Shown here: positions 1-56,187 of the stretch, piece after piece
How positions within the stretch are numbered: position 1 is the first letter of the stretch
Layout: each line of letters begins with the position of its first letter
Translations under genes and position numbers: made by a program
Virus record (IMG/VR): IMGVR_UViG_3300036852_000099
Span: 1-56,187 of that record
Reading direction: 5' to 3' (one strand)
Length of the DNA: 56,187 bases
Origin: a virus
Lineage: Duplodnaviria; Caudoviricetes
The notes under the pieces: generated by a model
Databases searched by the model: none
Told to the model about the DNA's origin: nothing
The model's input: only the letters and a program-made list of their open reading frames with translations

Positions 1-431
1 GGTGTGTCGGCTAGCTGGCGACTGGCGTGGGCGGATAGGTGCGCTCGGAACTGGCGATCCGATGGCGCGTGGATCGGGTACAGGGTCGTTTTCAGGTTGT
101 CGTATACTCCCTCCTTGTCTAGTGCTGTGAATGTCAGTGATCGGGCGCTCTGGCGATTGGGTATCGTGACCCGTAGCAGGTGACGACTGGAGCGGGTGTG
201 TGCACCGTGCGCCTTGGTTCGTGTGATGGTCAGTAGCCCAGCACGGGTTAGGTCGAGTAGAACCTGCGTGTGGCTGACCAGAGGACTGATGCCGTACTGC
301 TCATGCAGGGTGTCACGGCTGATGCGCTGGGTTACCCATTCGTATATCTGTCCTCGATTGTCTAGGGTGGTGGATCGTTCGTGGGCAGGGATCTCCTGCA
401 TGGTCGTGGTGACTCGGTATACCTTACTCAT
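1..431 (-). CDS. Hypothetical protein, 5' part (continues across the circular junction into 56130-56187)
   Basis: ATG at 431 preceded by AGGAG. Frame is open to base 1 (MSKVYRVTTT...QLADT) and continues in frame from the right end (PEEVVDLLVQTGLITIEES*). Confidence 0.8.
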   Translation of the reverse strand, partial: MSKVYRVTTTMQEIPAHERSTTLDNRGQIYEWVTQRISRDTLHEQYGISPLVSHTQVLLDLTRAGLLTITRTKAHGAHTRSSRHLLRVTIPNRQSARSLTFTALDKEGVYDNLKTTLYPIHAPSDRQFRAHLSAHASRQLADT

Positions 432-451
432 CGCTGCTCCTGTGTTGTCGC

Positions 452-497
452 AAAGAAAAGCCCGACTTCCATTAAAACACGGAAGACGGGCTTCTGT
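452..497 (-). terminator. Intrinsic terminator after the DUF932-like gene
   Basis: Minus strand reads AAGCCCGTCTTCC-loop-GGAAGTCGGGCTT followed by TTCTTT. Confidence 0.7.
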
Positions 498-513
498 CAA
501 GTTCAAGAAGGGA

Positions 514-1611
514 CTAGTTGCTGCTGAACGTCCGAGCCACTACGTAGGCCTTGGTGATGGTGGAGGCACGGTCACCAACGATGACACCAACCGCAGCGCT
601 TTCGATCTGGCCTTTGCGTTTGGTCTCGAATTCAGCGACTGCATTGTACCAGCCGAATGCCGTACCCTTCGCAGCGCGGGTGTCCATCCCTGTCCCGTCG
701 CCCTGGTACAGGGCATCGATCACGGAACGGGTCAACTGCACCTTCGCCTTTTTCTGCTCATATAGCTCCTCGTGCCGTTCCATGCTGACACCAGTGTAGG
801 ATGTCCACTCCGGATCGGGTGCAGGCGGCATCGGGTAGACCTGTTCAGTGAGCAGGGCGGCATCGCTACGCTGCAGCTTCTTATTGGCCAGCAGCAGCAG
901 AGCCTCGCGGGTTACCTCGGCAACTGTGGTGTAGTAGTCGTGGGTCTGGCGTAGCCACTTCTCCAGTTCGTCCAGTGCACCAGGGGTGTGGACGATGGCG
1001 TACTTGGGGCGGTTCGTTTCCTGTTCCAGTACGATATTCATCGTGTTCTGGCAGACGATCCGAACGTTGGTGCATCCGGTGTGGGCGGCTTTGTTGCTAT
1101 ACATCGGGCTGTGCAGGTAGAGGTACTGCTGAACCTCGTCGCCTTTCACGTCGAACGACTCCACCTTACTGGTGATGAAGAGTGTCTCACCCAAGCCTAG
1201 TACGCCCATCGTATCAATCGGTGTCTTCAGTTCACCACCGACATTGCCCCATGCCCGATCCACAACCTCAGCGGCCATCATGGGAGTGATGAGTTCGTAG
1301 TCGTGCCGGACGGGTGACCCGAAGATTCTGATCTGGTCGTCCTCTGGAACTGGCATCCGAACGATGATGCTATAGTCGGTGGGCATGGCGGCATCAGCAC
1401 CGCCGATATCGCCTGCGTTCTTCATCAGGTCGGATGCCCAGATGGTCAGTGCCACCTTGCGAACGTCGTAGTTGCCGACCTCTCCCAGCGCGTCTACCGC
1501 GTTCTTCTGCCCCATAGCGATGTAGCGGTTCTCGATGTCCCACCATGCAGGTGAGTCACCACCGTTGAAGAACCTCGCACCCAGGGCTGACTGTAGGATA
1601 TTAGCTGACAT
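514..1611 (-). CDS. DUF932-family phage early protein
   Basis: Motifs 'MGVLGLGETLFIT', 'YLYLHSP' and 'TNVRIVCQNT...HT', plus C-terminal 'GTAFGWYNAVAEF'. It has its own promoter and terminator. Confidence 0.75.
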   Translation of the reverse strand: MSANILQSALGARFFNGGDSPAWWDIENRYIAMGQKNAVDALGEVGNYDVRKVALTIWASDLMKNAGDIGGADAAMPTDYSIIVRMPVPEDDQIRIFGSPVRHDYELITPMMAAEVVDRAWGNVGGELKTPIDTMGVLGLGETLFITSKVESFDVKGDEVQQYLYLHSPMYSNKAAHTGCTNVRIVCQNTMNIVLEQETNRPKYAIVHTPGALDELEKWLRQTHDYYTTVAEVTREALLLLANKKLQRSDAALLTEQVYPMPPAPDPEWTSYTGVSMERHEELYEQKKAKVQLTRSVIDALYQGDGTGMDTRAAKGTAFGWYNAVAEFETKRKGQIESAAVGVIVGDRASTITKAYVVARTFSSN

Positions 1612-1659
1612 TTTAAGCTCCTCTGCTCTGCAGCGGTTTGCTGCTCTACTAGTACCTCC

Positions 1660-1688
1660 ATTTTACCACAGCTTCGCAGCGGAGTCAA
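1660..1688 (-). promoter_or_regulatory. Sigma70-type extended -10 promoter
   Basis: TTGACT-17 bp (ending TGTGG)-TAAAAT upstream of 514..1611. Confidence 0.8.
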
Positions 1689-2038
1689 GACTGTAAACAT
1701 GTGCAAAAGCATCGGGCTGGGATAGTCCTGATCTATCGGACAGATAGCGCCTAATAAATCGACTGAATAGAACAGGCGTGTGTATCGGGCTGATCTATCG
1801 GCGGCTATTGGTTGGATACATCCACTGGATAGAGCGACGACCCTGATGTGTGTGTCAGGGTCGTCTATGAGGAGTAAAAATGCGTCTGAGTTCGGTGGGC
1901 AGTCGTGAGCTAGGGGATGGGACGGTAGGAGGGCATCGCCAGAAACCCTGACCGCTGAACGGTCTCGCCCAGCCCCTAAACCCAACAACTACCCCCATTA
2001 AAACACAAGCCGCGCTCCGACACAAGTATTCAAGGGGA

Positions 2039-2632
2039 CTAGTAGTCCCGTTCCCACCTCCTAACATACAGCGTGTCAGTAGCAGGGTGGTAGGCGCAGG
2101 CCAGATAGCCCTCGTGCTCATAGTTCTGGTAGAACGGGTCGAAGTTCGAACCAGGGAATCTCCATCCGAACTTCTCTAGGGTGATGGTCTCAGTCCGGAC
2201 ATTGCGGTAGGTGGCGACTGGCGATATCGACTTCTCCTGCCCACGACGCTCCCAATCCTCACGCAGGAACAGCCGACCCATCACACGCCAGAACATGAAG
2301 GTAGGTGACTTGAACGCGGCCTTCCACAGTGCGATCACCCACTGCTGCCTGTACTCAGGGTCATCCAACTGGTCGATCACGTAGCGGTTAGGGAACAGGT
2401 ACAGCTTCAGCTTCTGCCAGCCTAGGATGGGGATATACACGACATCACCCTCGTTCCAGTGGGCTGGAATCTGGATATCAGGGTAGATTTGGATGCGGTG
2501 CTCGTTGACAGGACGTATCTTGGTGCTGTGGTTGATCTGTGGCCACTTTTCAGTTAGCTTGCCGTAGACTAGGTGGGCTACCAGCGCGTCCTCACTGATT
2601 AGCTCCATGATGGCCTTGTTGTAGTGCGTCAT
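2039..2632 (-). CDS. Hypothetical protein
   Basis: Part of a tightly packed minus-strand operon. Start MTHYN at 2632 overlaps the upstream stop (ATGA). Confidence 0.65.
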   Translation of the reverse strand: MTHYNKAIMELISEDALVAHLVYGKLTEKWPQINHSTKIRPVNEHRIQIYPDIQIPAHWNEGDVVYIPILGWQKLKLYLFPNRYVIDQLDDPEYRQQWVIALWKAAFKSPTFMFWRVMGRLFLREDWERRGQEKSISPVATYRNVRTETITLEKFGWRFPGSNFDPFYQNYEHEGYLACAYHPATDTLYVRRWERDY

Positions 2633-3189
2633 GTGCGGACTCCCATCATGGTCATCAGCTGCACCCTGCACTCGTTGTTCATGTGGATACGGATGCTTTT
2701 GGTGTCGAAGTCTACCTTCTGGTTTATCAGGTCGTGGGCGATCACCTCAGTGGGTGACCCGTCCATCTTCCTGCGTTGCCACTCGGCTATTGGGATGGGC
2801 TTCCGCATGTATCCAGCTGCAAGGATATACGCGTGGTTCAGTGTTACCCAGGTGTGACCGTAGCAGTTCAGCACGGCTGTGAAAGCGTTAAGGAAAGGCT
2901 CGGACACACGCCAGGGGCGGACAGTCAGCCCTTGCTTTAGCTGTTCAACGACCATATCGCGACAGGCGAAGAACGCTAGCTCAACCACGCTGGCTGAGGT
3001 CGGTTCGCTAGGATCAGCTTCCTTAATGAACAGTGGCCCACGCCACACCGCTGGTGTCAGCCTGTGACCCACCCATCCGTGCTTACGTAGGTCGTCGTTG
3101 GTGAGCGGGTCACCCACTATCGGGTACAACGTCCGGAACTCGCCCATTTTGTCTGTCTGTTCAACCAGCATCACTTTGTACATCGGCAT
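2629..3189 (-). CDS. Hypothetical protein
   Basis: 186-aa ORF with an AGGAGG RBS. Confidence 0.7.
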   Translation of the reverse strand: MPMYKVMLVEQTDKMGEFRTLYPIVGDPLTNDDLRKHGWVGHRLTPAVWRGPLFIKEADPSEPTSASVVELAFFACRDMVVEQLKQGLTVRPWRVSEPFLNAFTAVLNCYGHTWVTLNHAYILAAGYMRKPIPIAEWQRRKMDGSPTEVIAHDLINQKVDFDTKSIRIHMNNECRVQLMTMMGVRT

Positions 3190-3499
3190 TTAACCTCCTA
3201 TCTATCAGTCTACACACCGACTTGGCTACTTTGACGGGGATCGACGTACTCGGCTGTATGTCCCTGGTGTAGATGGGCAGGGGTATACTCATTCTCAAGT
3301 CCACCCCTAGCATGCTAACTGCACCCAGCAGCATCACCGGATACTTCCAGTGATCGTTGAAGTCCGGATTGTAACGCTGCCAGATGTACCCTGGTTGCAT
3401 GGTGATCGCTACCAGTCCGAACCTGTCGTAGATCAGCAGTTCCAGGAGACTGAGGCTAATCCTACAGTCGTCTGGCAGGTGTTCCACGATGGCGGTCAT
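3161..3499 (-). CDS. Hypothetical protein
   Basis: Start MTAIVEHL at 3499 follows AAGGAGG. The upstream part of the tracked 285-aa ORF overlaps other genes. Confidence 0.55.
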   Translation of the reverse strand: MTAIVEHLPDDCRISLSLLELLIYDRFGLVAITMQPGYIWQRYNPDFNDHWKYPVMLLGAVSMLGVDLRMSIPLPIYTRDIQPSTSIPVKVAKSVCRLIDRRLNADVQSDAG

Positions 3500-3791
3500 C
3501 TTCCCTCCTTTTGAGTCTGGCCTCACTGACTTTGGTGGAAAAGCACACCTTACACTCACTGCGCAGACCGTAGCGGCCTGCAGGCTTACCCTTACGGGTT
3601 CGACGGTAGAAATAGCGAGGGACTGCGGGGTACTCCAGCCCACAGCCCTTGCACTCGATAGTACGGGCACGACAGGATAGGCATACACGCTGCAGGTGCA
3701 GGTGTGGTCGCTCTGACAACCACCCTGCACTACCAGTGAACATGGCCTCCTCGTACTCGTTACCACAGGCACTGCAACTAGACATTGGCAT
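3462..3791 (-). CDS. Cys-rich zinc-finger protein
   Basis: Four CxxC pairs, including 'CKGC...FYRR...GLRSECKVC', a Zn-ribbon often found with HNH domains. Confidence 0.6.
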   Translation of the reverse strand: MPMSSCSACGNEYEEAMFTGSAGWLSERPHLHLQRVCLSCRARTIECKGCGLEYPAVPRYFYRRTRKGKPAGRYGLRSECKVCFSTKVSEARLKRREDDRHRGTPARRL

Positions 3792-5175
3792 TGACTTCCT
3801 CTATAGCCCGAATGCAGGCTAACACGCAGGGTTCGATCACGTGGCGCTCGTTGAATGCCCCGTTCACATTCAAGCTGTCCGGCCAGCGCGATGCTATGAC
3901 GTGCCTCAGCGACTGCATGATGGGGTAGTTCTTCACTAACTCGCCTATGGTGTGGTGCAGCGTGGTGCGATCCGAGTGGCGTGTGCGTAGGGCATACGAC
4001 AGGATGGTGGATGACCACACCCGCGAGTCGTTGAATACGTCACTATCGTACTTCATCTTCAGGGCAGTGACCGCGTTATTCAGGCTGTCCAGCATGTAGG
4101 CCGTGATCGAGGATACCTGCTGCCAGACCACCCGACGCTGGGCTGAGTCGTCCAGGGTTCGCATGTCGATCTGGTCGGCTGTAATGCCCCATGCACCAGT
4201 ACACAGGCTGTGGACTAGCTGCGACAGTGACGACAGCTGCTCCCACGTGGCTGGGTTGTGCTTGTGCGGCATGGCCGATGACCCGACTACACCGGATTCG
4301 TCCCACCACTCGCCCTCACTGTACAGGAATCGGGCGGTGATGGCCAGTCGGTGAATAGCCGCTGCTACTCGGTCTATCAGTGCAAGTAAGGCGTACTCGT
4401 TGTGGCGCGGGGCAGTCTGGGTGGCGTGTTTGGCCAGTTCCATGACCGTTGGTGGTATACGCATGTGATCACACACGGATGCTAACACGTCGCGTTCGAA
4501 CAAGGTAGAGGATAGGTCTACCTCGCGACGGATGAAACGACGCTGGACGTGGCTCGTGCCAACTGCACCGCGCACCGACTTGGCCTGAACCTTGAACTTC
4601 TCCAGGTCGAGAAAGATGCCCTGGAACTCGACCATGTGACCCATCAGCCGGAAGCCCTGCGTGATAGGCTCGGCTACCTGCATGTGGGTGTAACCTCGGC
4701 ACGGGTAGTCCTTAGTTGCTGCCACCTGTCGTGCCATCATCCGCACAACCCGCCGGAGCAGGTGTCGAATCTCAGTGACAGTCTGGGCTATGCGAACCGA
4801 GTCGACCAGATCGACCACATCGCTGCTCGTCATATCCAGGTGTACAAGGTCGTGTGGCATCGAACCACCGTCCTTTTCAACTAGGCGGTGGACTGCCCCT
4901 TGTGCCAGTTGGCGCAGGGCTTCGACCTCGTGACCGACCTCGCGTTCGTGGGTACGGACTGCCCTTACTAGTGCGTCCAAGCCCAAGTCGAACCACTCAT
5001 CGTTGTACTCCAGCAAGGCTTCAGCGGTAGTGACGAATGACAGGTCGCTTATACCTGCATAGTGCTTGGACTGGCACAAGGCCACCATCGCCCAGACCTG
5101 CAGCATCAGGCTGTACCGTTGCCCGTCATCCCAGATGTTGTCCATGTCGTTGGTAGTGTAGCGGCTGGCGTTCAT
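3778..5175 (-). CDS. purB: Adenylosuccinate lyase (PurB-like, fumarase/ASL superfamily)
   Basis: N-terminal 'SRY', 'HLDMTSSD', 'GYTHMQVAEPIT', 'GAVGT', 'TQTAPR' and the signature 'GSSAMPHKHNP..E'. Probable start MNASRY at 5175 (465 aa). Confidence 0.9.
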   Translation of the reverse strand: MNASRYTTNDMDNIWDDGQRYSLMLQVWAMVALCQSKHYAGISDLSFVTTAEALLEYNDEWFDLGLDALVRAVRTHEREVGHEVEALRQLAQGAVHRLVEKDGGSMPHDLVHLDMTSSDVVDLVDSVRIAQTVTEIRHLLRRVVRMMARQVAATKDYPCRGYTHMQVAEPITQGFRLMGHMVEFQGIFLDLEKFKVQAKSVRGAVGTSHVQRRFIRREVDLSSTLFERDVLASVCDHMRIPPTVMELAKHATQTAPRHNEYALLALIDRVAAAIHRLAITARFLYSEGEWWDESGVVGSSAMPHKHNPATWEQLSSLSQLVHSLCTGAWGITADQIDMRTLDDSAQRRVVWQQVSSITAYMLDSLNNAVTALKMKYDSDVFNDSRVWSSTILSYALRTRHSDRTTLHHTIGELVKNYPIMQSLRHVIASRWPDSLNVNGAFNERHVIEPCVLACIRAIEEVNANV

Positions 5176-5465
5176 ACCCTCACCTTGAAGCGGGGTACGA
5201 CGCACACCAAATAGCTCTGGCGCGGCATGTAGGGTGGGGATTCGACTACAACGACAAGACCACCCTCCCCCAAATCGCCCACGATCCTGCCCTCTGTCCA
5301 TACGTCCTCCGTCTGGCCTACGGTCTGGCCTCCACCGTCGATAGTGAGTACGTGGCATGGTTCAGTACTCCTAGCCCATGCCTGCCGCGCTGCATCGAAG
5401 AGGTTCGCACCGCCTTCTTTGCGCATAAACTCAGGTCGGTTGTCCGTGTGGTTTCCGTTGTTCAT
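5172..5465 (-). CDS. Hypothetical protein
   Basis: 4-bp overlaps with both neighbours; RBS present. Confidence 0.6.
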   Translation of the reverse strand: MNNGNHTDNRPEFMRKEGGANLFDAARQAWARSTEPCHVLTIDGGGQTVGQTEDVWTEGRIVGDLGEGGLVVVVESPPYMPRQSYLVCVVPRFKVRV

Positions 5466-5725
5466 TGTGTATCTCCTCTGTAGTTAACTAGGGTTACCTG
5501 ATACTGCACCATGTCACCTGTCCTGGTGTCCAGAATCTCCTCGGACAGTCTAGCATCACCCTCACTGGTGATGATCGGGTCTGACCACTGAACCGCCTCA
5601 GTTTGTGGGTGGATCAAGCGGATCACCTTTTCGGCATCCTCGAACCGAACCAGGGCGATGCCTGTTCCAGGTTCTTCGTCCGTTCGTCGCATTTGATAGT
5701 ACCAGTTGCTGCTTTGGTGTGCCAT
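5462..5725 (-). CDS. Hypothetical protein
   Basis: TAATG coupling and a GGAGG RBS. Confidence 0.6.
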   Translation of the reverse strand: MAHQSSNWYYQMRRTDEEPGTGIALVRFEDAEKVIRLIHPQTEAVQWSDPIITSEGDARLSEEILDTRTGDMVQYQVTLVNYRGDTQ

Positions 5726-5985
5726 TAAACCTCCACCGTTCCTATGTCCAGAAAGTACACGTCCTCAATAGGACACAGCAGATGGTGACGACGATCCATA
5801 GCTAGAACAGTAGCGTACCATCTACCCAGACAGCCGTTCCAGTATGGGCTTAGGTAGTACCCGCGTTCCGTGTCACCAGTCTCTATGTCCACGCACAGCA
5901 CCCTGAACATGTACCGTTCACCATTCCAGGGAATCAGATCAGGCCTAGGTTGCCACTCCCGATGCTTAGTCTGTGAGGTTTCCAT
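5725..5985 (-). CDS. Hypothetical protein
   Basis: Operon packing. Confidence 0.55.
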   Translation of the reverse strand: METSQTKHREWQPRPDLIPWNGERYMFRVLCVDIETGDTERGYYLSPYWNGCLGRWYATVLAMDRRHHLLCPIEDVYFLDIGTVEV

Positions 5986-6238
5986 CTTTGTCCCACTTTA
6001 TCAACAGTCCGGTGGTCGTGTGACCGACACCAGACCCGTCCGGATTCACGAACTTGAACCTGCAGCGATGACCCTGAACCATCATCTCCTCCTCAGTACC
6101 CTCGATCAGGGGTATACGATGACCGCCGATGTTCAGGTGGTCGCGGGTCGGTGGTGTCCTGTTTGCCAGACCTATGATAAGGTCAGGCTTGAGGACTACC
6201 CTCTTGGGCGGCTGGTCGTTCTGATGGGAGTCGTCCAT
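5966..6238 (-). CDS. Hypothetical protein
   Basis: Operon packing. Confidence 0.55.
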   Translation of the reverse strand: MDDSHQNDQPPKRVVLKPDLIIGLANRTPPTRDHLNIGGHRIPLIEGTEEEMMVQGHRCRFKFVNPDGSGVGHTTTGLLIKWDKDGNLTD

Positions 6239-6407
6239 GTGAGTCCCTTAACTCTAGATCGTACTTCTTGAATAGCTGGCTAACACGCTGGAAGGATATC
6301 CCGTACTCCTTCGCTGTCTGGCGTAGGGTGTGGCCAGCCATGTAAAAGTCGTGCATCTGTACTGCCCGTGCACGGTGGCGACTACGCTGGGCTTCCTGTC
6401 GGGTCAT
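6183..6407 (-). CDS. Small helix-turn-helix DNA-binding protein
   Basis: HTH pattern 'AGHTLRQTAKEYGISFQRVSQL'. Confidence 0.65.
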   Translation of the reverse strand: MTRQEAQRSRHRARAVQMHDFYMAGHTLRQTAKEYGISFQRVSQLFKKYDLELRDSHGRLPSERPAAQEGSPQA

Positions 6408-6415
6408 ACGTGCCA

Positions 6416-7024
6416 CTATTCGTGCTCCAGTAGGCGCTTGGCCAGTTCCAGGGTGTGTCCGAATAGGTAGTCCCAAGCCACATCGACGTTGTAGGCGTAC
6501 TTGCCTGTGACCTCTGCAGCGGGTTTGCCCTGTGCCGACTGGATCACCGACCATGCCAAACTCACGTGGTTCAGGTCGAACTCACCATCGGGCTGGAGGG
6601 GCAGGTCACCATCCAATGCCCACGCGGTGTCAGACGTTCCATCGGGTGTGAACAGCCGACCTTCCTTTGTGGCTTGGTGGAAGGTGGCCTCAGTGCGGGT
6701 ATTGCCATCACCTGAGTTGTAGGGCTTCACACCCGCCTGCTCCAGGTAGTGATCGCCTAGTGCGCTGTAGGCATCACCTAGGTTAGCCCGTATCTCCTCC
6801 TCAGTAGGAACGTGGCCATGCAGCGCGTCTATTTCCGCCTGATGTGGATGGCGTGGGCGGGTGTCACCACGCAGGTGACGACTAAGGCGTGGGTCGTCCG
6901 GACGCAAGCGCTTGGTCTGGTGTTCAGGTTCATAGTCTGGCGTTGGTGTGTTCTCGGTGTTGCCCTCGTACACAGGCTCGGCGGGTTCAGTCGGCTGGTC
7001 GTCGTTCACTGGCATGTCGCTCAT
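6416..7024 (-). CDS. Hypothetical acidic protein
   Basis: 202-aa ORF with an AGGAGG RBS. Confidence 0.65.
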   Translation of the reverse strand: MSDMPVNDDQPTEPAEPVYEGNTENTPTPDYEPEHQTKRLRPDDPRLSRHLRGDTRPRHPHQAEIDALHGHVPTEEEIRANLGDAYSALGDHYLEQAGVKPYNSGDGNTRTEATFHQATKEGRLFTPDGTSDTAWALDGDLPLQPDGEFDLNHVSLAWSVIQSAQGKPAAEVTGKYAYNVDVAWDYLFGHTLELAKRLLEHE

Positions 7025-7641
7025 TTTGTGCCTCCTATGGCATCAACTAACTCGCCACCATTTTCGATTTTGTGGCCTTTCGACGCGGCCATTGCGATCA
7101 GGAAGTCCCGCGTTAGGTGGCGATGACAGAACTTCCCTGGTTTACAGTAGCACTGCAAGACTATTGGGTAGTCAACGGCGATGATGTCCCAGAACCTCTG
7201 CGGTGTAGCTAGGTAGCGCCTATTCAGCAGTTCGCTGTACAGGTCGCGAAAGCCCTCCTCGCTTACTCGTTCGTACTTGGCGTAACGCGGATCAGTGTCA
7301 CCCGACCAACGCTTATAACCAGCTATGAGCCACCAGTCTGGTGCAAGCCAGGGGTAGTAGGCCTCGTCACCGACTGCGGCATCGCTGTATGTGACCGAGT
7401 AGATGAGGTATGGCTTCAGCGGATCAGACCAGGGCGCTACAGCCTGCCCATACTGGCATGTGTAGATTCGTTCGGTGACCTTGGCGGGGATACGCGGTGG
7501 CTGTCCCACGTTTGCAGCGCCTTTGCGCGGCTTCTGCTGCTGGGCTGGTCGGCTGTCACGGATACGGCTTTTGTCCATGATCTCGACCTCTGGCAGTTCC
7601 AGCCTGTCACGCGATTTGACGAACTTGCTAAAGTCTACCAT
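7021..7641 (-). CDS. Hypothetical protein with a CxC-x5-CH motif (DUF4326-like C-terminus)
   Basis: 'VLQCYCKPGKFCHRHL'; GGAGG RBS before MVDFSK. Confidence 0.55.
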   Translation of the reverse strand: MVDFSKFVKSRDRLELPEVEIMDKSRIRDSRPAQQQKPRKGAANVGQPPRIPAKVTERIYTCQYGQAVAPWSDPLKPYLIYSVTYSDAAVGDEAYYPWLAPDWWLIAGYKRWSGDTDPRYAKYERVSEEGFRDLYSELLNRRYLATPQRFWDIIAVDYPIVLQCYCKPGKFCHRHLTRDFLIAMAASKGHKIENGGELVDAIGGTK

Positions 7642-7643
7642 AG

Positions 7644-7868
7644 CTAACCCCTCCACAGGTCACTAGGTGGTGGTTCAGTCGGCACGACTGGTATGCGACG
7701 AACCTCCTCGATCCATCGGTACATGGCCACACCCACGTCCAGCCAGATGGCCATGACCAGTGACTTGATAAGCAGATGCACACCCAGCATCTCTAGTAGC
7801 AGGATGCCAGCCATCAGGTACAGCGATAGCAGTGCGTAGCGTAGCAGGATGCTGACCAGGGTTCTCAT
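7644..7868 (-). CDS. Small membrane protein
   Basis: Two hydrophobic segments. Confidence 0.55.
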   Translation of the reverse strand: MRTLVSILLRYALLSLYLMAGILLLEMLGVHLLIKSLVMAIWLDVGVAMYRWIEEVRRIPVVPTEPPPSDLWRG

Positions 7869-8272
7869 AGCTGCACCATGACGATAACCGACCTATCCTT
7901 ATCTACGTCCACCCTGATGTACTGGTGCAGCACGTCCTCCGATACGAACATCGACTCCCTACGGTCTACGCTGCCATCGTTCCACAGCAGGACTGTCGTA
8001 CCACTGGCTAGATTGCCATCCATCACATCCGGAATCAGCCGGATCGACACTAGGCGTTTGGTCATGCGAGGCTGGCGCATTAGTGTCTGATAGCCTGTGA
8101 ACACAGCCAGTTGTGCACGGACGCGGATGTACTCAGTCACTAGGTGATCCATCTGGTCGACTAAATCGGGCGATCCTGGAAGCCTAGCCTCCCAGGGTAC
8201 ACGTTCATCCACCCGCCTCAGTTTGTCCAGTAGGAGGTTCAGGTTCTGCTCCGGTGTGTTCATTCGGTTCAC
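7865..8272 (-). CDS. Hypothetical protein
   Basis: Operon packing. Confidence 0.6.
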   Translation of the reverse strand: MNRMNTPEQNLNLLLDKLRRVDERVPWEARLPGSPDLVDQMDHLVTEYIRVRAQLAVFTGYQTLMRQPRMTKRLVSIRLIPDVMDGNLASGTTVLLWNDGSVDRRESMFVSEDVLHQYIRVDVDKDRSVIVMVQL

Positions 8273-8780
8273 GTTCTCTCATCTCCCTTTGTAGTCTGGC
8301 TAGGGCGAGGACTTCCTCACCGTAGCGCTTAACAAACTCGACCACACTCATGTACTGGATCTCGGTTTCAGGTGCGCTGTTCATGACACGAGTAGTTCGT
8401 CCAGTGATGCGCGACAGGTCGCACACGTCCCAATCAGCCACGCCTAGTCCCTTAGCTGCTTCGCGGGTGGGTTGCACCAATCTAGGGTGTATGACGCACA
8501 GCCAGTCCTTCTTGATGCCGCGCTGCTCCAGTGGGTCTTTGAGCATCTCGACTGCCTTCATCAGGGTGTCATAGTCCAGCGACGGGCTGATGTGGCTGGC
8601 ACTGTCAGCCGTGCTGTAGTTTGGTGAGTCCAAGCGATACGCCTGCAACACACCATCGCCATCCCTGACTGGGTACGGGTTGGCCGACTTAGGTAGTGAC
8701 ACACCACAGTTGGTGCAAGTGTAGTCACCGCTGGGCGTTGGGACTAGGAAGCCCGTGTGACAGAACTGGCAGATCGTCAT
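8205..8780 (-). CDS. Hypothetical protein with an N-terminal Zn-ribbon
   Basis: 'CQFC...CTNC'. Confidence 0.6.
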   Translation of the reverse strand: MTICQFCHTGFLVPTPSGDYTCTNCGVSLPKSANPYPVRDGDGVLQAYRLDSPNYSTADSASHISPSLDYDTLMKAVEMLKDPLEQRGIKKDWLCVIHPRLVQPTREAAKGLGVADWDVCDLSRITGRTTRVMNSAPETEIQYMSVVEFVKRYGEEVLALARLQREMREREPNEHTGAEPEPPTGQTEAGG

Positions 8781-9004
8781 CGGAGTTTGTTCCTCCCTGC
8801 TTGGGTGGCGTAGTAAGCATCCTCACGTTGGTAGCGGGTATGAGCCACATAGCCATACTGGAACAGCTGCTCCATGATCTCGACCACCTCTGGCGTACGC
8901 GCTGGGTAAGGCTCACCATAGTGATCCTGCAAGTTGATGCAGCGCTGCAGGTGGTCTTGCTGCAGGGGTGTCAGTTCGACTGGTTCACGCAGTTTGCCTG
9001 TCAT
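8777..9004 (-). CDS. Hypothetical protein (possible winged helix)
   Basis: ATGA overlaps; 'MEQLFQYGYV...YYATQAGR'. Confidence 0.55.
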   Translation of the reverse strand: MTGKLREPVELTPLQQDHLQRCINLQDHYGEPYPARTPEVVEIMEQLFQYGYVAHTRYQREDAYYATQAGRNKLR

Positions 9005-9312
9005 TGACCATACACCTCGAATGGGTCACGAACGTCGAACGTCCGGACTGGTAGAATGTGGGCGCTGGGTGTGTCGAAGATGGTCGGGTCGTGCTGGACG
9101 ACTACCGTCATCAGTCGCTCGTTTAATCCAGGTGGTAACGGATGCATCGAGTCATACACGATCCACTGTCCACCTGTGTGGTCGTGCTCCAGGTATAGCT
9201 CGATATGGTCGGTCATGCCGAGGTAGGCCACCCACGAGGATGGGTCAAATCGGAGGATGGTAGGCGGTCTACCATGCACGTTAGAGACTTCGATCAGGAT
9301 AGGCTGTGGCAT
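9001..9312 (-). CDS. Hypothetical protein, first gene of the 9.3-2.0 kb operon
   Basis: AAGGAG RBS directly downstream of the promoter at 9341-9369. Confidence 0.65.
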   Translation of the reverse strand: MPQPILIEVSNVHGRPPTILRFDPSSWVAYLGMTDHIELYLEHDHTGGQWIVYDSMHPLPPGLNERLMTVVVQHDPTIFDTPSAHILPVRTFDVRDPFEVYGQ

Positions 9313-9340
9313 TCGGACTGCTCCTTTCGTTTACGCTTCC

Positions 9341-9369
9341 ATTTTACCACACCTTGGCTGTCGCGTCAA
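9341..9369 (-). promoter_or_regulatory. Sigma70-type extended -10 promoter
   Basis: TTGACG-17 bp-(TGTGG)TAAAAT. Confidence 0.8.
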
Positions 9370-9429
9370 TGACGGAACGGAAAGCCGGACTGAATAAGGG
9401 ATCGTGCACGGCTGGTCGGTGTCTAGGTT

Positions 9430-9736
9430 GCTCCCCGTGCAAAGGCCGTAGCAGACCGTAGCAAAAGTTCGCATATACGCGTAGCAGAGTTTACATAGGT
9501 TCGTAGCAAGCTCCCCGTGCAAAGCACCCCCTAAAGGGAGGAAGAAAAGAGGTAGACACAAAGCGCGGCGTTCACCGGAAGATAGCAGGTCGTAGGACGC
9601 TGCTGCTTATCTACCGAGTGTACTACCGCTGGGCGCTCGGATCGCTGGGAACGTCAAGCTATGCACGGGGCTTGCTACGGTCATGCACGGCGAAAAGGCG
9701 TGTTCTGCTACGGTTCTGCTACAAGGGGCGTAGCAG
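9430..9736. repeat. Non-coding cluster of convergent CGTAGCA/CGTGCA repeats (candidate origin)
   Basis: 15-bp direct repeat GCTCCCCGTGCAAAG at 9430 and 9510. About six CGT(A)GCA units on the left and about five inverted TGC(T)ACG units on the right. Confidence 0.7.
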
Positions 9737-9971
9737 CGTGTTCTATGCCTGTTCTGCTAGACACAAACGGAGGGGTATTCTGGGGCTGGGAGGGGTATAC
9801 GGGTCAAGCCAGTGATCGGAATATGGACGGACGACCCCCCTGACACTTTCGGCTGGTGCTCTCCCCCACTCCACCCCGCATGCAGTCACGTGTCACGGAA
9901 ACACACGAAGGCGCTCTCGGCCAGTTGTGACCGGAGCGCCTTGTCGCGTTGAACGGAAGTACCGCCGGAGG

Positions 9972-10343
9972 TCAGCGCGGGTGCTTCTTGTTGCGGCGTT
10001 GCTTCCCATCGTGGCGACGGATGTCCGCTGCACCTGAACCCGTGCCGCGATCCACTGACCTGCTCTGCTTTTGGTGGGTCTTGTAGTGGGTGTGGCGCTG
10101 GCTAGGTTTGATCCAGATCGTCATCACGGGGTAGGTGTCGGCGGTGTGGCTAACCTCCAGGTTCAGCCCTGCGATGAGGTAGTTGATGTCGCTGATCTCG
10201 CCCTCCGTGAGGCCACGTGGGTCGCGGGTGCTGACCATGTACCCTCCTGGTGTCCGGATGTCGTCGAAGACACGGGCTATCTTGCCCACACCTACCACCT
10301 CATCCACGATACCCTGCAGTGTCCACTTCGTTTGTGCGTCCAT
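9972..10343 (-). CDS. Hypothetical early protein with a basic tail
   Basis: Hairpin plus AAGGATCGCC leader; terminator-like hairpin downstream at 9908-9942. Confidence 0.6.
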   Translation of the reverse strand: MDAQTKWTLQGIVDEVVGVGKIARVFDDIRTPGGYMVSTRDPRGLTEGEISDINYLIAGLNLEVSHTADTYPVMTIWIKPSQRHTHYKTHQKQSRSVDRGTGSGAADIRRHDGKQRRNKKHPR

Positions 10344-10406
10344 CTTGGCGATCCTTTCCAATAGGGGTGGGGTCGAAATTGCCCCACCCGTGTATCCCTG
10401 GTTGAA

Positions 10407-10916
10407 CTAGAAGCCCATCGACTCCAGCCATGCGCTGGTAGTGTCCTCAGTGCGGACGGTGGGTTCTTTGCCACCGAACTGGTACATTCCGGTGATCTGC
10501 AGGTGCTTGGGGAATGACCCGATGGGGCTGGTGTAGGTGATGCCTTTGGCGATCTTTTCGACTGCCTTGACTGAACCACCGACCATCGTGGCCAGATTCT
10601 GGAAGCTCATGCCATCCTCACGGGCGGCACGGATGGTGCTGACCTGCGAGTCCGTGTATTTGCGTCCGGCTTGGGTCTGTTCCCATTGGGCGGCTACACT
10701 GGCATATCGGGCTTTCCCAGCTTCAGCGACCTGCCCACATTCCTGCAGGGTCTTGGTCGATTCGTGACCTGCGATCACCAGCGACATGTACGGGCGATCC
10801 TGGTACGGGTTGAAGAGGGTCTCGCCTGTGTAGTGGGTGTACAGGCGGTGCATGGCCTCGGTGCTCATTTTCTTGAGGCTCTGCGCTGAGTGGGTGGTGT
10901 TGAACTTGCGTGACAT
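10407..10916 (-). CDS. HTH-containing early protein
   Basis: 'KYTDSQVSTIRAAREDGMSFQNLATMVGGSVKAVEKI'. Confidence 0.7.
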   Translation of the reverse strand: MSRKFNTTHSAQSLKKMSTEAMHRLYTHYTGETLFNPYQDRPYMSLVIAGHESTKTLQECGQVAEAGKARYASVAAQWEQTQAGRKYTDSQVSTIRAAREDGMSFQNLATMVGGSVKAVEKIAKGITYTSPIGSFPKHLQITGMYQFGGKEPTVRTEDTTSAWLESMGF

Positions 10917-10964
10917 TGGCGATGTCTCCTACTGATGAGGCGGTTGCCTCTATTCGATATTTCT

Positions 10965-10994
10965 ATTATACCACATATTGGCATATCGAGTCAA
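10965..10994 (-). promoter_or_regulatory. Sigma70-type extended -10 promoter
   Basis: TTGACT-18 bp-(TGTGG)TATAAT. Confidence 0.8.
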
Positions 10995-11098
10995 GTATTC
11001 TGGGGTGAGCGTAGGGAGATCTTAACATGGCGTTCTATACTCTGTTCTATGTGGTGGGGGATGGGCGGTTGGAAGTCCCGCCCTGGTCGTGTGTACCC

Positions 11099-11473
11099 CT
11101 AGCGGATGGGCGTTCCACGCTGCACTGTTGCTCCCAATGGGCGATACTGGTCGTCGCAGGTGAACTCGACTTTGACGTGGCCTTTCATGTTCATGGATGT
11201 GTATATCGTCCAGTCCAGCACCACCAGCCGATTCTCAGCCAGTTGGCGCTTCATGATGGCGATCTCGCGTTCTACCTTGGTGGGGTCGAAGCTGTCCTGG
11301 AACGATAGGAAGCGGGTGATGGTCGTGAGGCTACGGGCTGACTCCCACTGATCGCAGTCGTCGTGTGCCTGTTCCCATGTGTGCCGGATGAGGGTCTGCA
11401 TGACCACACCATCGGTGGTGAGTTCCACGTTCAGCTGCCCATTTTCCATTACTACTACTGTTGCTTTGTTCAT
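11099..11473 (-). CDS. Hypothetical early protein
   Basis: Leader AAGGACAAATCGCCATG. Confidence 0.7.
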   Translation of the reverse strand: MNKATVVVMENGQLNVELTTDGVVMQTLIRHTWEQAHDDCDQWESARSLTTITRFLSFQDSFDPTKVEREIAIMKRQLAENRLVVLDWTIYTSMNMKGHVKVEFTCDDQYRPLGATVQRGTPIR

Positions 11474-11521
11474 GGCGATTTGTCCTTTGCTGTGCACCAG
11501 TGGGTGCTATTCGATATTTCT

Positions 11522-11595
11522 ATTATACCACATCTGATGCCATCGTGTCAATCTATCTTAACACACTCTTAACACGACGTTCTATTGCATAGAAC
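11522..11595 (-). promoter_or_regulatory. Promoter with an upstream composite operator
   Basis: TTGACA-18 bp-TATAAT; TTAACA-N5-TTAACA at 11558-11574; GTTCTAT-N3-ATAGAAC at 11579-11595. Confidence 0.8.
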
Positions 11596-11602
11596 AGTGG
11601 GC

Positions 11603-12028
11603 TTATCGCCCACCGAACATCCGCGCTACAGCGGCTTTGTACATCGCGCCACCGTCGCGGTGAATCTTTCGGCCATGCTTCCCAGCTGCCAGCCGATGCA
11701 CTGCGTCGAACGCGGGTGTGCCTGTGTCCGCTGCCCAATGGCCAGCTGCTTGCCAGACGCGGCCACGACCATCGACGGTGACCAGTTCCAGCCCAGCCGA
11801 TTCGCAGGTGGCATTGTAGCCGACCAGGGTCATGCACTTGTGGTACGCCATGCGACGACCCTCGGCGGTGTCGCTGAACGTCCACACGGCTGTTTCCCCG
11901 CCTGCCTTCGGGTATGACCCGACTTCCAGGTGTTTGCGTCCGTCCGAGTCGATCTCGACCAGCGACACTACCATGTCGGCCATGCCGAAGAACGTCTCGA
12001 ACTTGGCGATGCTTGTTGACTTTTCCAT
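11603..12028 (-). CDS. Hypothetical early protein
   Basis: Leader AGGAGGATCGCCAAATG. Confidence 0.7.
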   Translation of the reverse strand: MEKSTSIAKFETFFGMADMVVSLVEIDSDGRKHLEVGSYPKAGGETAVWTFSDTAEGRRMAYHKCMTLVGYNATCESAGLELVTVDGRGRVWQAAGHWAADTGTPAFDAVHRLAAGKHGRKIHRDGGAMYKAAVARMFGGR

Positions 12029-12079
12029 TTGGCGATCCTCCTACTAGGGGAGCGGTGAATCCGCTCCCATCACTCTTCC

Positions 12080-12108
12080 ATTTTACCACAGCTTGGGGTC
12101 GGTGTCAA
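12080..12108 (-). promoter_or_regulatory. Sigma70-type extended -10 promoter
   Basis: TTGACA-17 bp-(TGTGG)TAAAAT. Confidence 0.8.
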
Positions 12109-12128
12109 CCCCAAGCCTTAGGGGTTCG

Positions 12129-12692
12129 TTAGCGCAGCATCTCCAGCATGGTGGCCAGCGCAGCTACGCAGGCTTCCTCGATGGCCACGACCTGATCCAT
12201 GTCGTCATCGTCCAAGTCATCGTAATCGCTGGTGATGATGTCCGCCCACTGCTCTTCGGTCAACTCACCACTGCCAATCAGCTGGTCGATCATGCCACGC
12301 GCTTCATCGTTGGTGAGGTTGTGGCTGGCATTCCGCAGCATCTTCGATGACAGGTACGCGACTTGGCTGGGGTCGACGTTGAAATCAGCTGCTGCAGTGC
12401 TGTAGGCTTCCACGTACCAAGCCTCGGTCACTTCGCCTTCGCTGATGATCTGGTCGACCAGATTGGCGGCTGTCACCAGGGCGGCACGTTCCAGGTTGGT
12501 GGGCTTCACGTTGTCGATCTTGTCGTTCTGGTTCGTGGTGGGTGTCCACTTGTTGTTGGACACCCAGACCAGCAGACCCTTCGACACCAACGACGTGATC
12601 GTGTGGATGCTGATGCCAGTACGGTGGCTGACTGCGCCTTCATTCGTGGCGATGGTCATCACGTGCTGTTGTGCGGGTGTTAGCTTCTTCAT
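12129..12692 (-). CDS. Hypothetical early protein (N-terminal winged-helix-like, acidic C-terminus)
   Basis: Leader AGGAGAAATCGCCATG; 'KLTPAQQHVM...TITSLVSKGLL'. Confidence 0.7.
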   Translation of the reverse strand: MKKLTPAQQHVMTIATNEGAVSHRTGISIHTITSLVSKGLLVWVSNNKWTPTTNQNDKIDNVKPTNLERAALVTAANLVDQIISEGEVTEAWYVEAYSTAAADFNVDPSQVAYLSSKMLRNASHNLTNDEARGMIDQLIGSGELTEEQWADIITSDYDDLDDDDMDQVVAIEEACVAALATMLEMLR

Positions 12693-12743
12693 GGCGATTT
12701 CTCCTATTCACGGAGCGGGATATCCGCTCTCTTATCTACTTCT

Positions 12744-12773
12744 ATTATACCACAGATTGGGGTCATCGCACAA
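12744..12773 (-). promoter_or_regulatory. Extended -10 promoter with a weaker -35
   Basis: TTGTGC-18 bp-(TGTGG)TATAAT. Confidence 0.7.
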
Positions 12774-12792
12774 CCCCAATCTCTAGGGGTCT

Positions 12793-13108
12793 TTACGCGA
12801 TTGCGACTACGTACGTCTCGCCATCGCTGCCGACGATGCTGTTAGCCTGACCGCTCTCACGGACGATGGCCACCAGGGCGACTACGGCTTCACGCAGGGT
12901 CTCGAACTGCGCACTGCTGTCGAAGCCCAGCCGGAATGACTCGACCTCGTTCACCATCTCGTAGTAGCTCACCATGTCGAAGGTCGTGTGCTGAACCTGC
13001 CGCGACTGTTTCGATCCAGGTGGTGGCCTCTTCGCCTTCCTTGTTCCAGAAGAGGTTGATGGTGATGGTGCTGCTGGTCGTGTTGGTGAGGACTGTTACT
13101 GTGTTCAT
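12793..13108 (-). pseudogene. Small early gene, apparently frameshifted near 13000
   Basis: The frame with the canonical leader (MNTVTVL...ETVA) and the frame ending at the cassette boundary (QVQHTTFDMVSYY...VAIA*) differ by one base. Confidence 0.45.
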
Positions 13109-13162
13109 GGCGATTTCTCCTAACTATCCGAGGGCGGAAACCCCGCTCTCTATCTTATTTCC

Positions 13163-13246
13163 ATTATACCACATATTGGGGTATTGAGTCAAGTAGTCTT
13201 CGGTGTTCTTAACAATCTCTTAACAGGACGTTCTATTCGATAGAAC
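13163..13246 (-). promoter_or_regulatory. Promoter with an upstream composite operator
   Basis: TTGACT-18 bp-TATAAT; TTAACA-N5-TTAACA at 13209-13225; GTTCTAT-N3-ATAGAAC at 13230-13246. Confidence 0.8.
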
Positions 13247-13293
13247 AGGAACTCCGAAGGGTGCACCCTATATGCACCCATATGTAATCGGAC

Positions 13294-13994
13294 TTAGCTG
13301 GAAAGGAGGTAGAGGCGCTCGGACACATCCTGGAACTTGTCCATGCTGTGGTCTAGTCCGAGGCTCATCTTGCTATTCATCTCGTGGAGGATCGTGGCTG
13401 GGACGGGGATATCACCATAGAACGAGGCCACTACCGTGTTACGCTTCGCCCACTGTTTCATGGCCATCCAGAAGCGTTTGTGGTTGAACTCGCGATTCAG
13501 GTACTGTGTACCCTTGGGCAGATATGGCGGGTCGACGTACACCATCATGCCTTCGGGCGGGTTGTTGTCCCACTGCGACCAGCTGCAGGCTACGAAGTCC
13601 ACGCCCTCTAGCAGCGGCTTCTGCTTCAGTAGTGACCGTTTCAGCGCTGCAGCGAAGTTGATGTTGCCCTTAGGATCACGGGCGTAGGTGTCGAACCACT
13701 TACCACCGAACGAACACCCGATGTCTATGAAGGCGACTGGTGTGGCATATCGGCCAGTAGGCTGTAGTCGGCCTCGCTGATGTGTTCAGGTGGAATCCAC
13801 CCACCCTGGATGGCTTTGTACAGGGCGATCAGGTACTGGTTGGCATCGCTGCCGATGCGTATACCACCCTGGATCTTCTCCATCACGACAGCCGACCCTA
13901 GGAATGGCTCTAGGTACGGACGACCAGCGCGTAGCTCGTTGATTATGGGTGCGTAGTGCTTTGACTGTCGGAACTTCCCGCCCATGTACCTCAT
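13294..13994 (-). pseudogene. Dam/D12-class N6-adenine DNA methyltransferase, frameshifted
   Basis: The N-part 'MRYMGGK...YLEPFLGS' stops at 13725. The rest ('GCSFGGKWF..YAR...VYVDPPY') is in another frame. Confidence 0.85.
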
Positions 13995-14350
13995 TCGGTA
14001 GCCCTCCCATCACCGATGCTGAGGCCATTCCTGAACCTGTCACGCAGGGATAGACTGTTAGCGCTGGTCTGTTCGTATAGGCAATACACCTGATCAGGGT
14101 AATGGCCGGACGCGTCTTTGCAGGTCGACTCAGCCAGTTCACGGGGCAGGTTTCGAATGACCGGATGGGCAGTCAGGTCGTCGTACAGATGCCACCATAC
14201 GGTGAACAGACCGACCTCGCTCGGTGGTTCTTTCGGCTGGGCTTTATACTCACGGGCTAGACCGATGGCGATCTGCATCTGCAGGTCTAGCTGCTTATTG
14301 GCGTAGTTCTCGCGCTGCATGCGCTCTAGTTCCTCACGTAGGGTCGGCAT
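13991..14350 (-). CDS. Hypothetical protein
   Basis: GAGGAGG RBS before MPTLREEL. Confidence 0.6.
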   Translation of the reverse strand: MPTLREELERMQRENYANKQLDLQMQIAIGLAREYKAQPKEPPSEVGLFTVWWHLYDDLTAHPVIRNLPRELAESTCKDASGHYPDQVYCLYEQTSANSLSLRDRFRNGLSIGDGRATE

Positions 14351-14675
14351 GGTCGGTGTCCTCCTCTGTAGGGTGGTCGCTGGGTAGCGTATTCTCCAGC
14401 AGATTAATCTCTTCGACAGCAGCATCTAGGATGCGCTGGATTGTTAGTAGTTCAGTGTCATGGTGCAGGATAGGCTTCCAGTTGCCTGCAGCGAAGTCGT
14501 AGTACATCGGCTGTTTGGCTCGGTTGCGTGACTGTGAATCGCGGACTAGGTAGGAAAGACGACGTACAGCCCGTGAAATGTCGCGGGTTGCCTGCAGCAG
14601 GTAACGTAGGCGTTCGTTGGTGGTGAGGTTCTTGTGTTCTTCGACTAATTCTTCGATGGGTCGTTCGTCAGTCAT
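14334..14675 (-). CDS. Hypothetical protein
   Basis: Hairpin plus AGGAGACATCGCCATG leader. Confidence 0.65.
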   Translation of the reverse strand: MTDERPIEELVEEHKNLTTNERLRYLLQATRDISRAVRRLSYLVRDSQSRNRAKQPMYYDFAAGNWKPILHHDTELLTIQRILDAAVEEINLLENTLPSDHPTEEDTDHADPT

Positions 14676-14743
14676 GGCGATGTCTCCTATAAGAAGGGCG
14701 ATCCCCATGATCGCCCTTGTGCTAACTGGTCTGTGGGTGTGTA

Positions 14744-15979
14744 CTATTCCTGGTCGGGCAGTACGAAGTAGGTGTGGGCGGTCTGGCCGATGACAGTGCC
14801 TTTCCATTCGCTAGCACCAAACTGGCCACGATCACCTTCGACCCAATGGATCAGCGCGTCGTTGCCATCTTTGGACAGGCGGAGCAGGCGTTCACGGATC
14901 TCGGCCTCGTCGCCATCACCGTATAGCTCGGTTGCAGTGGCGACAGCCTCTTCAAACGCGGCATCTTCAGCGGCGGGGTCGATAGGCGCTGGTTCAGCCT
15001 TCGCCTTTTTCGCGGCGGCACGTTTGGGTTTCGGGGCGGGTTCGTCACCGTTGGCTTCAGCTGCTTCCTTGGGTACGCTTTTGGTTGGCGGCAGGATGCC
15101 GTGTGCACCCAGACCCTTCCGGACATCAGCGTAGATCAGCAGCTTGTTGAAATCGGGGAGTTCAGTCCAGTACGTACCCAGGGCTTCATTACCCTCGATG
15201 GACTCCACGATGAACGCTGCCAGATCGCCATTGTCGACGGGATATTTGCCGTAGTTGGCGACGACGTACGGTACAGCCAGGGCGATGGTCTGTGCACGTG
15301 GGCTGGGCTGTTTGTCCTTTTTCTCAGGACGCGGGGCTTTGGCCTTCTCAGGCACATAGTCGGCCAGCGCCTTGCGGATATCGGTGCGGACGATCTTCTG
15401 GCGGAATTCACCCTGATCGCCTGCTTTCAGTTCAGTCCAGTAGGAGATGACTCCGGTGTCCAGACCTGCGACTGTCGATTCGACCAGTGCCAACATCAGG
15501 TCGTCGTTGTCATAAGCGACACGGGCATCACCGCTCTGCGCTTCGTACTGCGACTTGAACGCTTCCACTGTGCGGCTGATGATCTGGCCACGAGGGGTCA
15601 TGCCACCGGACACCGCGCTGGTCGTGCCAGGGATGTAGGCACGGACGATGCTGTTACGGGTGATGTTGGTGAGGGCACGTCCGAGGTGGGCGGTGACATG
15701 CTGCACTGCGCCATCGACCTCGTTGTATTCACCGTGTGTGCTGATTTCCAGGATCGCCAGGGCATCGGTGATCACGCTCATCGCAACTGCGTCGTTGGCT
15801 GTGGTCGCTTTTTCCAGGGCGGTGGTGAGTTGTTGTTTCATGTCTGCCATTTTGGTTATCTGCTTTCTGCTGGTATGTCCAGCTGTAAAGAACTCGTGTG
15901 TGTATCGGGCTATCGTTGCGTCGTACATTGCTGCCAGGGATCGGGTTGGGTCGTATGGCCATGCTCCTTTTATGCTCAT
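14744..15979 (-). CDS. Early protein with a duplicated helical domain and Lys/Ala/Pro linkers
   Basis: 411-aa ORF with its own promoter; repeated 'DN.DL....VES...YWTEL...D.RK.L'. Confidence 0.75.
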   Translation of the reverse strand: MSIKGAWPYDPTRSLAAMYDATIARYTHEFFTAGHTSRKQITKMADMKQQLTTALEKATTANDAVAMSVITDALAILEISTHGEYNEVDGAVQHVTAHLGRALTNITRNSIVRAYIPGTTSAVSGGMTPRGQIISRTVEAFKSQYEAQSGDARVAYDNDDLMLALVESTVAGLDTGVISYWTELKAGDQGEFRQKIVRTDIRKALADYVPEKAKAPRPEKKDKQPSPRAQTIALAVPYVVANYGKYPVDNGDLAAFIVESIEGNEALGTYWTELPDFNKLLIYADVRKGLGAHGILPPTKSVPKEAAEANGDEPAPKPKRAAAKKAKAEPAPIDPAAEDAAFEEAVATATELYGDGDEAEIRERLLRLSKDGNDALIHWVEGDRGQFGASEWKGTVIGQTAHTYFVLPDQE

Positions 15980-16014
15980 CGGGCGTTCGTCCTGTTGTTT
16001 TGTTCGACCTCTCT

Positions 16015-16043
16015 ATTTTACCACACCTTGGGTCAGTGCGCAA
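16015..16043 (-). promoter_or_regulatory. Extended -10 promoter
   Basis: TTGCGC-17 bp-(TGTGG)TAAAAT. Confidence 0.7.
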
Positions 16044-16119
16044 TGGCCGCTGTGAAAGGTCGATGTCAGTGGCCATTGCAGTCAGTGGTGGGGTGACTCG
16101 CGCCACCCCTATCCCACGT

Positions 16120-16515
16120 TTATTCGACGTAGACGACGAAGCCACCGTGAACGAAGTACACCACGCGCTCACTGCCATCGGCTTCCATGACGATGGTCAC
16201 TGGTTCGATGGTGGATGCGTCCGGAATGCCCCATTCACCCAGGAGTCGACGTTCCTCTTCCAGCCAGTCGGCATCGAACTCGTGATCCACGACCAGGATA
16301 TCACCGTCGAATTTGAATCCGGCTTCCTCACCGAATTCGGCCATGATCGCGTTGTTCCAGACTTCCAGCTGTTCACGTTCCAGCATGATGGCGTAGCTGT
16401 TGCTGTAACCACCGTTGATCTCTTCCCACATCAGCGGGATGAACGCTGGCATTTTGTCGCCCACCAATGAATCGGCGGCTGACACTTCGATGAAGGTTTG
16501 TGTTGATTTCTGCAT
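16120..16515 (-). CDS. Highly acidic early protein
   Basis: Leader AGGAGAAATCGCCATG; very Glu/Asp-rich. Confidence 0.7.
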   Translation of the reverse strand: MQKSTQTFIEVSAADSLVGDKMPAFIPLMWEEINGGYSNSYAIMLEREQLEVWNNAIMAEFGEEAGFKFDGDILVVDHEFDADWLEEERRLLGEWGIPDASTIEPVTIVMEADGSERVVYFVHGGFVVYVE

Positions 16516-16566
16516 GGCGATTTCTCCTATCTGGGAGGGGAAGCCCCCTCCTCTATCGATATTTCT

Positions 16567-16639
16567 ATTATACCACACCCTGAATCCGGTGTCAAGTTAT
16601 CTTAACAAACTCTTAACATGGCGTTCTATCCCATAGAAC
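16567..16639 (-). promoter_or_regulatory. Promoter with a composite operator at the early/late divergence
   Basis: TTGACA-17 bp-TATAAT; TTAACA-N5-TTAACA at 16602-16618; GTTCTAT-N3-ATAGAAC at 16623-16639. Confidence 0.8.
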
Positions 16640-16783
16640 AGAGGGGTCACTTCGTGTGGTACACATCCGAACGTGTACCGCTCTATGGGTGTGTCCGTCA
16701 ACAGGCACACCGATGTGCTCCTTGACAGGGGTACACGGGGCGTGGTTTAATGGTGGGATAGGCTTTGTACCGCGAGGTTTGCC

Positions 16784-17473
16784 GTGTCCGATCACCCTCC
16801 ACGCCAATACTGCACTGAACCCAGACGCGATGGGTCACGATGCCATCAGCCACCAATGGCGAATGGTAAGTGTCACGTGCACGGAGGTGACCCGCTGGAT
16901 CGCCAGTACATCGCAGCACAAGCCAAGGGCAGACACGGGTCGTATATCCCTGCCAGTCTGATCGAGATGTACAACTCGGCACGACTGGACGAACGGCTAC
17001 TCAGCCTTGAGGACGATATCGCCCTGATCGACACCCGAATTGCCTACCTCCTTTTAAGGATAGGTGAGGGCGAAACACCTGCAGCGTGGGAACGCGTACG
17101 GGTGATCGCGGGTAAGCTGCTGGATGCCAACCGCAAAATCGAGGCCAGCCGTATAGACGAGGCCATCGGTGAGCTAGAGGATGCGATATGTGCACCGCAA
17201 GACAGCCGCGCTGATTGGGAGGAGATAGCAAAACTCCAGGAGCAGCGACGGAAGCTGTCTGAAAGCCAGCGCAAATACGAGATAGAACAGGAACGCATGA
17301 TACCAGCCGAGGCTGTCCTGGAACAGGCACGGCTACTACTAGACTCGATAAGGCGGAATGTCGATGACCCTGAGGTACTCACCCGAATCCAAGCTGACTT
17401 CCAAGCAGCGCTTAGGTCAGTCCCTAGTGGAGGGTTTGTCGCCATCGAAACATCGCAACTATCAGAGTCCTGA
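16784..17473 (+). CDS. terS: Terminase small subunit (HGG-motif type)
   Basis: 'RC...NGKCHVHGG' motif; directly upstream of TerL. Confidence 0.7.
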   Translation: MSDHPPRQYCTEPRRDGSRCHQPPMANGKCHVHGGDPLDRQYIAAQAKGRHGSYIPASLIEMYNSARLDERLLSLEDDIALIDTRIAYLLLRIGEGETPAAWERVRVIAGKLLDANRKIEASRIDEAIGELEDAICAPQDSRADWEEIAKLQEQRRKLSESQRKYEIEQERMIPAEAVLEQARLLLDSIRRNVDDPEVLTRIQADFQAALRSVPSGGFVAIETSQLSES

Positions 17474-18848
17474 AGGCATAGTAGCCTTCGCCCATGACGT
17501 GATCGGACTGGACGGGTCAACCAAGAGCAAGACTCTAGCACCCTACCAAGCCGATATCCTCAGCCAGTTCGCACGAGACAAGCGTCTGGCAGTCCGAGGA
17601 TTACACGGCATCGGCAAGACCGCCATCGCATCGTGGGTGGTGCTGTGGGCGCTGTCAGTGTTCGAAGGCGATGTGAAGGTTGTGACCACAGCCAGCGCAT
17701 GGAGGCAGTTAACGCATTACCTCTGGCCGGAGATACGCAAATGGGCGCAGGTCTGCAAGTGGGAGGTCATGGACAATGGGGTACAGATCCGATACGGCAA
17801 GGAACTACTGGAGTACTCGATCAAACTGAACGCCAAAGAAGCCTTCCCTGTTGCGTCGAACAACCCCTCCCTTATTGAGGGTGCGCATGCCTCTACGCTG
17901 GTGTACGTGTTCGATGAGGCGAAGGCGATTCCGGACGAAACGTGGGACTCAGCCGAGGGTGCGTTCTCGACAGGCAACTGCTACGCACTAGCGATATCCA
18001 CACCAGGGGACGCAACTGGTCGATTCTACGACATCCACAGCCGGAAGGCGGGGTATGAGGATTGGGGTATACGGCACGTCACACTAGACGAAGCCATAGC
18101 TGCTGGGCGGGTCGACGCAGATTGGGCAGAAAAGCGGCGGATACAGTGGGGCGAGAACAGTCCGGTGTACCTGAACCGCGTATTAGGCGAGTTCAGTAAG
18201 AACGACCCGCATGCCCTCATCCCGCTGCAGTGGGTGGAGGAGTCCAACAACCTCTGGCATGAGATGGGTGGCAAAGGCAAGAAGGAAGACAGCCTGACAT
18301 ACGGCTTGGACGTTGCGTGGCAGGGCGATGACAAGTCCAGCCTAGCCCGTAAGCGGGGTGTCGTGGTCGAGTCCCTGGAGATGTACGGAAACTACGACCC
18401 GATGGAACTGGCTGGAATGGCCATAGTCCAGATGGCTGGCGATAAGGAGTCCGCCATAGCAGTCGACTCCAACGGCATCGGTGCAGGGGTATACGCACGA
18501 CTGAACGAACTCGGCTACAACGCAGTACCCTGTAACGTGTCCGAGGGTACAGATGAAAGGGACGAGTCTGGCGAGTTAGGGTTCTTCAACCTGCGATCCT
18601 TCATTTGGTGGAGGATGCGCGAGTTGCTCGACCCGAAGAACCCAGACCGCATAGCCCTCCCTCCTGATGATGGTCTTACTGGCGACCTGACTGCTCCGAA
18701 GTGGTCACCGACTAGTAAGGGTCTGATCAGGGTAGAGGGCAAGGAAGACATCAAAAAGCGGCTGAAACGGTCAACCGACTCAGCTGATGCAGTGGGTCTG
18801 GCAATCTACGCGGATATTGAAACACAGGCATGGACGGAGATATGGTAG
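17358..18848 (+). CDS. terL: Terminase large subunit (likely start TTG at 17436)
   Basis: Walker A 'GLHGIGKT', Walker B 'YVFDEA', and nuclease motifs 'GLDVA..GDD' and 'STDSADA'. Confidence 0.93.
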   Translation: MSMTLRYSPESKLTSKQRLGQSLVEGLSPSKHRNYQSPEGIVAFAHDVIGLDGSTKSKTLAPYQADILSQFARDKRLAVRGLHGIGKTAIASWVVLWALSVFEGDVKVVTTASAWRQLTHYLWPEIRKWAQVCKWEVMDNGVQIRYGKELLEYSIKLNAKEAFPVASNNPSLIEGAHASTLVYVFDEAKAIPDETWDSAEGAFSTGNCYALAISTPGDATGRFYDIHSRKAGYEDWGIRHVTLDEAIAAGRVDADWAEKRRIQWGENSPVYLNRVLGEFSKNDPHALIPLQWVEESNNLWHEMGGKGKKEDSLTYGLDVAWQGDDKSSLARKRGVVVESLEMYGNYDPMELAGMAIVQMAGDKESAIAVDSNGIGAGVYARLNELGYNAVPCNVSEGTDERDESGELGFFNLRSFIWWRMRELLDPKNPDRIALPPDDGLTGDLTAPKWSPTSKGLIRVEGKEDIKKRLKRSTDSADAVGLAIYADIETQAWTEIW

Positions 18849-21800
18849 AAAACGCACTGCTACAGCCATCTGCTATCCTCCCCTTCGATCCGGATGCTAT
18901 CACCAGGGCAGTCCAGAACCCTGAAGACGGGGATGGTGAGCGCTACGTCATCATGAACGACGACTTAGTGCCGTATTCAACCTACAGGTCGAGCTTCCAC
19001 ACTGCGTGGGAGCGGTCACTGTCTGGCCTGCAGGTTAGTGAGCAGGCTAAGCAGCAGGCATACGCGATATCCGCTGCAGCATTCGCAGCTACTCAGTACC
19101 GCTGTCTGACCATATCGCAAGTCCCTGGTGTGATAGTCGACCAGTCCAAGAACGATCCGGTGGAGTGGCATCCGCTTATTGGGTTCATGCCCTATATGGG
19201 GAAGCTCATGTGGCAGATCGAAGTGTCGCTGCTGATTTGGGGCGTATGCTACCTCAAGAAGGTGTACAACCGCTACGGCTACCCATCGAGCCTCTGCTGG
19301 GTGCATCCTGAGGATATCACGCCACAAACCGACCAGTACGATGAAGTGTACGAGTACTACGAACGCATGAGCGGCGTGGCCATCAAGCGTCATCAGATGG
19401 TGGAAATTCGGACGTTCGACCCTGACAGGTCACTGCAGGGGAAGTCGGCATATGAAGTCGCCATGTCCCACATCACTACTGAGCGCAATCTCGTGATGCA
19501 TGCTGGGTCGTTCTTCTTTAACTCAGCGCGTCCCGATGGCATCCTGGTTTCGAAGACCCGACTGGATAAGGAGGGTAAGCTCAAGGCCAAGAAGGATTGG
19601 GAGCAGTTCAAAGGGTCTGGTAACGCGTGGCAGACTTTCGTGTCGGGTGGCGATTGGGACTGGATACCCATCACGATTCCACCTGTCGACTTGGCCATGA
19701 CTGAACTGAAGGACGGGTCACAGAAGGACGTATGCGCTATCTTCCGGACTAACGGCGCTCTGATCGGTCTGGCCAGCGTCTCCGACCCGCTATCGGCGGG
19801 GTCTACACTGGCGACAGTTAAGCGGAATCACGTCGAAGCTGTCACCCTGCCAGAGTACAACGACATCGCCCACGACATGAACACGCAGTGGCTCTGGACT
19901 GACTTTGACGAGAAGAACTACTACACCCTGATAGCCAACGAAGCCGACATGCCGATCTTGTCGGATGTGTCAGGGGAAATGTCCACAGTTGCAGTGAACC
20001 TGACTAACCCGCTCAACCCTGTGGTCGACTACGACGAAGCGCGTAAGTTCATGAACCTATCACCCCGCGAGGGGTACATAGGTCGACCACCGGATCAGTC
20101 ACTGGCTATGGTCAACGGTACACTGATCACGGTTAACGAGGGTCGGCAGTTCCTGAGTCTTGAACCGTACCAGATTGACATGCTGAAGACACCAGACGGT
20201 AAGCTGATCCGAGCGTCTGATCTCGGCAAGTACCTGGATGCCACGATGGAACTGATAGTAAGCCCACCTGCTCCCCCAGCCGGAGGCGGATTCGGTGGTG
20301 GGTTCGGTCTGACAGGTGGTCAGCCCATGCTCCCATCCGGTGGACAACCACAGCCACCCACTGCACCGACACCGAATAACCCTTACGACGCATTCCGGCT
20401 TCCACTGTCGAACTCGCGTTCTGGCAGCGGGTGTGCAGTCGTGCTGCAGTTCAGTGGTGATGAGTTGGTGAGGTCTATCCAGACCATCCTCAAGACCCAA
20501 CTGCCAGACAGCATCGCCCATGTCTGGTGTGATCCTAAGGACTTCCACCTTACACTGTACCAGTGCGAGGTATGCTCGATGGCTCAGGAAACCGAGCTAT
20601 ACTCAGCCCTGAATGTGACCAAACCTCTCCCCGTCATGGTGAAGGGTACTACCTCCTTCCAGCAGGACGGGTATATGGTCTTGGTGCTGCAGATCGAACC
20701 ATCCGAAGAGTTAGTGGCGCTGCAGTCGAAGATCTACGAGAAGGCTGAGTCGATTGGGATCACCAGTTCATCGGACTACAGCGAACCGTCGAAGTGGAAG
20801 CCCCACATCACCGTAGCCTACCTTGATCCGGAGACACCCATCGAGGAGTCGTTGTTCAATGTCCAAGTTCAGCCAACCGCCATCGCAGTTACTAAATCGG
20901 AGTACCAGCCTACTTACACCAAAGATATCGCTGCTGCACCTAAAGAGGAAGTGGGTCGAGGACGCAGGTCGAATACACCCTACGTGGAGGTTGCAGTCGA
21001 CTTCGCCAATAACGCCTTCCTTAAGACCGCACAGCGTGTACTGTCTCATTGGGCGGCGACGGAGGGAGGCATAGAGGTCAACTGGTATGACCCAGCCACC
21101 TTGCGTATGCCCCTGATAGAGATGCAGAACCTCACCTCCATGCAGGCGGCACGGGCTATGGAACTGGTGTCCTCGGCTGGTATGGCCAGGGCAGATGTGT
21201 ACACGGGTGAATACGCGATCCGCGACGGTCAAATAGGCGTGGTGGTTGCAGCGACTGATGAGGTCGACAACATCCGTAGTGCAGCGATGCTGCAACTGGA
21301 CGAATTAGCAGATACCTTCCATGCCGAGGGATGGTCACCGTTTGTGCCACTAGGGGCGATCCAGGGCGAGTCCGAGGCTCGGAGTCTATGGGCTTCCGAT
21401 GGTTATCCGCTGGTACTGTCGGCTATTACCATGTACACGGGTACACTGCGTCGTGGGCGCTGGGAGTTGCGCCACAAGACGCAGGTATCAAAGGAACTGG
21501 TCAACTGGCAGCGGGTAGTAGAGCGCAAAGGTCGCGATCACTGGTTCACACCAGAATACGCAGGTCAGCTGGTGTCGGACTTCGTACGGTCAGCCCTGCA
21601 AGACACCGATGCCACTATCGATGAGGTATTCGCACGGGCTAAGGAGATCGAAGAGTCCGGCCTGACCTACGTCGATCCTGATATCGAACCCACACCAGAG
21701 GAGGCGCTGGAGTATTGGCGCAACTACGACGAGGCTAAGGCCGACATAGGGCAGGACTGGTACTCGTACATGACTAGGGTTCTACCGGATATCTTGTCGT

Positions 21801-23284
21801 GGATCAAGACGGAGACCAAGCCATCCTCGGTGACCGAGGTTTTGGCACGACACCACGATAAACTCCGCGACGATTGGGTAGGGACGGAGGAGAATCCTGG
21901 TGCACTGTACTCGGTGGTTCTGGCAGGCATGGCGGCTGGGAACGAGGCACTAGTTAAGGGTGTCAGCATGAACCCTGAAAGCCGCGTTGCAAAGGTCGGT
22001 GTGGCCATCGAGTGGGATCTCCTGTCCACACAGGCTCGTGACTTTGCCAGACAGTACACCTACAAACTCATCAAGGGTATCGACGCGACGACTGCCAGGA
22101 TGGTGCAGGGGATATTCGATGAGTGGACTACTACAGGCAAGCCATTCACGGAACTGGCCAAGGCGCTGGAGGTCGTGTTCAAGGATAAACAACGCGCTGC
22201 ACAGATAGCCCAGACCGAGGGTATACGGGTCTATAACGAGGGCGCATTCAAACGCTGGACGGATGTGGGTGTTAAACGGGCTAAATGGCGCACAGTCCAG
22301 GATGGCATCGTCTGTCGGGTATGCAAGCCACTGAATGGTCAGGTGGCTGACATGAAGACAGGCTGGATCAGCCCATCGCGTAAGGGCGGGTTCAAGACCT
22401 ACACCACCTCAGCCCATAGCGGGTGCAGGTGCTTCCGGACACCAGACACGACGGGCATACTGGAGGATGTTAAACAGGATTACAAGCCCGTAAAGGTCGT
22501 AGCCCCAGCACCACCGCCGATGCAGGTTTCGTCCGAGTTCGTCGCTCCGACACCCGCACGGGTAGCAGGTCTGGATGCCTACCGTGATCTTAACACAGAT
22601 GAGCCGACTGGCCGAATCCGCCAACCTGGAGATCCGGTACTAGGCGAGATTTACAAGCGGAACGGCTACGATGGTAGGCCGAATGTGGTAACGCCAGAGA
22701 CTATCGACCAGCTACGGGCGGATGGTCATAGGATCGTCTATCGTGGTGTCACTGATGCCAAGTTCGCTGAGCAGTTCAGGGACGGGGAGTACTTCCCTGG
22801 TCTAGGGATATACGGCAATGGGACATACACGGCAGTGGGCAGCGATGCCGACAACCACACCGATGCTCTGGACACAGCCCGTGAGTATGCTACCGAGCAG
22901 GGGTACGTGATGCGCATGGCGATCCATAAGGATGCTAAGATCGTCACCCTGAAGGAGATCCAGCAGATGGCGCAGGACGAGCTAGAGGCCTCGGCGGAAA
23001 GAGTACGGCAGGCTAGGAAAGCCGTGTACGCAGTACCCCACGACCACCCTGATGCAGCTGCTCTGGAGGCGACATTCCAGAGTGAGAAGGCCAGGGACAA
23101 CGACGTGCATAGGCTGGTGATGGATGAAGGCAGATATGCCTCCATCATGGGCTACGATGGTGTACTGGTCGAACGCAACTCAGCAGCGGGTCAAGGTATA
23201 GGCGACTACTTGGTGATGCTGAACCGAACCGCCATAGCAGTAGATACGAGAAACTGGAATGGGAAAGTGAGCTATAACGACTAA
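18842..23284 (+). CDS. Fusion of portal, 2H phosphoesterase (two copies, one degenerate), MuF head morphogenesis domain and ART-like C-terminal domain
   Basis: Portal motifs 'LLIWGVCYL' and 'FFFNSARPDGIL'; HxT motifs 'HLTL' and 'HITV'; MuF 'IAQTE...KWRT..D..VC..C...H.GCRC'; C-terminal 'YRG...G.G.YGNGTY...A.EYA...GYDG'. Confidence 0.85.
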   Translation: MVENALLQPSAILPFDPDAITRAVQNPEDGDGERYVIMNDDLVPYSTYRSSFHTAWERSLSGLQVSEQAKQQAYAISAAAFAATQYRCLTISQVPGVIVDQSKNDPVEWHPLIGFMPYMGKLMWQIEVSLLIWGVCYLKKVYNRYGYPSSLCWVHPEDITPQTDQYDEVYEYYERMSGVAIKRHQMVEIRTFDPDRSLQGKSAYEVAMSHITTERNLVMHAGSFFFNSARPDGILVSKTRLDKEGKLKAKKDWEQFKGSGNAWQTFVSGGDWDWIPITIPPVDLAMTELKDGSQKDVCAIFRTNGALIGLASVSDPLSAGSTLATVKRNHVEAVTLPEYNDIAHDMNTQWLWTDFDEKNYYTLIANEADMPILSDVSGEMSTVAVNLTNPLNPVVDYDEARKFMNLSPREGYIGRPPDQSLAMVNGTLITVNEGRQFLSLEPYQIDMLKTPDGKLIRASDLGKYLDATMELIVSPPAPPAGGGFGGGFGLTGGQPMLPSGGQPQPPTAPTPNNPYDAFRLPLSNSRSGSGCAVVLQFSGDELVRSIQTILKTQLPDSIAHVWCDPKDFHLTLYQCEVCSMAQETELYSALNVTKPLPVMVKGTTSFQQDGYMVLVLQIEPSEELVALQSKIYEKAESIGITSSSDYSEPSKWKPHITVAYLDPETPIEESLFNVQVQPTAIAVTKSEYQPTYTKDIAAAPKEEVGRGRRSNTPYVEVAVDFANNAFLKTAQRVLSHWAATEGGIEVNWYDPATLRMPLIEMQNLTSMQAARAMELVSSAGMARADVYTGEYAIRDGQIGVVVAATDEVDNIRSAAMLQLDELADTFHAEGWSPFVPLGAIQGESEARSLWASDGYPLVLSAITMYTGTLRRGRWELRHKTQVSKELVNWQRVVERKGRDHWFTPEYAGQLVSDFVRSALQDTDATIDEVFARAKEIEESGLTYVDPDIEPTPEEALEYWRNYDEAKADIGQDWYSYMTRVLPDILSWIKTETKPSSVTEVLARHHDKLRDDWVGTEENPGALYSVVLAGMAAGNEALVKGVSMNPESRVAKVGVAIEWDLLSTQARDFARQYTYKLIKGIDATTARMVQGIFDEWTTTGKPFTELAKALEVVFKDKQRAAQIAQTEGIRVYNEGAFKRWTDVGVKRAKWRTVQDGIVCRVCKPLNGQVADMKTGWISPSRKGGFKTYTTSAHSGCRCFRTPDTTGILEDVKQDYKPVKVVAPAPPPMQVSSEFVAPTPARVAGLDAYRDLNTDEPTGRIRQPGDPVLGEIYKRNGYDGRPNVVTPETIDQLRADGHRIVYRGVTDAKFAEQFRDGEYFPGLGIYGNGTYTAVGSDADNHTDALDTAREYATEQGYVMRMAIHKDAKIVTLKEIQQMAQDELEASAERVRQARKAVYAVPHDHPDAAALEATFQSEKARDNDVHRLVMDEGRYASIMGYDGVLVERNSAAGQGIGDYLVMLNRTAIAVDTRNWNGKVSYND

Positions 23285-23523
23285 TGAGTATTAATGTGGC
23301 CGAGAGTAGGGAACTAGCCCAGCTGACCAACATGCCAGTGTTCGTGGCCGACGTTGCGCGGGTGAATGCCCTGAGGCAGCAGTCGGAGGAGCACAGCCAG
23401 ATCAGCCAGTTCAGCCCTGAGGTTAGGGCGTGGGTGTTAACTGCCAGACGCGAGATGCAAATGTCCGCTGAGGAACGTAACACCGAACTCGATAAGCACC
23501 TGGAGGCCAGTCGTGGCGAATAA
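23284..23523 (+). CDS. Small protein coupled to the portal-MuF fusion (candidate immunity protein)
   Basis: TAATG coupling; the position matches immunity genes in MuF toxin loci. Confidence 0.5.
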   Translation: MSINVAESRELAQLTNMPVFVADVARVNALRQQSEEHSQISQFSPEVRAWVLTARREMQMSAEERNTELDKHLEASRGE

Positions 23524-23959
23524 GCCCGTAAACTTCAGCTATCGGATGCGGCTGTCGGGTTTCAACGAACTCCGCGAGAAGCTGGACGAGTCGCGTTTCC
23601 AGGTGCTGATGTACGGCCTGCTGGGTAGGCTTGGGGCTATGATGGAGGAAGATTCCAACGGGTATCCTCCTCAACCTAAACCCCGAAACCCACGACGTAA
23701 GGCATACCGGAGGACTGGTCGGTTAGGGGCTAGCCTCACCACAGAGGTTGTGATCGAACCTGAGATCTATGCGGTGAGGCTAGGTTCTAACGTCGTATAC
23801 TCCCCACTTGTGTGGGCATTACCAGACGACGAGCCTATAGGACAGGCGTGGATGCACCAGGGTGTCTGGACTCCACTGGCGACCAGCGTACTGGACAACA
23901 TCGACAAGTATGCTGAATACGCTGAGTCGGAAATCTACCTGTACTTAGAGGGTGGTTGA
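23513..23959 (+). CDS. HK97 gp10-like neck/tail-completion protein
   Basis: 'YRRTGRLGAS...GSNVVYSP'. Confidence 0.6.
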   Translation: MANKPVNFSYRMRLSGFNELREKLDESRFQVLMYGLLGRLGAMMEEDSNGYPPQPKPRNPRRKAYRRTGRLGASLTTEVVIEPEIYAVRLGSNVVYSPLVWALPDDEPIGQAWMHQGVWTPLATSVLDNIDKYAEYAESEIYLYLEGG

Positions 23960-26357
23960 TATGAAGACTAATATCCGTGTACTAGGGTACGCTACCGAGG
24001 CTAACACGATCACCGGACTGATCCGAGGGTACGTGTGTATTTGGGGTAGTCTAACCCACCGTGACAGCTACGGCACATTCTTTGACCGCGCTGCACCACC
24101 CGATATGGCGCTGGACTTCCTACCCCGCCCTATCATGTACGAACACTCAGCAGATGGGTTCGTTCGTAAGGAGATCGTTGGTGCAGTGACCCGCGTCTAC
24201 TTTGACGATGTGGGTGTGGCCTTCGAGGGTCACCTGTACAGGTCGTCACCGTTCTTCCAGAAGATGGTGACTGAAGTCCTGCGTGGAGAGTTGAAGACCT
24301 CCTCCTCCACTGCAGAGCATACCGCTGATTTTGATGAGGATGGTCGATTCCGGACGTGGGTGCTGCATGAACTCAGCCTTACCAAGTACCCCTCCGAGGA
24401 ACTAATGCCTGCAGTTGAGATTGTGAGATCTATACTCGCCCTAGGCGGGTTTAATCTACCCGATGGTACAGGATCGCGAGAAGGGCGGGATGCCCTTAGT
24501 CCACGTGCCAGCGGATTAACCGTTCGAATGACAACTAGGAGTACATCTACCATGCGAACCCTACAGGAACTCCTCGCGGCTATGGCCGCAGGTGAGGAAG
24601 TTGCCCTGGAAGAGTTGATGGCAGCGCTGGCATCGGAATACGGACTGGACGCTGTAGAAGCGGCCATGACGCAGGCATCGCAAGAACCTGCATCCGAGGA
24701 AGCGCCACCTACCGAACTCTCTGATGTGGCTGTCGATGACGCAGTAGCGACTGAAATCCAGACTATCATCACCGAGTTGGAAGCCATCGCAGGTACGGTT
24801 GAGACTGCACCAGAAGTCGACCCTACTGCCCTGTCGGATATCCAGACCCGCATGAAGGCTCTGGCTAGTAAGACTAAGAAACCTTCCACCAAGGTCGAAC
24901 CCAAACGCGGGTCGACCCAAGCAGAGTTGGTTCAGCGTATGCTGCAGACGCTGGCCACGACTCGTTCGAAAGAGCAGCGTAGTAAGCAGGGTGAAGCACC
25001 TGCTGGAGGTCACAATCCCGTGCCAGTCCGAACCAAACCCACTGAACAGACTCAGGTCACCGTGTCTGACCAGTTCCAGCACTTGAATGCAGCGGACATG
25101 GCCTTGGGCTACATGCTGCTGGACAGTGCCAGCAAAGTTCCGAAGAACATGAGGTCAGAGTACCCCGTAGTCTCGGAAGAGTACATGAAGGCGCTGTCCT
25201 ATAAGACCGCGCTGGCCATCAAAGCCGGAGACCCTGTGGCTACCAACTACGCGGTACGCTCCCGCTTCCCTTTCAAGAATCCGGAGGAAGTGTTCCAGTC
25301 GGATGTTAAACGTGCCAACGAGGTAATGAGTGGCGCTAGTGGTCAGGGTGGTGAGTGGATTCACGAACTGCAGGGTACTACCCTGTGGGAGTACATCCGC
25401 CAGGAAACACCCCTGTACCAGCGCATGCTCAGCATGGGCATGGACGAGCAGGAACTCCCGCAGGGGTTCAACTCGGAAAGCATCCCGCTGGAGGGCAGCG
25501 ATCCTACTTGGTACGTGGCAGGCGGGGCGGCAAACGTCGATGCCAACTCTGGCGCGGCTACACCGACCTACGCATCGTCCAAGTTCGGTACTAGTGAGCA
25601 GTCGGTCACAGTGGCTAAGCTCAGCACTGCGATGTTCTTCCAGCGTGAGTTGGAGGAAGACAGCATCATCAACATCGTCCAGGAAGCGAATCGTAAGATC
25701 CGCATTTCCGCCCTGGAACAGATGGAGTACATCCTCCTGAATGGTGACACCGCTGCTGGTGCGAACACCAACATCAACATTATCGATGGCACTCCGGCGG
25801 CAGCACCGTCGAAGCCATCGTACATGCTGCTCAACGGCTTGCTGAAACTGCCATTGGTGACCAACACTGCCAATGCCTACAACATCAGCACCGAGTTTGC
25901 GGACACCGACTTCCTGAGCATGTTGGCGCTGCTCCCTGGTAAATATCGCCAGGATCGTACGAAGTTGCTGTTCATCCTGGACTCGGACACTGCGCTGGCA
26001 GCGGCCAACATCCCGACCTTCAAGACCCGCGACACCTACAACCCAGCCACGCTGGAAGAGGGTACACTGATGAAGGTCTGGAAGATCGACATTATCGAAT
26101 CTGGCCAGATGCCTCTGGCGAATGCCAGCGGGTTTGTGTCGGCTACCCCTGGTAACAACATCTACGGACGTATCGCCCTGGTACGGCCTGATCAGTGGGC
26201 ATCGCGCTGGAAGCGTCGTATCCAGACCGACGTATTCTACGACAGCTATGCGGATTCCACCCGCATCACTGCCCACATGCGGTGGGGTCTGGCTTATCGT
26301 GACAGTGAAGCGGCTGTGGTTGGGTACGGCGTACCGCTGTCCCTGGTCGAAGCCTAG
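23952..26357 (+). CDS. Prohead protease + scaffold + major capsid protein in one ORF
   Basis: N-terminal HK97-type protease ('RGY...DSYG...IMYEH...ELSL...P'), acidic helical linker, and a C-terminal capsid-like region ('ELEEDSIINI...ILLNGD'). Confidence 0.85.
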   Translation: MVDMKTNIRVLGYATEANTITGLIRGYVCIWGSLTHRDSYGTFFDRAAPPDMALDFLPRPIMYEHSADGFVRKEIVGAVTRVYFDDVGVAFEGHLYRSSPFFQKMVTEVLRGELKTSSSTAEHTADFDEDGRFRTWVLHELSLTKYPSEELMPAVEIVRSILALGGFNLPDGTGSREGRDALSPRASGLTVRMTTRSTSTMRTLQELLAAMAAGEEVALEELMAALASEYGLDAVEAAMTQASQEPASEEAPPTELSDVAVDDAVATEIQTIITELEAIAGTVETAPEVDPTALSDIQTRMKALASKTKKPSTKVEPKRGSTQAELVQRMLQTLATTRSKEQRSKQGEAPAGGHNPVPVRTKPTEQTQVTVSDQFQHLNAADMALGYMLLDSASKVPKNMRSEYPVVSEEYMKALSYKTALAIKAGDPVATNYAVRSRFPFKNPEEVFQSDVKRANEVMSGASGQGGEWIHELQGTTLWEYIRQETPLYQRMLSMGMDEQELPQGFNSESIPLEGSDPTWYVAGGAANVDANSGAATPTYASSKFGTSEQSVTVAKLSTAMFFQRELEEDSIINIVQEANRKIRISALEQMEYILLNGDTAAGANTNINIIDGTPAAAPSKPSYMLLNGLLKLPLVTNTANAYNISTEFADTDFLSMLALLPGKYRQDRTKLLFILDSDTALAAANIPTFKTRDTYNPATLEEGTLMKVWKIDIIESGQMPLANASGFVSATPGNNIYGRIALVRPDQWASRWKRRIQTDVFYDSYADSTRITAHMRWGLAYRDSEAAVVGYGVPLSLVEA

Positions 26358-26372
26358 TACAGGAGAACTGAC

Positions 26373-26723
26373 ATGCCCTTAATCCTTAAGAATGGCGCGA
26401 GGGGGAGCATCCGTGCTCCCAAGCGTGAATTCGCGGTCAACGGCGCTATCACCATCAAACGTGGTACGGCTGAACTGACCAAGACGGGCAGCTTGGGTGC
26501 GTATACCCTTGCTGCACCGCTAGCTTCGGATGAGGGGTCTCGGCTGGTAATTCAGGCCATGACCGCCTTCGCCCACACCGTGACCCTCACACCAGGCTTC
26601 GACGGTGCTGGTTCTGGACGCGACGTGGCCACCTTCGGAGGCGCTGTGGGAGACTGCCTATCCCTCCGTGCCTCCGGTGGCAAGTGGATGGTCGAGTCCG
26701 TTCGTAATGTGACCTTCGCCTAA
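26373..26723 (+). CDS. Putative capsid decoration protein
   Basis: Small beta-rich ORF immediately after the capsid gene; strong RBS. Confidence 0.5.
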   Translation: MPLILKNGARGSIRAPKREFAVNGAITIKRGTAELTKTGSLGAYTLAAPLASDEGSRLVIQAMTAFAHTVTLTPGFDGAGSGRDVATFGGAVGDCLSLRASGGKWMVESVRNVTFA

Positions 26724-26787
26724 TAGCGTAGGTCTGATGTTTCTAATATCCGTCTAACAGACCGATTAGTAAGAGGACAACTGACAA

Positions 26788-27450
26788 ATGGCAAAGAAAT
26801 ACACAGTCACTCGCGGCTATCGTGGTAAAGACACTGGAAACCGCTATATTGCCCCTGGTGACTACAACGAAGACGATCCGGCCTTGTTCGGGCTGGGTGA
26901 GTCCCTGGTCGAATTGGGACGGGCGCGTAGTTTTGGTGAACCTGCCACACTCGCCACCATTCCGGTTGACCGTGACTTGTCCGGTAAGCCCATCGAACTG
27001 CACCTGCCAGAAAACCAGCTGGTGACCGATCCGGTGCGGCCTATCTACGACCAGTTCCCGAATAACGCGGATGCCTCGCAGGTGATCCAGCCGTTCGAAT
27101 ACGGGGCAGCTGTTCCAGCGGTTACAGCTGGGAATGAGGGATTGATCGGTGGAAACATCGAGGTCAAGACCGCAGTCGAAGCAGCGGCTGAACTGGAGCA
27201 GGCTCGTGACCTGAAGACGGTGGCAGCGGACGAACGCGCAGCGGCAAAGGCGAACCTGGAAGGAAGCGAAGCGCCTAACACGGGCGGCAAGGTTTCCGAA
27301 GACGAAGGAGCGTCAGCGGTGGACTACGACGACATGAGTCTCGAACTCCTACGGGAGCATGCGGGTGCGCTGCAGTTGGAGCTTAAGGGTAACGAATCCC
27401 GCGCTCAACTGATCAAGAAGATCAAAGATCACGTAGAGCCACTGGAGTAA
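26788..27450 (+). CDS. Virion-associated protein with a C-terminal Rho-N/HEH-like motif
   Basis: 'YDDMSLELLREHAGALQLELKGNESRAQLIKKI'. Confidence 0.55.
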   Translation: MAKKYTVTRGYRGKDTGNRYIAPGDYNEDDPALFGLGESLVELGRARSFGEPATLATIPVDRDLSGKPIELHLPENQLVTDPVRPIYDQFPNNADASQVIQPFEYGAAVPAVTAGNEGLIGGNIEVKTAVEAAAELEQARDLKTVAADERAAAKANLEGSEAPNTGGKVSEDEGASAVDYDDMSLELLREHAGALQLELKGNESRAQLIKKIKDHVEPLE

Positions 27451-27457
27451 TCGAACC

Positions 27458-28303
27458 GTGACTGACTACACCTTCTTTGTCGACGTACAAAAGAATATGA
27501 ACACCGACCTGGAAGAGGACGCATTCAAAGAACGGGTGCGCGATCTGATCAGGGAGGTGTCCGTATTGGTGGAAACGCGGTGTGACAGACGATTCGACCA
27601 TCGGATCGAGACACTGTACCACAACTCCCGCCATATCGACAGGGGAGGTGATGTCACCAACGATGGACTCACACTGATGCTGAAGGACGACCTGCAGGAG
27701 GTCACTCAGGTGATGGGCAATGGGTCGCTGGTCGACCCGACCTATTACGGCGTGATGCCCTCGTCCAAGACCGTAGCACACCCGTTCCACTATGGGGCGG
27801 AGATGGTGGTAGCCAACTCGTACTGGTCATCGTACATAGGCACACCAGCTAGCAGGTCACTGGCCGTTACTGGTATATGGGGATGGGGAGGCACATGGAA
27901 ACGTCACAGTACAGTAGCAACTGAAATAGCCGACGATGGCGTATTCCTGGACTTGTCCAGCTATGCTAAGCTCGACTACGGCAAGATCCTCCGGATTGGG
28001 ACTGAGTACCTGGAGATAGACGACGAGGGTCTTCCCGACCCTGCTCCAAGTGGCGTATCAGTTGTCCGAGGCGTTAACGGGTCGACACCTGCAGTACACC
28101 TGGAGACAACTCCGGTGTACGTGTTCGTGCCACACCCACTGGTGACCCGACTGGTGAAGCGGCTGGTGCTATGGCAGTCAGCCTTAGATGACAGTCCACT
28201 ATTCGGCAGTGTCACGCTGGGTGATCAGACGACACCCGTCGACCTATCTGCAGCACCAAAGGACGTGAAGGATCTCCTGATCCTGCTGGAGCGTAAGAAC
28301 TAA
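27458..28303 (+). CDS. Head-tail connector/adaptor
   Basis: Position; 'VETRCDRRF' and 'VTGIWGW'. Confidence 0.65.
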   Translation: MTDYTFFVDVQKNMNTDLEEDAFKERVRDLIREVSVLVETRCDRRFDHRIETLYHNSRHIDRGGDVTNDGLTLMLKDDLQEVTQVMGNGSLVDPTYYGVMPSSKTVAHPFHYGAEMVVANSYWSSYIGTPASRSLAVTGIWGWGGTWKRHSTVATEIADDGVFLDLSSYAKLDYGKILRIGTEYLEIDDEGLPDPAPSGVSVVRGVNGSTPAVHLETTPVYVFVPHPLVTRLVKRLVLWQSALDDSPLFGSVTLGDQTTPVDLSAAPKDVKDLLILLERKN

Positions 28304-28800
28304 TGGTGAACCCTAACTTCGAGCAGCTGGTCACGGATAGACTCGCTGCAGCTGGTTTGGATATGGGTCTGAAGGCTACCTGGAACGTTCCACCCAAACG
28401 CAGGATACAGCAGGAGGAACTACCGTGCGCGTATACCCTTATAGGGGCGGTCTACCAGCCAGTGATCCGGACGCAGGGACAGCTATCCTACGGTAGGATG
28501 TACGTTCAGCGGATACTGCTCAAGCCCTTCGACGGGTCACCTGATAAGATGGACGCTGGCAATGAGGCCATGCTGGAAGTCATCGAGTGGTCGTCCAAAG
28601 TGCACTTTTACTACCACGAAAGGCCTCAGCTGTCGACCAGTACCCTGCCTAAACTGAACGGGTGCAAGATGGTCGAACGTACGGAGGATAGTGGGACAGT
28701 GTACCGCACTGCTCCAGGTGGTGCGACGTACACGGCAATAGACGTGGTGCTATTCGTCCTCATGGCGGCTAGCATTCAGACAGTGAGTATACCTTACTAA
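28303..28800 (+). CDS. Putative tail terminator
   Basis: Position before the tail tube gene; size. Confidence 0.5.
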   Translation: MVNPNFEQLVTDRLAAAGLDMGLKATWNVPPKRRIQQEELPCAYTLIGAVYQPVIRTQGQLSYGRMYVQRILLKPFDGSPDKMDAGNEAMLEVIEWSSKVHFYYHERPQLSTSTLPKLNGCKMVERTEDSGTVYRTAPGGATYTAIDVVLFVLMAASIQTVSIPY

Positions 28801-28821
28801 GATAGTGATGAGGTGGCCTAA

Positions 28822-29700
28822 ATGGCAAAGACTAGATCGAAACGAGGTAGTGTAGTCGGCATCCAGTACGCCCAAGCGTGGCTGGTCGACTCGAACGGGT
28901 ACATGATGGGAACAGTGGGTGAGGGTGCTGCTAACGACACCACCACACACGCGCTGCTCCTGCGTAATCCCAAGAGCGCTCAGTTGCCTGCCCCAGCCCG
29001 TGTGAAAGTACCCCTTCGAGGTGGTAATCGCTGGCTTGGTCAGGTGATGTTCGGTGCTGATGACATTGGTGACTTTTCGCTGAATCTGGCTGATCTGGAC
29101 GCAGACTTCCATGCGATGGCAGGTCAACAGGTCGTAGATGGTGTAACCAATAGCCGCTGGTATCGTGTGTCCGACAACATGAACCTCACCAACCTGCCTC
29201 AGTGTGGTCTGCTTATGTCGGCCATTTGGCAGGATCGCGAGGATGGCGGTGATTCGGAGAACCTCTGGATCAACTACATCGTACCCCGCGCACAGGTATC
29301 ACCCAGCTTCCCAGCACTGGCGTATCAGGCTGAGTCGGAGGTGATCTACACGATCTCCCCTGCGTATGCCTCCCGTGAGCCAACTGGCAAGACATTCGCA
29401 TCGGGGTCGATGGGGCTGAAGGATGGCAAGTGCCTGATGTATGCCATCATCACACCCAAGCCGCTGGCACTCACCACCTACGTGGGCGATGGCACAGAGG
29501 TTAACTTCACGCTGGGATACAAACCCAGCAGCAGCATCGTGACTCTCAACGCAGCTGCAGTCGAGTTCGCTCGGCAGGGTACGCTGCAGGCACTCACATC
29601 GGCATCGACCAGCACAGCCGAAGCGGTAATGGCCGCAGCGGGTTCAGCTGGTAATCGCAATGTGGCGATGTACGAGACCGACTTCGAAGCTGTCGCCTAA
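28822..29700 (+). CDS. Major tail tube protein
   Basis: Position upstream of the chaperones and tape measure; beta-rich, 292 aa. No sheath gene seen. Confidence 0.65.
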   Translation: MAKTRSKRGSVVGIQYAQAWLVDSNGYMMGTVGEGAANDTTTHALLLRNPKSAQLPAPARVKVPLRGGNRWLGQVMFGADDIGDFSLNLADLDADFHAMAGQQVVDGVTNSRWYRVSDNMNLTNLPQCGLLMSAIWQDREDGGDSENLWINYIVPRAQVSPSFPALAYQAESEVIYTISPAYASREPTGKTFASGSMGLKDGKCLMYAIITPKPLALTTYVGDGTEVNFTLGYKPSSSIVTLNAAAVEFARQGTLQALTSASTSTAEAVMAAAGSAGNRNVAMYETDFEAVA

Positions 29701-29736
29701 TCCCTGGTGACAGCAGTATACGACGAGGACTAGAGT

Positions 29737-30171
29737 ATGGCAATCGACTTCATTGAACTGGAACACCTGATCGATGTGCGGGTCGGCACTAAGTCCAGCG
29801 ATCCTGAACAGCCTCACCAGTGGCCTGATCTGGATCTGTTTGGCCAGACTTATGTCCGGCCTGCTACCACGATGGGGCTACCCAACAATCCAGGGCACTT
29901 CATCGTACTGCCCAATGGGTACAGTGGTGAGAAGACCGTCGAACTCCGGAAGTACCTCGCTGGTCGTCCAGCGCTCCAGGGTTCAGACGTGGCCACACCC
30001 ATCACGGCTGAGGAGGCCGCATCCCTGCCACCTGCTGAGTTGACTACCGAGTTCAAGCAGGTCAGCTTCCCCATCGAATCGAACGTGCCTACTGAGGGGT
30101 CGGTGGATGAGGAGTCGTTTCCGTCCACCCCTGCAGAAAAGCTGGGTAATGGGGGCAAGCGGCGACTGTGA
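29737..30171 (+). CDS. Hypothetical tail-region protein
   Basis: RBS and operon packing. Confidence 0.6.
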   Translation: MAIDFIELEHLIDVRVGTKSSDPEQPHQWPDLDLFGQTYVRPATTMGLPNNPGHFIVLPNGYSGEKTVELRKYLAGRPALQGSDVATPITAEEAASLPPAELTTEFKQVSFPIESNVPTEGSVDEESFPSTPAEKLGNGGKRRL

Positions 30172-30916
30172 TCACACCCTGCTACGAGGGGCAGGCGATA
30201 TTCACTACCACATTCCGGTCATTCGGCACTGATGCTGATGCTCGGCGCATCCACAAGGCTGTAGCGGGTAGTACCCCGCTGCAGTCGGATGAGAACAACG
30301 AAGTGAATATCCTAGCCCTGCTGTTATCGACCACCCTGAGCATCGAGTGGATGCCTGAACTAACGGATGAGGTAGCCAGTCTGAAGGCGTTCTGGGATTG
30401 GGTCAACACCCACTTCATCCTTCGCAGGGATGAGGAGGGGTACATCCTGGAACTGTCCACCGACCCTACCATAGGGACGCAGGTCTGGCGTAAGTTCAGT
30501 CGTATGGTGGGCAATCAGGCTCAACGCGGCTGGTACGACGTATTCTCGGACAACCAGAAGATCTACCCACCATCACCGGAGATGGCCAAGGCAGCAGACC
30601 TGCCAGAAGACCTGAAAAGCGATCCGGATTTTTTAGCCGAAGGAAGTCAGCCCGTCGACGGTTCAGGAACAGGTGCTACGAGCACGTCCTCGCAGTTAGA
30701 GGACTTGCAGCTAGTAGTACAGCCGAAGTAGTACCGCCTGAGTTCAACCATGACGAGGAGATGGCTTGGACTGGCTTCCTGGTGATGGAGGCGACTGGTA
30801 GATGGCCTACCCTGGAGGAGGTTAGAGCCATACAGCCGACTTTCCGCGACGACATCCAGACGGTGATCTACCAGATTAACCGACAGGCTCGATTCATAGA
30901 CGATGAGGGCGACTAA
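30168..30916 (+). CDS. Tail assembly chaperone (30168-30731) with a -1 frameshift extension to 30916
   Basis: In-frame slippery heptamer T-TTT-TTA at 30629-30635. The -1 frame is open to TAA at 30914-30916, overlapping the tape measure ATG. Confidence 0.8.
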
Positions 30917-33372
30917 TGGCTCGTGACGTTAATGTAGACCTTAACCTAACAGCGCAAGACACCAGTGCGATTGACTTCCTGGAGGATCTTAATGCGCGTG
31001 TGAACCTGACCACTAAGGCTATAGTCGCTGCACAAAAGGCGGGTGGTATTCGCGCTATAGTCGCGGATTCCGAGGTTAAGAAGGTGATCGCCCTCACCAA
31101 AGAAGTGAACGACTTAACAGCCGAGTACGAGCAGTTGACTACCCAACTGATGGAACTCAGCAGCACCGATCCAGGGTTCGCGGAAATGTCGCAAAAAGCC
31201 GAGATCCTGGAAGGCAAGATCAGGGACATCACCAAAGAGATCCAGAAAGTACCAAACAAGCTGGGCGGCAGTCCACAGGATGCCTTCGACGTGGGACTCC
31301 CTGACACTACCCTGTCAGCCATATCAGGGTTGTCAGGCGGTCTGGGCAATCAGCAGCTGGCTGACCTGACTGGTAATGCCAGCGCTATTCTGGCAGTGGT
31401 AGATGCAGCGGGTAAGCTAGCACCAGCGTTAACTAATGCCCCTGGTATCTTTGGTGCAGTGGCCACGCAGGGTGCAGCTATGCTAGCGCCACTCGGCGCG
31501 ACAGCGGCGGGTTTTGGTGCAGTTCTGGCAGTAGCAGCGCCAATAGCAGTGGTGCTGGGTGTTGTGGCATTCGCGGTGTCGAAGTTCAACGAAAGCTTAG
31601 AGGGTAGTAAGAAGCAGCTATCCAATGCACTGGTCGCACAGGAGAACTACTACGCAGCGCTGGACGAACTGACTACCGAGGAGGTTGAGGCCGCAGTCGA
31701 AAAGCTGGAGGGTTCAACCGACACCCTCCGGAAGCAGCGCGAAGAGACTGCGAACGCGATACAGGCTACGTGGGATCAGGCTGTGGCGCAGTTCGGTGAG
31801 GCTGGCGCGAGGGCGCTGGAGGCGGCTGGCCAGCTTCCACTAGGCGACCTGCGTACGCGGCTGGGCGAGTTGGATACCCAGATAGACCAGAATACACAGA
31901 CTACCCTGCGTTATAACCAGGGTCTAGCCAGTAATGCCTTCGCAGCTAACGATGCGGCCAAAGCCGAGGAGGAACTAGCAGCGACCAGGGCAGCAGCAAT
32001 CGAGGATATCGCAGCGCTGCAGGATCAGCAGTTGGCCTTGCAGACTGCCTACGACGACCAGACTCTAACGCAGCAGCAGGACAGGCACATTCAGGAAACC
32101 AGAGAACAGGAGGATTTCTGGGCTAATCGGCTACGCAGCAACAAGGCTAATGAAGATGCTATAGCCAAGATCGAGGAAGCTGGCCAGGAACGGCTAGCGG
32201 CTATACACCAGCAGGGTGTCGACAAGATTGCAGCGATAGACAGCCAGATATCAGAACTAGGCGCATCCCTGGATAAGTTGGGTAACGACACCCGCAAAGC
32301 CATCGACAAGATCAACGCTGACTTTATGCGATCTGAGATCGAGTCGATCCAGGAACAGCACGAAACTGAAGCCAAACTGGACAAGGATTACAATAAGAAA
32401 CGCGCTAGGTTGCTGCAGTCCCTAGCGAATGACCTCCTGGATGCCGAAGCCGCTAACGATGTAGTCGCGTTCATAGCCCGTAAACGTGCGGGTGATGAGC
32501 AGGTGAAGCAACTAGCGGAGGATAAGTCCAGTGAGGATGAAGAACGCCAGAAGGCTTATGAAAAGGAACGTGCACTCGCTGAGGAACAACGTGCGCAGAG
32601 GATCGCGGATGCGATTGCAGCAGCTGATGAGCGACGTGCCGATATCGAGGAGCAGCGTCAGGAACAGCTTGCGCTTCGTGCTGAAACACTCGCAGCTATC
32701 CAGCAGCAGAAGGATGCCGAAGCCCAGCGAATACAGGACACCGTAGATGCCACACAGAAGGCATACGATGACCGCATCAAACTCGAAGACGACCAGCGAA
32801 AGATCCGCCTGCAGCGGGAGCAGGACGACTACGACCTAGCCGAGAAACGCAGGGCGGACGGGCTGAAAAAGCAAATGGACGAGATCAACGCTAAGATAGC
32901 ACTAGAACAGAAGGCCGCAGGGGTCGTGGGCAGCGCGTTTGTAGCTATGGCCAACGACACTGGTGCAGCTGTGGTCAGTGCCATCAACCGAATCAGGGCA
33001 GCAGCTAACAGCATAGGCAGCGGGTCATCCTCTGCAGGTGGGCAGGGCGGCGCATCCTTCTCCAGTGGTGGAGGGTTCGGTGGTGGATCGGCTAACGCAG
33101 GCATCACAGGTAAACCCAAGATCGCCTTCGACGCAGGTGGCGATATCAAGCGTCCGACTGTGGCGCTGATGGGTGAGAACCTGCGTCCTGGTGAGATAGA
33201 AAGCGTGTTCAAATGGAAACCCAGCGAGGGCATGAAGCACATGGCTGACAACAGCGTGTCAGTTCAGGCCAATATCACGGTAGTAGCTGGCGAGGATGTC
33301 GAACAAAAGATCGAACGTGGCCTAATAGCAGCGGCCAGGGGTATAGGACGAGCACGGAGGGCAAGTGGCTGA
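30916..33372 (+). CDS. Tape measure protein
   Basis: 818 aa, Ala/Glu/Gln coiled-coil with a hydrophobic segment; follows the chaperone. Confidence 0.85.
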   Translation: MARDVNVDLNLTAQDTSAIDFLEDLNARVNLTTKAIVAAQKAGGIRAIVADSEVKKVIALTKEVNDLTAEYEQLTTQLMELSSTDPGFAEMSQKAEILEGKIRDITKEIQKVPNKLGGSPQDAFDVGLPDTTLSAISGLSGGLGNQQLADLTGNASAILAVVDAAGKLAPALTNAPGIFGAVATQGAAMLAPLGATAAGFGAVLAVAAPIAVVLGVVAFAVSKFNESLEGSKKQLSNALVAQENYYAALDELTTEEVEAAVEKLEGSTDTLRKQREETANAIQATWDQAVAQFGEAGARALEAAGQLPLGDLRTRLGELDTQIDQNTQTTLRYNQGLASNAFAANDAAKAEEELAATRAAAIEDIAALQDQQLALQTAYDDQTLTQQQDRHIQETREQEDFWANRLRSNKANEDAIAKIEEAGQERLAAIHQQGVDKIAAIDSQISELGASLDKLGNDTRKAIDKINADFMRSEIESIQEQHETEAKLDKDYNKKRARLLQSLANDLLDAEAANDVVAFIARKRAGDEQVKQLAEDKSSEDEERQKAYEKERALAEEQRAQRIADAIAAADERRADIEEQRQEQLALRAETLAAIQQQKDAEAQRIQDTVDATQKAYDDRIKLEDDQRKIRLQREQDDYDLAEKRRADGLKKQMDEINAKIALEQKAAGVVGSAFVAMANDTGAAVVSAINRIRAAANSIGSGSSSAGGQGGASFSSGGGFGGGSANAGITGKPKIAFDAGGDIKRPTVALMGENLRPGEIESVFKWKPSEGMKHMADNSVSVQANITVVAGEDVEQKIERGLIAAARGIGRARRASG

Positions 33373-33823
33373 TTACGACTATGGCGGCAGTTGGCGATGG
33401 GCGTTCGGTCACATAGACCCTGGTGACTTGGATACGACCTACGACATCACCGCTTTTACCAGGGCAGCGGATATGCCCGATATCCTGGACTGGCTCGAAC
33501 CTGGAAACGGGAGCGACCTATTCGATGATGTGGCTGTAGTTCAGGAGGCGATGGACGGTTCGCTGGGTGGACAGGGCGGAGGGCAGGTGGTCTGGCCTTT
33601 GGTGGGTATTACCCCGCTGATGGCCGACTGGCTAGCTACGAACCGCTTCGATGGGCGAAAGAAAAGTGCACCTGCGACCATCATGACCTTCGACTCCACC
33701 CAGGGGTGGGTGATCCTGCACTGCACAGCCGGATGGCCAAAGAGCATAGCCTCCCTGCGTAGGGTAGGCGTGATATTCGAGGAATTCCCGATCACCTTCA
33801 CTGACTGCAGAGAGGCTGTCTGA
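33365..33823 (+). CDS. Distal tail (Dit-like) protein
   Basis: Position after the tape measure gene. Confidence 0.5.
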   Translation: MADYDYGGSWRWAFGHIDPGDLDTTYDITAFTRAADMPDILDWLEPGNGSDLFDDVAVVQEAMDGSLGGQGGGQVVWPLVGITPLMADWLATNRFDGRKKSAPATIMTFDSTQGWVILHCTAGWPKSIASLRRVGVIFEEFPITFTDCREAV

Positions 33824-36800
33824 TGGTACTCATCACCGTAGACGACAAAGCCAGATATCGCACACCAGGACGACACCGGACACAAGCCGTGTTAAACGCA
33901 GTGCCTATGGTGATCACTGCCAGTGCACAGATCAACCAAGCCACGTTCACCTACCCACTAGGCGAGTTGACTGTCGACAATACCTTCGGTGATTGGGGTA
34001 CGTCTGTGTCTGGTCAGATGTTCGCTATCGGGACGACTCCAGGTGGTACGGATGTGACCTACGGCGTACTGCGTAGGACACCGACCAGCACGAAGCTGTA
34101 CCTGGATGCTAAAAGTCAGGGTGATCCAGGGTACGCTAGGGATATACACCAGCCACTAGCCAACGACCAGTACATCACCGTCTTCAAGTACAGACCTCCT
34201 TGGGGTTTGTTGTCCAGTATTCGGGGCGGGGTGTTCTACAAGCAGTGGGACGTGCCGTACGCGGGGCAGGGTGCGAACCCTGAACCGATAGTGAGAATGG
34301 GCGAGTGGCGACAGGGCTTCGTGGACGAGACCACTGGACTGCTACGGCTACCCTTCACTGTTGACCCGTACTTGTGGAACAAGTCGCTATCCTCCATACT
34401 CTGGACAGTGGACGGTGGAACGATAGCAGTAGGTGACGACGATGATGCCACCATCGAGGTCGACTTCGAACCAGGGTTCTATGAGGTTCGCTGCAGGGTA
34501 ATCGACAACAAAGGCAAGGTCAGGACGGGCTATCGGTATGTCTGGGCTAACACCAGCGATCCAGACGACGTAGATGCCCCATTCTCCTATGCCCATGACG
34601 TGAGGATCACCACAGATAGGCGTGACCCGTTCGGACGCACGATGACGCTGGAGGTCGACGGGCAGCTAGAACAGGACGAGCTCTTTCCAGGGCAGGCATT
34701 CCTGTTGACCGAGTACTCCACCTTCGACGGGGAGACGCTGGACAACGACTCTCATTTGGTGAAGTCGTTCGTTGGATACTCTACCGAACTAGGAATTAAG
34801 TCGAACTGGCGAGGCAAGACGACCACCATCAGCCTAGCGTCACCTACTACGGTGTCCAAGCTAGTCCCGACTGCCAGCCAGCAGATCACCGAATCCCGCA
34901 CACCCAAAAACTGGTCGGAATGTACCAGCCTATTGTCTAATGCGGTAGGTGCAGCGTGGTACATAGCCGTATACCACTCCCCATTCCTGGTCGACGGGCA
35001 TGACTTCACCTTCGACCCGTACCTGCTGCTAATGCGTAGGAAGATGCACGTATTCCAGCAGCGCGATATAGGCAGTCAGCTACAGTCGCTGAACCTTCTG
35101 ATGAGGGGTAATATCGGGTGCAAGTCGTCCGGCCTTATCCGTATGGTGCGTAATCCCAACGACCTTCAGAACGACGATAGAGATCTGCTGGAGGAACTGT
35201 GGACTATCGAACCAACCGACGTGATCGGTGAGATCACTATACCAGTCAACTACAGGAATAGCGTGGGGCAGGTGTCCGGATTCGCCTACTCCTACAATGG
35301 TGGGTCGGAGAGCACCCCGTATGCCTCCCTAGCACCAGGGTACGCCCAAGCGCAGGGGTCGGAGCAGGATCAGATGACCGCCTTCACGGTCATACACGGA
35401 ACTGACAGTCAGCAGCGGGTCAACGAGATAACAGGTCACCAGTTCGCAGCGGACAACCCGAAGCACCCTAATATCAGCATCCGCATCGACAGGAACATCG
35501 ACATATTCGAACCCTGCGACCAGGACGCGTGGACTATCCTGGATATCCCAGCCGACTATGACCCGCTGAACGTAGGCTGGCCAGACAAGCGCATGATACC
35601 AGTAGCCGTGACCACTAGCTGGTCGTTCGACAGGGGTACGGTGGTCAAGGAGATGACCGTAGAGTTCCAGTTCCAGTCCTACGGCGTTCCAGGGGTCACA
35701 GTACCAGTGAACCGAGGCGGGGCTAACAACTGGTTGTTCACCAAGTGGAATCCAGGAGTGTACGACCCGTACAAGGTACGATTCCCAGACATGGACGTAG
35801 ACCTGTCCTTCCTAGTGGCGTGGAACTCAGACGGTAAGCTGGGCAGGACTCTGAACCCACTCGATGACAACGTGATCTGGTCTAGGTTGACTGGCATCAC
35901 GGGTAGGGTTAGGGACTTCTGCTTCAACTGGCACAGTGCCTATTTCACCGACCCAACCGATCCACTCAGGGCGTGGGTCATAGCAGATGACGGTCTGACC
36001 ATCCGCATCTACTACACGTTCGACCTGCTGGTTGATAAGCCGACATGGGAGGTTCAGGCCACCTTCACTGCAGCGGACACCTACAAAGGACGGGCTAGGA
36101 TAGTTGGAAGCAAAGAGGAGTCTGGGTTTGCCATAGCAGCATGGAAGACCGCGAAGGGTGTAACCTACACCAGGACAACCAACACAGGCACGACCTGGAG
36201 CGGTGTCGGTTCTCTGCTGCAGACCTTTGACGACCCTGACAGAGACAACAACTACCTAGGGTTAGCAGTGTACGACGAAACTCAAGCCATACTAGCCCCA
36301 GATGGGAACGTGAATGCCCTGGATGGTAAGTACGACTGGAAGCTATACGTTGCCACGACCAAGGGCGGGGCGTTCAGCCTGATAGCCAATGAAGAGGCCG
36401 ACGAACGCTGCATCCCTGACTGTGTACTATTGGTGGACGATACCGAGGGGTTCGTTGGAACTGAAGTACCTGAACCACCCGACCCACCCACCCCACTGTC
36501 CATCGTCACCTTTGGTGTGGGCGGATATCCTAACTTCAGCATCAACGGTGCAGGGACTACAGCGGGTCTTGGTAACCCACAACCAGCCGCGTATAGTAGT
36601 GCCAACCTATCTGGCGGAGCGGTTCAGGTTGGTGTCACGGTGGAAGTCGACCTGGATGCTGACTACATCTTCGCCAGTGCGGTCTGGGATGCCTTTCCAG
36701 ATGGCGATGTGTTCGTAGGGTCGGACATCTTCGATGCCACCTACAGATCCACCATCAGGGCATACGACGTGGATGGTGTACTGGTCGGTGAGTACATAGA

Positions 36801-37353
36801 GGAAAACACGACTGGCTTCATCAGGGAAATAGACGCAGATATCCTGGAAGTCACCGAGCCTGTACGGGAGTTGCACATCGGACATAGCCTGTCATGGCTG
36901 TCGGACTCCGGATCGGGCATAGCCTACGTGTGGATAGACAACATCGACATCACAGCGACGCAGATCACCAGACAGTACAAGCGCACATTCAAGCACTTCA
37001 CCACTGCGGGGGCATGGGACGACAGATCACCCAATGACGTGGTACTGCCAGCCCAGCATTATGGTGCAGGGAACTTCGCAGGGTCAAATACCTCGTTGTC
37101 CATCCTAGGGGCGGATGAGGATGGGTACGTCTACCTCCTTAACACGGGTACTGGAGGAGCGTCCTGGTCTAGGGTAGGCAGGTCACCCGCTGCTGGACTA
37201 AAGAAGGGGTCGGGTGGTGTGCTGATCCTCTTTGGGTACGGCAACTTGGGCATATCAGACGACTCTGGTAGGAACGTGTACAGTAGACTAGGCAACTGGT
37301 CGACCAAAGTAGGAGACGTAGCCAAGATCGAAGGGGTAGCAGGTGTACTATGA
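33823..37353 (+). CDS. Tail tip/baseplate hub protein with a propeller-like C-terminal half
   Basis: 1,176 aa; Asp-box-like 'TTNTGTTW' and 'SDDSGRN'. Confidence 0.65.
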   Translation: MVLITVDDKARYRTPGRHRTQAVLNAVPMVITASAQINQATFTYPLGELTVDNTFGDWGTSVSGQMFAIGTTPGGTDVTYGVLRRTPTSTKLYLDAKSQGDPGYARDIHQPLANDQYITVFKYRPPWGLLSSIRGGVFYKQWDVPYAGQGANPEPIVRMGEWRQGFVDETTGLLRLPFTVDPYLWNKSLSSILWTVDGGTIAVGDDDDATIEVDFEPGFYEVRCRVIDNKGKVRTGYRYVWANTSDPDDVDAPFSYAHDVRITTDRRDPFGRTMTLEVDGQLEQDELFPGQAFLLTEYSTFDGETLDNDSHLVKSFVGYSTELGIKSNWRGKTTTISLASPTTVSKLVPTASQQITESRTPKNWSECTSLLSNAVGAAWYIAVYHSPFLVDGHDFTFDPYLLLMRRKMHVFQQRDIGSQLQSLNLLMRGNIGCKSSGLIRMVRNPNDLQNDDRDLLEELWTIEPTDVIGEITIPVNYRNSVGQVSGFAYSYNGGSESTPYASLAPGYAQAQGSEQDQMTAFTVIHGTDSQQRVNEITGHQFAADNPKHPNISIRIDRNIDIFEPCDQDAWTILDIPADYDPLNVGWPDKRMIPVAVTTSWSFDRGTVVKEMTVEFQFQSYGVPGVTVPVNRGGANNWLFTKWNPGVYDPYKVRFPDMDVDLSFLVAWNSDGKLGRTLNPLDDNVIWSRLTGITGRVRDFCFNWHSAYFTDPTDPLRAWVIADDGLTIRIYYTFDLLVDKPTWEVQATFTAADTYKGRARIVGSKEESGFAIAAWKTAKGVTYTRTTNTGTTWSGVGSLLQTFDDPDRDNNYLGLAVYDETQAILAPDGNVNALDGKYDWKLYVATTKGGAFSLIANEEADERCIPDCVLLVDDTEGFVGTEVPEPPDPPTPLSIVTFGVGGYPNFSINGAGTTAGLGNPQPAAYSSANLSGGAVQVGVTVEVDLDADYIFASAVWDAFPDGDVFVGSDIFDATYRSTIRAYDVDGVLVGEYIEENTTGFIREIDADILEVTEPVRELHIGHSLSWLSDSGSGIAYVWIDNIDITATQITRQYKRTFKHFTTAGAWDDRSPNDVVLPAQHYGAGNFAGSNTSLSILGADEDGYVYLLNTGTGGASWSRVGRSPAAGLKKGSGGVLILFGYGNLGISDDSGRNVYSRLGNWSTKVGDVAKIEGVAGVL

Positions 37354-38201
37354 GTCTTGACGAATTCCGCATTGAGGACATGTTCGCTTCGGTATTCGGT
37401 GACTCGATCCGAAGCGACATCCCCATGAGGCTGGGTAACCCGATAACAGGGGCAGTCAGCATACCCATCGAGGAGATAGGCGTTCCAGGGATGGTGTGGG
37501 TTCACGGTATAGCTGGCCAGAACCTCGCGCCTAGTGGCGAGGAAAGCCTATCGGATGACGACAAGACCTCTGCCACTGCTGCTCTGCTGAAACCCAACAA
37601 GATATCTCCAGGTATGCTGGTGTATGGTGCTCCTGTGTTGGTGGAACTCAGCAAGGGCATGTACAGCGTGACCGACTTGGACGGTGTAGCAGCGGTTGAG
37701 TTTTTCCACGACTTCAGGGAGTTGGAGCAGCGGTCAACAGATATCAGCCAGTTCGACACCCTGCTGACCAGACCGACCAAGATACCCTCGTTGTCAGTGG
37801 AGATATCAGAGGCGTTCGTTACACTGGCCGACGTAGCCTACCACATACCCAACATCAAGGTAGACCTGACCAGCTATGTGCCAACCAGCGTATTCCTGCC
37901 AGACGCGATAGCAGTCAGGCTGGATGTTGACCCTGTAACCTCCCTGGTGACAGTCGTGGCAGGCACTCCCTTTGACAACGGCGCACACATGGACAACTTC
38001 GCATCCTACGACAAGGACATCACACCAGGGTGCTTCATGTCCTCATGGGTGAAGTTAGTGCGGGATATGACCGTAATCCTGATTGACGATATCCTCCATG
38101 CCCAGGAGGTCTACAGTAAAGGAAGCACTACCGCATCGGCGGAGGTGTACAGTTGTAATGCGCCTATTTATTGGCGCGGGAAGGTTATCGTTCACCCATG
38201 A
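37350..38201 (+). CDS. Minor tail protein
   Basis: Position and ATGA overlap. Confidence 0.55.
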   Translation: MSLDEFRIEDMFASVFGDSIRSDIPMRLGNPITGAVSIPIEEIGVPGMVWVHGIAGQNLAPSGEESLSDDDKTSATAALLKPNKISPGMLVYGAPVLVELSKGMYSVTDLDGVAAVEFFHDFRELEQRSTDISQFDTLLTRPTKIPSLSVEISEAFVTLADVAYHIPNIKVDLTSYVPTSVFLPDAIAVRLDVDPVTSLVTVVAGTPFDNGAHMDNFASYDKDITPGCFMSSWVKLVRDMTVILIDDILHAQEVYSKGSTTASAEVYSCNAPIYWRGKVIVHP

Positions 38202-38830
38202 CCGAACCACTATCACACGCGAGTATACCGCCCATAGGGTGGCACGGATCACGGCTGACAGGCGGGTTGCTGGCCTCGATTGGTATGCCGGAGATCACGG
38301 GGCAGCTGTATGAGGCCACCGACTCTGGAGAGGTGTACAGGGCTAAGCCCGACCTCAGCGGTTGGGATCTACTGTTCCCTGTTGGAATCACGACTACTCC
38401 AGGGTTCACGGGGATACAGTCCAGACGTACCCCGAATCAGGTAATAGCGAACAACACCAACACGACCATCAACCACACCAGTGACACACTGGCCTACGAC
38501 TATGGCACTATCAAGGGCGCTGCAGCAGTCTTTACCATCCCAGCGGGTAAGGGAGGAATATGGCAGATTAGTGCAGCGTTGAGGTTGGGGTCGGCCTCCT
38601 CCCCTGGTGCAGTGTACATCGACATCCAGAACTCAGTAGGCGCGGCGGCTGGGTTCGTGGACTTCGACGGGGCTATAACCGACCCTACTCAGGACTTCGG
38701 TATCGCCTTTACCGGACAACTAGAACTACCAGCAGCGGCCACGTTCAACCTGCGTGTGTACCAGAACACAGGCAACAACGTCACCCTGGAAACCTACCGC
38801 ATCACCGCCAATCTGGTAGGAGTATCGTAA
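38198..38830 (+). CDS. Tail fibre/receptor-binding protein (C1q/TNF-like head)
   Basis: 'FTIPAGKGGIWQISA...LRVYQNTG' beta-sandwich pattern. Confidence 0.55.
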   Translation: MTEPLSHASIPPIGWHGSRLTGGLLASIGMPEITGQLYEATDSGEVYRAKPDLSGWDLLFPVGITTTPGFTGIQSRRTPNQVIANNTNTTINHTSDTLAYDYGTIKGAAAVFTIPAGKGGIWQISAALRLGSASSPGAVYIDIQNSVGAAAGFVDFDGAITDPTQDFGIAFTGQLELPAAATFNLRVYQNTGNNVTLETYRITANLVGVS

Positions 38831-39129
38831 TGACCGACTTTTGTGACCTGCCCAGCCTTGATCTGAAGTACGGACATAGGGCTAATCGTCCAGATGCACC
38901 GACCAGCGTCAAGGATGCGTACTGGTGCACAGACTCGCGGCAGATGTTCGTATCCGACCTCAACCTTACATGGCGGGATGTGGGGCTGTTACGCTACACC
39001 CTGATAGACCAGCCTATAGATGTACACGCATTCTCGCAGGTACAGTGGACTAGGGAGATTACCATCAGCGGGGCGGGGCAGATCAACGTCGAGCCTGATG
39101 GCGAGTTCTTCATCTTAGGAGCATCATGA
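38830..39129 (+). CDS. Small tail fibre-associated protein
   Basis: Shares an N-terminal 'Y..TDS...Y/F....W' motif with the preceding ORF. Confidence 0.5.
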   Translation: MTDFCDLPSLDLKYGHRANRPDAPTSVKDAYWCTDSRQMFVSDLNLTWRDVGLLRYTLIDQPIDVHAFSQVQWTREITISGAGQINVEPDGEFFILGAS

Positions 39130-40049
39130 CAGCGATATACCGCCCAGACCTTATCACCCTGGAACGAACCACCCTTAGCGCTGCTGAGTTGAACGCGCTA
39201 ATCGAGACTGGCTACGCAGGCATCTACGCCAAGACCAATGGTAAGTGGTATGGCAGATACGCAGGGGTGGAAACACCCCTATTCGGGTCACTAGTGGTTC
39301 AGGATGTGGACGGAAACACGGTAAGCGGCGTGGCCACCGTGACAGTTCCACGCAGGACGCTATCGGACGATGGCAACAACAAGGTATCCCTGCGACTGAT
39401 GCCCTCACCAGCCGTGCGTAAAAGCGCATGGATCAATGGCGAGGGTACTGGCTGGCAGTTGGCAGGCATCACTGCTCCGACTGCGACGGGTACAGCGGCG
39501 AATGCCAACTCCACCGACTCGGCCTTCGTGCGGTTGACCCAAGCTGCAGCAGCTAACGCCATCGGCGGCATAGCCTCGGCTACTTACAACTACTGGCGAC
39601 CATCACATAGCCCAGCGATGTACGCACTGATCAAGAACGCTAGTGCAGTCGACGCAGCATACAGGGCGCAGGTCGGTTTCAGCAGCGCACTACTCCCAGC
39701 GGCATCCGACACTATCAACCCGACCTTGAGCGCATTCTGGCGATGTTCGACGCTGGCAGGCGACACCACCTGGAAGTTCGTCACGTCTGGTGCAAGCGGT
39801 ATGGACGTGGTGGATTCGGGCATCCCTATGGCTCTGAATGCAGCGTTCTTGTTAGGGGTTAGGTTCGAGTTCAACGTCCCTATCGGTGTAATCTCGACGG
39901 ACTATGGCGCGACGTTCGATGAAGTGCCAGCGGTAGGGTCTAACAACCCGCTATCGACCACCGATATTGGCTATGCCTGCAGGATCATGACGACCACGAC
40001 GACTGCTAAGCCGATAGAGATCAGTCGTGTATACTTCGAGGCGGACTAA
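39126..40049 (+). CDS. Tail fibre/spike protein
   Basis: Thr/Ala/Gly-rich; resembles the next ORF. Confidence 0.55.
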   Translation: MTAIYRPDLITLERTTLSAAELNALIETGYAGIYAKTNGKWYGRYAGVETPLFGSLVVQDVDGNTVSGVATVTVPRRTLSDDGNNKVSLRLMPSPAVRKSAWINGEGTGWQLAGITAPTATGTAANANSTDSAFVRLTQAAAANAIGGIASATYNYWRPSHSPAMYALIKNASAVDAAYRAQVGFSSALLPAASDTINPTLSAFWRCSTLAGDTTWKFVTSGASGMDVVDSGIPMALNAAFLLGVRFEFNVPIGVISTDYGATFDEVPAVGSNNPLSTTDIGYACRIMTTTTTAKPIEISRVYFEAD

Positions 40050-40051
40050 CT

Positions 40052-40978
40052 ATGGACTTAGGCAACTTCGCCCATGACCGCGTAATCCTGAAAGACCTCG
40101 GCGCTCCGCCTGCCACACCAGGAGCAGACCACGAGACTATCTACTCGGACGATGGCAGGTGGTATACCAAATCGGACGCTGGTCTTATAGTGCCTATGGG
40201 GATGTACCAGTTCGAAGAGGCGGACGGGTACGCAGTGGTAGGTCAGACCCTGGAACTAGGCAAAGACCAAGTATACCAGATATCCGGAACTAACCCGCGA
40301 CTAGATGCCTCGCCTGCACCCTGGTTGCGTCGACAGGGCGGATATGTGGCTACTGGTGCAGCTATCAACGAGACTGGCGTAGGGGCGGCATCCGTGCTGG
40401 GTGGTCTGACTGCTGTCAACAACGCTGCAGGGTCGTACTGCGCTTTCAGCACTACCCTGACCACAGTGCAGAACGTAGGCATATCCGCACCCACGTTCAA
40501 CCAAGCTAACACCAGCAATCGCATACGCTTCTATGCTAAGGTCAACTTCAGCGCACTATTCAACCCTGGTACGTTTGCTGTCCCTGACTCTGGTAAGGGC
40601 TGGATCGGGATGTTCAGCACCGCACCCGACCCAGCTACTAGTGTGGTAACGGGTATACACGGGTTCGGTGTTCGACCTGGACTAGTAGGTGGGGCGGATA
40701 CCGAACTGCGCTGGATCACCTGTGATGGCACTAACCTGAACTACGACTCCTTATTCACTATGGGTGTCGACACATCCATCGACGTGGAGATACTCATCGA
40801 GTACGATCCTGTAGCAGGCGAGGTATACTTCAACGTTAATGGCATAGAACACACCGAGGACACCTGGATACCAGCCGTTAACACCAACATGGGGATATTT
40901 GCCAGATGCCGACCAAACACCAACTCTACTGTTGCGGCATTCTGGGGTATTAGTCACATCTTCTACGAGGCCGACTAG
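40052..40978 (+). CDS. Tail fibre/spike protein
   Basis: 308 aa versus 307 aa for the previous ORF; both end in (F/Y)EAD*. Confidence 0.55.
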   Translation: MDLGNFAHDRVILKDLGAPPATPGADHETIYSDDGRWYTKSDAGLIVPMGMYQFEEADGYAVVGQTLELGKDQVYQISGTNPRLDASPAPWLRRQGGYVATGAAINETGVGAASVLGGLTAVNNAAGSYCAFSTTLTTVQNVGISAPTFNQANTSNRIRFYAKVNFSALFNPGTFAVPDSGKGWIGMFSTAPDPATSVVTGIHGFGVRPGLVGGADTELRWITCDGTNLNYDSLFTMGVDTSIDVEILIEYDPVAGEVYFNVNGIEHTEDTWIPAVNTNMGIFARCRPNTNSTVAAFWGISHIFYEAD

Positions 40979-40986
40979 GTAGGGGA

Positions 40987-41016
40987 TTGTGTAGAACGCC
41001 CGATCTGTGGTAAAAT
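40987..41016 (+). promoter_or_regulatory. Extended -10 promoter heading the lysis module
   Basis: TTGTGT-18 bp-(TGTGG)TAAAAT. It is the only plus-strand copy of the motif that I found. Confidence 0.65.
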
Positions 41017-41032
41017 GGAAGGAAGAGGTAGT

Positions 41033-41461
41033 ATGCTGATGAAACCGAGACGACTTAGGAACGTAGTACGGCACGTGAACCGAGTAGCTGCAGTGATACA
41101 CCTACTCGTCGCACTGGTCGTGCTACTGCACCCATCCAAACCTAGCGAGTTCATTGTGTCAGTGTTGGGTGGATACTTCAGTACCCAAGCTCTGTCGTTC
41201 CTAATAGCTATGGCAGGGGTTAGGTGGGCGATATGGCCGATGACCTCATCCTGGTTGATGCTCTGTTGCCTGCCCATGCTGGTGCTTGCAGCATTCAATA
41301 CCGCATACCTGTTGATTGAAGAAACGCAGTCACTATGGCCTCCTATTGTGTACTACGGCTGTGGTGTCATCGTAATATCAGTTAACTGGTACTATCTACT
41401 GGAGACTGCAGGTGGAAGATTTGACGTTCCTATCGTTCCAAGTTCCGACACCCACACCTGA
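41033..41461 (+). CDS. Membrane protein with about four TM segments (holin/antiholin candidate)
   Basis: Basic N-terminus followed by four hydrophobic stretches. Confidence 0.6.
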   Translation: MLMKPRRLRNVVRHVNRVAAVIHLLVALVVLLHPSKPSEFIVSVLGGYFSTQALSFLIAMAGVRWAIWPMTSSWLMLCCLPMLVLAAFNTAYLLIEETQSLWPPIVYYGCGVIVISVNWYYLLETAGGRFDVPIVPSSDTHT

Positions 41462-42056
41462 TCTAGACCCGACTAATATCGGGTCGGTCATAACAGCCGT
41501 AAGTGTGATCGCGATTTTCATCGCCAATCTTATCATCCAATACAAGGCTGGTAAGAAGGAGATACCCAACCAGTCAAAAGATGTAGTAGATGTGGTGAAC
41601 GAGAATAAGCACCTAAAGGAGAAGGTGGACAGTCTACTGGCAGCTAACACCAAGCTGCTGTCCATGACGAACCTCGGCACGATAGTCTGCATCGAGGACG
41701 ACCCGAATGACACCGACCTGCTACGCAGGCAGCTGAAACGGATCGGGCTGGCCAATCCGGTGGTGTGGTTCGATAGTCTGGAGATGGCCTACATCTTCAT
41801 TGGTGAAAACGCGGTGCTGTTCATCATGGTCGACGTTAGCATGATAAGCAATGGCTTCCGATTTCTAGAGACGCTGAAGGACAACCCTGACACCAGGGAT
41901 ACACCCATCATACTGGTGTCAGGGACGCAGGTGGAGGACATCACAGGATACCGGAAGGGTGCTATAGGCTACTGTGAAAAGCCAGTAAACATCGAGAAGC
42001 TGCTGAATGTACTGAACCTTCACGGGTTCGACATGAGTATAAGGATGGTACTATGA
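41412..42056 (+). CDS. TM + coiled coil + CheY-like response-regulator receiver domain
   Basis: 'IVCIEDDPND', phosphoacceptor 'IMVDVSM', 'TPIILVSG' and 'GAIGYCEKPV'. Confidence 0.85.
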   Translation: MEDLTFLSFQVPTPTPDLDPTNIGSVITAVSVIAIFIANLIIQYKAGKKEIPNQSKDVVDVVNENKHLKEKVDSLLAANTKLLSMTNLGTIVCIEDDPNDTDLLRRQLKRIGLANPVVWFDSLEMAYIFIGENAVLFIMVDVSMISNGFRFLETLKDNPDTRDTPIILVSGTQVEDITGYRKGAIGYCEKPVNIEKLLNVLNLHGFDMSIRMVL

Positions 42057-43177
42057 CAGGAACAGAGAACAGATTCGGGTACAACTACCTAGCCGTGCCT
42101 GATGTGGTGGAGGAAATGCGACATGCCCGTGCTGCAAGGCTGGGTGGTGGTCTGTTCTTCCAGAACAACCTCGATTTTGCCTGTGCATTTAAAGCGGATG
42201 ACCCGCGTAGGAACGTCGTACTACGGAACTGGCCAGATCGGGCTGTACCAGCCGACCCTGAAAAGTGGCTACGGGATGCCCAGCGACTAGGGGAGGGAGG
42301 GCTGATCGTCCAGACCTGTAACGAGGTAGGACTGACCAATGCTAATATCGCCTTCCACGAGTGGTTGCTGGAGCGGATCAAACGCGACAACATCAAGACT
42401 AACTTCGGCATACTGGCGCAGTCCGTAGGGACACCCGACCCTGACCACGACTGGCCACGTGCTGAGAAGATCCTCAAACTAGCCGATGACCTGCGTGATC
42501 GAGTCAAGCTGATCCTTCACGAGTACTACGGGGCGGTGGTCACGTCTGGGTTTCATGGTGGAAACCCGACCCTGATACAGGAGGAAACGTGGCCTAAGAA
42601 CACCGAAGGCATCACCATGTGGCACTGTGGCAGGTACAAGTTCCTCAAAAAGTACCTGAAGTCGAAGGGTCGTCCGCTGCTCCCCATTATCATCGGGGAG
42701 TTCAATGCCGACTTCACCAGCGATATCGGGCTGTGGCTGTCGCGTCTGAAGAGCACAAAAGGCCAGTACGATATCGTGGACGGGTGGCGCGATCTAGTCG
42801 ACCAGTGGCGTAGTTGGTGGCCTATGTGGGACGCTGCTACTGCCCTGATGAAACAAGCGGCCTATGCCGACCAGTACATCTACACGGACGAGGAAATCGA
42901 GACCATCCTGATGTACTGTCGCTGGAACGATGGCTCGTGGGGTACGTACCAGACCAACCCCGAAGTCGACAAGCAGATGGAAGCCTATCGCAGTCCAGCC
43001 CGTATACCCCCCACAACTCCTCCGGACGAGCCACCGGACGAGCCTGATCCTACCGATCCTCCGCCTGTCCTAGGTGGTAAGTTAGTGTTTAATCTGGAGG
43101 TGACCGTTCCATTAGACAACCCGACCAGTGTATCGGCCAAGATTAGTAATGTCAAAGTAGAAAAGGATAGTAAGTAA
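42053..43177 (+). CDS. Putative endolysin, clan GH-A-like TIM-barrel glycoside hydrolase
   Basis: 'CNE' acid/base, 'LHEY' and 'IIGEFN' nucleophile; Pro-rich linker; sits between membrane genes. Confidence 0.55.
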   Translation: MTGTENRFGYNYLAVPDVVEEMRHARAARLGGGLFFQNNLDFACAFKADDPRRNVVLRNWPDRAVPADPEKWLRDAQRLGEGGLIVQTCNEVGLTNANIAFHEWLLERIKRDNIKTNFGILAQSVGTPDPDHDWPRAEKILKLADDLRDRVKLILHEYYGAVVTSGFHGGNPTLIQEETWPKNTEGITMWHCGRYKFLKKYLKSKGRPLLPIIIGEFNADFTSDIGLWLSRLKSTKGQYDIVDGWRDLVDQWRSWWPMWDAATALMKQAAYADQYIYTDEEIETILMYCRWNDGSWGTYQTNPEVDKQMEAYRSPARIPPTTPPDEPPDEPDPTDPPPVLGGKLVFNLEVTVPLDNPTSVSAKISNVKVEKDSK

Positions 43178-43630
43178 ATGAATCCAGAACAACTCTTGCA
43201 GGTACTCCTACAGCTGCTCACGGATGCCACCTACATCCCTGCAGCGGGGCTGGGTATCGTAGCATTCACCAACGTGATCAAGTTCGTACTTACCAAAGTA
43301 GGCTTCACTCTGCCAGACATGGCACAGGTCATCATCGCGTTGGTGGTGCAGTTCATCGTATGGTCAGCGTGGATGCTCTTCACCCGACTCGGCCTAATCG
43401 ACCAGTTCACTCAGTGGTACGACGCAGCGGTGACAGTGGTCATGGCGCTATTCCCACTGCTCGGCGGCACATTCGCAGCGCATAAGATCTACCAAGCTTC
43501 GAAAGCCCAGCCAGCTACGGTGTCCGGTGTTATTGGTGCGCAGACTGTGGAGGTTGGGGGATCGGGCGCTGTACCTATCCTCGGCTACAGCGTCCCGAAA
43601 AAGAAGGAGATGCGACGCTACTCTGACTAG
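43178..43630 (+). CDS. Holin-like protein with three TM segments
   Basis: Three hydrophobic helices and a basic C-terminus; follows the lysin candidate. Confidence 0.65.
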   Translation: MNPEQLLQVLLQLLTDATYIPAAGLGIVAFTNVIKFVLTKVGFTLPDMAQVIIALVVQFIVWSAWMLFTRLGLIDQFTQWYDAAVTVVMALFPLLGGTFAAHKIYQASKAQPATVSGVIGAQTVEVGGSGAVPILGYSVPKKKEMRRYSD

Positions 43631-43663
43631 AAGCAGCGTCGTCTGACGTTTCCTTAGTACCGC

Positions 43664-44443
43664 TTAAGCGTCCGTCTTGCCATCCGTGAGGACGGGCTGG
43701 ATGGACGCTTCCTCGCGCTTTTTGGCCAGACCGCGCATCGTCTGGATCATCACATCCCTGGAGGGGTACTTACCTCGCCACACCTGCTTGTCCACGTCGA
43801 AGAACCGTAAACCCTCCCAATCAACGTACTCCTCATCCAGGATCTCATGAGGTAGTTTGGGGCGCATTCCGTCGTCCAGCATCTTCACCATGTCAGCCAG
43901 TGACTCTACCATGATGTAGGGTTGGCCAGCTACGCGGCGGTTGGCGATGGCCATCGCTTCTTGTTTCTGGATGCGTTTGGTTCGGAATATCCGTGCCACA
44001 GTGTAGATCGTACCCATCAGTGGCAGTAGGAAGGGCAGGATCACAACCCGCGCTTCGATGATAGGCGTGAGTACCCCTACCCAATAGTCACTGACACCAG
44101 CCGACAGGTTAAACTCAGGGGTATGGAAGACGATGTACCCAACCTGCGTGAATAGACTGGCAACAGCGGTCATAGCGAACGCGGCTATCAGTGACAACAC
44201 TTCCTTCAGGTCGGTGGTATGGGCGATGAACCTGGAACTCATCAGCATACCCACGTCGATGGCGACTGCGATTAGTGCGCCTTTGAAGTACCACAGACGC
44301 AGCGCTACCTCCTCCACAGGCGGTGTACCCTCGAACATGAACGCAGCAGTCCACGTCGAATGCTCAAAGGTGGCGATGGCTATGGCCAAGTACAGGAACT
44401 CGAACGGGTCAAACAAGTGCTTCAGCGATCTAAATACCCACAC
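43664..44443 (-). CDS. Multi-pass membrane protein with a soluble C-terminus
   Basis: About four TM segments; 'LIAVAIDVGM'; own promoter and AGGAGAATCGCC leader. Confidence 0.7.
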   Translation of the reverse strand: MWVFRSLKHLFDPFEFLYLAIAIATFEHSTWTAAFMFEGTPPVEEVALRLWYFKGALIAVAIDVGMLMSSRFIAHTTDLKEVLSLIAAFAMTAVASLFTQVGYIVFHTPEFNLSAGVSDYWVGVLTPIIEARVVILPFLLPLMGTIYTVARIFRTKRIQKQEAMAIANRRVAGQPYIMVESLADMVKMLDDGMRPKLPHEILDEEYVDWEGLRFFDVDKQVWRGKYPSRDVMIQTMRGLAKKREEASIQPVLTDGKTDA

Positions 44444-44479
44444 GGCGATTCTCCTTTTAGTTGTTGGTCTAGTGCCTCT

Positions 44480-44508
44480 ATTTTACCACATCTTGCGTTT
44501 CGTGTCAA
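44480..44508 (-). promoter_or_regulatory. Sigma70-type extended -10 promoter
   Basis: TTGACA-17 bp-(TGTGG)TAAAAT. Confidence 0.8.
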
Positions 44509-44509
44509 C

Positions 44510-45949
44510 CTACGCTTCGGTTTGTGTCAAGTTAGGATCTTTAAACACGGACAGCACGTAACCCACCACATCCGCCTTTGCAGCTAGCGCTCGGTCAATG
44601 TGCACGTCGATGGTAGCACGGGCTAGTAGGTGGATGAAGGTGATCGGGTGTTTTTGCCCTGGTCGGTGCAGTCGCGCCATCGACTGGTCGTACAGTCCGA
44701 GACTCTGCTCTTTGCTGTAGTAGATACCGTACCTAGCGCGGCTGAGGTCGATAGACTCCGATCCTGCCCTAGTCTGGACTGCGATCAGGTCGATGCTTTC
44801 ATCGTTCCACGCAGCGAGGTCTTTGACCTGCCCTGACACCTCGCCAGTTCGGTAGCCTAGCTTCGTCGCTGCAGCGCGGATATCTGCCAGTTCCTCGGTG
44901 TAACGGGCGAATACGACAGTGGGTGCATGGGTGAACCTGTCCTTACCAGGGACTATGACGCGAGGGATATCCTGCAGCACTTCGATCAGTGCGTCCTGTT
45001 TGGCAGTGGATATCCTGGTAATGTCCATGCCATCAGGCTGGAAGTACCCTCCGGTGACCTGCTGCAGGCGTAGCATCTTGGTGAGGGCGTTGTTCATGGT
45101 CATAGTCTCACCACTCTGCAGTCGTGCCACCATATCCCTCTGCAGCGCGTTGTACACCCGTCTGGCCTCCTTCTCCAGGTCGAACCGCTTATCCAGATGC
45201 ATGACGGGTGGCAGGTCGAGTACGTCGTCCGAATCGACGTATACCGAGTTTGCACCTATCTCGGCGCGGAGGTAGTCCAGATTACGATAGCCTATCACTT
45301 GGTGGTTGTTGAACCCGCCCATGATGGCGTATTTGGCCATGAACTTGCTGTAGTTCGTCCCAAACACGGTAGGGTCTAGGAACTTGAAGATGCTGTACAC
45401 CCCTAGCGGACTACTGGCCATTGGTGAACCAGTGAGGGCGATCCGGTGTCTCGACCTGTTCTTACGGGCGAAGTTAGTGCAGAACTTCGAGATCTTCGTT
45501 CCAGGGTGGCTGATATGGTGAGCCTCGTCCAGCACCACGCAGTCCCACTTAGTCTTGAGGATCAGCGCTCCGAGTTCTTTGCGCCATGCTGATTCGTAGT
45601 TCGTCACAACCAGCACCCGCTCCTGACCACGAACTGACAGCACGTTCTTCAGGAACTCAGCCTTATCAGTGGACGTACCATCCTTCAGGTTTATGATCGT
45701 CCAGTGGTGTGGGCTGTGGACTGCGAACTGCTTCTCCCACAACCCCTCGATCATGGAGGCGTGTAGCCCTATCATGAGTACCAGCTTGTGACCTGCAGCG
45801 TTCAGCGTGTCCACCGTCACCTTGCTTTTGCCTGCACCCATGCCCAGGAATATCCCTGCACCCTGCCTACTCAGGGCATACTCAAGTGCGGTCTTCTGGT
45901 GTTCCCAGGGTTTCGTCTTGAATTCGTAGGATTTCAGTAAGTCCGACAT
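44510..45949 (-). CDS. SNF2-family (SF2) helicase
   Basis: 'MGAGKS', 'DEAH', 'LTGSP' and 'QSMARLHRPGQ'. Confidence 0.9.
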   Translation of the reverse strand: MSDLLKSYEFKTKPWEHQKTALEYALSRQGAGIFLGMGAGKSKVTVDTLNAAGHKLVLMIGLHASMIEGLWEKQFAVHSPHHWTIINLKDGTSTDKAEFLKNVLSVRGQERVLVVTNYESAWRKELGALILKTKWDCVVLDEAHHISHPGTKISKFCTNFARKNRSRHRIALTGSPMASSPLGVYSIFKFLDPTVFGTNYSKFMAKYAIMGGFNNHQVIGYRNLDYLRAEIGANSVYVDSDDVLDLPPVMHLDKRFDLEKEARRVYNALQRDMVARLQSGETMTMNNALTKMLRLQQVTGGYFQPDGMDITRISTAKQDALIEVLQDIPRVIVPGKDRFTHAPTVVFARYTEELADIRAAATKLGYRTGEVSGQVKDLAAWNDESIDLIAVQTRAGSESIDLSRARYGIYYSKEQSLGLYDQSMARLHRPGQKHPITFIHLLARATIDVHIDRALAAKADVVGYVLSVFKDPNLTQTEA

Positions 45950-46232
45950 ACTCTCCCCTAATAGCTATAGCCTCTGCCTCATCAGCAGTTCGAATTAAAC
46001 CGATACGTGCACCTGCAGCTTTCCATTCCAGCAGCTTCATGCACTGAGCGATGGTCGGGTGGTCGTCATAGCTCTTTTTGGCCTCCATAGCGAAAGCCCG
46101 ACCCTGGTACGATCCAACGAGGTCTGGTTCACCCAGACGCGAGAAGGGTGAGCCGTGAATCTTGATCACGACACACCCCAATTTCTTTAATCGCGCCAGG
46201 GCAGCATCGACCACTGCCTTTTCTAGCGGCAT
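45882..46232 (-). CDS. VRR-NUC nuclease
   Basis: 'GEPDL...AMEAK...TIAQ'. Confidence 0.85.
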   Translation of the reverse strand: MPLEKAVVDAALARLKKLGCVVIKIHGSPFSRLGEPDLVGSYQGRAFAMEAKKSYDDHPTIAQCMKLLEWKAAGARIGLIRTADEAEAIAIRGEYVGLTEILRIQDETLGTPEDRT

Positions 46233-46963
46233 TAGACCTCCGCTGGCACTTTACGCCATGCACCCAAGCTACGGGCTAGTACCAGGAGGCAATTCTCCAT
46301 GTCAGGGTACACCCACGTATCCAGGTCATGCGCTTCGACGTGCTTGGCTAGTTCGTCCTTGTCACCCCACACCACGACTGTCTTGCCCAGCGACTTGGCC
46401 ATCTCGATCTCACGGATAGTACCAAATCCGCGTTTGTCGGTCATGTTGACCACCATGCCCTGACAGCTGGCCAGTGCAGCGCGGTTGATCTGGCTGATGA
46501 AGACCCTAGGCAGCGGTTGGTTGTGTCCTACCTGGAAGGCGGTAGACGGGTCATAGCTGGTGATGCCATAGTTGGCCAAGGTCGACTTGGCGTGTTTCCT
46601 CCAGGTCTTGGCGTATAGCTCATCAACCGCGTCGATGCTCCCTGCCAGATAGACGGTAGGATGTGGGTGCTGCTCGTCGCCTAGGATCGGGATTTCCTCA
46701 CTGCCCCATGACCCATCCAGCAGCATCTTCCCGATTAGGCCGTAGTTCAGCACGTCCAAGAACGTATCCTCGATACCCTCGAAGTTAGGGGCGTATGCCC
46801 CTGGTCGGGTGAGGTTTAGCAGGCGGTGGATTTTGTCAGTCAGCCGGACTGCCACACCGTATACACCAGTCTTACTGATGTTGTCACTGCCATAGTCGGC
46901 ATTCTTGCGCTCCATCAGGTCGAGCGCGTCCTTGATGATCTTCTCAGCGGCGGCTTTGTTCAT
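46232..46963 (-). CDS. DUF1599/Nmad1 domain fused to a nucleoside 2'-deoxyribosyltransferase/N-glycosidase-like domain
   Basis: N-terminal 'RKNADYG...RLTDKIHRL...IEDTFLDVLNY'; C-terminal 'VYLAGSI...YDP...GFGTIREIEMAKSLGKTVV'. Confidence 0.75.
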   Translation of the reverse strand: MNKAAAEKIIKDALDLMERKNADYGSDNISKTGVYGVAVRLTDKIHRLLNLTRPGAYAPNFEGIEDTFLDVLNYGLIGKMLLDGSWGSEEIPILGDEQHPHPTVYLAGSIDAVDELYAKTWRKHAKSTLANYGITSYDPSTAFQVGHNQPLPRVFISQINRAALASCQGMVVNMTDKRGFGTIREIEMAKSLGKTVVVWGDKDELAKHVEAHDLDTWVYPDMENCLLVLARSLGAWRKVPAEV

Positions 46964-47144
46964 CGTTCTGTTCCCTTTCATGTGACTCGTAGCAGTGTGC
47001 GTGAATGTCCTGGTCGTGCACCCAGGAGTATGCGATCTGGTCGACGTGCACATCGACTTCGTGCTTGCAGTAGGGGCAGATTGGGAATACGCTGTCGAAC
47101 ATGCCCTCATCGCCCTTGTCCCACATATCTCCGATGTTTATCAC
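46944..47144 (-). CDS. Small Zn-binding protein
   Basis: 'CPYC...HAHC'; fills the gap in the operon. Confidence 0.55.
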   Translation of the reverse strand: MINIGDMWDKGDEGMFDSVFPICPYCKHEVDVHVDQIAYSWVHDQDIHAHCYESHEREQNDEQSRR

Positions 47145-47629
47145 TTTCCTGTACTCCCAAACCCAGCGCTACCACGCTCGGTGTCCTTAGTCGCGTACTG
47201 GAACGCGTCGATTGGCATGAACTCCCACTGCACTGGAATCACCAGATGGTGGAAAAGTATCTGAGCCAGCCTAGTCCCTTTCGGTACTATGACCGTCTTG
47301 CCGTTGGGATTGGACACACCGATGAATAGCTCACCTGTGTACCCCTGGTCGATTATGCCCTCCTGCACCTGCAGATGCCACGTGCGAAAGGTCGAACTGC
47401 GATTGGTGATCCGGCCATACACCCCATCGGGCATCCGGATATGCACCCCTGTGTGAACGTCCACAAAGCTCCCTGGAGGGATCTCGATGTGTTCGATGGT
47501 GTGCAGGTCGTAGCCTGCATCACCCTTATACTTCCGTGTAGGCTGGCACGTGTCCAGATTGGCAGGGGCGAATATGACCGGAGGCGGCGCTAGCACCCAC
47601 AGCGCAAATCGCCTGAGTAGTTGCCTCAC
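47141..47629 (-). CDS. dut: Trimeric dUTPase
   Basis: All five motifs: AGYDL, RSS, GIIDQGYTGE, RLAQ and RGSAGFGSTG. Confidence 0.9.
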   Translation of the reverse strand: MRQLLRRFALWVLAPPPVIFAPANLDTCQPTRKYKGDAGYDLHTIEHIEIPPGSFVDVHTGVHIRMPDGVYGRITNRSSTFRTWHLQVQEGIIDQGYTGELFIGVSNPNGKTVIVPKGTRLAQILFHHLVIPVQWEFMPIDAFQYATKDTERGSAGFGSTGK

Positions 47630-48723
47630 AGGTCTTCCCCTGTCTCGACTACCTGAAATCCCTCGCCACCTGTGCCGACCAGCGACACCGGAGTACCAAA
47701 CCGCGCTTCCACGTAGTCGATGAATGCACGGGCGGTCTGGCTGAGTTCATGCTCCAGGGTCTTGCCACGATCCTGAGGACTGATGTAGTCCATGAAGGTG
47801 ATCGCGATGGAAGTAGGTGCGTTTAACAGCACTGACTGGTCGACCAAATCCTCGTCCCACCGACCAACACGGCGTACCTTTTTGGTGACGGTGGTCTTTT
47901 CCACGACTGTCTCACCAATTAACTCCGACAGTTGATCCCACGTTACCTCATCCTTCAGGTCACCACTGTTCCCAGCCACACGGATAGGGTAGGTGCGGCA
48001 TACCAGCATTACCTGATCCACGTGCTGGGGCGGGATGCCAGCATCAGCGGCCATCTGTGCGGCGTTCGTGCCGTTGCTGGTCACATATGGCCACTGGCCA
48101 TGAATAAGGTCGAGACCACTGCCCTGTGTACCCTCCAGGAGGATATCTTGGCCGAGGTTGCGCTGCTGCTGCAGGTAGCGCGGGGTGTCGTCGTGGAGGC
48201 ACTGCGACAGCTTACTGCCATCGCTGAACTCAACATCACCCTCCTGTTTGATGTACTCGGCAACAGTCAGGAACTTCAGCGGATCGCGCATCAGGCGATC
48301 ACGTCGTGCTGCACCGACACCCTTACCAGTCGAACCGATACGCTGGTGTAGCTCACCCTGTACACCTCCTTCCTCGTCCATGTGCCATTGGGATATCACC
48401 CCACAGCGGCTGTCCACGATCAGGCGGTGGGTGAAATACGGGTCGATTTCCAGTATCTCGTTAACTTCGCGTTTCAGGATGTCCATCTCGATCAGACCAC
48501 CCCGACCAATCACCAGGATCGCGTTAGGGTTCACCCAGCCACATGGGACAGTCTGCATGACCCGCTTCACACCCTGGTGCATGAAAGTGTGACCTGCGTT
48601 CGTGCCACCCGTCCGGACATGGACATTGTAGCGATCCGCGATATAGGCCACGATTACACCCTTGCCCTCCGACCCAAACTGCCCTCCGACTAGTGCGAGG
48701 ACGTGTCCTGTTCCTTTAGCCAT
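47626..48723 (-). CDS. purZ: 2-aminoadenylosuccinate synthetase, PurZ0 type
   Basis: PurA fold with 'GGQFGSEGKG' (Ser replaces the PurA catalytic Asp), 'NAGHT', 'IGSTGKG', 'EGTQG', 'RTYPIRVAGNSG', 'TTVTKKVRRV' and 'TFMD'. Confidence 0.88.
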   Translation of the reverse strand: MAKGTGHVLALVGGQFGSEGKGVIVAYIADRYNVHVRTGGTNAGHTFMHQGVKRVMQTVPCGWVNPNAILVIGRGGLIEMDILKREVNEILEIDPYFTHRLIVDSRCGVISQWHMDEEGGVQGELHQRIGSTGKGVGAARRDRLMRDPLKFLTVAEYIKQEGDVEFSDGSKLSQCLHDDTPRYLQQQRNLGQDILLEGTQGSGLDLIHGQWPYVTSNGTNAAQMAADAGIPPQHVDQVMLVCRTYPIRVAGNSGDLKDEVTWDQLSELIGETVVEKTTVTKKVRRVGRWDEDLVDQSVLLNAPTSIAITFMDYISPQDRGKTLEHELSQTARAFIDYVEARFGTPVSLVGTGGEGFQVVETGEDL

Positions 48724-48728
48724 TGTCT

Positions 48729-50483
48729 TTACTCCGTCATTAGTTGATAGGGCTGGAGTTCGCTCCAGCGTTTGCCGACTGAAACATCCACCTTAAACCG
48801 TACCTTCCACTCCTGGTCGGGCGGTGGTGGGATAGTGACCATAGTCTCTGCAGCGGCATCGATCAGCCAGGGCTTATCCTCCGGTATCTCCATTACTAGA
48901 CTGTCGTGAACGTGTAGTAGTTGGTGTAGACCCTCACCACGCAGGTTGCGCCACACGTTAGTAGCAGCAATCCGCATCATCTCGGCCACACCACCCTGAA
49001 TCAGGCCAGAACTGGCCGTGTTCTCGTAGTTGTGCTCATCGAATCGGCGCAGTCGTCCAGTGAACATCTGGATATACCCGTCGCGCTTGGCAGCACCCAG
49101 ACAGGCTTGGTACAGCCGCTTCATTTCGGGGTGCACCTTGTGGTACTGGTTCAGGTACTCCCTAGCCTGTTTGATGCTAACCTTCAGGTCATTCGCCAGT
49201 GCCTTGTCGCCTATGCCGTACTGCATCGAGAAGTTCAGCCGCTTTGCAGCGTCATAGTCGATGTTGACCCACGCGGCGGTTTCCTTATGGACGTTTACAC
49301 CGTTGTTGATCATGCGCAGCATATTGGTGGCGTTGGCGTAGTGTGCGCCTAGGTAGATCTCCGCCTGCTTATAGTCGGCCACCACGAACAGGTGACCAGG
49401 ACGAGCCACGAAGACCTTCTTGATGCCAGATCGCGGGTCGTTGATGTCGTCTTTGATCTGGCGTGGGATCGCCTGCAGGTTAGGCTCACTGCAGGACAAC
49501 CGACCCGTAGCCGTACCTGTCAGGTTCAGGTTAGGGTGGATCACCCCATCAGCATCCGCATGCTCCAGGAAGGCCTCGTAGTAGGCACTCTTCATTTTCA
49601 CATGGCGACGGTATCGGATGATCTCGTCTACTCCAGGTTTGTCGAGCGTTTCCAGGATATCAACAGCACTGCTACTCACACCAAAGAGAGCCTGCACCTG
49701 CTTGGGGCTGTTAGGGTTGACCGGATAGCCGACTATACGAGCCAGCGCGATCTCGGCCTCCTTCTTTCCGTCGATACTGTCGTGTATGCTCTGGCGTGTT
49801 TGTCGTTTGTCCAGCAGCATACCCCTGCGCTCAATGTCCACTACAGCCAGTTCGAAGACGTTAGTCTCCTGCCACAGCCGATACAGCCCAGAGTCCGCTA
49901 GCTTTTCAGCGTAGAAATCACGGAGTCGTCTGGTGTACAGTACGTCGTCCTCGGCATAGGCACTGACCATACTGGCAGGCAACTTCCACATCTGGCCTTT
50001 GTCACCTACGTGCATACTGGCACGGCGCTTGGTGTAGCCTGCTGCTTTCAGTGCGGCCAGCAGTTCTTCGGATTCATCCGCTGCAGTTGGGTCGATGTAC
50101 TTACGGGCGAGGTACTTCAGGGCGTGGCTGTGTTCATTCTCGTTGTACAGGTGGGCAGCTAACATCGCGTCCTCTATCCTGGTCGGGAACGCGAATCCTT
50201 CATTCAGCAGGTACTTGATATCGAACTTACCATTCCAGAACAGCAGGGTCTTGGGCAGTGCCAGTGCCATGCGCAGCGCGTCCATCTGGCGTGGGTCAAG
50301 GTTCTCGCCTTCCCCATGCCGGAATGGGAAGTAGTAGGACTCATTATCAGCTTCTATGGCGATACCGCAGATCAGGTCACCACCATAGGTGTCCAGTCCT
50401 GTTGTTTCCAAGTCAACAGTGATACGTTCGCAGTCCCAAACGTGCACCATCGCATCATAGAAGTTGTCGCTATTTACCAGCAT
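48729..50483 (-). CDS. Family A DNA polymerase with 3'-5' exonuclease (DpoZ candidate)
   Basis: Exo motifs 'DLETTG', 'NGKFD' and 'YAEDD'; polymerase motifs 'DYKQAE', 'KRLNFSMQYG' and 'VHDS'; no 5'-3' exonuclease; adjacent to purZ. Confidence 0.92.
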   Translation of the reverse strand: MLVNSDNFYDAMVHVWDCERITVDLETTGLDTYGGDLICGIAIEADNESYYFPFRHGEGENLDPRQMDALRMALALPKTLLFWNGKFDIKYLLNEGFAFPTRIEDAMLAAHLYNENEHSHALKYLARKYIDPTAADESEELLAALKAAGYTKRRASMHVGDKGQMWKLPASMVSAYAEDDVLYTRRLRDFYAEKLADSGLYRLWQETNVFELAVVDIERRGMLLDKRQTRQSIHDSIDGKKEAEIALARIVGYPVNPNSPKQVQALFGVSSSAVDILETLDKPGVDEIIRYRRHVKMKSAYYEAFLEHADADGVIHPNLNLTGTATGRLSCSEPNLQAIPRQIKDDINDPRSGIKKVFVARPGHLFVVADYKQAEIYLGAHYANATNMLRMINNGVNVHKETAAWVNIDYDAAKRLNFSMQYGIGDKALANDLKVSIKQAREYLNQYHKVHPEMKRLYQACLGAAKRDGYIQMFTGRLRRFDEHNYENTASSGLIQGGVAEMMRIAATNVWRNLRGEGLHQLLHVHDSLVMEIPEDKPWLIDAAAETMVTIPPPPDQEWKVRFKVDVSVGKRWSELQPYQLMTE

Positions 50484-50531
50484 GGTCGTGTCCTTTGGGT
50501 AGGGGTGGTGGCTGTCCCACCCCAATAGAGG

Positions 50532-51272
50532 CTAGTTCTCGACTGTTCCGGCTTCGCCTGCACCGAACTCATCATCCTGGTATTCTTCATCCAGTCCGGT
50601 GGTTTCCAGTTCATCCTCACGGACAGGATCGACGGGAGGCGGGGCTTGATGCACGGGTTCGGTTTTTCCAGGACGCTGGCGCGGTGGCCGACGCGGGGCT
50701 TCCGGAGACGCTGGAGCGGGTGCTCCAGGGGCGGAGGGCGGAGGCGGCATCGCAGGTCTGGGAGCGGGCGGCTGTGTCGGCTGGGTCGGCGCGGGTGGAA
50801 GCATACCGCCCATGCCACCGATGTGCTTTTTGCCGAGTTCGCTGTAGGGCAGCACCTGATCGATATCTGCCTGACCACGACCCTGGAACTCACGATGCTT
50901 AATCGTGATGAAGACCATGCGGTTCAGGGCATCGGGGATGCTGAATTTCAGACGACGCTCACCAGGGGCTACCAGTCCGACTGCGACGAGGCACTGTTGC
51001 AAGCGCCACATCGCCTTTTCGGACAGTACCGCGTGGAGTGACAGAACCTCACCTATCGAGTTCTGGCCAGACGGATCAGCAGCAGCGAGGATGGTGAAGT
51101 CCCACACCAGCTTCGGGTCGCCATTCTTGGTTTCGCCCTTTTCGATCTGGGCTACCTTCGCGACATACGTACCCTCAGGTACGAGGTTTTCCTCCGGCAT
51201 TTCGAAGTCGAAATCGAGGTTCTGTGGGGTGGCAGCTGCACCACCGTTAGCAAACGGGTCATTGAAAGTCAC
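50532..51272 (-). CDS. DUF669-like ssDNA-binding protein
   Basis: 'VPEGTYVAKV...ETKNG' OB-fold pattern; Pro-rich linker; acidic tail. Confidence 0.75.
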   Translation of the reverse strand: MTFNDPFANGGAAATPQNLDFDFEMPEENLVPEGTYVAKVAQIEKGETKNGDPKLVWDFTILAAADPSGQNSIGEVLSLHAVLSEKAMWRLQQCLVAVGLVAPGERRLKFSIPDALNRMVFITIKHREFQGRGQADIDQVLPYSELGKKHIGGMGGMLPPAPTQPTQPPAPRPAMPPPPSAPGAPAPASPEAPRRPPRQRPGKTEPVHQAPPPVDPVREDELETTGLDEEYQDDEFGAGEAGTVEN

Positions 51273-51316
51273 GATTCATTACTCCTGTTGTGTTTGGTCT
51301 ATTAATCGGTCAGATA

Positions 51317-52291
51317 CTACGCAGGAGACCCTTCGGTGTCCTGCAGCAAATCGTAGATATTCGCGAATGACGGGTTATCTACGCGAAGCCCAAGTTGAAT
51401 GGGAAACTGCGTACCACGTGTCTTGGCGAAGTACAGTCCGACAGGCTGAGTCAGGAAGCTGACCATAGCCTCGCCAGTAGCCTCGTTCAGTACGGTCTTG
51501 TACGAGTACCACACGTGATCGAAAAAGCCCATGATCGTGTTGCCGACCTTGGGTGTGAAGTCGGGCTTGTAGCCCAGCACGATGGGCGATTCGTCGCCCT
51601 TAGGCCGCGTGGTTTCAGTCCGTACCAGGGCGGTCACTACCACGTTGTAGGGGATCTCGCGCATCTTGCGGAAGATGCTGGTGAGTCGTTTGGTCACCTT
51701 ACCGTGATCCTCCACCCATACGTCGTACTGGTCAGTCCGCTTTTTGTTGCCGACCATCGCAGCAGCGACGACATCCTCAGTACCAAGGTTCAGGAACTCA
51801 GTACCGGAGTCTAGTACCAGGGTCTTCACTGGCTCAAGCCAGGGGTTAACGTGGTAGTTCCGACCAGCCAGCATCCAGATGATGTCCTCCATGCGATCCA
51901 GACGGTTGCGGTTGTGCCAGGGGTGATCCGGATCAGGGATATACTCATTCAGGTCGAACCGCAGGATGCGATCGGACGGTTGAACCGACAGCATACCGGA
52001 CTCCACATTGGTGAAGGCCACATCACCGATTTCCTCGGCACTAGCGCCAAAGGTGGTCTTGCCACTACCCTGCAGGCCGTACAGGAGCGCTTTCAGGTAG
52101 GCCTCCTCGCGGCGGTGGGGCTTGGGCGCTACAATCTTGGGTGCTTGCATGGCCGATCCTCTGGCCAGCATCTCCAGTGCTGCAGCGAACTCAGGCGTGG
52201 CATCCGGTGGCGGCAGGGTCACTGGTTGTTCAGGCTCTACCGCTGGTGTCACGGCTGGCTGTTCCTCGCCCACCTTAGTCTTACTTGGCAT
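51317..52291 (-). CDS. Sak4-like (AAA_24) ssDNA-annealing ATPase
   Basis: 'LLYGLQGSGKTT' and 'LVLDS'; lies between the SSB and exonuclease genes. Confidence 0.8.
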   Translation of the reverse strand: MPSKTKVGEEQPAVTPAVEPEQPVTLPPPDATPEFAAALEMLARGSAMQAPKIVAPKPHRREEAYLKALLYGLQGSGKTTFGASAEEIGDVAFTNVESGMLSVQPSDRILRFDLNEYIPDPDHPWHNRNRLDRMEDIIWMLAGRNYHVNPWLEPVKTLVLDSGTEFLNLGTEDVVAAAMVGNKKRTDQYDVWVEDHGKVTKRLTSIFRKMREIPYNVVVTALVRTETTRPKGDESPIVLGYKPDFTPKVGNTIMGFFDHVWYSYKTVLNEATGEAMVSFLTQPVGLYFAKTRGTQFPIQLGLRVDNPSFANIYDLLQDTEGSPA

Positions 52292-53384
52292 TCTCGTCCT
52301 CCTTATAAGCGTACATTGTACCAAACATCCCACGTGTGTCCATGCCCTCTAACTCGGCCATGCACAGCAGGTTCATGCGACAGTGCGCACAGTTGAACAC
52401 TGACATTGATCGGACTGCACCTCCCTTTCGTCGTCCACTTAAGCCAATCTCCTTCATGGCGGGTAGGACAACCTTCTCCCATATCGCTTTCAGTCTCCCA
52501 GCGCCACGATAGGTGACATCCAACTGGAAGAACTTCTTACCTGCTAGCTTCATCAGCATGTCACCGTACTCGGATGGGTCAAGCCCAGCCTCGACCAGTG
52601 CAGCGCTGTAGGTAGCCCAATCGGTCACTATGTCGGAACGCGACATGCTCTGGAAGCCGTGTTTATCCGGCTTGTTGAGTTTGGGTTTCTTGGGTGTAAC
52701 CGACCTGATCTGCAGCATGGCCGTAGCAGTCGCGTTGATGCCGTGCTGCTGGAGGATGTACTGGTAGATCGCAGTCTGAATGTCGTACTCAGCGCCTTCC
52801 GCTGGTGTGATCTGGGCTTTGGTCTTGAAGTCGACCACCATGACCATCCCTGTGTGCTTTTCGCGGACGACCAGATCAATATGGCAGGTCATCCCTTGCC
52901 AGTCGAACACCCGTTCCACGATGGGTTCACCATCGTACATCACCACCTCCCAGCCGTTACCGAGGTAGCGTATAGTCCTGGTGTAGACCTCCTGCGCACG
53001 TTCAACCAGAGGGAGCAGCGACACCCCGATGATGTCGTCTGGATCGAACCCGTCCGGATTCGCGTCCATGATCTCCATCAACTCGCCTAGGCGGTCTGTC
53101 TCATCCTCGTAGTCCATCTTCACATCCCGCCATGACGGGAGGATCGCGTCAGCCCATGCCTCGATAGCCGTAAGGCCTATGGTGTGGGCGTTAACGGCTG
53201 GCAGGTGCAGCACCTTGAAGTAGGCTTCTAGCCCAGCGTGTATGGCTGAACCCAAGTCCATCTTCAGAACGGGCATCAGTGGCTCGATGCGACGTTTATA
53301 GGCCAGTTCCCACTGGTACTCACATCGCGAGTGGGTGTTGATCTCCGAATAGGAAATCGGGCGTTTCTTGGGTTTGCTGGTCAC
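52281..53384 (-). CDS. PD-(D/E)XK Cas4/RecB-like exonuclease
   Basis: 'SYSE...C', 'GSAIH', 'IDLV...VDFKT', 'Q..IY' and C-terminal 'CAHC....C'. Confidence 0.85.
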   Translation of the reverse strand: MTSKPKKRPISYSEINTHSRCEYQWELAYKRRIEPLMPVLKMDLGSAIHAGLEAYFKVLHLPAVNAHTIGLTAIEAWADAILPSWRDVKMDYEDETDRLGELMEIMDANPDGFDPDDIIGVSLLPLVERAQEVYTRTIRYLGNGWEVVMYDGEPIVERVFDWQGMTCHIDLVVREKHTGMVMVVDFKTKAQITPAEGAEYDIQTAIYQYILQQHGINATATAMLQIRSVTPKKPKLNKPDKHGFQSMSRSDIVTDWATYSAALVEAGLDPSEYGDMLMKLAGKKFFQLDVTYRGAGRLKAIWEKVVLPAMKEIGLSGRRKGGAVRSMSVFNCAHCRMNLLCMAELEGMDTRGMFGTMYAYKEDENAK

Positions 53385-53854
53385 AGTCCAGCCTCCTTCA
53401 TGCGGTCTACCCACTTGGGGTCGGTTGTTAGTAGGGTACGGGCGATTTCGGGTACGTCAGCCAGCTGCAGGTCACCCTTACGCATCTTGGCTATCATGCC
53501 CTTCACCCGCATGTCGTGACCTGGAACAAACAAGCTGGCAGTCAGGCCACCACACCCGCAGTGACACTGGCGAGTAGGCTTAGGCTTGATGCCGAGTTCT
53601 CGGTCTAGTTTGAAGTTGAAGCTGTCGTTCTCGTCCCGACCCTTATCGACCATGCGTGACTTGAATGTACCAGGGTCGATAGGCGGTGGCAGGGGTGGCA
53701 GTTCGTCACCAGGGAATAGCTCCCGTGATGCACCGACATACTTAAATGTCCAGTTGCCGATCCTGCAGATGTGGTGTCCGTCTTCCTCACCGACTAACTC
53801 GGCGGTGCGTTTACCACATACTGGAAAGGGGAATGCGACGGTGCGTTGTGTCAT
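53381..53854 (-). CDS. Hypothetical protein with a 'CHCGCGG...F.PGHD' motif
   Basis: Recurrent phage Zn-binding motif; first gene after the promoter. Confidence 0.65.
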   Translation of the reverse strand: MTQRTVAFPFPVCGKRTAELVGEEDGHHICRIGNWTFKYVGASRELFPGDELPPLPPPIDPGTFKSRMVDKGRDENDSFNFKLDRELGIKPKPTRQCHCGCGGLTASLFVPGHDMRVKGMIAKMRKGDLQLADVPEIARTLLTTDPKWVDRMKEAGL

Positions 53855-53887
53855 CTGGCGTTTCCTCCGTTGTCTAAATGCGCCTCT

Positions 53888-53916
53888 ATTTTACCACAGC
53901 TTGTTTCGTTTGTCAA
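53888..53916 (-). promoter_or_regulatory. Sigma70-type extended -10 promoter of the replication/Z operon
   Basis: TTGACA-17 bp-(TGTGG)TAAAAT. Confidence 0.8.
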
Positions 53917-53929
53917 GGTGTCGCCTATA

Positions 53930-55816
53930 CTAGTGAGCTACGACCTTGTAAGAACCGTCATCCCGCTTCACCATCTTGCCCTTCTCGACCAGTTGCCGCA
54001 GGCGTTTGCTGGCTGTCGATGGTGGCAGTCCTAGTGCAGCTGTTACATCCTTACTACGAACTACGCCACCCTGCTGCACAGCTAGCTGCATGACAGCGGC
54101 TTCGTCCGTGTTCACGTCCACCGATGCAGGTGTCCGGTCATCCGTTATGCCGGATATGTCGACCTTTAGCACGTCCTCCACTGTCACGGTGTAGGTTGAG
54201 GTCTGTGTTTCGTCCACTAGGGTCGGAATGCTGATGTCCATCGACAGGGTGACTGGCAGCAGTCCTGGTGACATCTTGCCGTGCCTGAGTACCCTTACCT
54301 TATTGTCCTCTCCCTCTATGGCGCGGATTTGGATGCCAAACTCCAGCCATGCGTTGAGGAATGCGCTGCCCCATGCGTCTTGGCGTTCGATGCCACCGTT
54401 CTTGTCATTGACTTTGGCGCTGGACTTTCGGGTATGGTGCAGCACCAGGAAGGTCACACCGTAGCGTTCCCTGATCTGTTTCAGCCGTACCATCTTCTGA
54501 GCAGCTGCACTCATGTAGTCGTCAGCATCTGCGAAGGCGTACAGTGGGTCTAGGGCTACGAACGTGTACCCCTTCACCCTGATTAGCTCCTCCAGCATGT
54601 CCATGTCACCATCGTCAGCAAAGGACAGCAGGTAGTTGGCAGTCCACACATCGACCTGTGGGTTGATAGGCAAGTCCATCTCCCACACCCCTGGATCGAC
54701 CTCACGCGGGTTGTAGCGGTGGTTGTCAGCCACCATATTGGTGTAGATCGCCATGTAGCGCTGCTTCAGTAGTGCAGCACCGTCCTCGGCTTGGATCAGT
54801 AGTGCGCGGCCTTGTTTGGTCTTGTATGCCCCTAGGAATGGGTAGCCCGTGCCTATAGCGACGCAGATGCTGATCATGATCCAGGTCTTGTATGTCCCTG
54901 GTGGGGCTACCATCAGACTGGTCGAGGCCTTTGGCATCCAGCCTTCGATCATCCACTGTATCTCGTTAACTGCACCGAACAAGTCCACCATCGGTGTGAC
55001 CAGGGCATCAAGCGATGGTCGTTGGGGTGCTGCAGGGCTGTTATCCTGCCCTGGATTAACAGCTTCCTTTGTGTACACCGACTGCACACACTTCTCCACC
55101 TGTGACCAGGGGAAGCCGTTCTGGTCAGTCCGGTCATACCAGCCACGCAGGATCACCAGCGCTATATCGCGGGGTGTCCGTATGGAGGCCAAGTACCCAG
55201 CCAGCCGAGTTGCGTCGCTGTCACGACTGCCAGACTTCGAACCCTCGGATAGCAGCGTGGCCACCCAATTGGTCTGGTCGTTCTCTTCGGGTTGGTTTGC
55301 CAGCCGAGTCATGATGAGGTCGTATAGGCCACGTGGTAGTTCAGGCATGTCGCCTTCACTAGCGTAGGCGTACACTGCACCGGACGAGTGGACAGAGGGA
55401 GGTAGGATGATGAAACCACCATCAGCACGTACATCTGCACCCTGCAGGAACTTCACGCGGTTTGGTATGGTGTCGGCATAGTCGGGATAGCGATAGTACA
55501 GGTGGTATCCCTTGCCACTGCCAGACACAGCTATCTGCTGGGTTCGGTAGCCCATCAGTGAGGGCATGGCCTTTTCAGGGTCGTCCACGTCCACGACTAC
55601 GATGCCGGACACCCGACCCGTGATCGCGCCGATGTTGTAACGCGGGTTTTCAGTCCACCACTGGCGGATCTCATCCTCGGTGCTTTTCCTGGTCTGGTAC
55701 TCACGCCACGTCTCCAGGGCGGGTGCTTTGCCCCTAGGCTGGGCGGGTATTACGTTGTATCCTAGTGAGTGGTAGTGTAGGGCGATCTCAAGGTTGCTGG
55801 GTGATTTGCTGGCCAT
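53930..55816 (-). CDS. Prim-Pol primase + PriCT + AAA_25 (RecA-like) helicase + C-terminal wHTH
   Basis: 'VVVDVD', 'GYHLYY', 'DVRADGGFIILPPSVH', 'APPGTYKT', 'LDPL' and 'LHHTRK'. Confidence 0.9.
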   Translation of the reverse strand: MASKSPSNLEIALHYHSLGYNVIPAQPRGKAPALETWREYQTRKSTEDEIRQWWTENPRYNIGAITGRVSGIVVVDVDDPEKAMPSLMGYRTQQIAVSGSGKGYHLYYRYPDYADTIPNRVKFLQGADVRADGGFIILPPSVHSSGAVYAYASEGDMPELPRGLYDLIMTRLANQPEENDQTNWVATLLSEGSKSGSRDSDATRLAGYLASIRTPRDIALVILRGWYDRTDQNGFPWSQVEKCVQSVYTKEAVNPGQDNSPAAPQRPSLDALVTPMVDLFGAVNEIQWMIEGWMPKASTSLMVAPPGTYKTWIMISICVAIGTGYPFLGAYKTKQGRALLIQAEDGAALLKQRYMAIYTNMVADNHRYNPREVDPGVWEMDLPINPQVDVWTANYLLSFADDGDMDMLEELIRVKGYTFVALDPLYAFADADDYMSAAAQKMVRLKQIRERYGVTFLVLHHTRKSSAKVNDKNGGIERQDAWGSAFLNAWLEFGIQIRAIEGEDNKVRVLRHGKMSPGLLPVTLSMDISIPTLVDETQTSTYTVTVEDVLKVDISGITDDRTPASVDVNTDEAAVMQLAVQQGGVVRSKDVTAALGLPPSTASKRLRQLVEKGKMVKRDDGSYKVVAH

Positions 55817-56129
55817 TGGTGACTAGCTCCTCTTGTGCGTCTGTCCATACCCAATCGCCCTCGCCTGCCAGTAGTGCGAATATCTGATCCTGGTCGTACA
55901 GGTCAGAGTACAGGGCGATAGTCGGGATCTTGAACACCTTCGAATATGCGTGTAGTTCCTGGAATGTAGGCTTGCGGGTGGCAGGTATAGACTCGTGCCT
56001 GCTAATGGTGCTAACGTCTACCACCGTCCCGCTGTGCATGGACATCAACACAGCCAGTTCAGGCTGGGTAAGGCGCATGCACTTTCGTAACAGGGCGATG
56101 TTGTACCTGTTTCGTGGTTCTTTCGGCAT
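55788..56129 (-). CDS. XRE-family HTH protein
   Basis: 'IALLRKCMRLTQPELA...VSTISRHES'. Confidence 0.75.
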   Translation of the reverse strand: MPKEPRNRYNIALLRKCMRLTQPELAVLMSMHSGTVVDVSTISRHESIPATRKPTFQELHAYSKVFKIPTIALYSDLYDQDQIFALLAGEGDWVWTDAQEELVTNGQQITQQP

Positions 56130-56187
56130 TTAGGACTCCTCAATGGTGATAAGGCCCGTCTGTACCAGCAGATCGACCACTTCCTCC
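56130..56187 (-). CDS. 3' end of the ORF starting at 431
   Basis: Reads EEVVDLLVQTGLITIEES*, in frame with 1..431. Confidence 0.75.
   Translation of the reverse strand, partial: EEVVDLLVQTGLITIEES

Follow-up and report, generated by a model that had tools for sequence, protein, structure and literature searches.

The window analysed here comprises positions 1 to 56,187 of a viral record (IMG/VR IMGVR_UViG_3300036852_000099; Duplodnaviria, Caudoviricetes) and carries a gene for an adenylosuccinate lyase (ASL) homologue of 465 amino acids, P0001, at 3778..5175 on the minus strand. The assignment is based on the ORF and its translation, on Pfam, NCBIfam, PHROG and PDB-sequence matches, and on an AF2 model compared by Foldseek. 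The full open frame around the gene spans 3778..5358 (minus strand), with the ASL part beginning at the ATG at 5175. Directly 5' of this ATG, the sequence contains a Shine-Dalgarno-like element, AAGGTGAGGG (5177..5186, minus strand), and the TGA stop of an upstream 97-amino-acid ORF (5172..5465, minus strand; no family match) overlaps the ASL start as ATGA, an arrangement that suggests translational coupling inside one operon. Considering these two features together with the alignment of homologues, which begins at residues 3–5 of P0001, we assigned the start to the ATG at 5175. The closest sigma-70-like promoter upstream, identified by consensus match only, is located at 9341..9369 (minus strand; hexamers TTGACG and TAAAAT spaced by 17 nt, the second preceded by TG), and near-consensus promoters, again consensus matches only, recur as a set at 9.3–16.6 kb. 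The neighbouring ORFs mostly have no family match. The initial annotation had placed the ASL among small early genes, which is plausible in that all nine promoter matches in positions 1–17000 lie on the minus strand, although their total (9) does not exceed that expected from shuffling (9.3).

Judged by its sequence, P0001 is a member of the adenylosuccinate lyase (ASL/PurB) family with its catalytic residues intact. Pfam Lyase_1 matches residues 11–318 (E 3e-19, 70 bits against a gathering cut-off of 27), the PHROG match also supports an ASL, and matches at E ≤ 3e-12 were obtained to 17 ASL sequences from the PDB. Among the NCBIfam models, purB (TIGR00928) scores highest, with 150.2 bits, which lies below the equivalog cut-off of 326.2, indicating an ASL homologue too divergent for automatic naming as purB; the other NCBIfam models, including weak matches to pcaB, XcbD and nitrosuccinate lyase, reach at most 64 bits. 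The Pfam ADSL_C domain has no match in P0001. The AF2 model is confident (pLDDT 91, pTM 0.91) and helical to residue 464, and all Foldseek matches listed from the PDB are ASLs (E 8.5e-20 to 3.8e-17; TM 0.67–0.77, normalised to the query). These alignments span approximately 445–496 columns and thus probably include the C-terminal domain, in keeping with the earlier description of a full-length ASL of about 465 residues.

The two motifs reported initially as intact are indeed present, GYTH at 161–164 and GSSAMPHKHNP at 298–308. At H164, S299, S300, K305, N307 and E312, P0001 has the residues shared by all 115 ASLs compared; we take these to be the catalytic set, with the His of G-x-T-H, the Ser of the mobile GSSxMPxKxNP loop, and then Lys, Asn and Glu. 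All residues invariant across the five comparison groups are found in P0001 (H82, T116, H164, Q253, R257, G298-S299-S300, K305, N307, E312, S344 and R348), and so are R5, Y6, H112, S117 and R339, positions at which between one and six of the 115 sequences deviate. Two features typical of ASLs, the R-Y pair at the N-terminus and the motif RTLDDSxxRR, are retained, and the nucleotide- and succinyl-binding motifs can be recognised as R-Y, H-x-G-x-T-S (with Gly replaced by Asp), Q...R and R-x-x-x-x-S-x-x-x-R. Among the columns conserved to at least 80% in 100 other ASLs, P0001 retains 45 of 57 and departs from the consensus at 12. The substitutions include G114D within H-x-G-x-T-S (G in 94/100), E338M directly preceding R339 (E in 98/100) and R319Q (R in 91/100); hardly any of the 115 sequences shares G114D or E338M. 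The 12 altered columns could reflect a changed substrate or a weakened activity.

With at most 34% identity to any sequence in the four large collections searched, P0001 appears as a sequence orphan. The word-indexed search of 5.8 billion proteins returned nothing above 30% identity, and a complete HMMER search through 1.84 billion representatives gave 30% identity for its nearest match, in agreement with the initial remark that the protein is otherwise divergent. Searching 50,697 GenBank phage records by tblastn yielded 18 records, all below 30% identity and many of them short and unannotated; neither megablast with a 6-kb segment of the window nor the IMG/VR pattern scan with P0001 alone as query gave a match. 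Two contigs, each about 56 kb long, encode the identical P0001 protein. The closest cellular sequences are 24–34% identical and scattered over phyla, and P0001 does not nest within a recent cellular clade, the outcome of the comparison with cellular PurB that had been proposed at the outset. A recent host origin was rejected, as the best genome-contig matches are 24–33% identical and come from many phyla. The flanks of the 80 loci listed in the metagenome scan contained a canonical PurA in 12 cases and a Ser-type PurZ in none; the best long match (L124, 34% identical) is of cellular origin, its neighbourhood including Era, IF-2, RibF and ThyX. In trees calculated with FastTree or by a short IQ-TREE search under LG+G4, the end branch of P0001 measures 1.64–1.98 changes per column compared with medians of 0.56–0.57, and owing to this long branch its exact placement is unsure. 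IQ-TREE placed P0001 within a group of nine rows (SH-aLRT 90), in which the only other member with known context is L005, from a record (G004) that is 96% complete; there, 24 bp separate the end of the L005 gene from PolA, and a PurZ of the Ser type is found 2.9 kb away, in the same orientation. Of the proteins nearest to P0001, P0121, P0122 and P0126 are encoded on contigs of 2, 47 and 51 kb, respectively.

The window also encodes a PurZ, in accordance with the initial annotation. The gene, at 47626..48723 (minus strand), codes for a Ser-type homologue of 2-amino-adenylosuccinate synthetase (Pfam Adenylsucc_synt, 6e-59; PHROG '2-aminooxy adenylosuccinate synthetase', 1.5e-73) and reads GSEGKG, with Ser in place of Asp13 of PurA, the replacement given as the PurZ criterion in the accessible text of PMC12884076. 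In a FastTree phylogeny, it falls on the Ghobes/Hiyaa (PurZ0) side of the Ser-type clade, apart from Acinetobacter phage Barton, which is the single reference representing the non-PurZ0 side, with a support of only 87. Adjoining purZ on the minus strand are a family-A DNA polymerase with 3'-5' exonuclease (48729..50525) in a DpoZ-like position, assigned by its place beside purZ, and a dUTPase-fold protein (47141..47629) in a DutZ-like position; a protein with DUF1599 and nucleoside 2-deoxyribosyltransferase (NDT)-like parts occupies a DmtZ-like position (46232..47110, minus strand), its Pfam matches being near or below the cut-off (NDT 27.6 against 28.8). As far as the accessible text of PMC12884076 describes PurZ0 phages, their purZ is accompanied by PolA, Dut-like and NDT-like neighbours, and by sequence the window's module would fit this PurZ0-type layout. 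No PurA or other gene of de novo purine synthesis was found among the 36 minus-strand ORFs scanned in the window, leaving PurZ as the only succinyl-nucleotide-forming enzyme detected in that scan. The ASL gene does not adjoin purZ. A separation of about 11 kb 'around the circle' had been reported, a value that would require the ends to join; the record is classed as linear (CheckV completeness 69%), no end overlap or end repeat was found in it, so that circularity is without support, and the two genes are separated by 42 kb when measured along the record.

Linkage between ASL and PurZ was then considered in other viral records. Relatives of the ASL occur on 139 IMG/VR contigs; the best 80 were taken further, and 72 of these had searchable records. 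Among these, a PurA-family (PF00709) gene is present in 37 of 72 (18/42 plus 19/30), and in 12 of the 13 that are at least 90% complete. The published viral background, as given in the accessible text of PMC12884076, is 481 PF00709 homologues in 53,887 NCBI viruses; the records counted here were selected for having an ASL, and this background is a published count and not a matched control. Within the same best 80 of 139, Ser-type PurZ accounts for 26 of the 37 synthetases that co-occur with an ASL, and in those 26 records the ASL lies less than 1 kb from purZ in 6, less than 5 kb in 13 and less than 10 kb in 16. These data support co-occurrence of viral ASL genes with PurA-family and PurZ genes above chance; the two are strongly tied, and the association of viral ASL with PurZ is both statistical and positional. 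The remaining 11 synthetases are of the Asp/His type, implying that viral ASLs also pair with ordinary PurA. The proposed check of co-occurrence with purZ thus gave a strong link in the direction from ASL to PurZ and a weak one in reverse, as only 4 of 42 PurZ records of at least 20 kb contain an ASL (3 of the 20 that are at least 90% complete). Since most PurZ phages have none, the ASL is optional, an accessory to Z synthesis and not a required component, and the view that it completes the pathway is overstated.

A syntenic relative of the window phage, G074, has a PurZ 59% identical to that of the window and more than 10 replication genes in common with it. The ASL encoded by G074 shares only 27% identity with P0001 and is of another, canonical purB type (TIGR00928, 563 bits); its gene lies within the phage, flanked by an HTH gene on one side and the terminase genes on the other. 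The occurrence of two ASL lineages in one phage lineage argues for selection on function. In GenBank, an adenylosuccinate lyase (PurB-like) is annotated in 11 records from eight phages, namely Gordonia phages Ghobes (gp36), Sapo, Frizzle and Archimedes and Streptomyces phages Hiyaa (gp76), Spocter, Keanu and Galactica, all eight of which are also in our PurZ listing (218 records with a PurZ-like match). The kind is therefore already known from cultured PurZ0-type phages, and P0001 is, on sequence comparison, a new and very divergent member. The initial impression of novelty does not hold. The literature searched contained no discussion of what the lyases of the Ghobes gp36 or Hiyaa gp76 type do and no biochemistry of any phage ASL.

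Taking into account the intact enzyme, the PurZ0-type context, the linkage seen in other records, the context of L005, the purB of G074 and the cultured phages, we assign a probability of about 60% to P0001 being an active phage enzyme of the ASL family that acts after the phage's own PurZ in Z synthesis. In the proposed sequence of events, P0001 would be transcribed with the early genes by the host polymerase and would take as substrate the dSMP formed by the window's PurZ. Beta-elimination of fumarate would convert dSMP into dZMP, which kinases would then raise to dZTP for use by the adjacent family-A polymerase. The phage ASL may add capacity to host PurB or make the phage independent of it.

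The enzyme could alternatively be a general helper of purine synthesis, converting SAICAR to AICAR and adenylosuccinate to AMP and thereby boosting host purine supply with no special tie to Z, a reading that we regard as possible, albeit unlikely. ASLs are normally bifunctional. A helper role is also favoured by the Asp/His-type synthetases in 11 of the 37 co-occurring records from the best 80 of 139, six of them less than 1 kb from the ASL, by five further ASL loci with Asp-type neighbours (three labelled giant-virus), by the annotated purB of Microcystis phage MaAM05 and by the distance of the window's ASL from purZ. The window itself speaks for Z synthesis, since the scan of 36 minus-strand ORFs found neither PurA nor another de novo purine gene and PurZ alone forms a succinyl nucleotide there; moreover, the majority of co-occurring synthetases in the same sample are Ser-type, and the nearest ASL with known context, L005, lies inside a Z cluster. 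As one enzyme could do both, the helper function is compatible with a role in Z synthesis. Specialisation is a separate matter: the lyase had been described as dedicated to deoxy, 2-amino substrates, and this was not upheld, as no residue signature common to PurZ-linked ASLs was found at the 36 tabulated positions, which include all 12 divergent columns of P0001, and G114D, E338M and R319Q are peculiar to the window's ASL. We consider it quite unlikely that P0001 and the long-branch group (P0121, P0126, P0134 and the neighbouring L005 group) are 'PurB-Z' lyases re-tuned for N6-succino-2-amino-2'-deoxyadenylate and discriminating against adenylosuccinate and SAICAR, with G114D and E338M as part of the re-tuning. 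If they were, flux would be pulled to dZMP without feeding the A pool, the pool thought to be depleted by the Dut-like and NDT-like enzymes.

The divergence of P0001 admits two further explanations. The lyase may have been neofunctionalised to cleave another N-succinyl or related compound, for example in some other pathway of nucleotide or DNA modification encoded by early genes that lack annotation. The long end branch, the nearly unique G114D and E338M beside substrate-binding residues, the score below the purB cut-off, the missing ADSL_C match and the neighbouring ORFs mostly without family match would accord with this, and the superfamily does contain enzymes with other substrates, as the weak pcaB, XcbD and nitrosuccinate lyase matches recall. 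We judge it distinctly improbable, given that purB is far ahead as a model (150 bits against at most 64), that all listed structural matches are ASLs, that the R-Y pair and RTLDDSxxRR are retained, and that no partner ligase besides PurZ was found among the 36 minus-strand ORFs scanned. Alternatively, P0001 could be a copy of a cellular purB that, once captured and with selection relaxed, has drifted and is decaying or has lost its activity, which would account for its extreme divergence, the lack of a close relative in the collections searched and the substitutions at near-invariant columns. A 465-codon frame that is intact and equipped with a ribosome-binding site and a coupled start, the presence of all catalytic residues, a confident fold prediction across the full length and the occurrence of the identical protein on two ~56-kb contigs make decay very improbable indeed.

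A role of P0001 downstream of PurZ would place the window phage with a minority of Z phages that bring their own lyase, acquired several times independently. This, together with the recurrent and often adjacent pairing of ASL with PurZ, points to the lyase reaction as one at which Z synthesis can be constrained by what the host supplies. The system is not new in kind, since annotators had already labelled such genes in cultured phages; what the viral records offer is a natural panel of very divergent lyases, P0001 among the most divergent, for testing ASL on 2-amino and on 2'-deoxy substrates as well as for constructing dZTP pathways independent of the host.

Compared with cellular PurB/ADSL of the short TIGR00928 type (S. 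aureus 2X75, T. maritima 1C3C, human 2J91/2VD6), P0001 shares the full-length three-domain fold, the catalytic His, the Ser loop and the conserved binding residues. Enzymes of this family act on SAMP and SAICAR as homotetramers in which the subunits jointly form the active sites. It differs in being only 16–22% identical in structural alignments and at most 34% identical to any cellular sequence, in scoring below the equivalog cut-off with 12 conserved columns altered, and in residing in the genome of a phage in which PurZ but no PurA was detected. Large phages may carry purB as an auxiliary metabolic gene; an example is MaAM05, whose annotated purB is likewise an ASL homologue and shows 28% identity with P0001 along roughly half of the length. 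Phages of the Ghobes/Hiyaa type resemble the window phage in combining an ASL homologue with PolA, a dUTPase-like gene and a PurZ of the Ser type; in Ghobes, several kb again separate purZ from the lyase gene, which belongs to another transcription unit, and gp36 falls equally far below the purB cut-off (152 bits). Their lyases are, however, only 25–26% identical to P0001 and group in a separate, mostly viral clade of 18 rows (16 PurZ-linked, SH-aLRT 99) on the opposite half of the ASL tree, and Ghobes gp36 has 377 amino acids, with the purB model match ending at residue 316. For the characterised systems, the accessible texts of PMC12884076, PMC12783734 and bioRxiv 10.1101/2025.10.22.683976 assign the lyase step to host PurB, which is sufficient there, as the initial annotation had said. 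The chemistry expected for S-2L, PhiVC8 and SH-Ab 15497, as far as these sources describe it, is the same, with PurZ forming dSMP and ASL freeing fumarate to give dZMP; in those phages, however, the lyase is the host's, whereas the window phage and a minority of PurZ phages (4/42) bring their own.

The adenylosuccinate lyase (ASL) homologue P0001 is encoded on the minus strand within an open frame at 3778..5358. We assigned its start to the ATG at 5175, giving a product of 465 aa, because AAGGTGAGGG lies just upstream at 5186-5177, the start codon shares bases (ATGA) with the TGA of a preceding 97-aa ORF, and the alignments of ASL homologues with P0001 begin at residues 3-5. P0001 matches Pfam Lyase_1 with 70 bits (cut-off 27) and PHROG 1703 (function unknown); its top NCBIfam model is purB TIGR00928, at 150 bits and under the cut-off of 326, and 17 ASL sequences among solved structures match at E <= 3e-12. 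The ORF, family matches and motifs bear out the initial annotation's observation of an ASL, and both motifs it had named are seen in alignments, GYTH at 161-164 and GSSAMPHKHNP at 298-308. Residue-by-residue alignments add the N-terminal R-Y pair, H82, H112-x-x-x-T116-S117, Q253/R257 and RTLDDSAQRR at 339-348. The AlphaFold2 model, calculated with a 101-sequence alignment as input, has a mean pLDDT of 91 and a pTM of 0.91, and all matches listed by Foldseek against the PDB are adenylosuccinate lyases (query-normalised TM 0.67-0.77), aligned over ~445-496 columns. Judged from these alignment lengths, the C-terminal domain is probably present in the predicted fold, despite the lack of a match to Pfam ADSL_C.

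The closest match to P0001 given by a word-indexed search across 5.8 billion proteins is 30% identical. With a full HMMER scan, 1207 of 1.84 billion cluster representatives reach E <= 0.001; P0121 is the nearest of them (30% identity, E 1e-49), and 23 of the 35 matches scanned from the representative search fall under the purB cut-off. Of 57 columns with at least 80% conservation among 100 other ASLs, P0001 retains 45 and departs from the rest at D83E, G114D, L267I, D280T, E292D, Q296V, R319Q, L337D, E338M, P352Q, F355S and G400H. These 12 columns, together with the catalytic and binding residues, make up 36 positions that were compared across 28 PurZ-linked, 16 PurA-linked, 18 cellular, 38 unlinked viral and 15 unplaced ASLs. 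None of the five groups varies in the core catalytic residues. G114D, E338M and R319Q are peculiar to P0001, and G114 and E338 adjoin residues that bind substrate in ASLs. Because no substitution recurs in the PurZ-linked ASLs at the 36 positions, the earlier proposal of an enzyme dedicated to deoxy/2-amino substrates lacks sequence support; there is no evidence against it either, and we regard such specificity as unlikely.

The window record (56,187 bp, classed linear, CheckV completeness 69%) carries terminase, portal and head genes on the plus strand and a replication/nucleotide module on the minus strand, comprising prim-pol, PD-(D/E)XK nuclease, AAA_24, DUF669, SNF2 helicase, family-A polymerase, a PurA-family synthetase, a dUTPase-fold protein and a DUF1599/NDT-like protein. 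The synthetase (47626..48723) has Ser at the position of PurA Asp13 (GSEGKG), matches the PHROG '2-aminooxy adenylosuccinate synthetase' (1.5e-73) and is placed by FastTree on the side of the Ser-type clade that includes Ghobes and Hiyaa (support 87). According to PMC12884076, all 147 phage PurZ-group sequences have Ser instead of Asp, and dutZ occurs in 98/98 PurZ0 genomes and dmtZ in 85 of them; the gene layout of the window fits these PurZ/PurZ0 features. Directly downstream of purZ lie the dUTPase-fold gene (47141-47629, minus strand) and the NDT-like gene (46232-47110, minus strand), the latter with an N-terminal DUF1599-like part and NDT Pfam scores just under cut-off; in PurZ0 phages, as described in that text, DutZ and DmtZ hold these positions. 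The ASL is 42 kb from purZ in record coordinates, and the distance of ~11 kb given previously presumes a circle, for which neither overlap nor repeat was found at the window ends.

All nine sigma-70-like promoter matches in window positions 1-17000 lie on the minus strand and six are near-consensus with an extended -10. The total of nine is not above shuffled expectation. The closest one upstream of the ASL, a consensus match, is at 9369-9341 (minus strand). A repeated intergenic element of ~45-50 nt, found at 9308-16595 in families D1 (5 copies) and D2 (4 copies), reads on the minus strand as a near-consensus sigma-70 promoter with extended -10 (TTGACA/T, 17-18 nt, TGnTATAAT). The six near-consensus sites, at 9369, 10994, 11551, 12108, 13192 and 16595 on the minus strand, belong to this element and are probably a battery of early promoters before small ORFs without family match. 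The minus-strand run that includes the ASL also encodes a 211-aa protein (7021-7656) with a borderline 'active DUF488-N3' match (26.4 bits, cut-off 27) and a match to PHROG 2450 (unknown function). On the plus strand, a 1484-aa ORF (18830-23284) combines a portal match (residues 62-415) with head-morphogenesis/minor-head-protein matches (about 1030-1226).

A pattern scan of IMG/VR with an alignment of divergent ASLs found relatives encoded on 139 contigs; the best 80 were retained, and whole records were searched with PF00709 for 72 of these. A match was found in 37/72 (18/42 + 19/30), and in 12 of the 13 records at least 90% complete; at the other 8 loci, a PurA-family ORF lies in the flank of five. 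Among 42 distinct synthetases from ASL-bearing records, the Asp13 position holds Ser in 26, Asp in 15 and His in one. The distance between ASL and purZ in the 26 Ser-type records is within 1 kb in 6, 5 kb in 13 and 10 kb in 16, and the PolA-PurZ-Dut module recurs together with an ASL at several loci. In the reverse direction, at least 565 IMG/VR stretches have PurZ relatives; of the best 80, 42 were searched (contigs of at least 20 kb), yielding a Lyase_1 gene in only four, and in 3 of the 20 at least 90% complete. Both sets of records were chosen by the presence of one gene, and the only background is the published figure of 481 PF00709 homologues in 53,887 NCBI viruses (PMC12884076). The proposed co-occurrence with PurZ thus holds from ASL to synthetase but rarely from PurZ to ASL; the ASL is accordingly an optional accessory, and viruses that have one usually also encode a PurA-family synthetase.

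In ten viral contigs (L017, L018, L019, L022, L020, L040, L051, L052, L065 and L077), three of them labelled giant-virus MAGs, the ASL adjoins a short Asp-type, ordinary PurA-like synthetase; such pairs, unlike those with PurZ, would give the virus an IMP-to-AMP branch of its own. Two ASL-bearing records have Ser-type PurZ homologues in unusually long frames, which may be fusions (L093 in G019, 821-aa ORF; L090 in G039, 584-aa ORF).

PurZ-linked viral ASLs are polyphyletic, with well-supported branches forcing at least 11 label changes in FastTree and at least 7 in IQ-TREE. One mostly viral clade (18 rows, SH-aLRT 99) contains Ghobes gp36 and ASLs of the Hiyaa type, and 16 of its rows are PurZ-linked. 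The other half of the tree holds P0001, which IQ-TREE joins to P0121, P0126 and P0134 (SH-aLRT 99) within a 9-row group (SH-aLRT 90); this placement is unsure because the P0001 branch is long (1.64-1.98). The sole other member of this group with known context, L005, comes from a 57-kb record (G004, 96% complete). There the ASL ends 24 bp short of PolA, and a Ser-type PurZ is encoded 2.9 kb away on the same strand. A DUF932 protein is encoded a few genes away from the ASL both in the window (514-1611, minus strand) and in G004 (L005:6921-7973). Relative to transcription, the window and G004 have different gene orders here.

A recent capture of P0001 from a host left no sign, as the nearest cellular sequences are 24-34% identical and scattered over Chloroflexia, Gottesmanbacteria, Planctomycetota, Chlamydiae, Alphaproteobacteria and others; the best long metagenome match, L124, is cellular. 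The PurZ sequences closest to that of the window (57-59% identical) are on IMG/VR fragments that match its replication module gene for gene. Of five such fragments searched, a Lyase_1 gene was found in one, G074 (loci L207, L211 and L212), which also spans the prim-pol gene. This syntenic relative (PurZ 59% identical) encodes a canonical, Bacillota-like purB (L212:3584-5041), which scores 563 bits on TIGR00928, shares 58% identity with a Bacillus PurB but only 27% with P0001, and is flanked by an HTH gene on one side and terminase and portal genes on the other. That one phage lineage has two unrelated ASL lineages suggests that selection for this function has recurred.

Taken together, the best reading is that P0001 would act in the Z pathway (probability about 0.6), a role supported by comparative genomics. 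Passages in PMC12884076, PMC12783734 and bioRxiv 10.1101/2025.10.22.683976 assign the lyase step to host enzymes; in the first, 'PurB' and 'lyase' are absent from the main text, and the legend to Figure 7 leaves room for 'uncharacterized phage proteins'. A full-text literature search found no discussion of a phage lyase in the Z pathway, with supplements and the original PurZ0 paper, which may mention such genes, outside its scope. P0001 is very divergent, yet of a kind already annotated and apparently uncharacterised. GenBank labels gp76 of Streptomyces phage Hiyaa, 4.4 kb from its PurZ, a 'PurB-like adenylosuccinate lyase'. In Gordonia phage Ghobes the 377-aa gp36, whose gene belongs to the opposite transcription unit at 7.4 kb from purZ0, is labelled 'adenylosuccinate lyase'. 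Similar labels occur in Spocter, Keanu, Galactica, Sapo, Frizzle and Archimedes, and all eight phages are also among the PurZ matches in the GenBank phage search. Against the purB model Hiyaa gp76 scores 335 bits and Ghobes gp36 152 bits, the latter as low as P0001.

Follow-up and report, generated by a model that had tools for sequence, protein, structure and literature searches.

The 46232-50483 region of an uncultured tailed phage was identified as a nucleotide-pool and replication module, which most likely serves the synthesis of Z (2-aminoadenine) DNA via the PurZ0 route; the assignment of its Nmad1 domain as pyrophosphohydrolase-like is the least secure step of this reading. The window, that is, the whole stretch of DNA analyzed, comprises 56,187 bases of a record classed as linear. 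The contiguous cluster claimed in the earlier note proved to be real, with four tightly packed genes, all on the minus strand, encoding PolA, a PurA-like synthetase with the PurZ0 pattern, a dUTPase (Dut), and a fusion of Nmad1 (DUF1599) with an NDT domain. This gene order was kept in relatives with synthetase identities of 57 to 60%. The features are as follows.

3778..5358, minus strand: divergent PurB-like adenylosuccinate lyase (Lyase_1, TIGR00928, PDB, motifs), presumed catalyst of the dSMP-to-dZMP step
46232..47110, minus strand: ORF of the Nmad1::NDT fusion (Pfam NDT and DUF1599, phrog_1485, fold)
46232..46669, minus strand: DmtZ-like NDT-superfamily domain (PF05014, Foldseek, VIA, residues), presumed dAMP N-glycosidase and deoxyribose-5-phosphate transferase
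46670..46963, minus strand: Nmad1 (DUF1599) three-helix module, the N-terminal part of the fusion (DUF1599, phrog_1485, AF2, BFVD)
46944..47144, minus strand: 66-aa ORF with CxxC, located between the dut and fusion genes, candidate gene (ORF call)
47141..47629, minus strand: DutZ-like trimeric dUTPase-family enzyme (Pfam dUTPase, motifs, tree), presumed dATP/dGTP/dUTP diphosphatase
47626..48723, minus strand: PurZ0-type succino-aminodeoxyadenylate synthetase, a PurA homolog (Pfam PF00709, phrog_1211, PDB, residue state, trees, AU test)
48729..50483, minus strand: family A DNA polymerase with a 3'-5' exonuclease domain (Pfam; start by relatives), presumed replicase incorporating dZTP

The synthetase matched Adenylsucc_synt in Pfam (PF00709, 6.3e-59) and phrog_1211, "2-aminooxy adenylosuccinate synthetase" (1.5e-73), and its PDB matches included the short PurA of Pyrococcus (2.2e-53) and 7vf6, "PurA-like" (7.8e-42). 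All of the motifs listed in the earlier note (GSEGKG, EGTQG, RTYPIRVAGNSG, and TFMD) were found in its translation, and the PurZ0 residue pattern held, with Ser18 in place of PurA Asp13 and Asp312 of the guanine-specificity motif retained in TFMD. This S/D state is common to the window's synthetase and the reference actinophage PurZ0 (Archimedes and AustinPowers) and was found in all 80 related IMG/VR loci and in 111 of the 142 tree rows. The S/N state was found in 27 tree rows, and the synthetases of phiVC8, Barton, and Bacillus phage 140 showed S/N, not S/D. An AU test did not reject a single S/D clade holding both the window's synthetase and the PurZ0 references (p 0.35). In the trees, the window's clade was separate from the reference PurZ0 on an unresolved backbone, which counts against the main reading. 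The synthetase also scored below the NCBIfam cut-offs for PurZ (242.7 versus 300) and archaeal PurA (291.5 versus 368), and both scores were likewise counted against it.

Dut matched Pfam dUTPase (8.7e-26) and retained five of the five dUTPase motifs. The best 30 of its 1,006 phage matches all came from host genera of PurZ0-carrying actinophages, and the match scores showed a step (93 to 105 bits versus at most 77 bits). In a 16-row tree, a branch with support of 100/99 united the window with four DutZ-type sequences against seven other phage Duts. The references for DutZ and DmtZ were from Archimedes, AustinPowers, Typher, and Keanu, whose proteins stand in for the assayed ones of Ghobes and Wayne, to which they are related; this was counted against the main reading. 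The 66-aa CxxC ORF gave only sub-threshold matches in Pfam, the best being Cys_rich_CPXG (0.017).

The whole fusion protein scored just under the Pfam cut-offs for both NDT (3.4e-6, 27.6 bits versus 28.8) and DUF1599 (4.9e-4, 20.8 bits versus 25), and these weak calls were backed by phrog_1485 (4.3e-15) and by fold matches. Its true start is likely the ATG at 46963 (MNKAAAEK, with AAGGGA before it), for a protein of 243 aa, and an identical 243-aa call is present in a large protein collection. The NDT domain alone matched PF05014 (9.5e-7, 29.4 bits) and, in Foldseek, DNPH1 (8rpt_B, 2.8e-5), with VIA Z scores of 14.7 for 7m5h_B, 13.9 for MilB, and 11.7 for RCL. It matches five of the six key residues of DmtZ (Y, D, P, N, and E), among them the unusual Asn and the Asp that reads adenine. 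The lid residue Trp124 of DmtZ is missing, with the W124 region deleted, and this was counted against the main reading.

HD, YfbR-like, DUF550, DUF5664, and MazG domains gave no match in the 80 ORFs of the window at E ≤ 0.01 (Pfam) and none in its six frames at E ≤ 1; as positive controls, the Pfam scan picked up DatZ in phiVC8, DUF5664 in AustinPowers, and all three of DatZ, DUF550, and DUF5664 in Barton. The absence of DatZ and MazZ claimed in the earlier note was thus confirmed within the 56,187 bases. However, its description of an undescribed pathway architecture fails, because the same accessory set has been characterized. According to Poubanne et al. (NAR 2026, PMC12884076), DatZ and MazZ are replaced in PurZ0 phages by DutZ, a Dut-like dATP/dGTP diphosphatase, and DmtZ, an NDT-like dAMP hydrolase/transferase, with dutZ in 98 of 98 and dmtZ in 85 of 98 PurZ0 genomes surveyed; the biochemistry and enrichment of DUF5664 in such genomes are published there as well. 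Yang et al. (bioRxiv 2025) independently link NDT and dUTPase to dZ phages without DatZ and MazZ. A window without the two enzymes is expected because its gene set is of the published PurZ0 type; PurZ0 systems normally do without them, and this is no new architecture.

The earlier note had also treated the genome as complete, which is unsafe because CheckV gives a completeness of 69% for this linear record (counted against the main reading); a search of the record for a terminal repeat found none. The missing part could therefore hold DatZ or MazZ, so that the accessory set would only seem incomplete, but we consider this very improbable. The window already carries terminase, portal, capsid, and tail-region genes together with a complete replication block, and its synthetase was found on a second contig of 56,392 bases, near the window's own size. 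Among 50 related records, of which 29 are at least 90% complete, YfbR-like was found in two (in one of the 29, below the cut-off) and DUF550 in none, and DutZ and DmtZ take their place in the published PurZ0 genomes. The record also contains a D12-class N6-adenine methyltransferase gene, split by a frameshift.

PolA showed Pfam matches to DNA_pol_A (1.3e-62) and to the 3'-5' exonuclease domain DNA_pol_A_exo1 (2.7e-15). Its ORF (48729-50525) reaches a TTG at 50525, and the ATG at 50483 agrees with the relatives' N terminus, MLVD.... In 55 of the 80 related loci, a PolA gene is found no more than 10 kb away from the synthetase. PolA scored below the NCBIfam cut-offs for phage_DpoZ_1 (199.9 bits versus 500) and DpoZ_2 (71.4 bits versus 350) and thus belongs to neither DpoZ model, and its best deposited relatives among the 30 matches listed are ordinary phage polymerases with at most 28% identity, not DpoZ-specific; both results were counted against the main reading. 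A polymerase that is no recognized DpoZ, a synthetase under the PurZ cut-off, and the methyltransferase gene, though frameshift-split, would fit a phage without full Z substitution, having instead partial substitution, a further-modified purine, or ordinary purine and dUTP housekeeping. This explanation seems unlikely to us. Poubanne et al. report Ser at the PurA Asp13 position in 147 of 147 phage PurZ-group sequences and Asp in 99% of true PurA, Yang et al. define dZ genomes by the same Ser, and the synthetase, DutZ-type Dut, and DmtZ-type NDT together form the Z set characterized by Poubanne et al.

Of the claim that the phage has its own PurB, the presence of a PurB-like gene was confirmed at 3778-5358; it matched Lyase_1 (4.7e-19) and scored 150 bits against the TIGR00928 purB cut-off of 326. 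The best 20 of its 29 PDB matches were all adenylosuccinate lyases (best, 5eyt, 4.6e-16), and the sequence contains HLDMTSSD, THMQVAEP, and GSSAMPHKHNP, which we take to be adenylosuccinate lyase signatures. The likely start is near 5175 (MNASRY...). Of 80 related loci, 5 had a lyase gene no farther than 10 kb from the synthetase, and in L102 and L106 it was part of the cluster itself. In the linear record, about 42 kb separate the window's lyase from the cluster, and this lyase is only 27% identical to that of the relative G001; both points were counted against the main reading. A phage-encoded lyase alongside a PurZ0-type set looks new and may contribute to the pathway.

By homology to the enzymes characterized by Poubanne et al. 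2026, the preferred Z-DNA pathway would begin with the removal of dATP, by which dGMP would be fed to the synthetase. The PurZ0-type synthetase would join dGMP and aspartate, with GTP as the phosphate donor, to yield succino-2-amino-dAMP, from which the phage's own PurB-like lyase would free fumarate to give dZMP, and host kinases would make dZTP. The DmtZ-like NDT domain would break dAMP into adenine and deoxyribose-5-phosphate and may also move the sugar phosphate onto free Z. Finally, the adjacent PolA would replicate the genome using dZTP.

The Nmad1 module, of about 85 residues, matched DUF1599 just below the cut-off (7.8e-5, 23.4 bits versus 25), and its AF2 model (pLDDT 75) has three helices. 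The best BFVD matches were viral "Nucleotide modification associated domain 1" models, and weak matches to PDB folds clustered on MazG-type pyrophosphatases: in VIA, MazG, PRA-PH, RS21-C6, or other pyrophosphatases made up 5 of the best 10 rows and 10 of the best 50, and S-2L MazZ (7ody), one of these, gave a Z score of 6.4 (rmsd 3.2, 64 aligned). Two points were counted against the main reading, namely, the best Foldseek E value of 2.7 and VIA Z scores of at most 7.9, under the caution level for helical proteins. As to a divergent MazZ among the hypothetical ORFs, considered in the earlier note, the folds lean to MazG-type enzymes, including S-2L MazZ, but none significantly, which leaves the point half open.

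Nmad1 was found in 12 of the 80 related loci: as a gene of its own beside NDT (L030-L033) or Dut (L040 and L073), fused to NDT (L035, L066, and the window), and sharing an ORF with Dut (L076, L081, and L082) or the synthetase (L101), the Nmad1 parts of the Dut and synthetase fusions being detected by a clade-specific profile only, not Pfam, which was counted against the main reading. It looks like a new, recurrent, and movable part of PurZ0-type clusters. No locus carried Nmad1 and DUF5664 together (12 with Nmad1 only, 19 with DUF5664 only, and 49 with neither); the Fisher p value was 0.06 for loci that are not phylogenetically independent, a further point against. Directly upstream of NDT, DUF5664 was found in L041, L052, and L062, and Nmad1 likewise in L030-L033. 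Our working guess, and the least secure step, is that Nmad1 is an all-alpha dNTP pyrophosphohydrolase-like unit filling the place of DUF5664 in sister phages. Within the same pathway, Nmad1 may instead be a nonenzymatic oligomerization, nucleotide-binding, or regulatory adaptor of helical type that tethers or tunes the fused NDT, Dut, or synthetase, a possibility to which we give less credence. The module is short, is attached to three different enzymes, occurs within multidomain viral proteins of 200 to 460 aa, and has fold matches no better than generic helical ones. Profile comparisons tied it to none of DUF5664, DUF550, and MazG at a significant level; hhalign against DUF5664 gave 3% probability (P 0.014), and less than 1% with shallow alignments, counted against the main reading. 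However, the charged residues invariant in seven sequences (K20, D23, R40, D43, K44, R47, E62, and D70) are more in keeping with a site for metal or nucleotide than with a simple adaptor, standalone Nmad1 genes exist, and Nmad1 holds the place of DUF5664 upstream of NDT. Among 50 deposited phage records with Nmad1, none bore any of the ten PurZ-carrying organism names that were most frequent, and in the two deposited contexts inspected the synthetase, Dut, and NDT were absent within 8 kb; both results count against the main reading.

The same Nmad1/DUF1599 domain (PF07659) occurs in crAss-like Bacteroides, Lactococcus 949-group, Streptococcus, and Clostridium phages (31 to 42% identity; TMq, 0.59 to 0.78), alone or in other multidomain proteins, whereas that of the window is fused to a DmtZ-like NDT in a Z cluster. 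The DUF5664 (PF18909) dATP/dGTP diphosphohydrolase (Wayne DUF5664-1 and the N-terminal domain of the SH-Ab 15497 enzyme) is, like Nmad1, a small helical protein of the same clusters; three motif blocks align in register, but the sequence and profile similarity is not significant. In structure, the C-terminal domain of the fusion is closest to DNPH1/Rcl and MilB, NDT-superfamily nucleoside 5'-monophosphate N-glycosidases with just 15 to 19% identity to it, and their catalytic Asp is Asn in the window's NDT, as in DmtZ; Poubanne et al. report the same structural neighbors for DmtZ. The PurZ-DatZ-MazZ/DUF550-DpoZ system of cyanophage S-2L, Vibrio phage phiVC8, and Acinetobacter phage SH-Ab 15497 shares the core chemistry, dGMP and Asp to a succino intermediate, and its accessory enzymes also remove dATP and supply dGMP. 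Its synthetases, however, are S/N, use ATP, and are paired with HD-domain DatZ and with MazG-like or DUF550 enzymes, partners that the window lacks. The PurZ0 actinophage system is like the window in having an S/D-type synthetase adjoining PolA, a DutZ-lineage Dut, and an NDT enzyme with the DmtZ residues, without DatZ or MazZ/DUF550. In contrast, the window's synthetase is just 33 to 34% identical and of another clade, its host is evidently no actinobacterium of the known sets, its NDT has Nmad1 rather than Dut as the fusion partner and lacks the Trp124 lid, DUF5664 is absent, and PolA is outside the DpoZ-1 model. This uncultured, non-actinophage clade looks new, and the described systems leave the step to dZMP to the host, whereas this phage carries its own PurB-like lyase.

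The window carries, on its minus strand, a tight gene run of PolA, synthetase, dUTPase (Dut) and Nmad1::NDT, as the earlier note had described, and every motif quoted there was found in the translations. The PurB homolog named in the same note is also present in the genome. The features are as follows.

Genes of the cluster and the lyase gene in the window
48729-50525, minus strand: ORF of PolA, a polymerase of family A that includes a 3'-5' exonuclease domain; the ATG at 50483 fits the start seen in relatives
47626-48723, minus strand: synthetase, a PurA homolog of 365 aa
47141-47629, minus strand: dUTPase (Dut) of 162 aa, with all five dUTPase motifs
46944-47144, minus strand: CxxC-pair ORF of 66 aa that lies between dut and the Nmad1::NDT gene and overlaps both
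46232-46963, minus strand: Nmad1/DUF1599 helical module joined to an NDT-superfamily domain, 243 aa
3778-5358: divergent adenylosuccinate-lyase homolog (PurB-like)

The Nmad1::NDT protein is also 243 aa long in the gene call of the public collection. In the longer ORF of 292 aa, codons 1 to 52 were rejected as coding sequence because they are of low complexity, are unmatched in relatives, and overlap the 66-aa ORF in another frame. The 66-aa ORF itself gave only sub-threshold Pfam matches. In a nucleotide-level search, no deposited phage matched the cluster.

In the synthetase, Ser replaces the catalytic Asp13 of PurA (GSEGKG), and the guanine-specificity motif TxxD reads TFMD, with the Asp retained. 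The Asp of this motif confers GTP use in PurA. Of the 142 relatives and references in the alignment, 138 had Ser at the Asp13 column; Salmonella PurA had Asp there. The guanine-motif residue was D in phages Archimedes and AustinPowers and N in phiVC8, Barton, and Bacillus phage 140. Across the alignment, the combination of Ser with Asp (S/D) was shared by the window and 110 other sequences, as in the PurZ0 of Archimedes and AustinPowers, and Ser with Asn (S/N) was shared by 27, as in phiVC8 and Barton. We also surveyed 80 related IMG/VR loci with clade-specific profiles, covering 10 kb on either side of the synthetase, and all 80 synthetases were S/D. The "Paludibacter" label on the metagenome-assembled genome holding one of the related loci (L010) is a binning label of an 18-kb contig and was not relied on.

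The synthetase matched 218 deposited phage records, all at less than 60% identity and at no more than 38% among the matches listed; its metagenomic relatives form a large family with 50 to 64% identity. The closest solved structures were a short Pyrococcus PurA (2.2e-53) and the "PurA-like" synthetase 7vf6 (7.8e-42), with the PurZ structures of phiVC8 and S-2L farther away. The window was placed in a clade of 49 rows in a quick tree (support 87; two rows were not S/D at the first position) and in an S/D clade of 23 rows in a careful tree (support 93/83). In both trees, the reference PurZ0 sequences formed a separate, well-supported clade on an unresolved backbone. A single S/D clade was not rejected by the AU test (p 0.35), for which the tree had no archaeal PurA and one outgroup. 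The score for the NCBIfam PurZ model (NF038379, amino_Aden_PurZ) was 242.7 bits, below the cut-off of 300, and that for the archaeal short PurA model (NF003295) was higher, at 291.5 bits (cut-off 368). Because the clades are separate, the backbone is unresolved, and both models score below cut-off, the window synthetase is predicted to be PurZ0-type (using dGMP, Asp, and GTP) by its diagnostic residues, and may belong to the PurZ0 clade. The PurZ0 identity proposed in the earlier note was supported by Ser at Asp13 and Asp in TFMD.

The trees held two further observations. The representatives P0177 to P0267 are long-form synthetases of 402 to 475 aa (clade support 98), of which 22 of 24 are S/N; this clade is separate from phiVC8-type PurZ, and the S/N state therefore appears at least twice in the tree. 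The nearest neighbor of the window in the quick tree, P0172, has Asn at the Asp13 position and a long branch (1.2).

The reported absence of DatZ and MazZ was confirmed by an HMM search for HD and DUF550, in which none of the 80 window ORFs matched. Models for HD, YfbR-like, DUF550, DUF5664, and MazG gave nothing in these ORFs at E≤0.01, and a six-frame search of the record with PF12917, PF01966, PF04447, PF18909, and PF03819 gave nothing at E≤1. As positive controls, the same Pfam scan recovered DatZ-type domains in phiVC8 p25 and Barton gp38, DUF5664 and DUF550 in Barton gp37, and DUF5664 in AustinPowers gp47. In the six-frame control, PF04447 (DUF550) exceeded the cut-off in no control genome, though Pfam found PF04447 in Barton gp37. 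The genome had been taken as complete; however, IMG/VR classes the record as linear, CheckV estimates 69% completeness, and a terminal repeat was not found. Because of this uncertainty, related records were examined. A YfbR-like match was found in 2 of 50 such records, one of them above the cut-off, and the 29 records with at least 90% completeness gave a single YfbR-like match, below the cut-off. DUF550 was found in none of the 50, with a model that also matched no control genome. In the locus survey, DatZ was detected within 10 kb of the synthetase in 1 of 80 loci (clade-specific profile).

Other regions of the record contain additional genes. A D12-class (Dam-like) N6-adenine DNA methyltransferase is encoded on the minus strand (13294-14009) and is split into two overlapping frames, the N-terminal half at 13725-14009 and the DPPY-containing half at 13294-13785; such a split indicates that the gene has decayed or is frameshifted, or that the sequence contains an error. 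An N6-adenine methyltransferase is curious in a phage whose DNA may have no adenine. Upstream of the replication genes, the early-gene block includes, on the minus strand, a DUF932 protein (514-1611; 6.1e-19) and a DUF488-N3a-like protein (7021-7656; 9.2e-6, just under the cut-off). On the plus strand, a 1484-aa ORF (18830-23284) combines portal, 2'-5' RNA ligase-like (2H phosphoesterase), and Mu F-like head morphogenesis domains, and a protein of 214 aa (41412-42056) that has a response-regulator receiver domain (7.7e-10) lies among late genes.

The cluster had been put forward as an undescribed pathway architecture. However, its accessory set has been published for PurZ0 phages (Poubanne et al. 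NAR 2026, PMC12884076). According to that paper, PurZ0 phages such as Ghobes and Wayne use two enzymes: the Dut-like DutZ, whose substrates for hydrolysis are dATP, dGTP, and dUTP, and the NDT-like DmtZ, which splits dAMP and passes deoxyribose-5-phosphate on to Z. Some PurZ0 phages additionally use DUF5664, and these proteins replace DatZ and MazZ. The same text gives dutZ in 98 of 98 PurZ0 genomes and dmtZ in 85, of which 77 have it fused to dutZ. A metagenome study (Yang et al., bioRxiv 2025) gives a similar picture. The architecture is thus no longer undescribed and, since the headline claim is already explained in print, a Z cluster without DatZ and MazZ makes no case for pursuit as a new pathway.

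The window Dut contains AGYDL, RSS, GIIDQGYTGEL, RLAQ, and RGSAGFGSTG, which we take to be the five catalytic motifs of trimeric dUTPases. The best 30 of 1006 deposited phage records matching Dut came exclusively from phages of Gordonia, Streptomyces, Microbacterium, and Arthrobacter, and these genera are the hosts of PurZ0-carrying phages. Scores were 93 to 105 bits in phages of these genera and at most 77 bits outside. In a 16-row tree, a small sample whose DutZ references are relatives of the assayed enzymes, a 100/99 branch joined the window Dut with four relatives from its clade and four sequences of DutZ type, with seven other phage Duts on the other side, including one from an Arthrobacter phage. 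These results place the window Dut in the DutZ lineage of PurZ0 phages, and hydrolysis of dATP and dGTP, in addition to dUTP, is predicted.

PolA scored 199.9 bits with the NCBIfam model DpoZ_1 (cut-off 500) and 71.4 bits with DpoZ_2 (cut-off 350), and its 30 listed deposited relatives were of mixed origin with at most 28% identity. PolA adjoins the synthetase in a conserved arrangement; within 10 kb, the 80 loci held PolA in 55, Dut in 54, NDT in 19, DUF5664 in 19, Nmad1 in 12, and a lyase in 5. We infer only that PolA might prefer dZTP.

For the lyase, the best 20 of 29 PDB matches were all adenylosuccinate lyases (ASL). Its GSSAMPHKHNP aligned to GSSAMPYKRNP of 5eyt at the ASL loop SSxMPxKxN, and the His motifs THMQVAEP and HLDMTSSD were present; presumably, all three are ASL signatures. 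TIGR00928 gave 150 bits (cut-off 326). Two of the five lyase genes near a synthetase lie inside the cluster.

Lyase_1 (PurB-like) genes within related Z clusters
L102, 1709-3061, plus strand: gene order synthetase, lyase, NDT::Dut
L106, 6094-7437, plus strand: gene order lyase, PolA, synthetase, NDT, Dut

One close relative has a lyase, 27% identical to that of the window. Scanning IMG/VR by pattern with this window lyase found nothing, and deposited phages gave 13 weak matches of about 25 to 30% identity. Three published accounts of Z systems assign the PurB step to the host, whereas some of these phages have an adenylosuccinate lyase of their own. We found no literature link of phage-encoded PurB to Z pathways; the supplements of Poubanne et al. 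and Yang et al. could already show a phage lyase.

The Nmad1 region scored 23.4 bits with PF07659 (DUF1599), against a gathering score of 25, and 26.8 bits in the relative L035; it also matched phrog_1485 at 4.3e-15. Folded alone, Nmad1 was modeled as a three-helix unit (pLDDT 75), and the best BFVD matches of the model were viral proteins named Nmad1. Close relatives encode Nmad1 separately, immediately upstream of NDT, and the Nmad1-NDT fusion was found in the window and three other metagenomic proteins. Among the surveyed loci, standalone Nmad1 adjoins NDT in four (L030 to L033) and Dut, with NDT undetected, in two (L040 and L073); it is fused to NDT in L035 and L066. Four loci showed other fusions by clade-specific profile, not Pfam.

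Nmad1-like stretches in other ORFs of Z clusters
L101, 9686-11251, plus strand: C-terminal in the synthetase ORF
L076, 10984-11805, plus strand: N-terminal in the dUTPase ORF
L081 and L082, 10945-11805, plus strand: N-terminal in the dUTPase ORF

Checking of the profile calls with Pfam confirmed 19 of 19 DUF5664, the L035 fusion, and the 3 lyases tested; Pfam did not detect the Nmad1 parts of L066, L076, L081, L101, L040, and L073. Nmad1 and DUF5664 occurred together in none of the 80 loci (Nmad1 only in 12, DUF5664 only in 19, neither in 49; Fisher p 0.06, with loci that are not independent). In L041, L052, and L062, the gene directly upstream of NDT is DUF5664. Nmad1 is repeatedly wired into Z clusters, in the place that DUF5664 takes elsewhere, which makes a concrete and cheap biochemical test possible.

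Foldseek matched the Nmad1 model to nothing in the PDB at E≤0.001 (E above 1), and a PDB sequence-profile search with the fusion alignment matched the NDT half (best 8pqp, 0.0023) and nothing for the Nmad1 half. All VIA scores for Nmad1 against the PDB were at Z of 7.9 or less, below the caution level for helical proteins. MazG, PRA-PH, RS21-C6, or other pyrophosphatases accounted for five of the best 10 rows and ten of all 50, including S-2L MazZ; Z was 6.3 to 6.5 for MazG, PRA-PH, AF1178, and S-2L MazZ, likewise under that level. Homology of Nmad1 with DUF5664/DUF550 is not claimed because hhalign gave weak results: the probability stayed below 1% when the alignments were shallow and was 3.2% (P 0.014) for 13 versus 19 sequences. 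Used alone as the query, the Nmad1 domain gave no candidate in a word-indexed search for homologs. Among deposited phages, 50 records contain Nmad1, and the ten organism names that most often carry PurZ are absent from them; neither of the two deposited-phage contexts examined had a synthetase, Dut, or NDT nearby. We found no literature link of Nmad1 to Z pathways; the supplements of the two studies could already show the Nmad1-NDT fusion.

In our reading, Nmad1 is a general nucleotide-metabolism module that was recruited into Z clusters here, and a catalytic pyrophosphohydrolase role is plausible, if unproven. We tentatively propose, with the odds against it, a catalytic role for Nmad1/DUF1599, as an all-alpha dNTP pyrophosphohydrolase with distant kinship to MazG, MazZ, and DUF5664; in this clade, it would provide dATP/dGTP hydrolysis as a neighbor or fusion partner of DmtZ, DutZ, or PurZ0. 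If true, crAss-like and dairy phages would gain a first function for their Nmad1 proteins, in a family widespread among phages, and Nmad1 together with phage-encoded PurB would make a Z pathway more self-sufficient than any described. PurZ0-type clusters are abundant in uncultured phages beyond the actinophages studied so far (223 relatives in IMG/VR), and enzymes making dZTP or reshaping dNTP pools are of practical interest for modified-DNA synthesis.

The predicted structure of the NDT domain (mean pLDDT 71) matched DNPH1, NDTs, MilB, and RCL (Foldseek 2.8e-5; VIA Z 14.7 to 11.7). The catalytic triad of DmtZ (Tyr6, Asn77, and Glu103, Ghobes numbering) and its Asp12 and Pro57 were all matched in the window, with VYLAG, SIDA, YDPS, QINR, and IREIE as the aligned motifs; the reference was Archimedes gp53, which has all the published DmtZ residues. 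The lid residue Trp124 has no counterpart in the window in this alignment, because the window and its relatives have a deletion there. The structural neighbors reported for DmtZ (DNPH1/Rcl and MilB) are the same as those of the window's NDT domain, and dAMP-specific hydrolysis with transfer to the Z base is the predicted activity. Judged from its genes, the window adds a new and divergent case to the PurZ0/DutZ/DmtZ kind, for which the chemistry of the DNA is a prediction, and its cluster varies from that kind in the Nmad1 module and the phage's own lyase.
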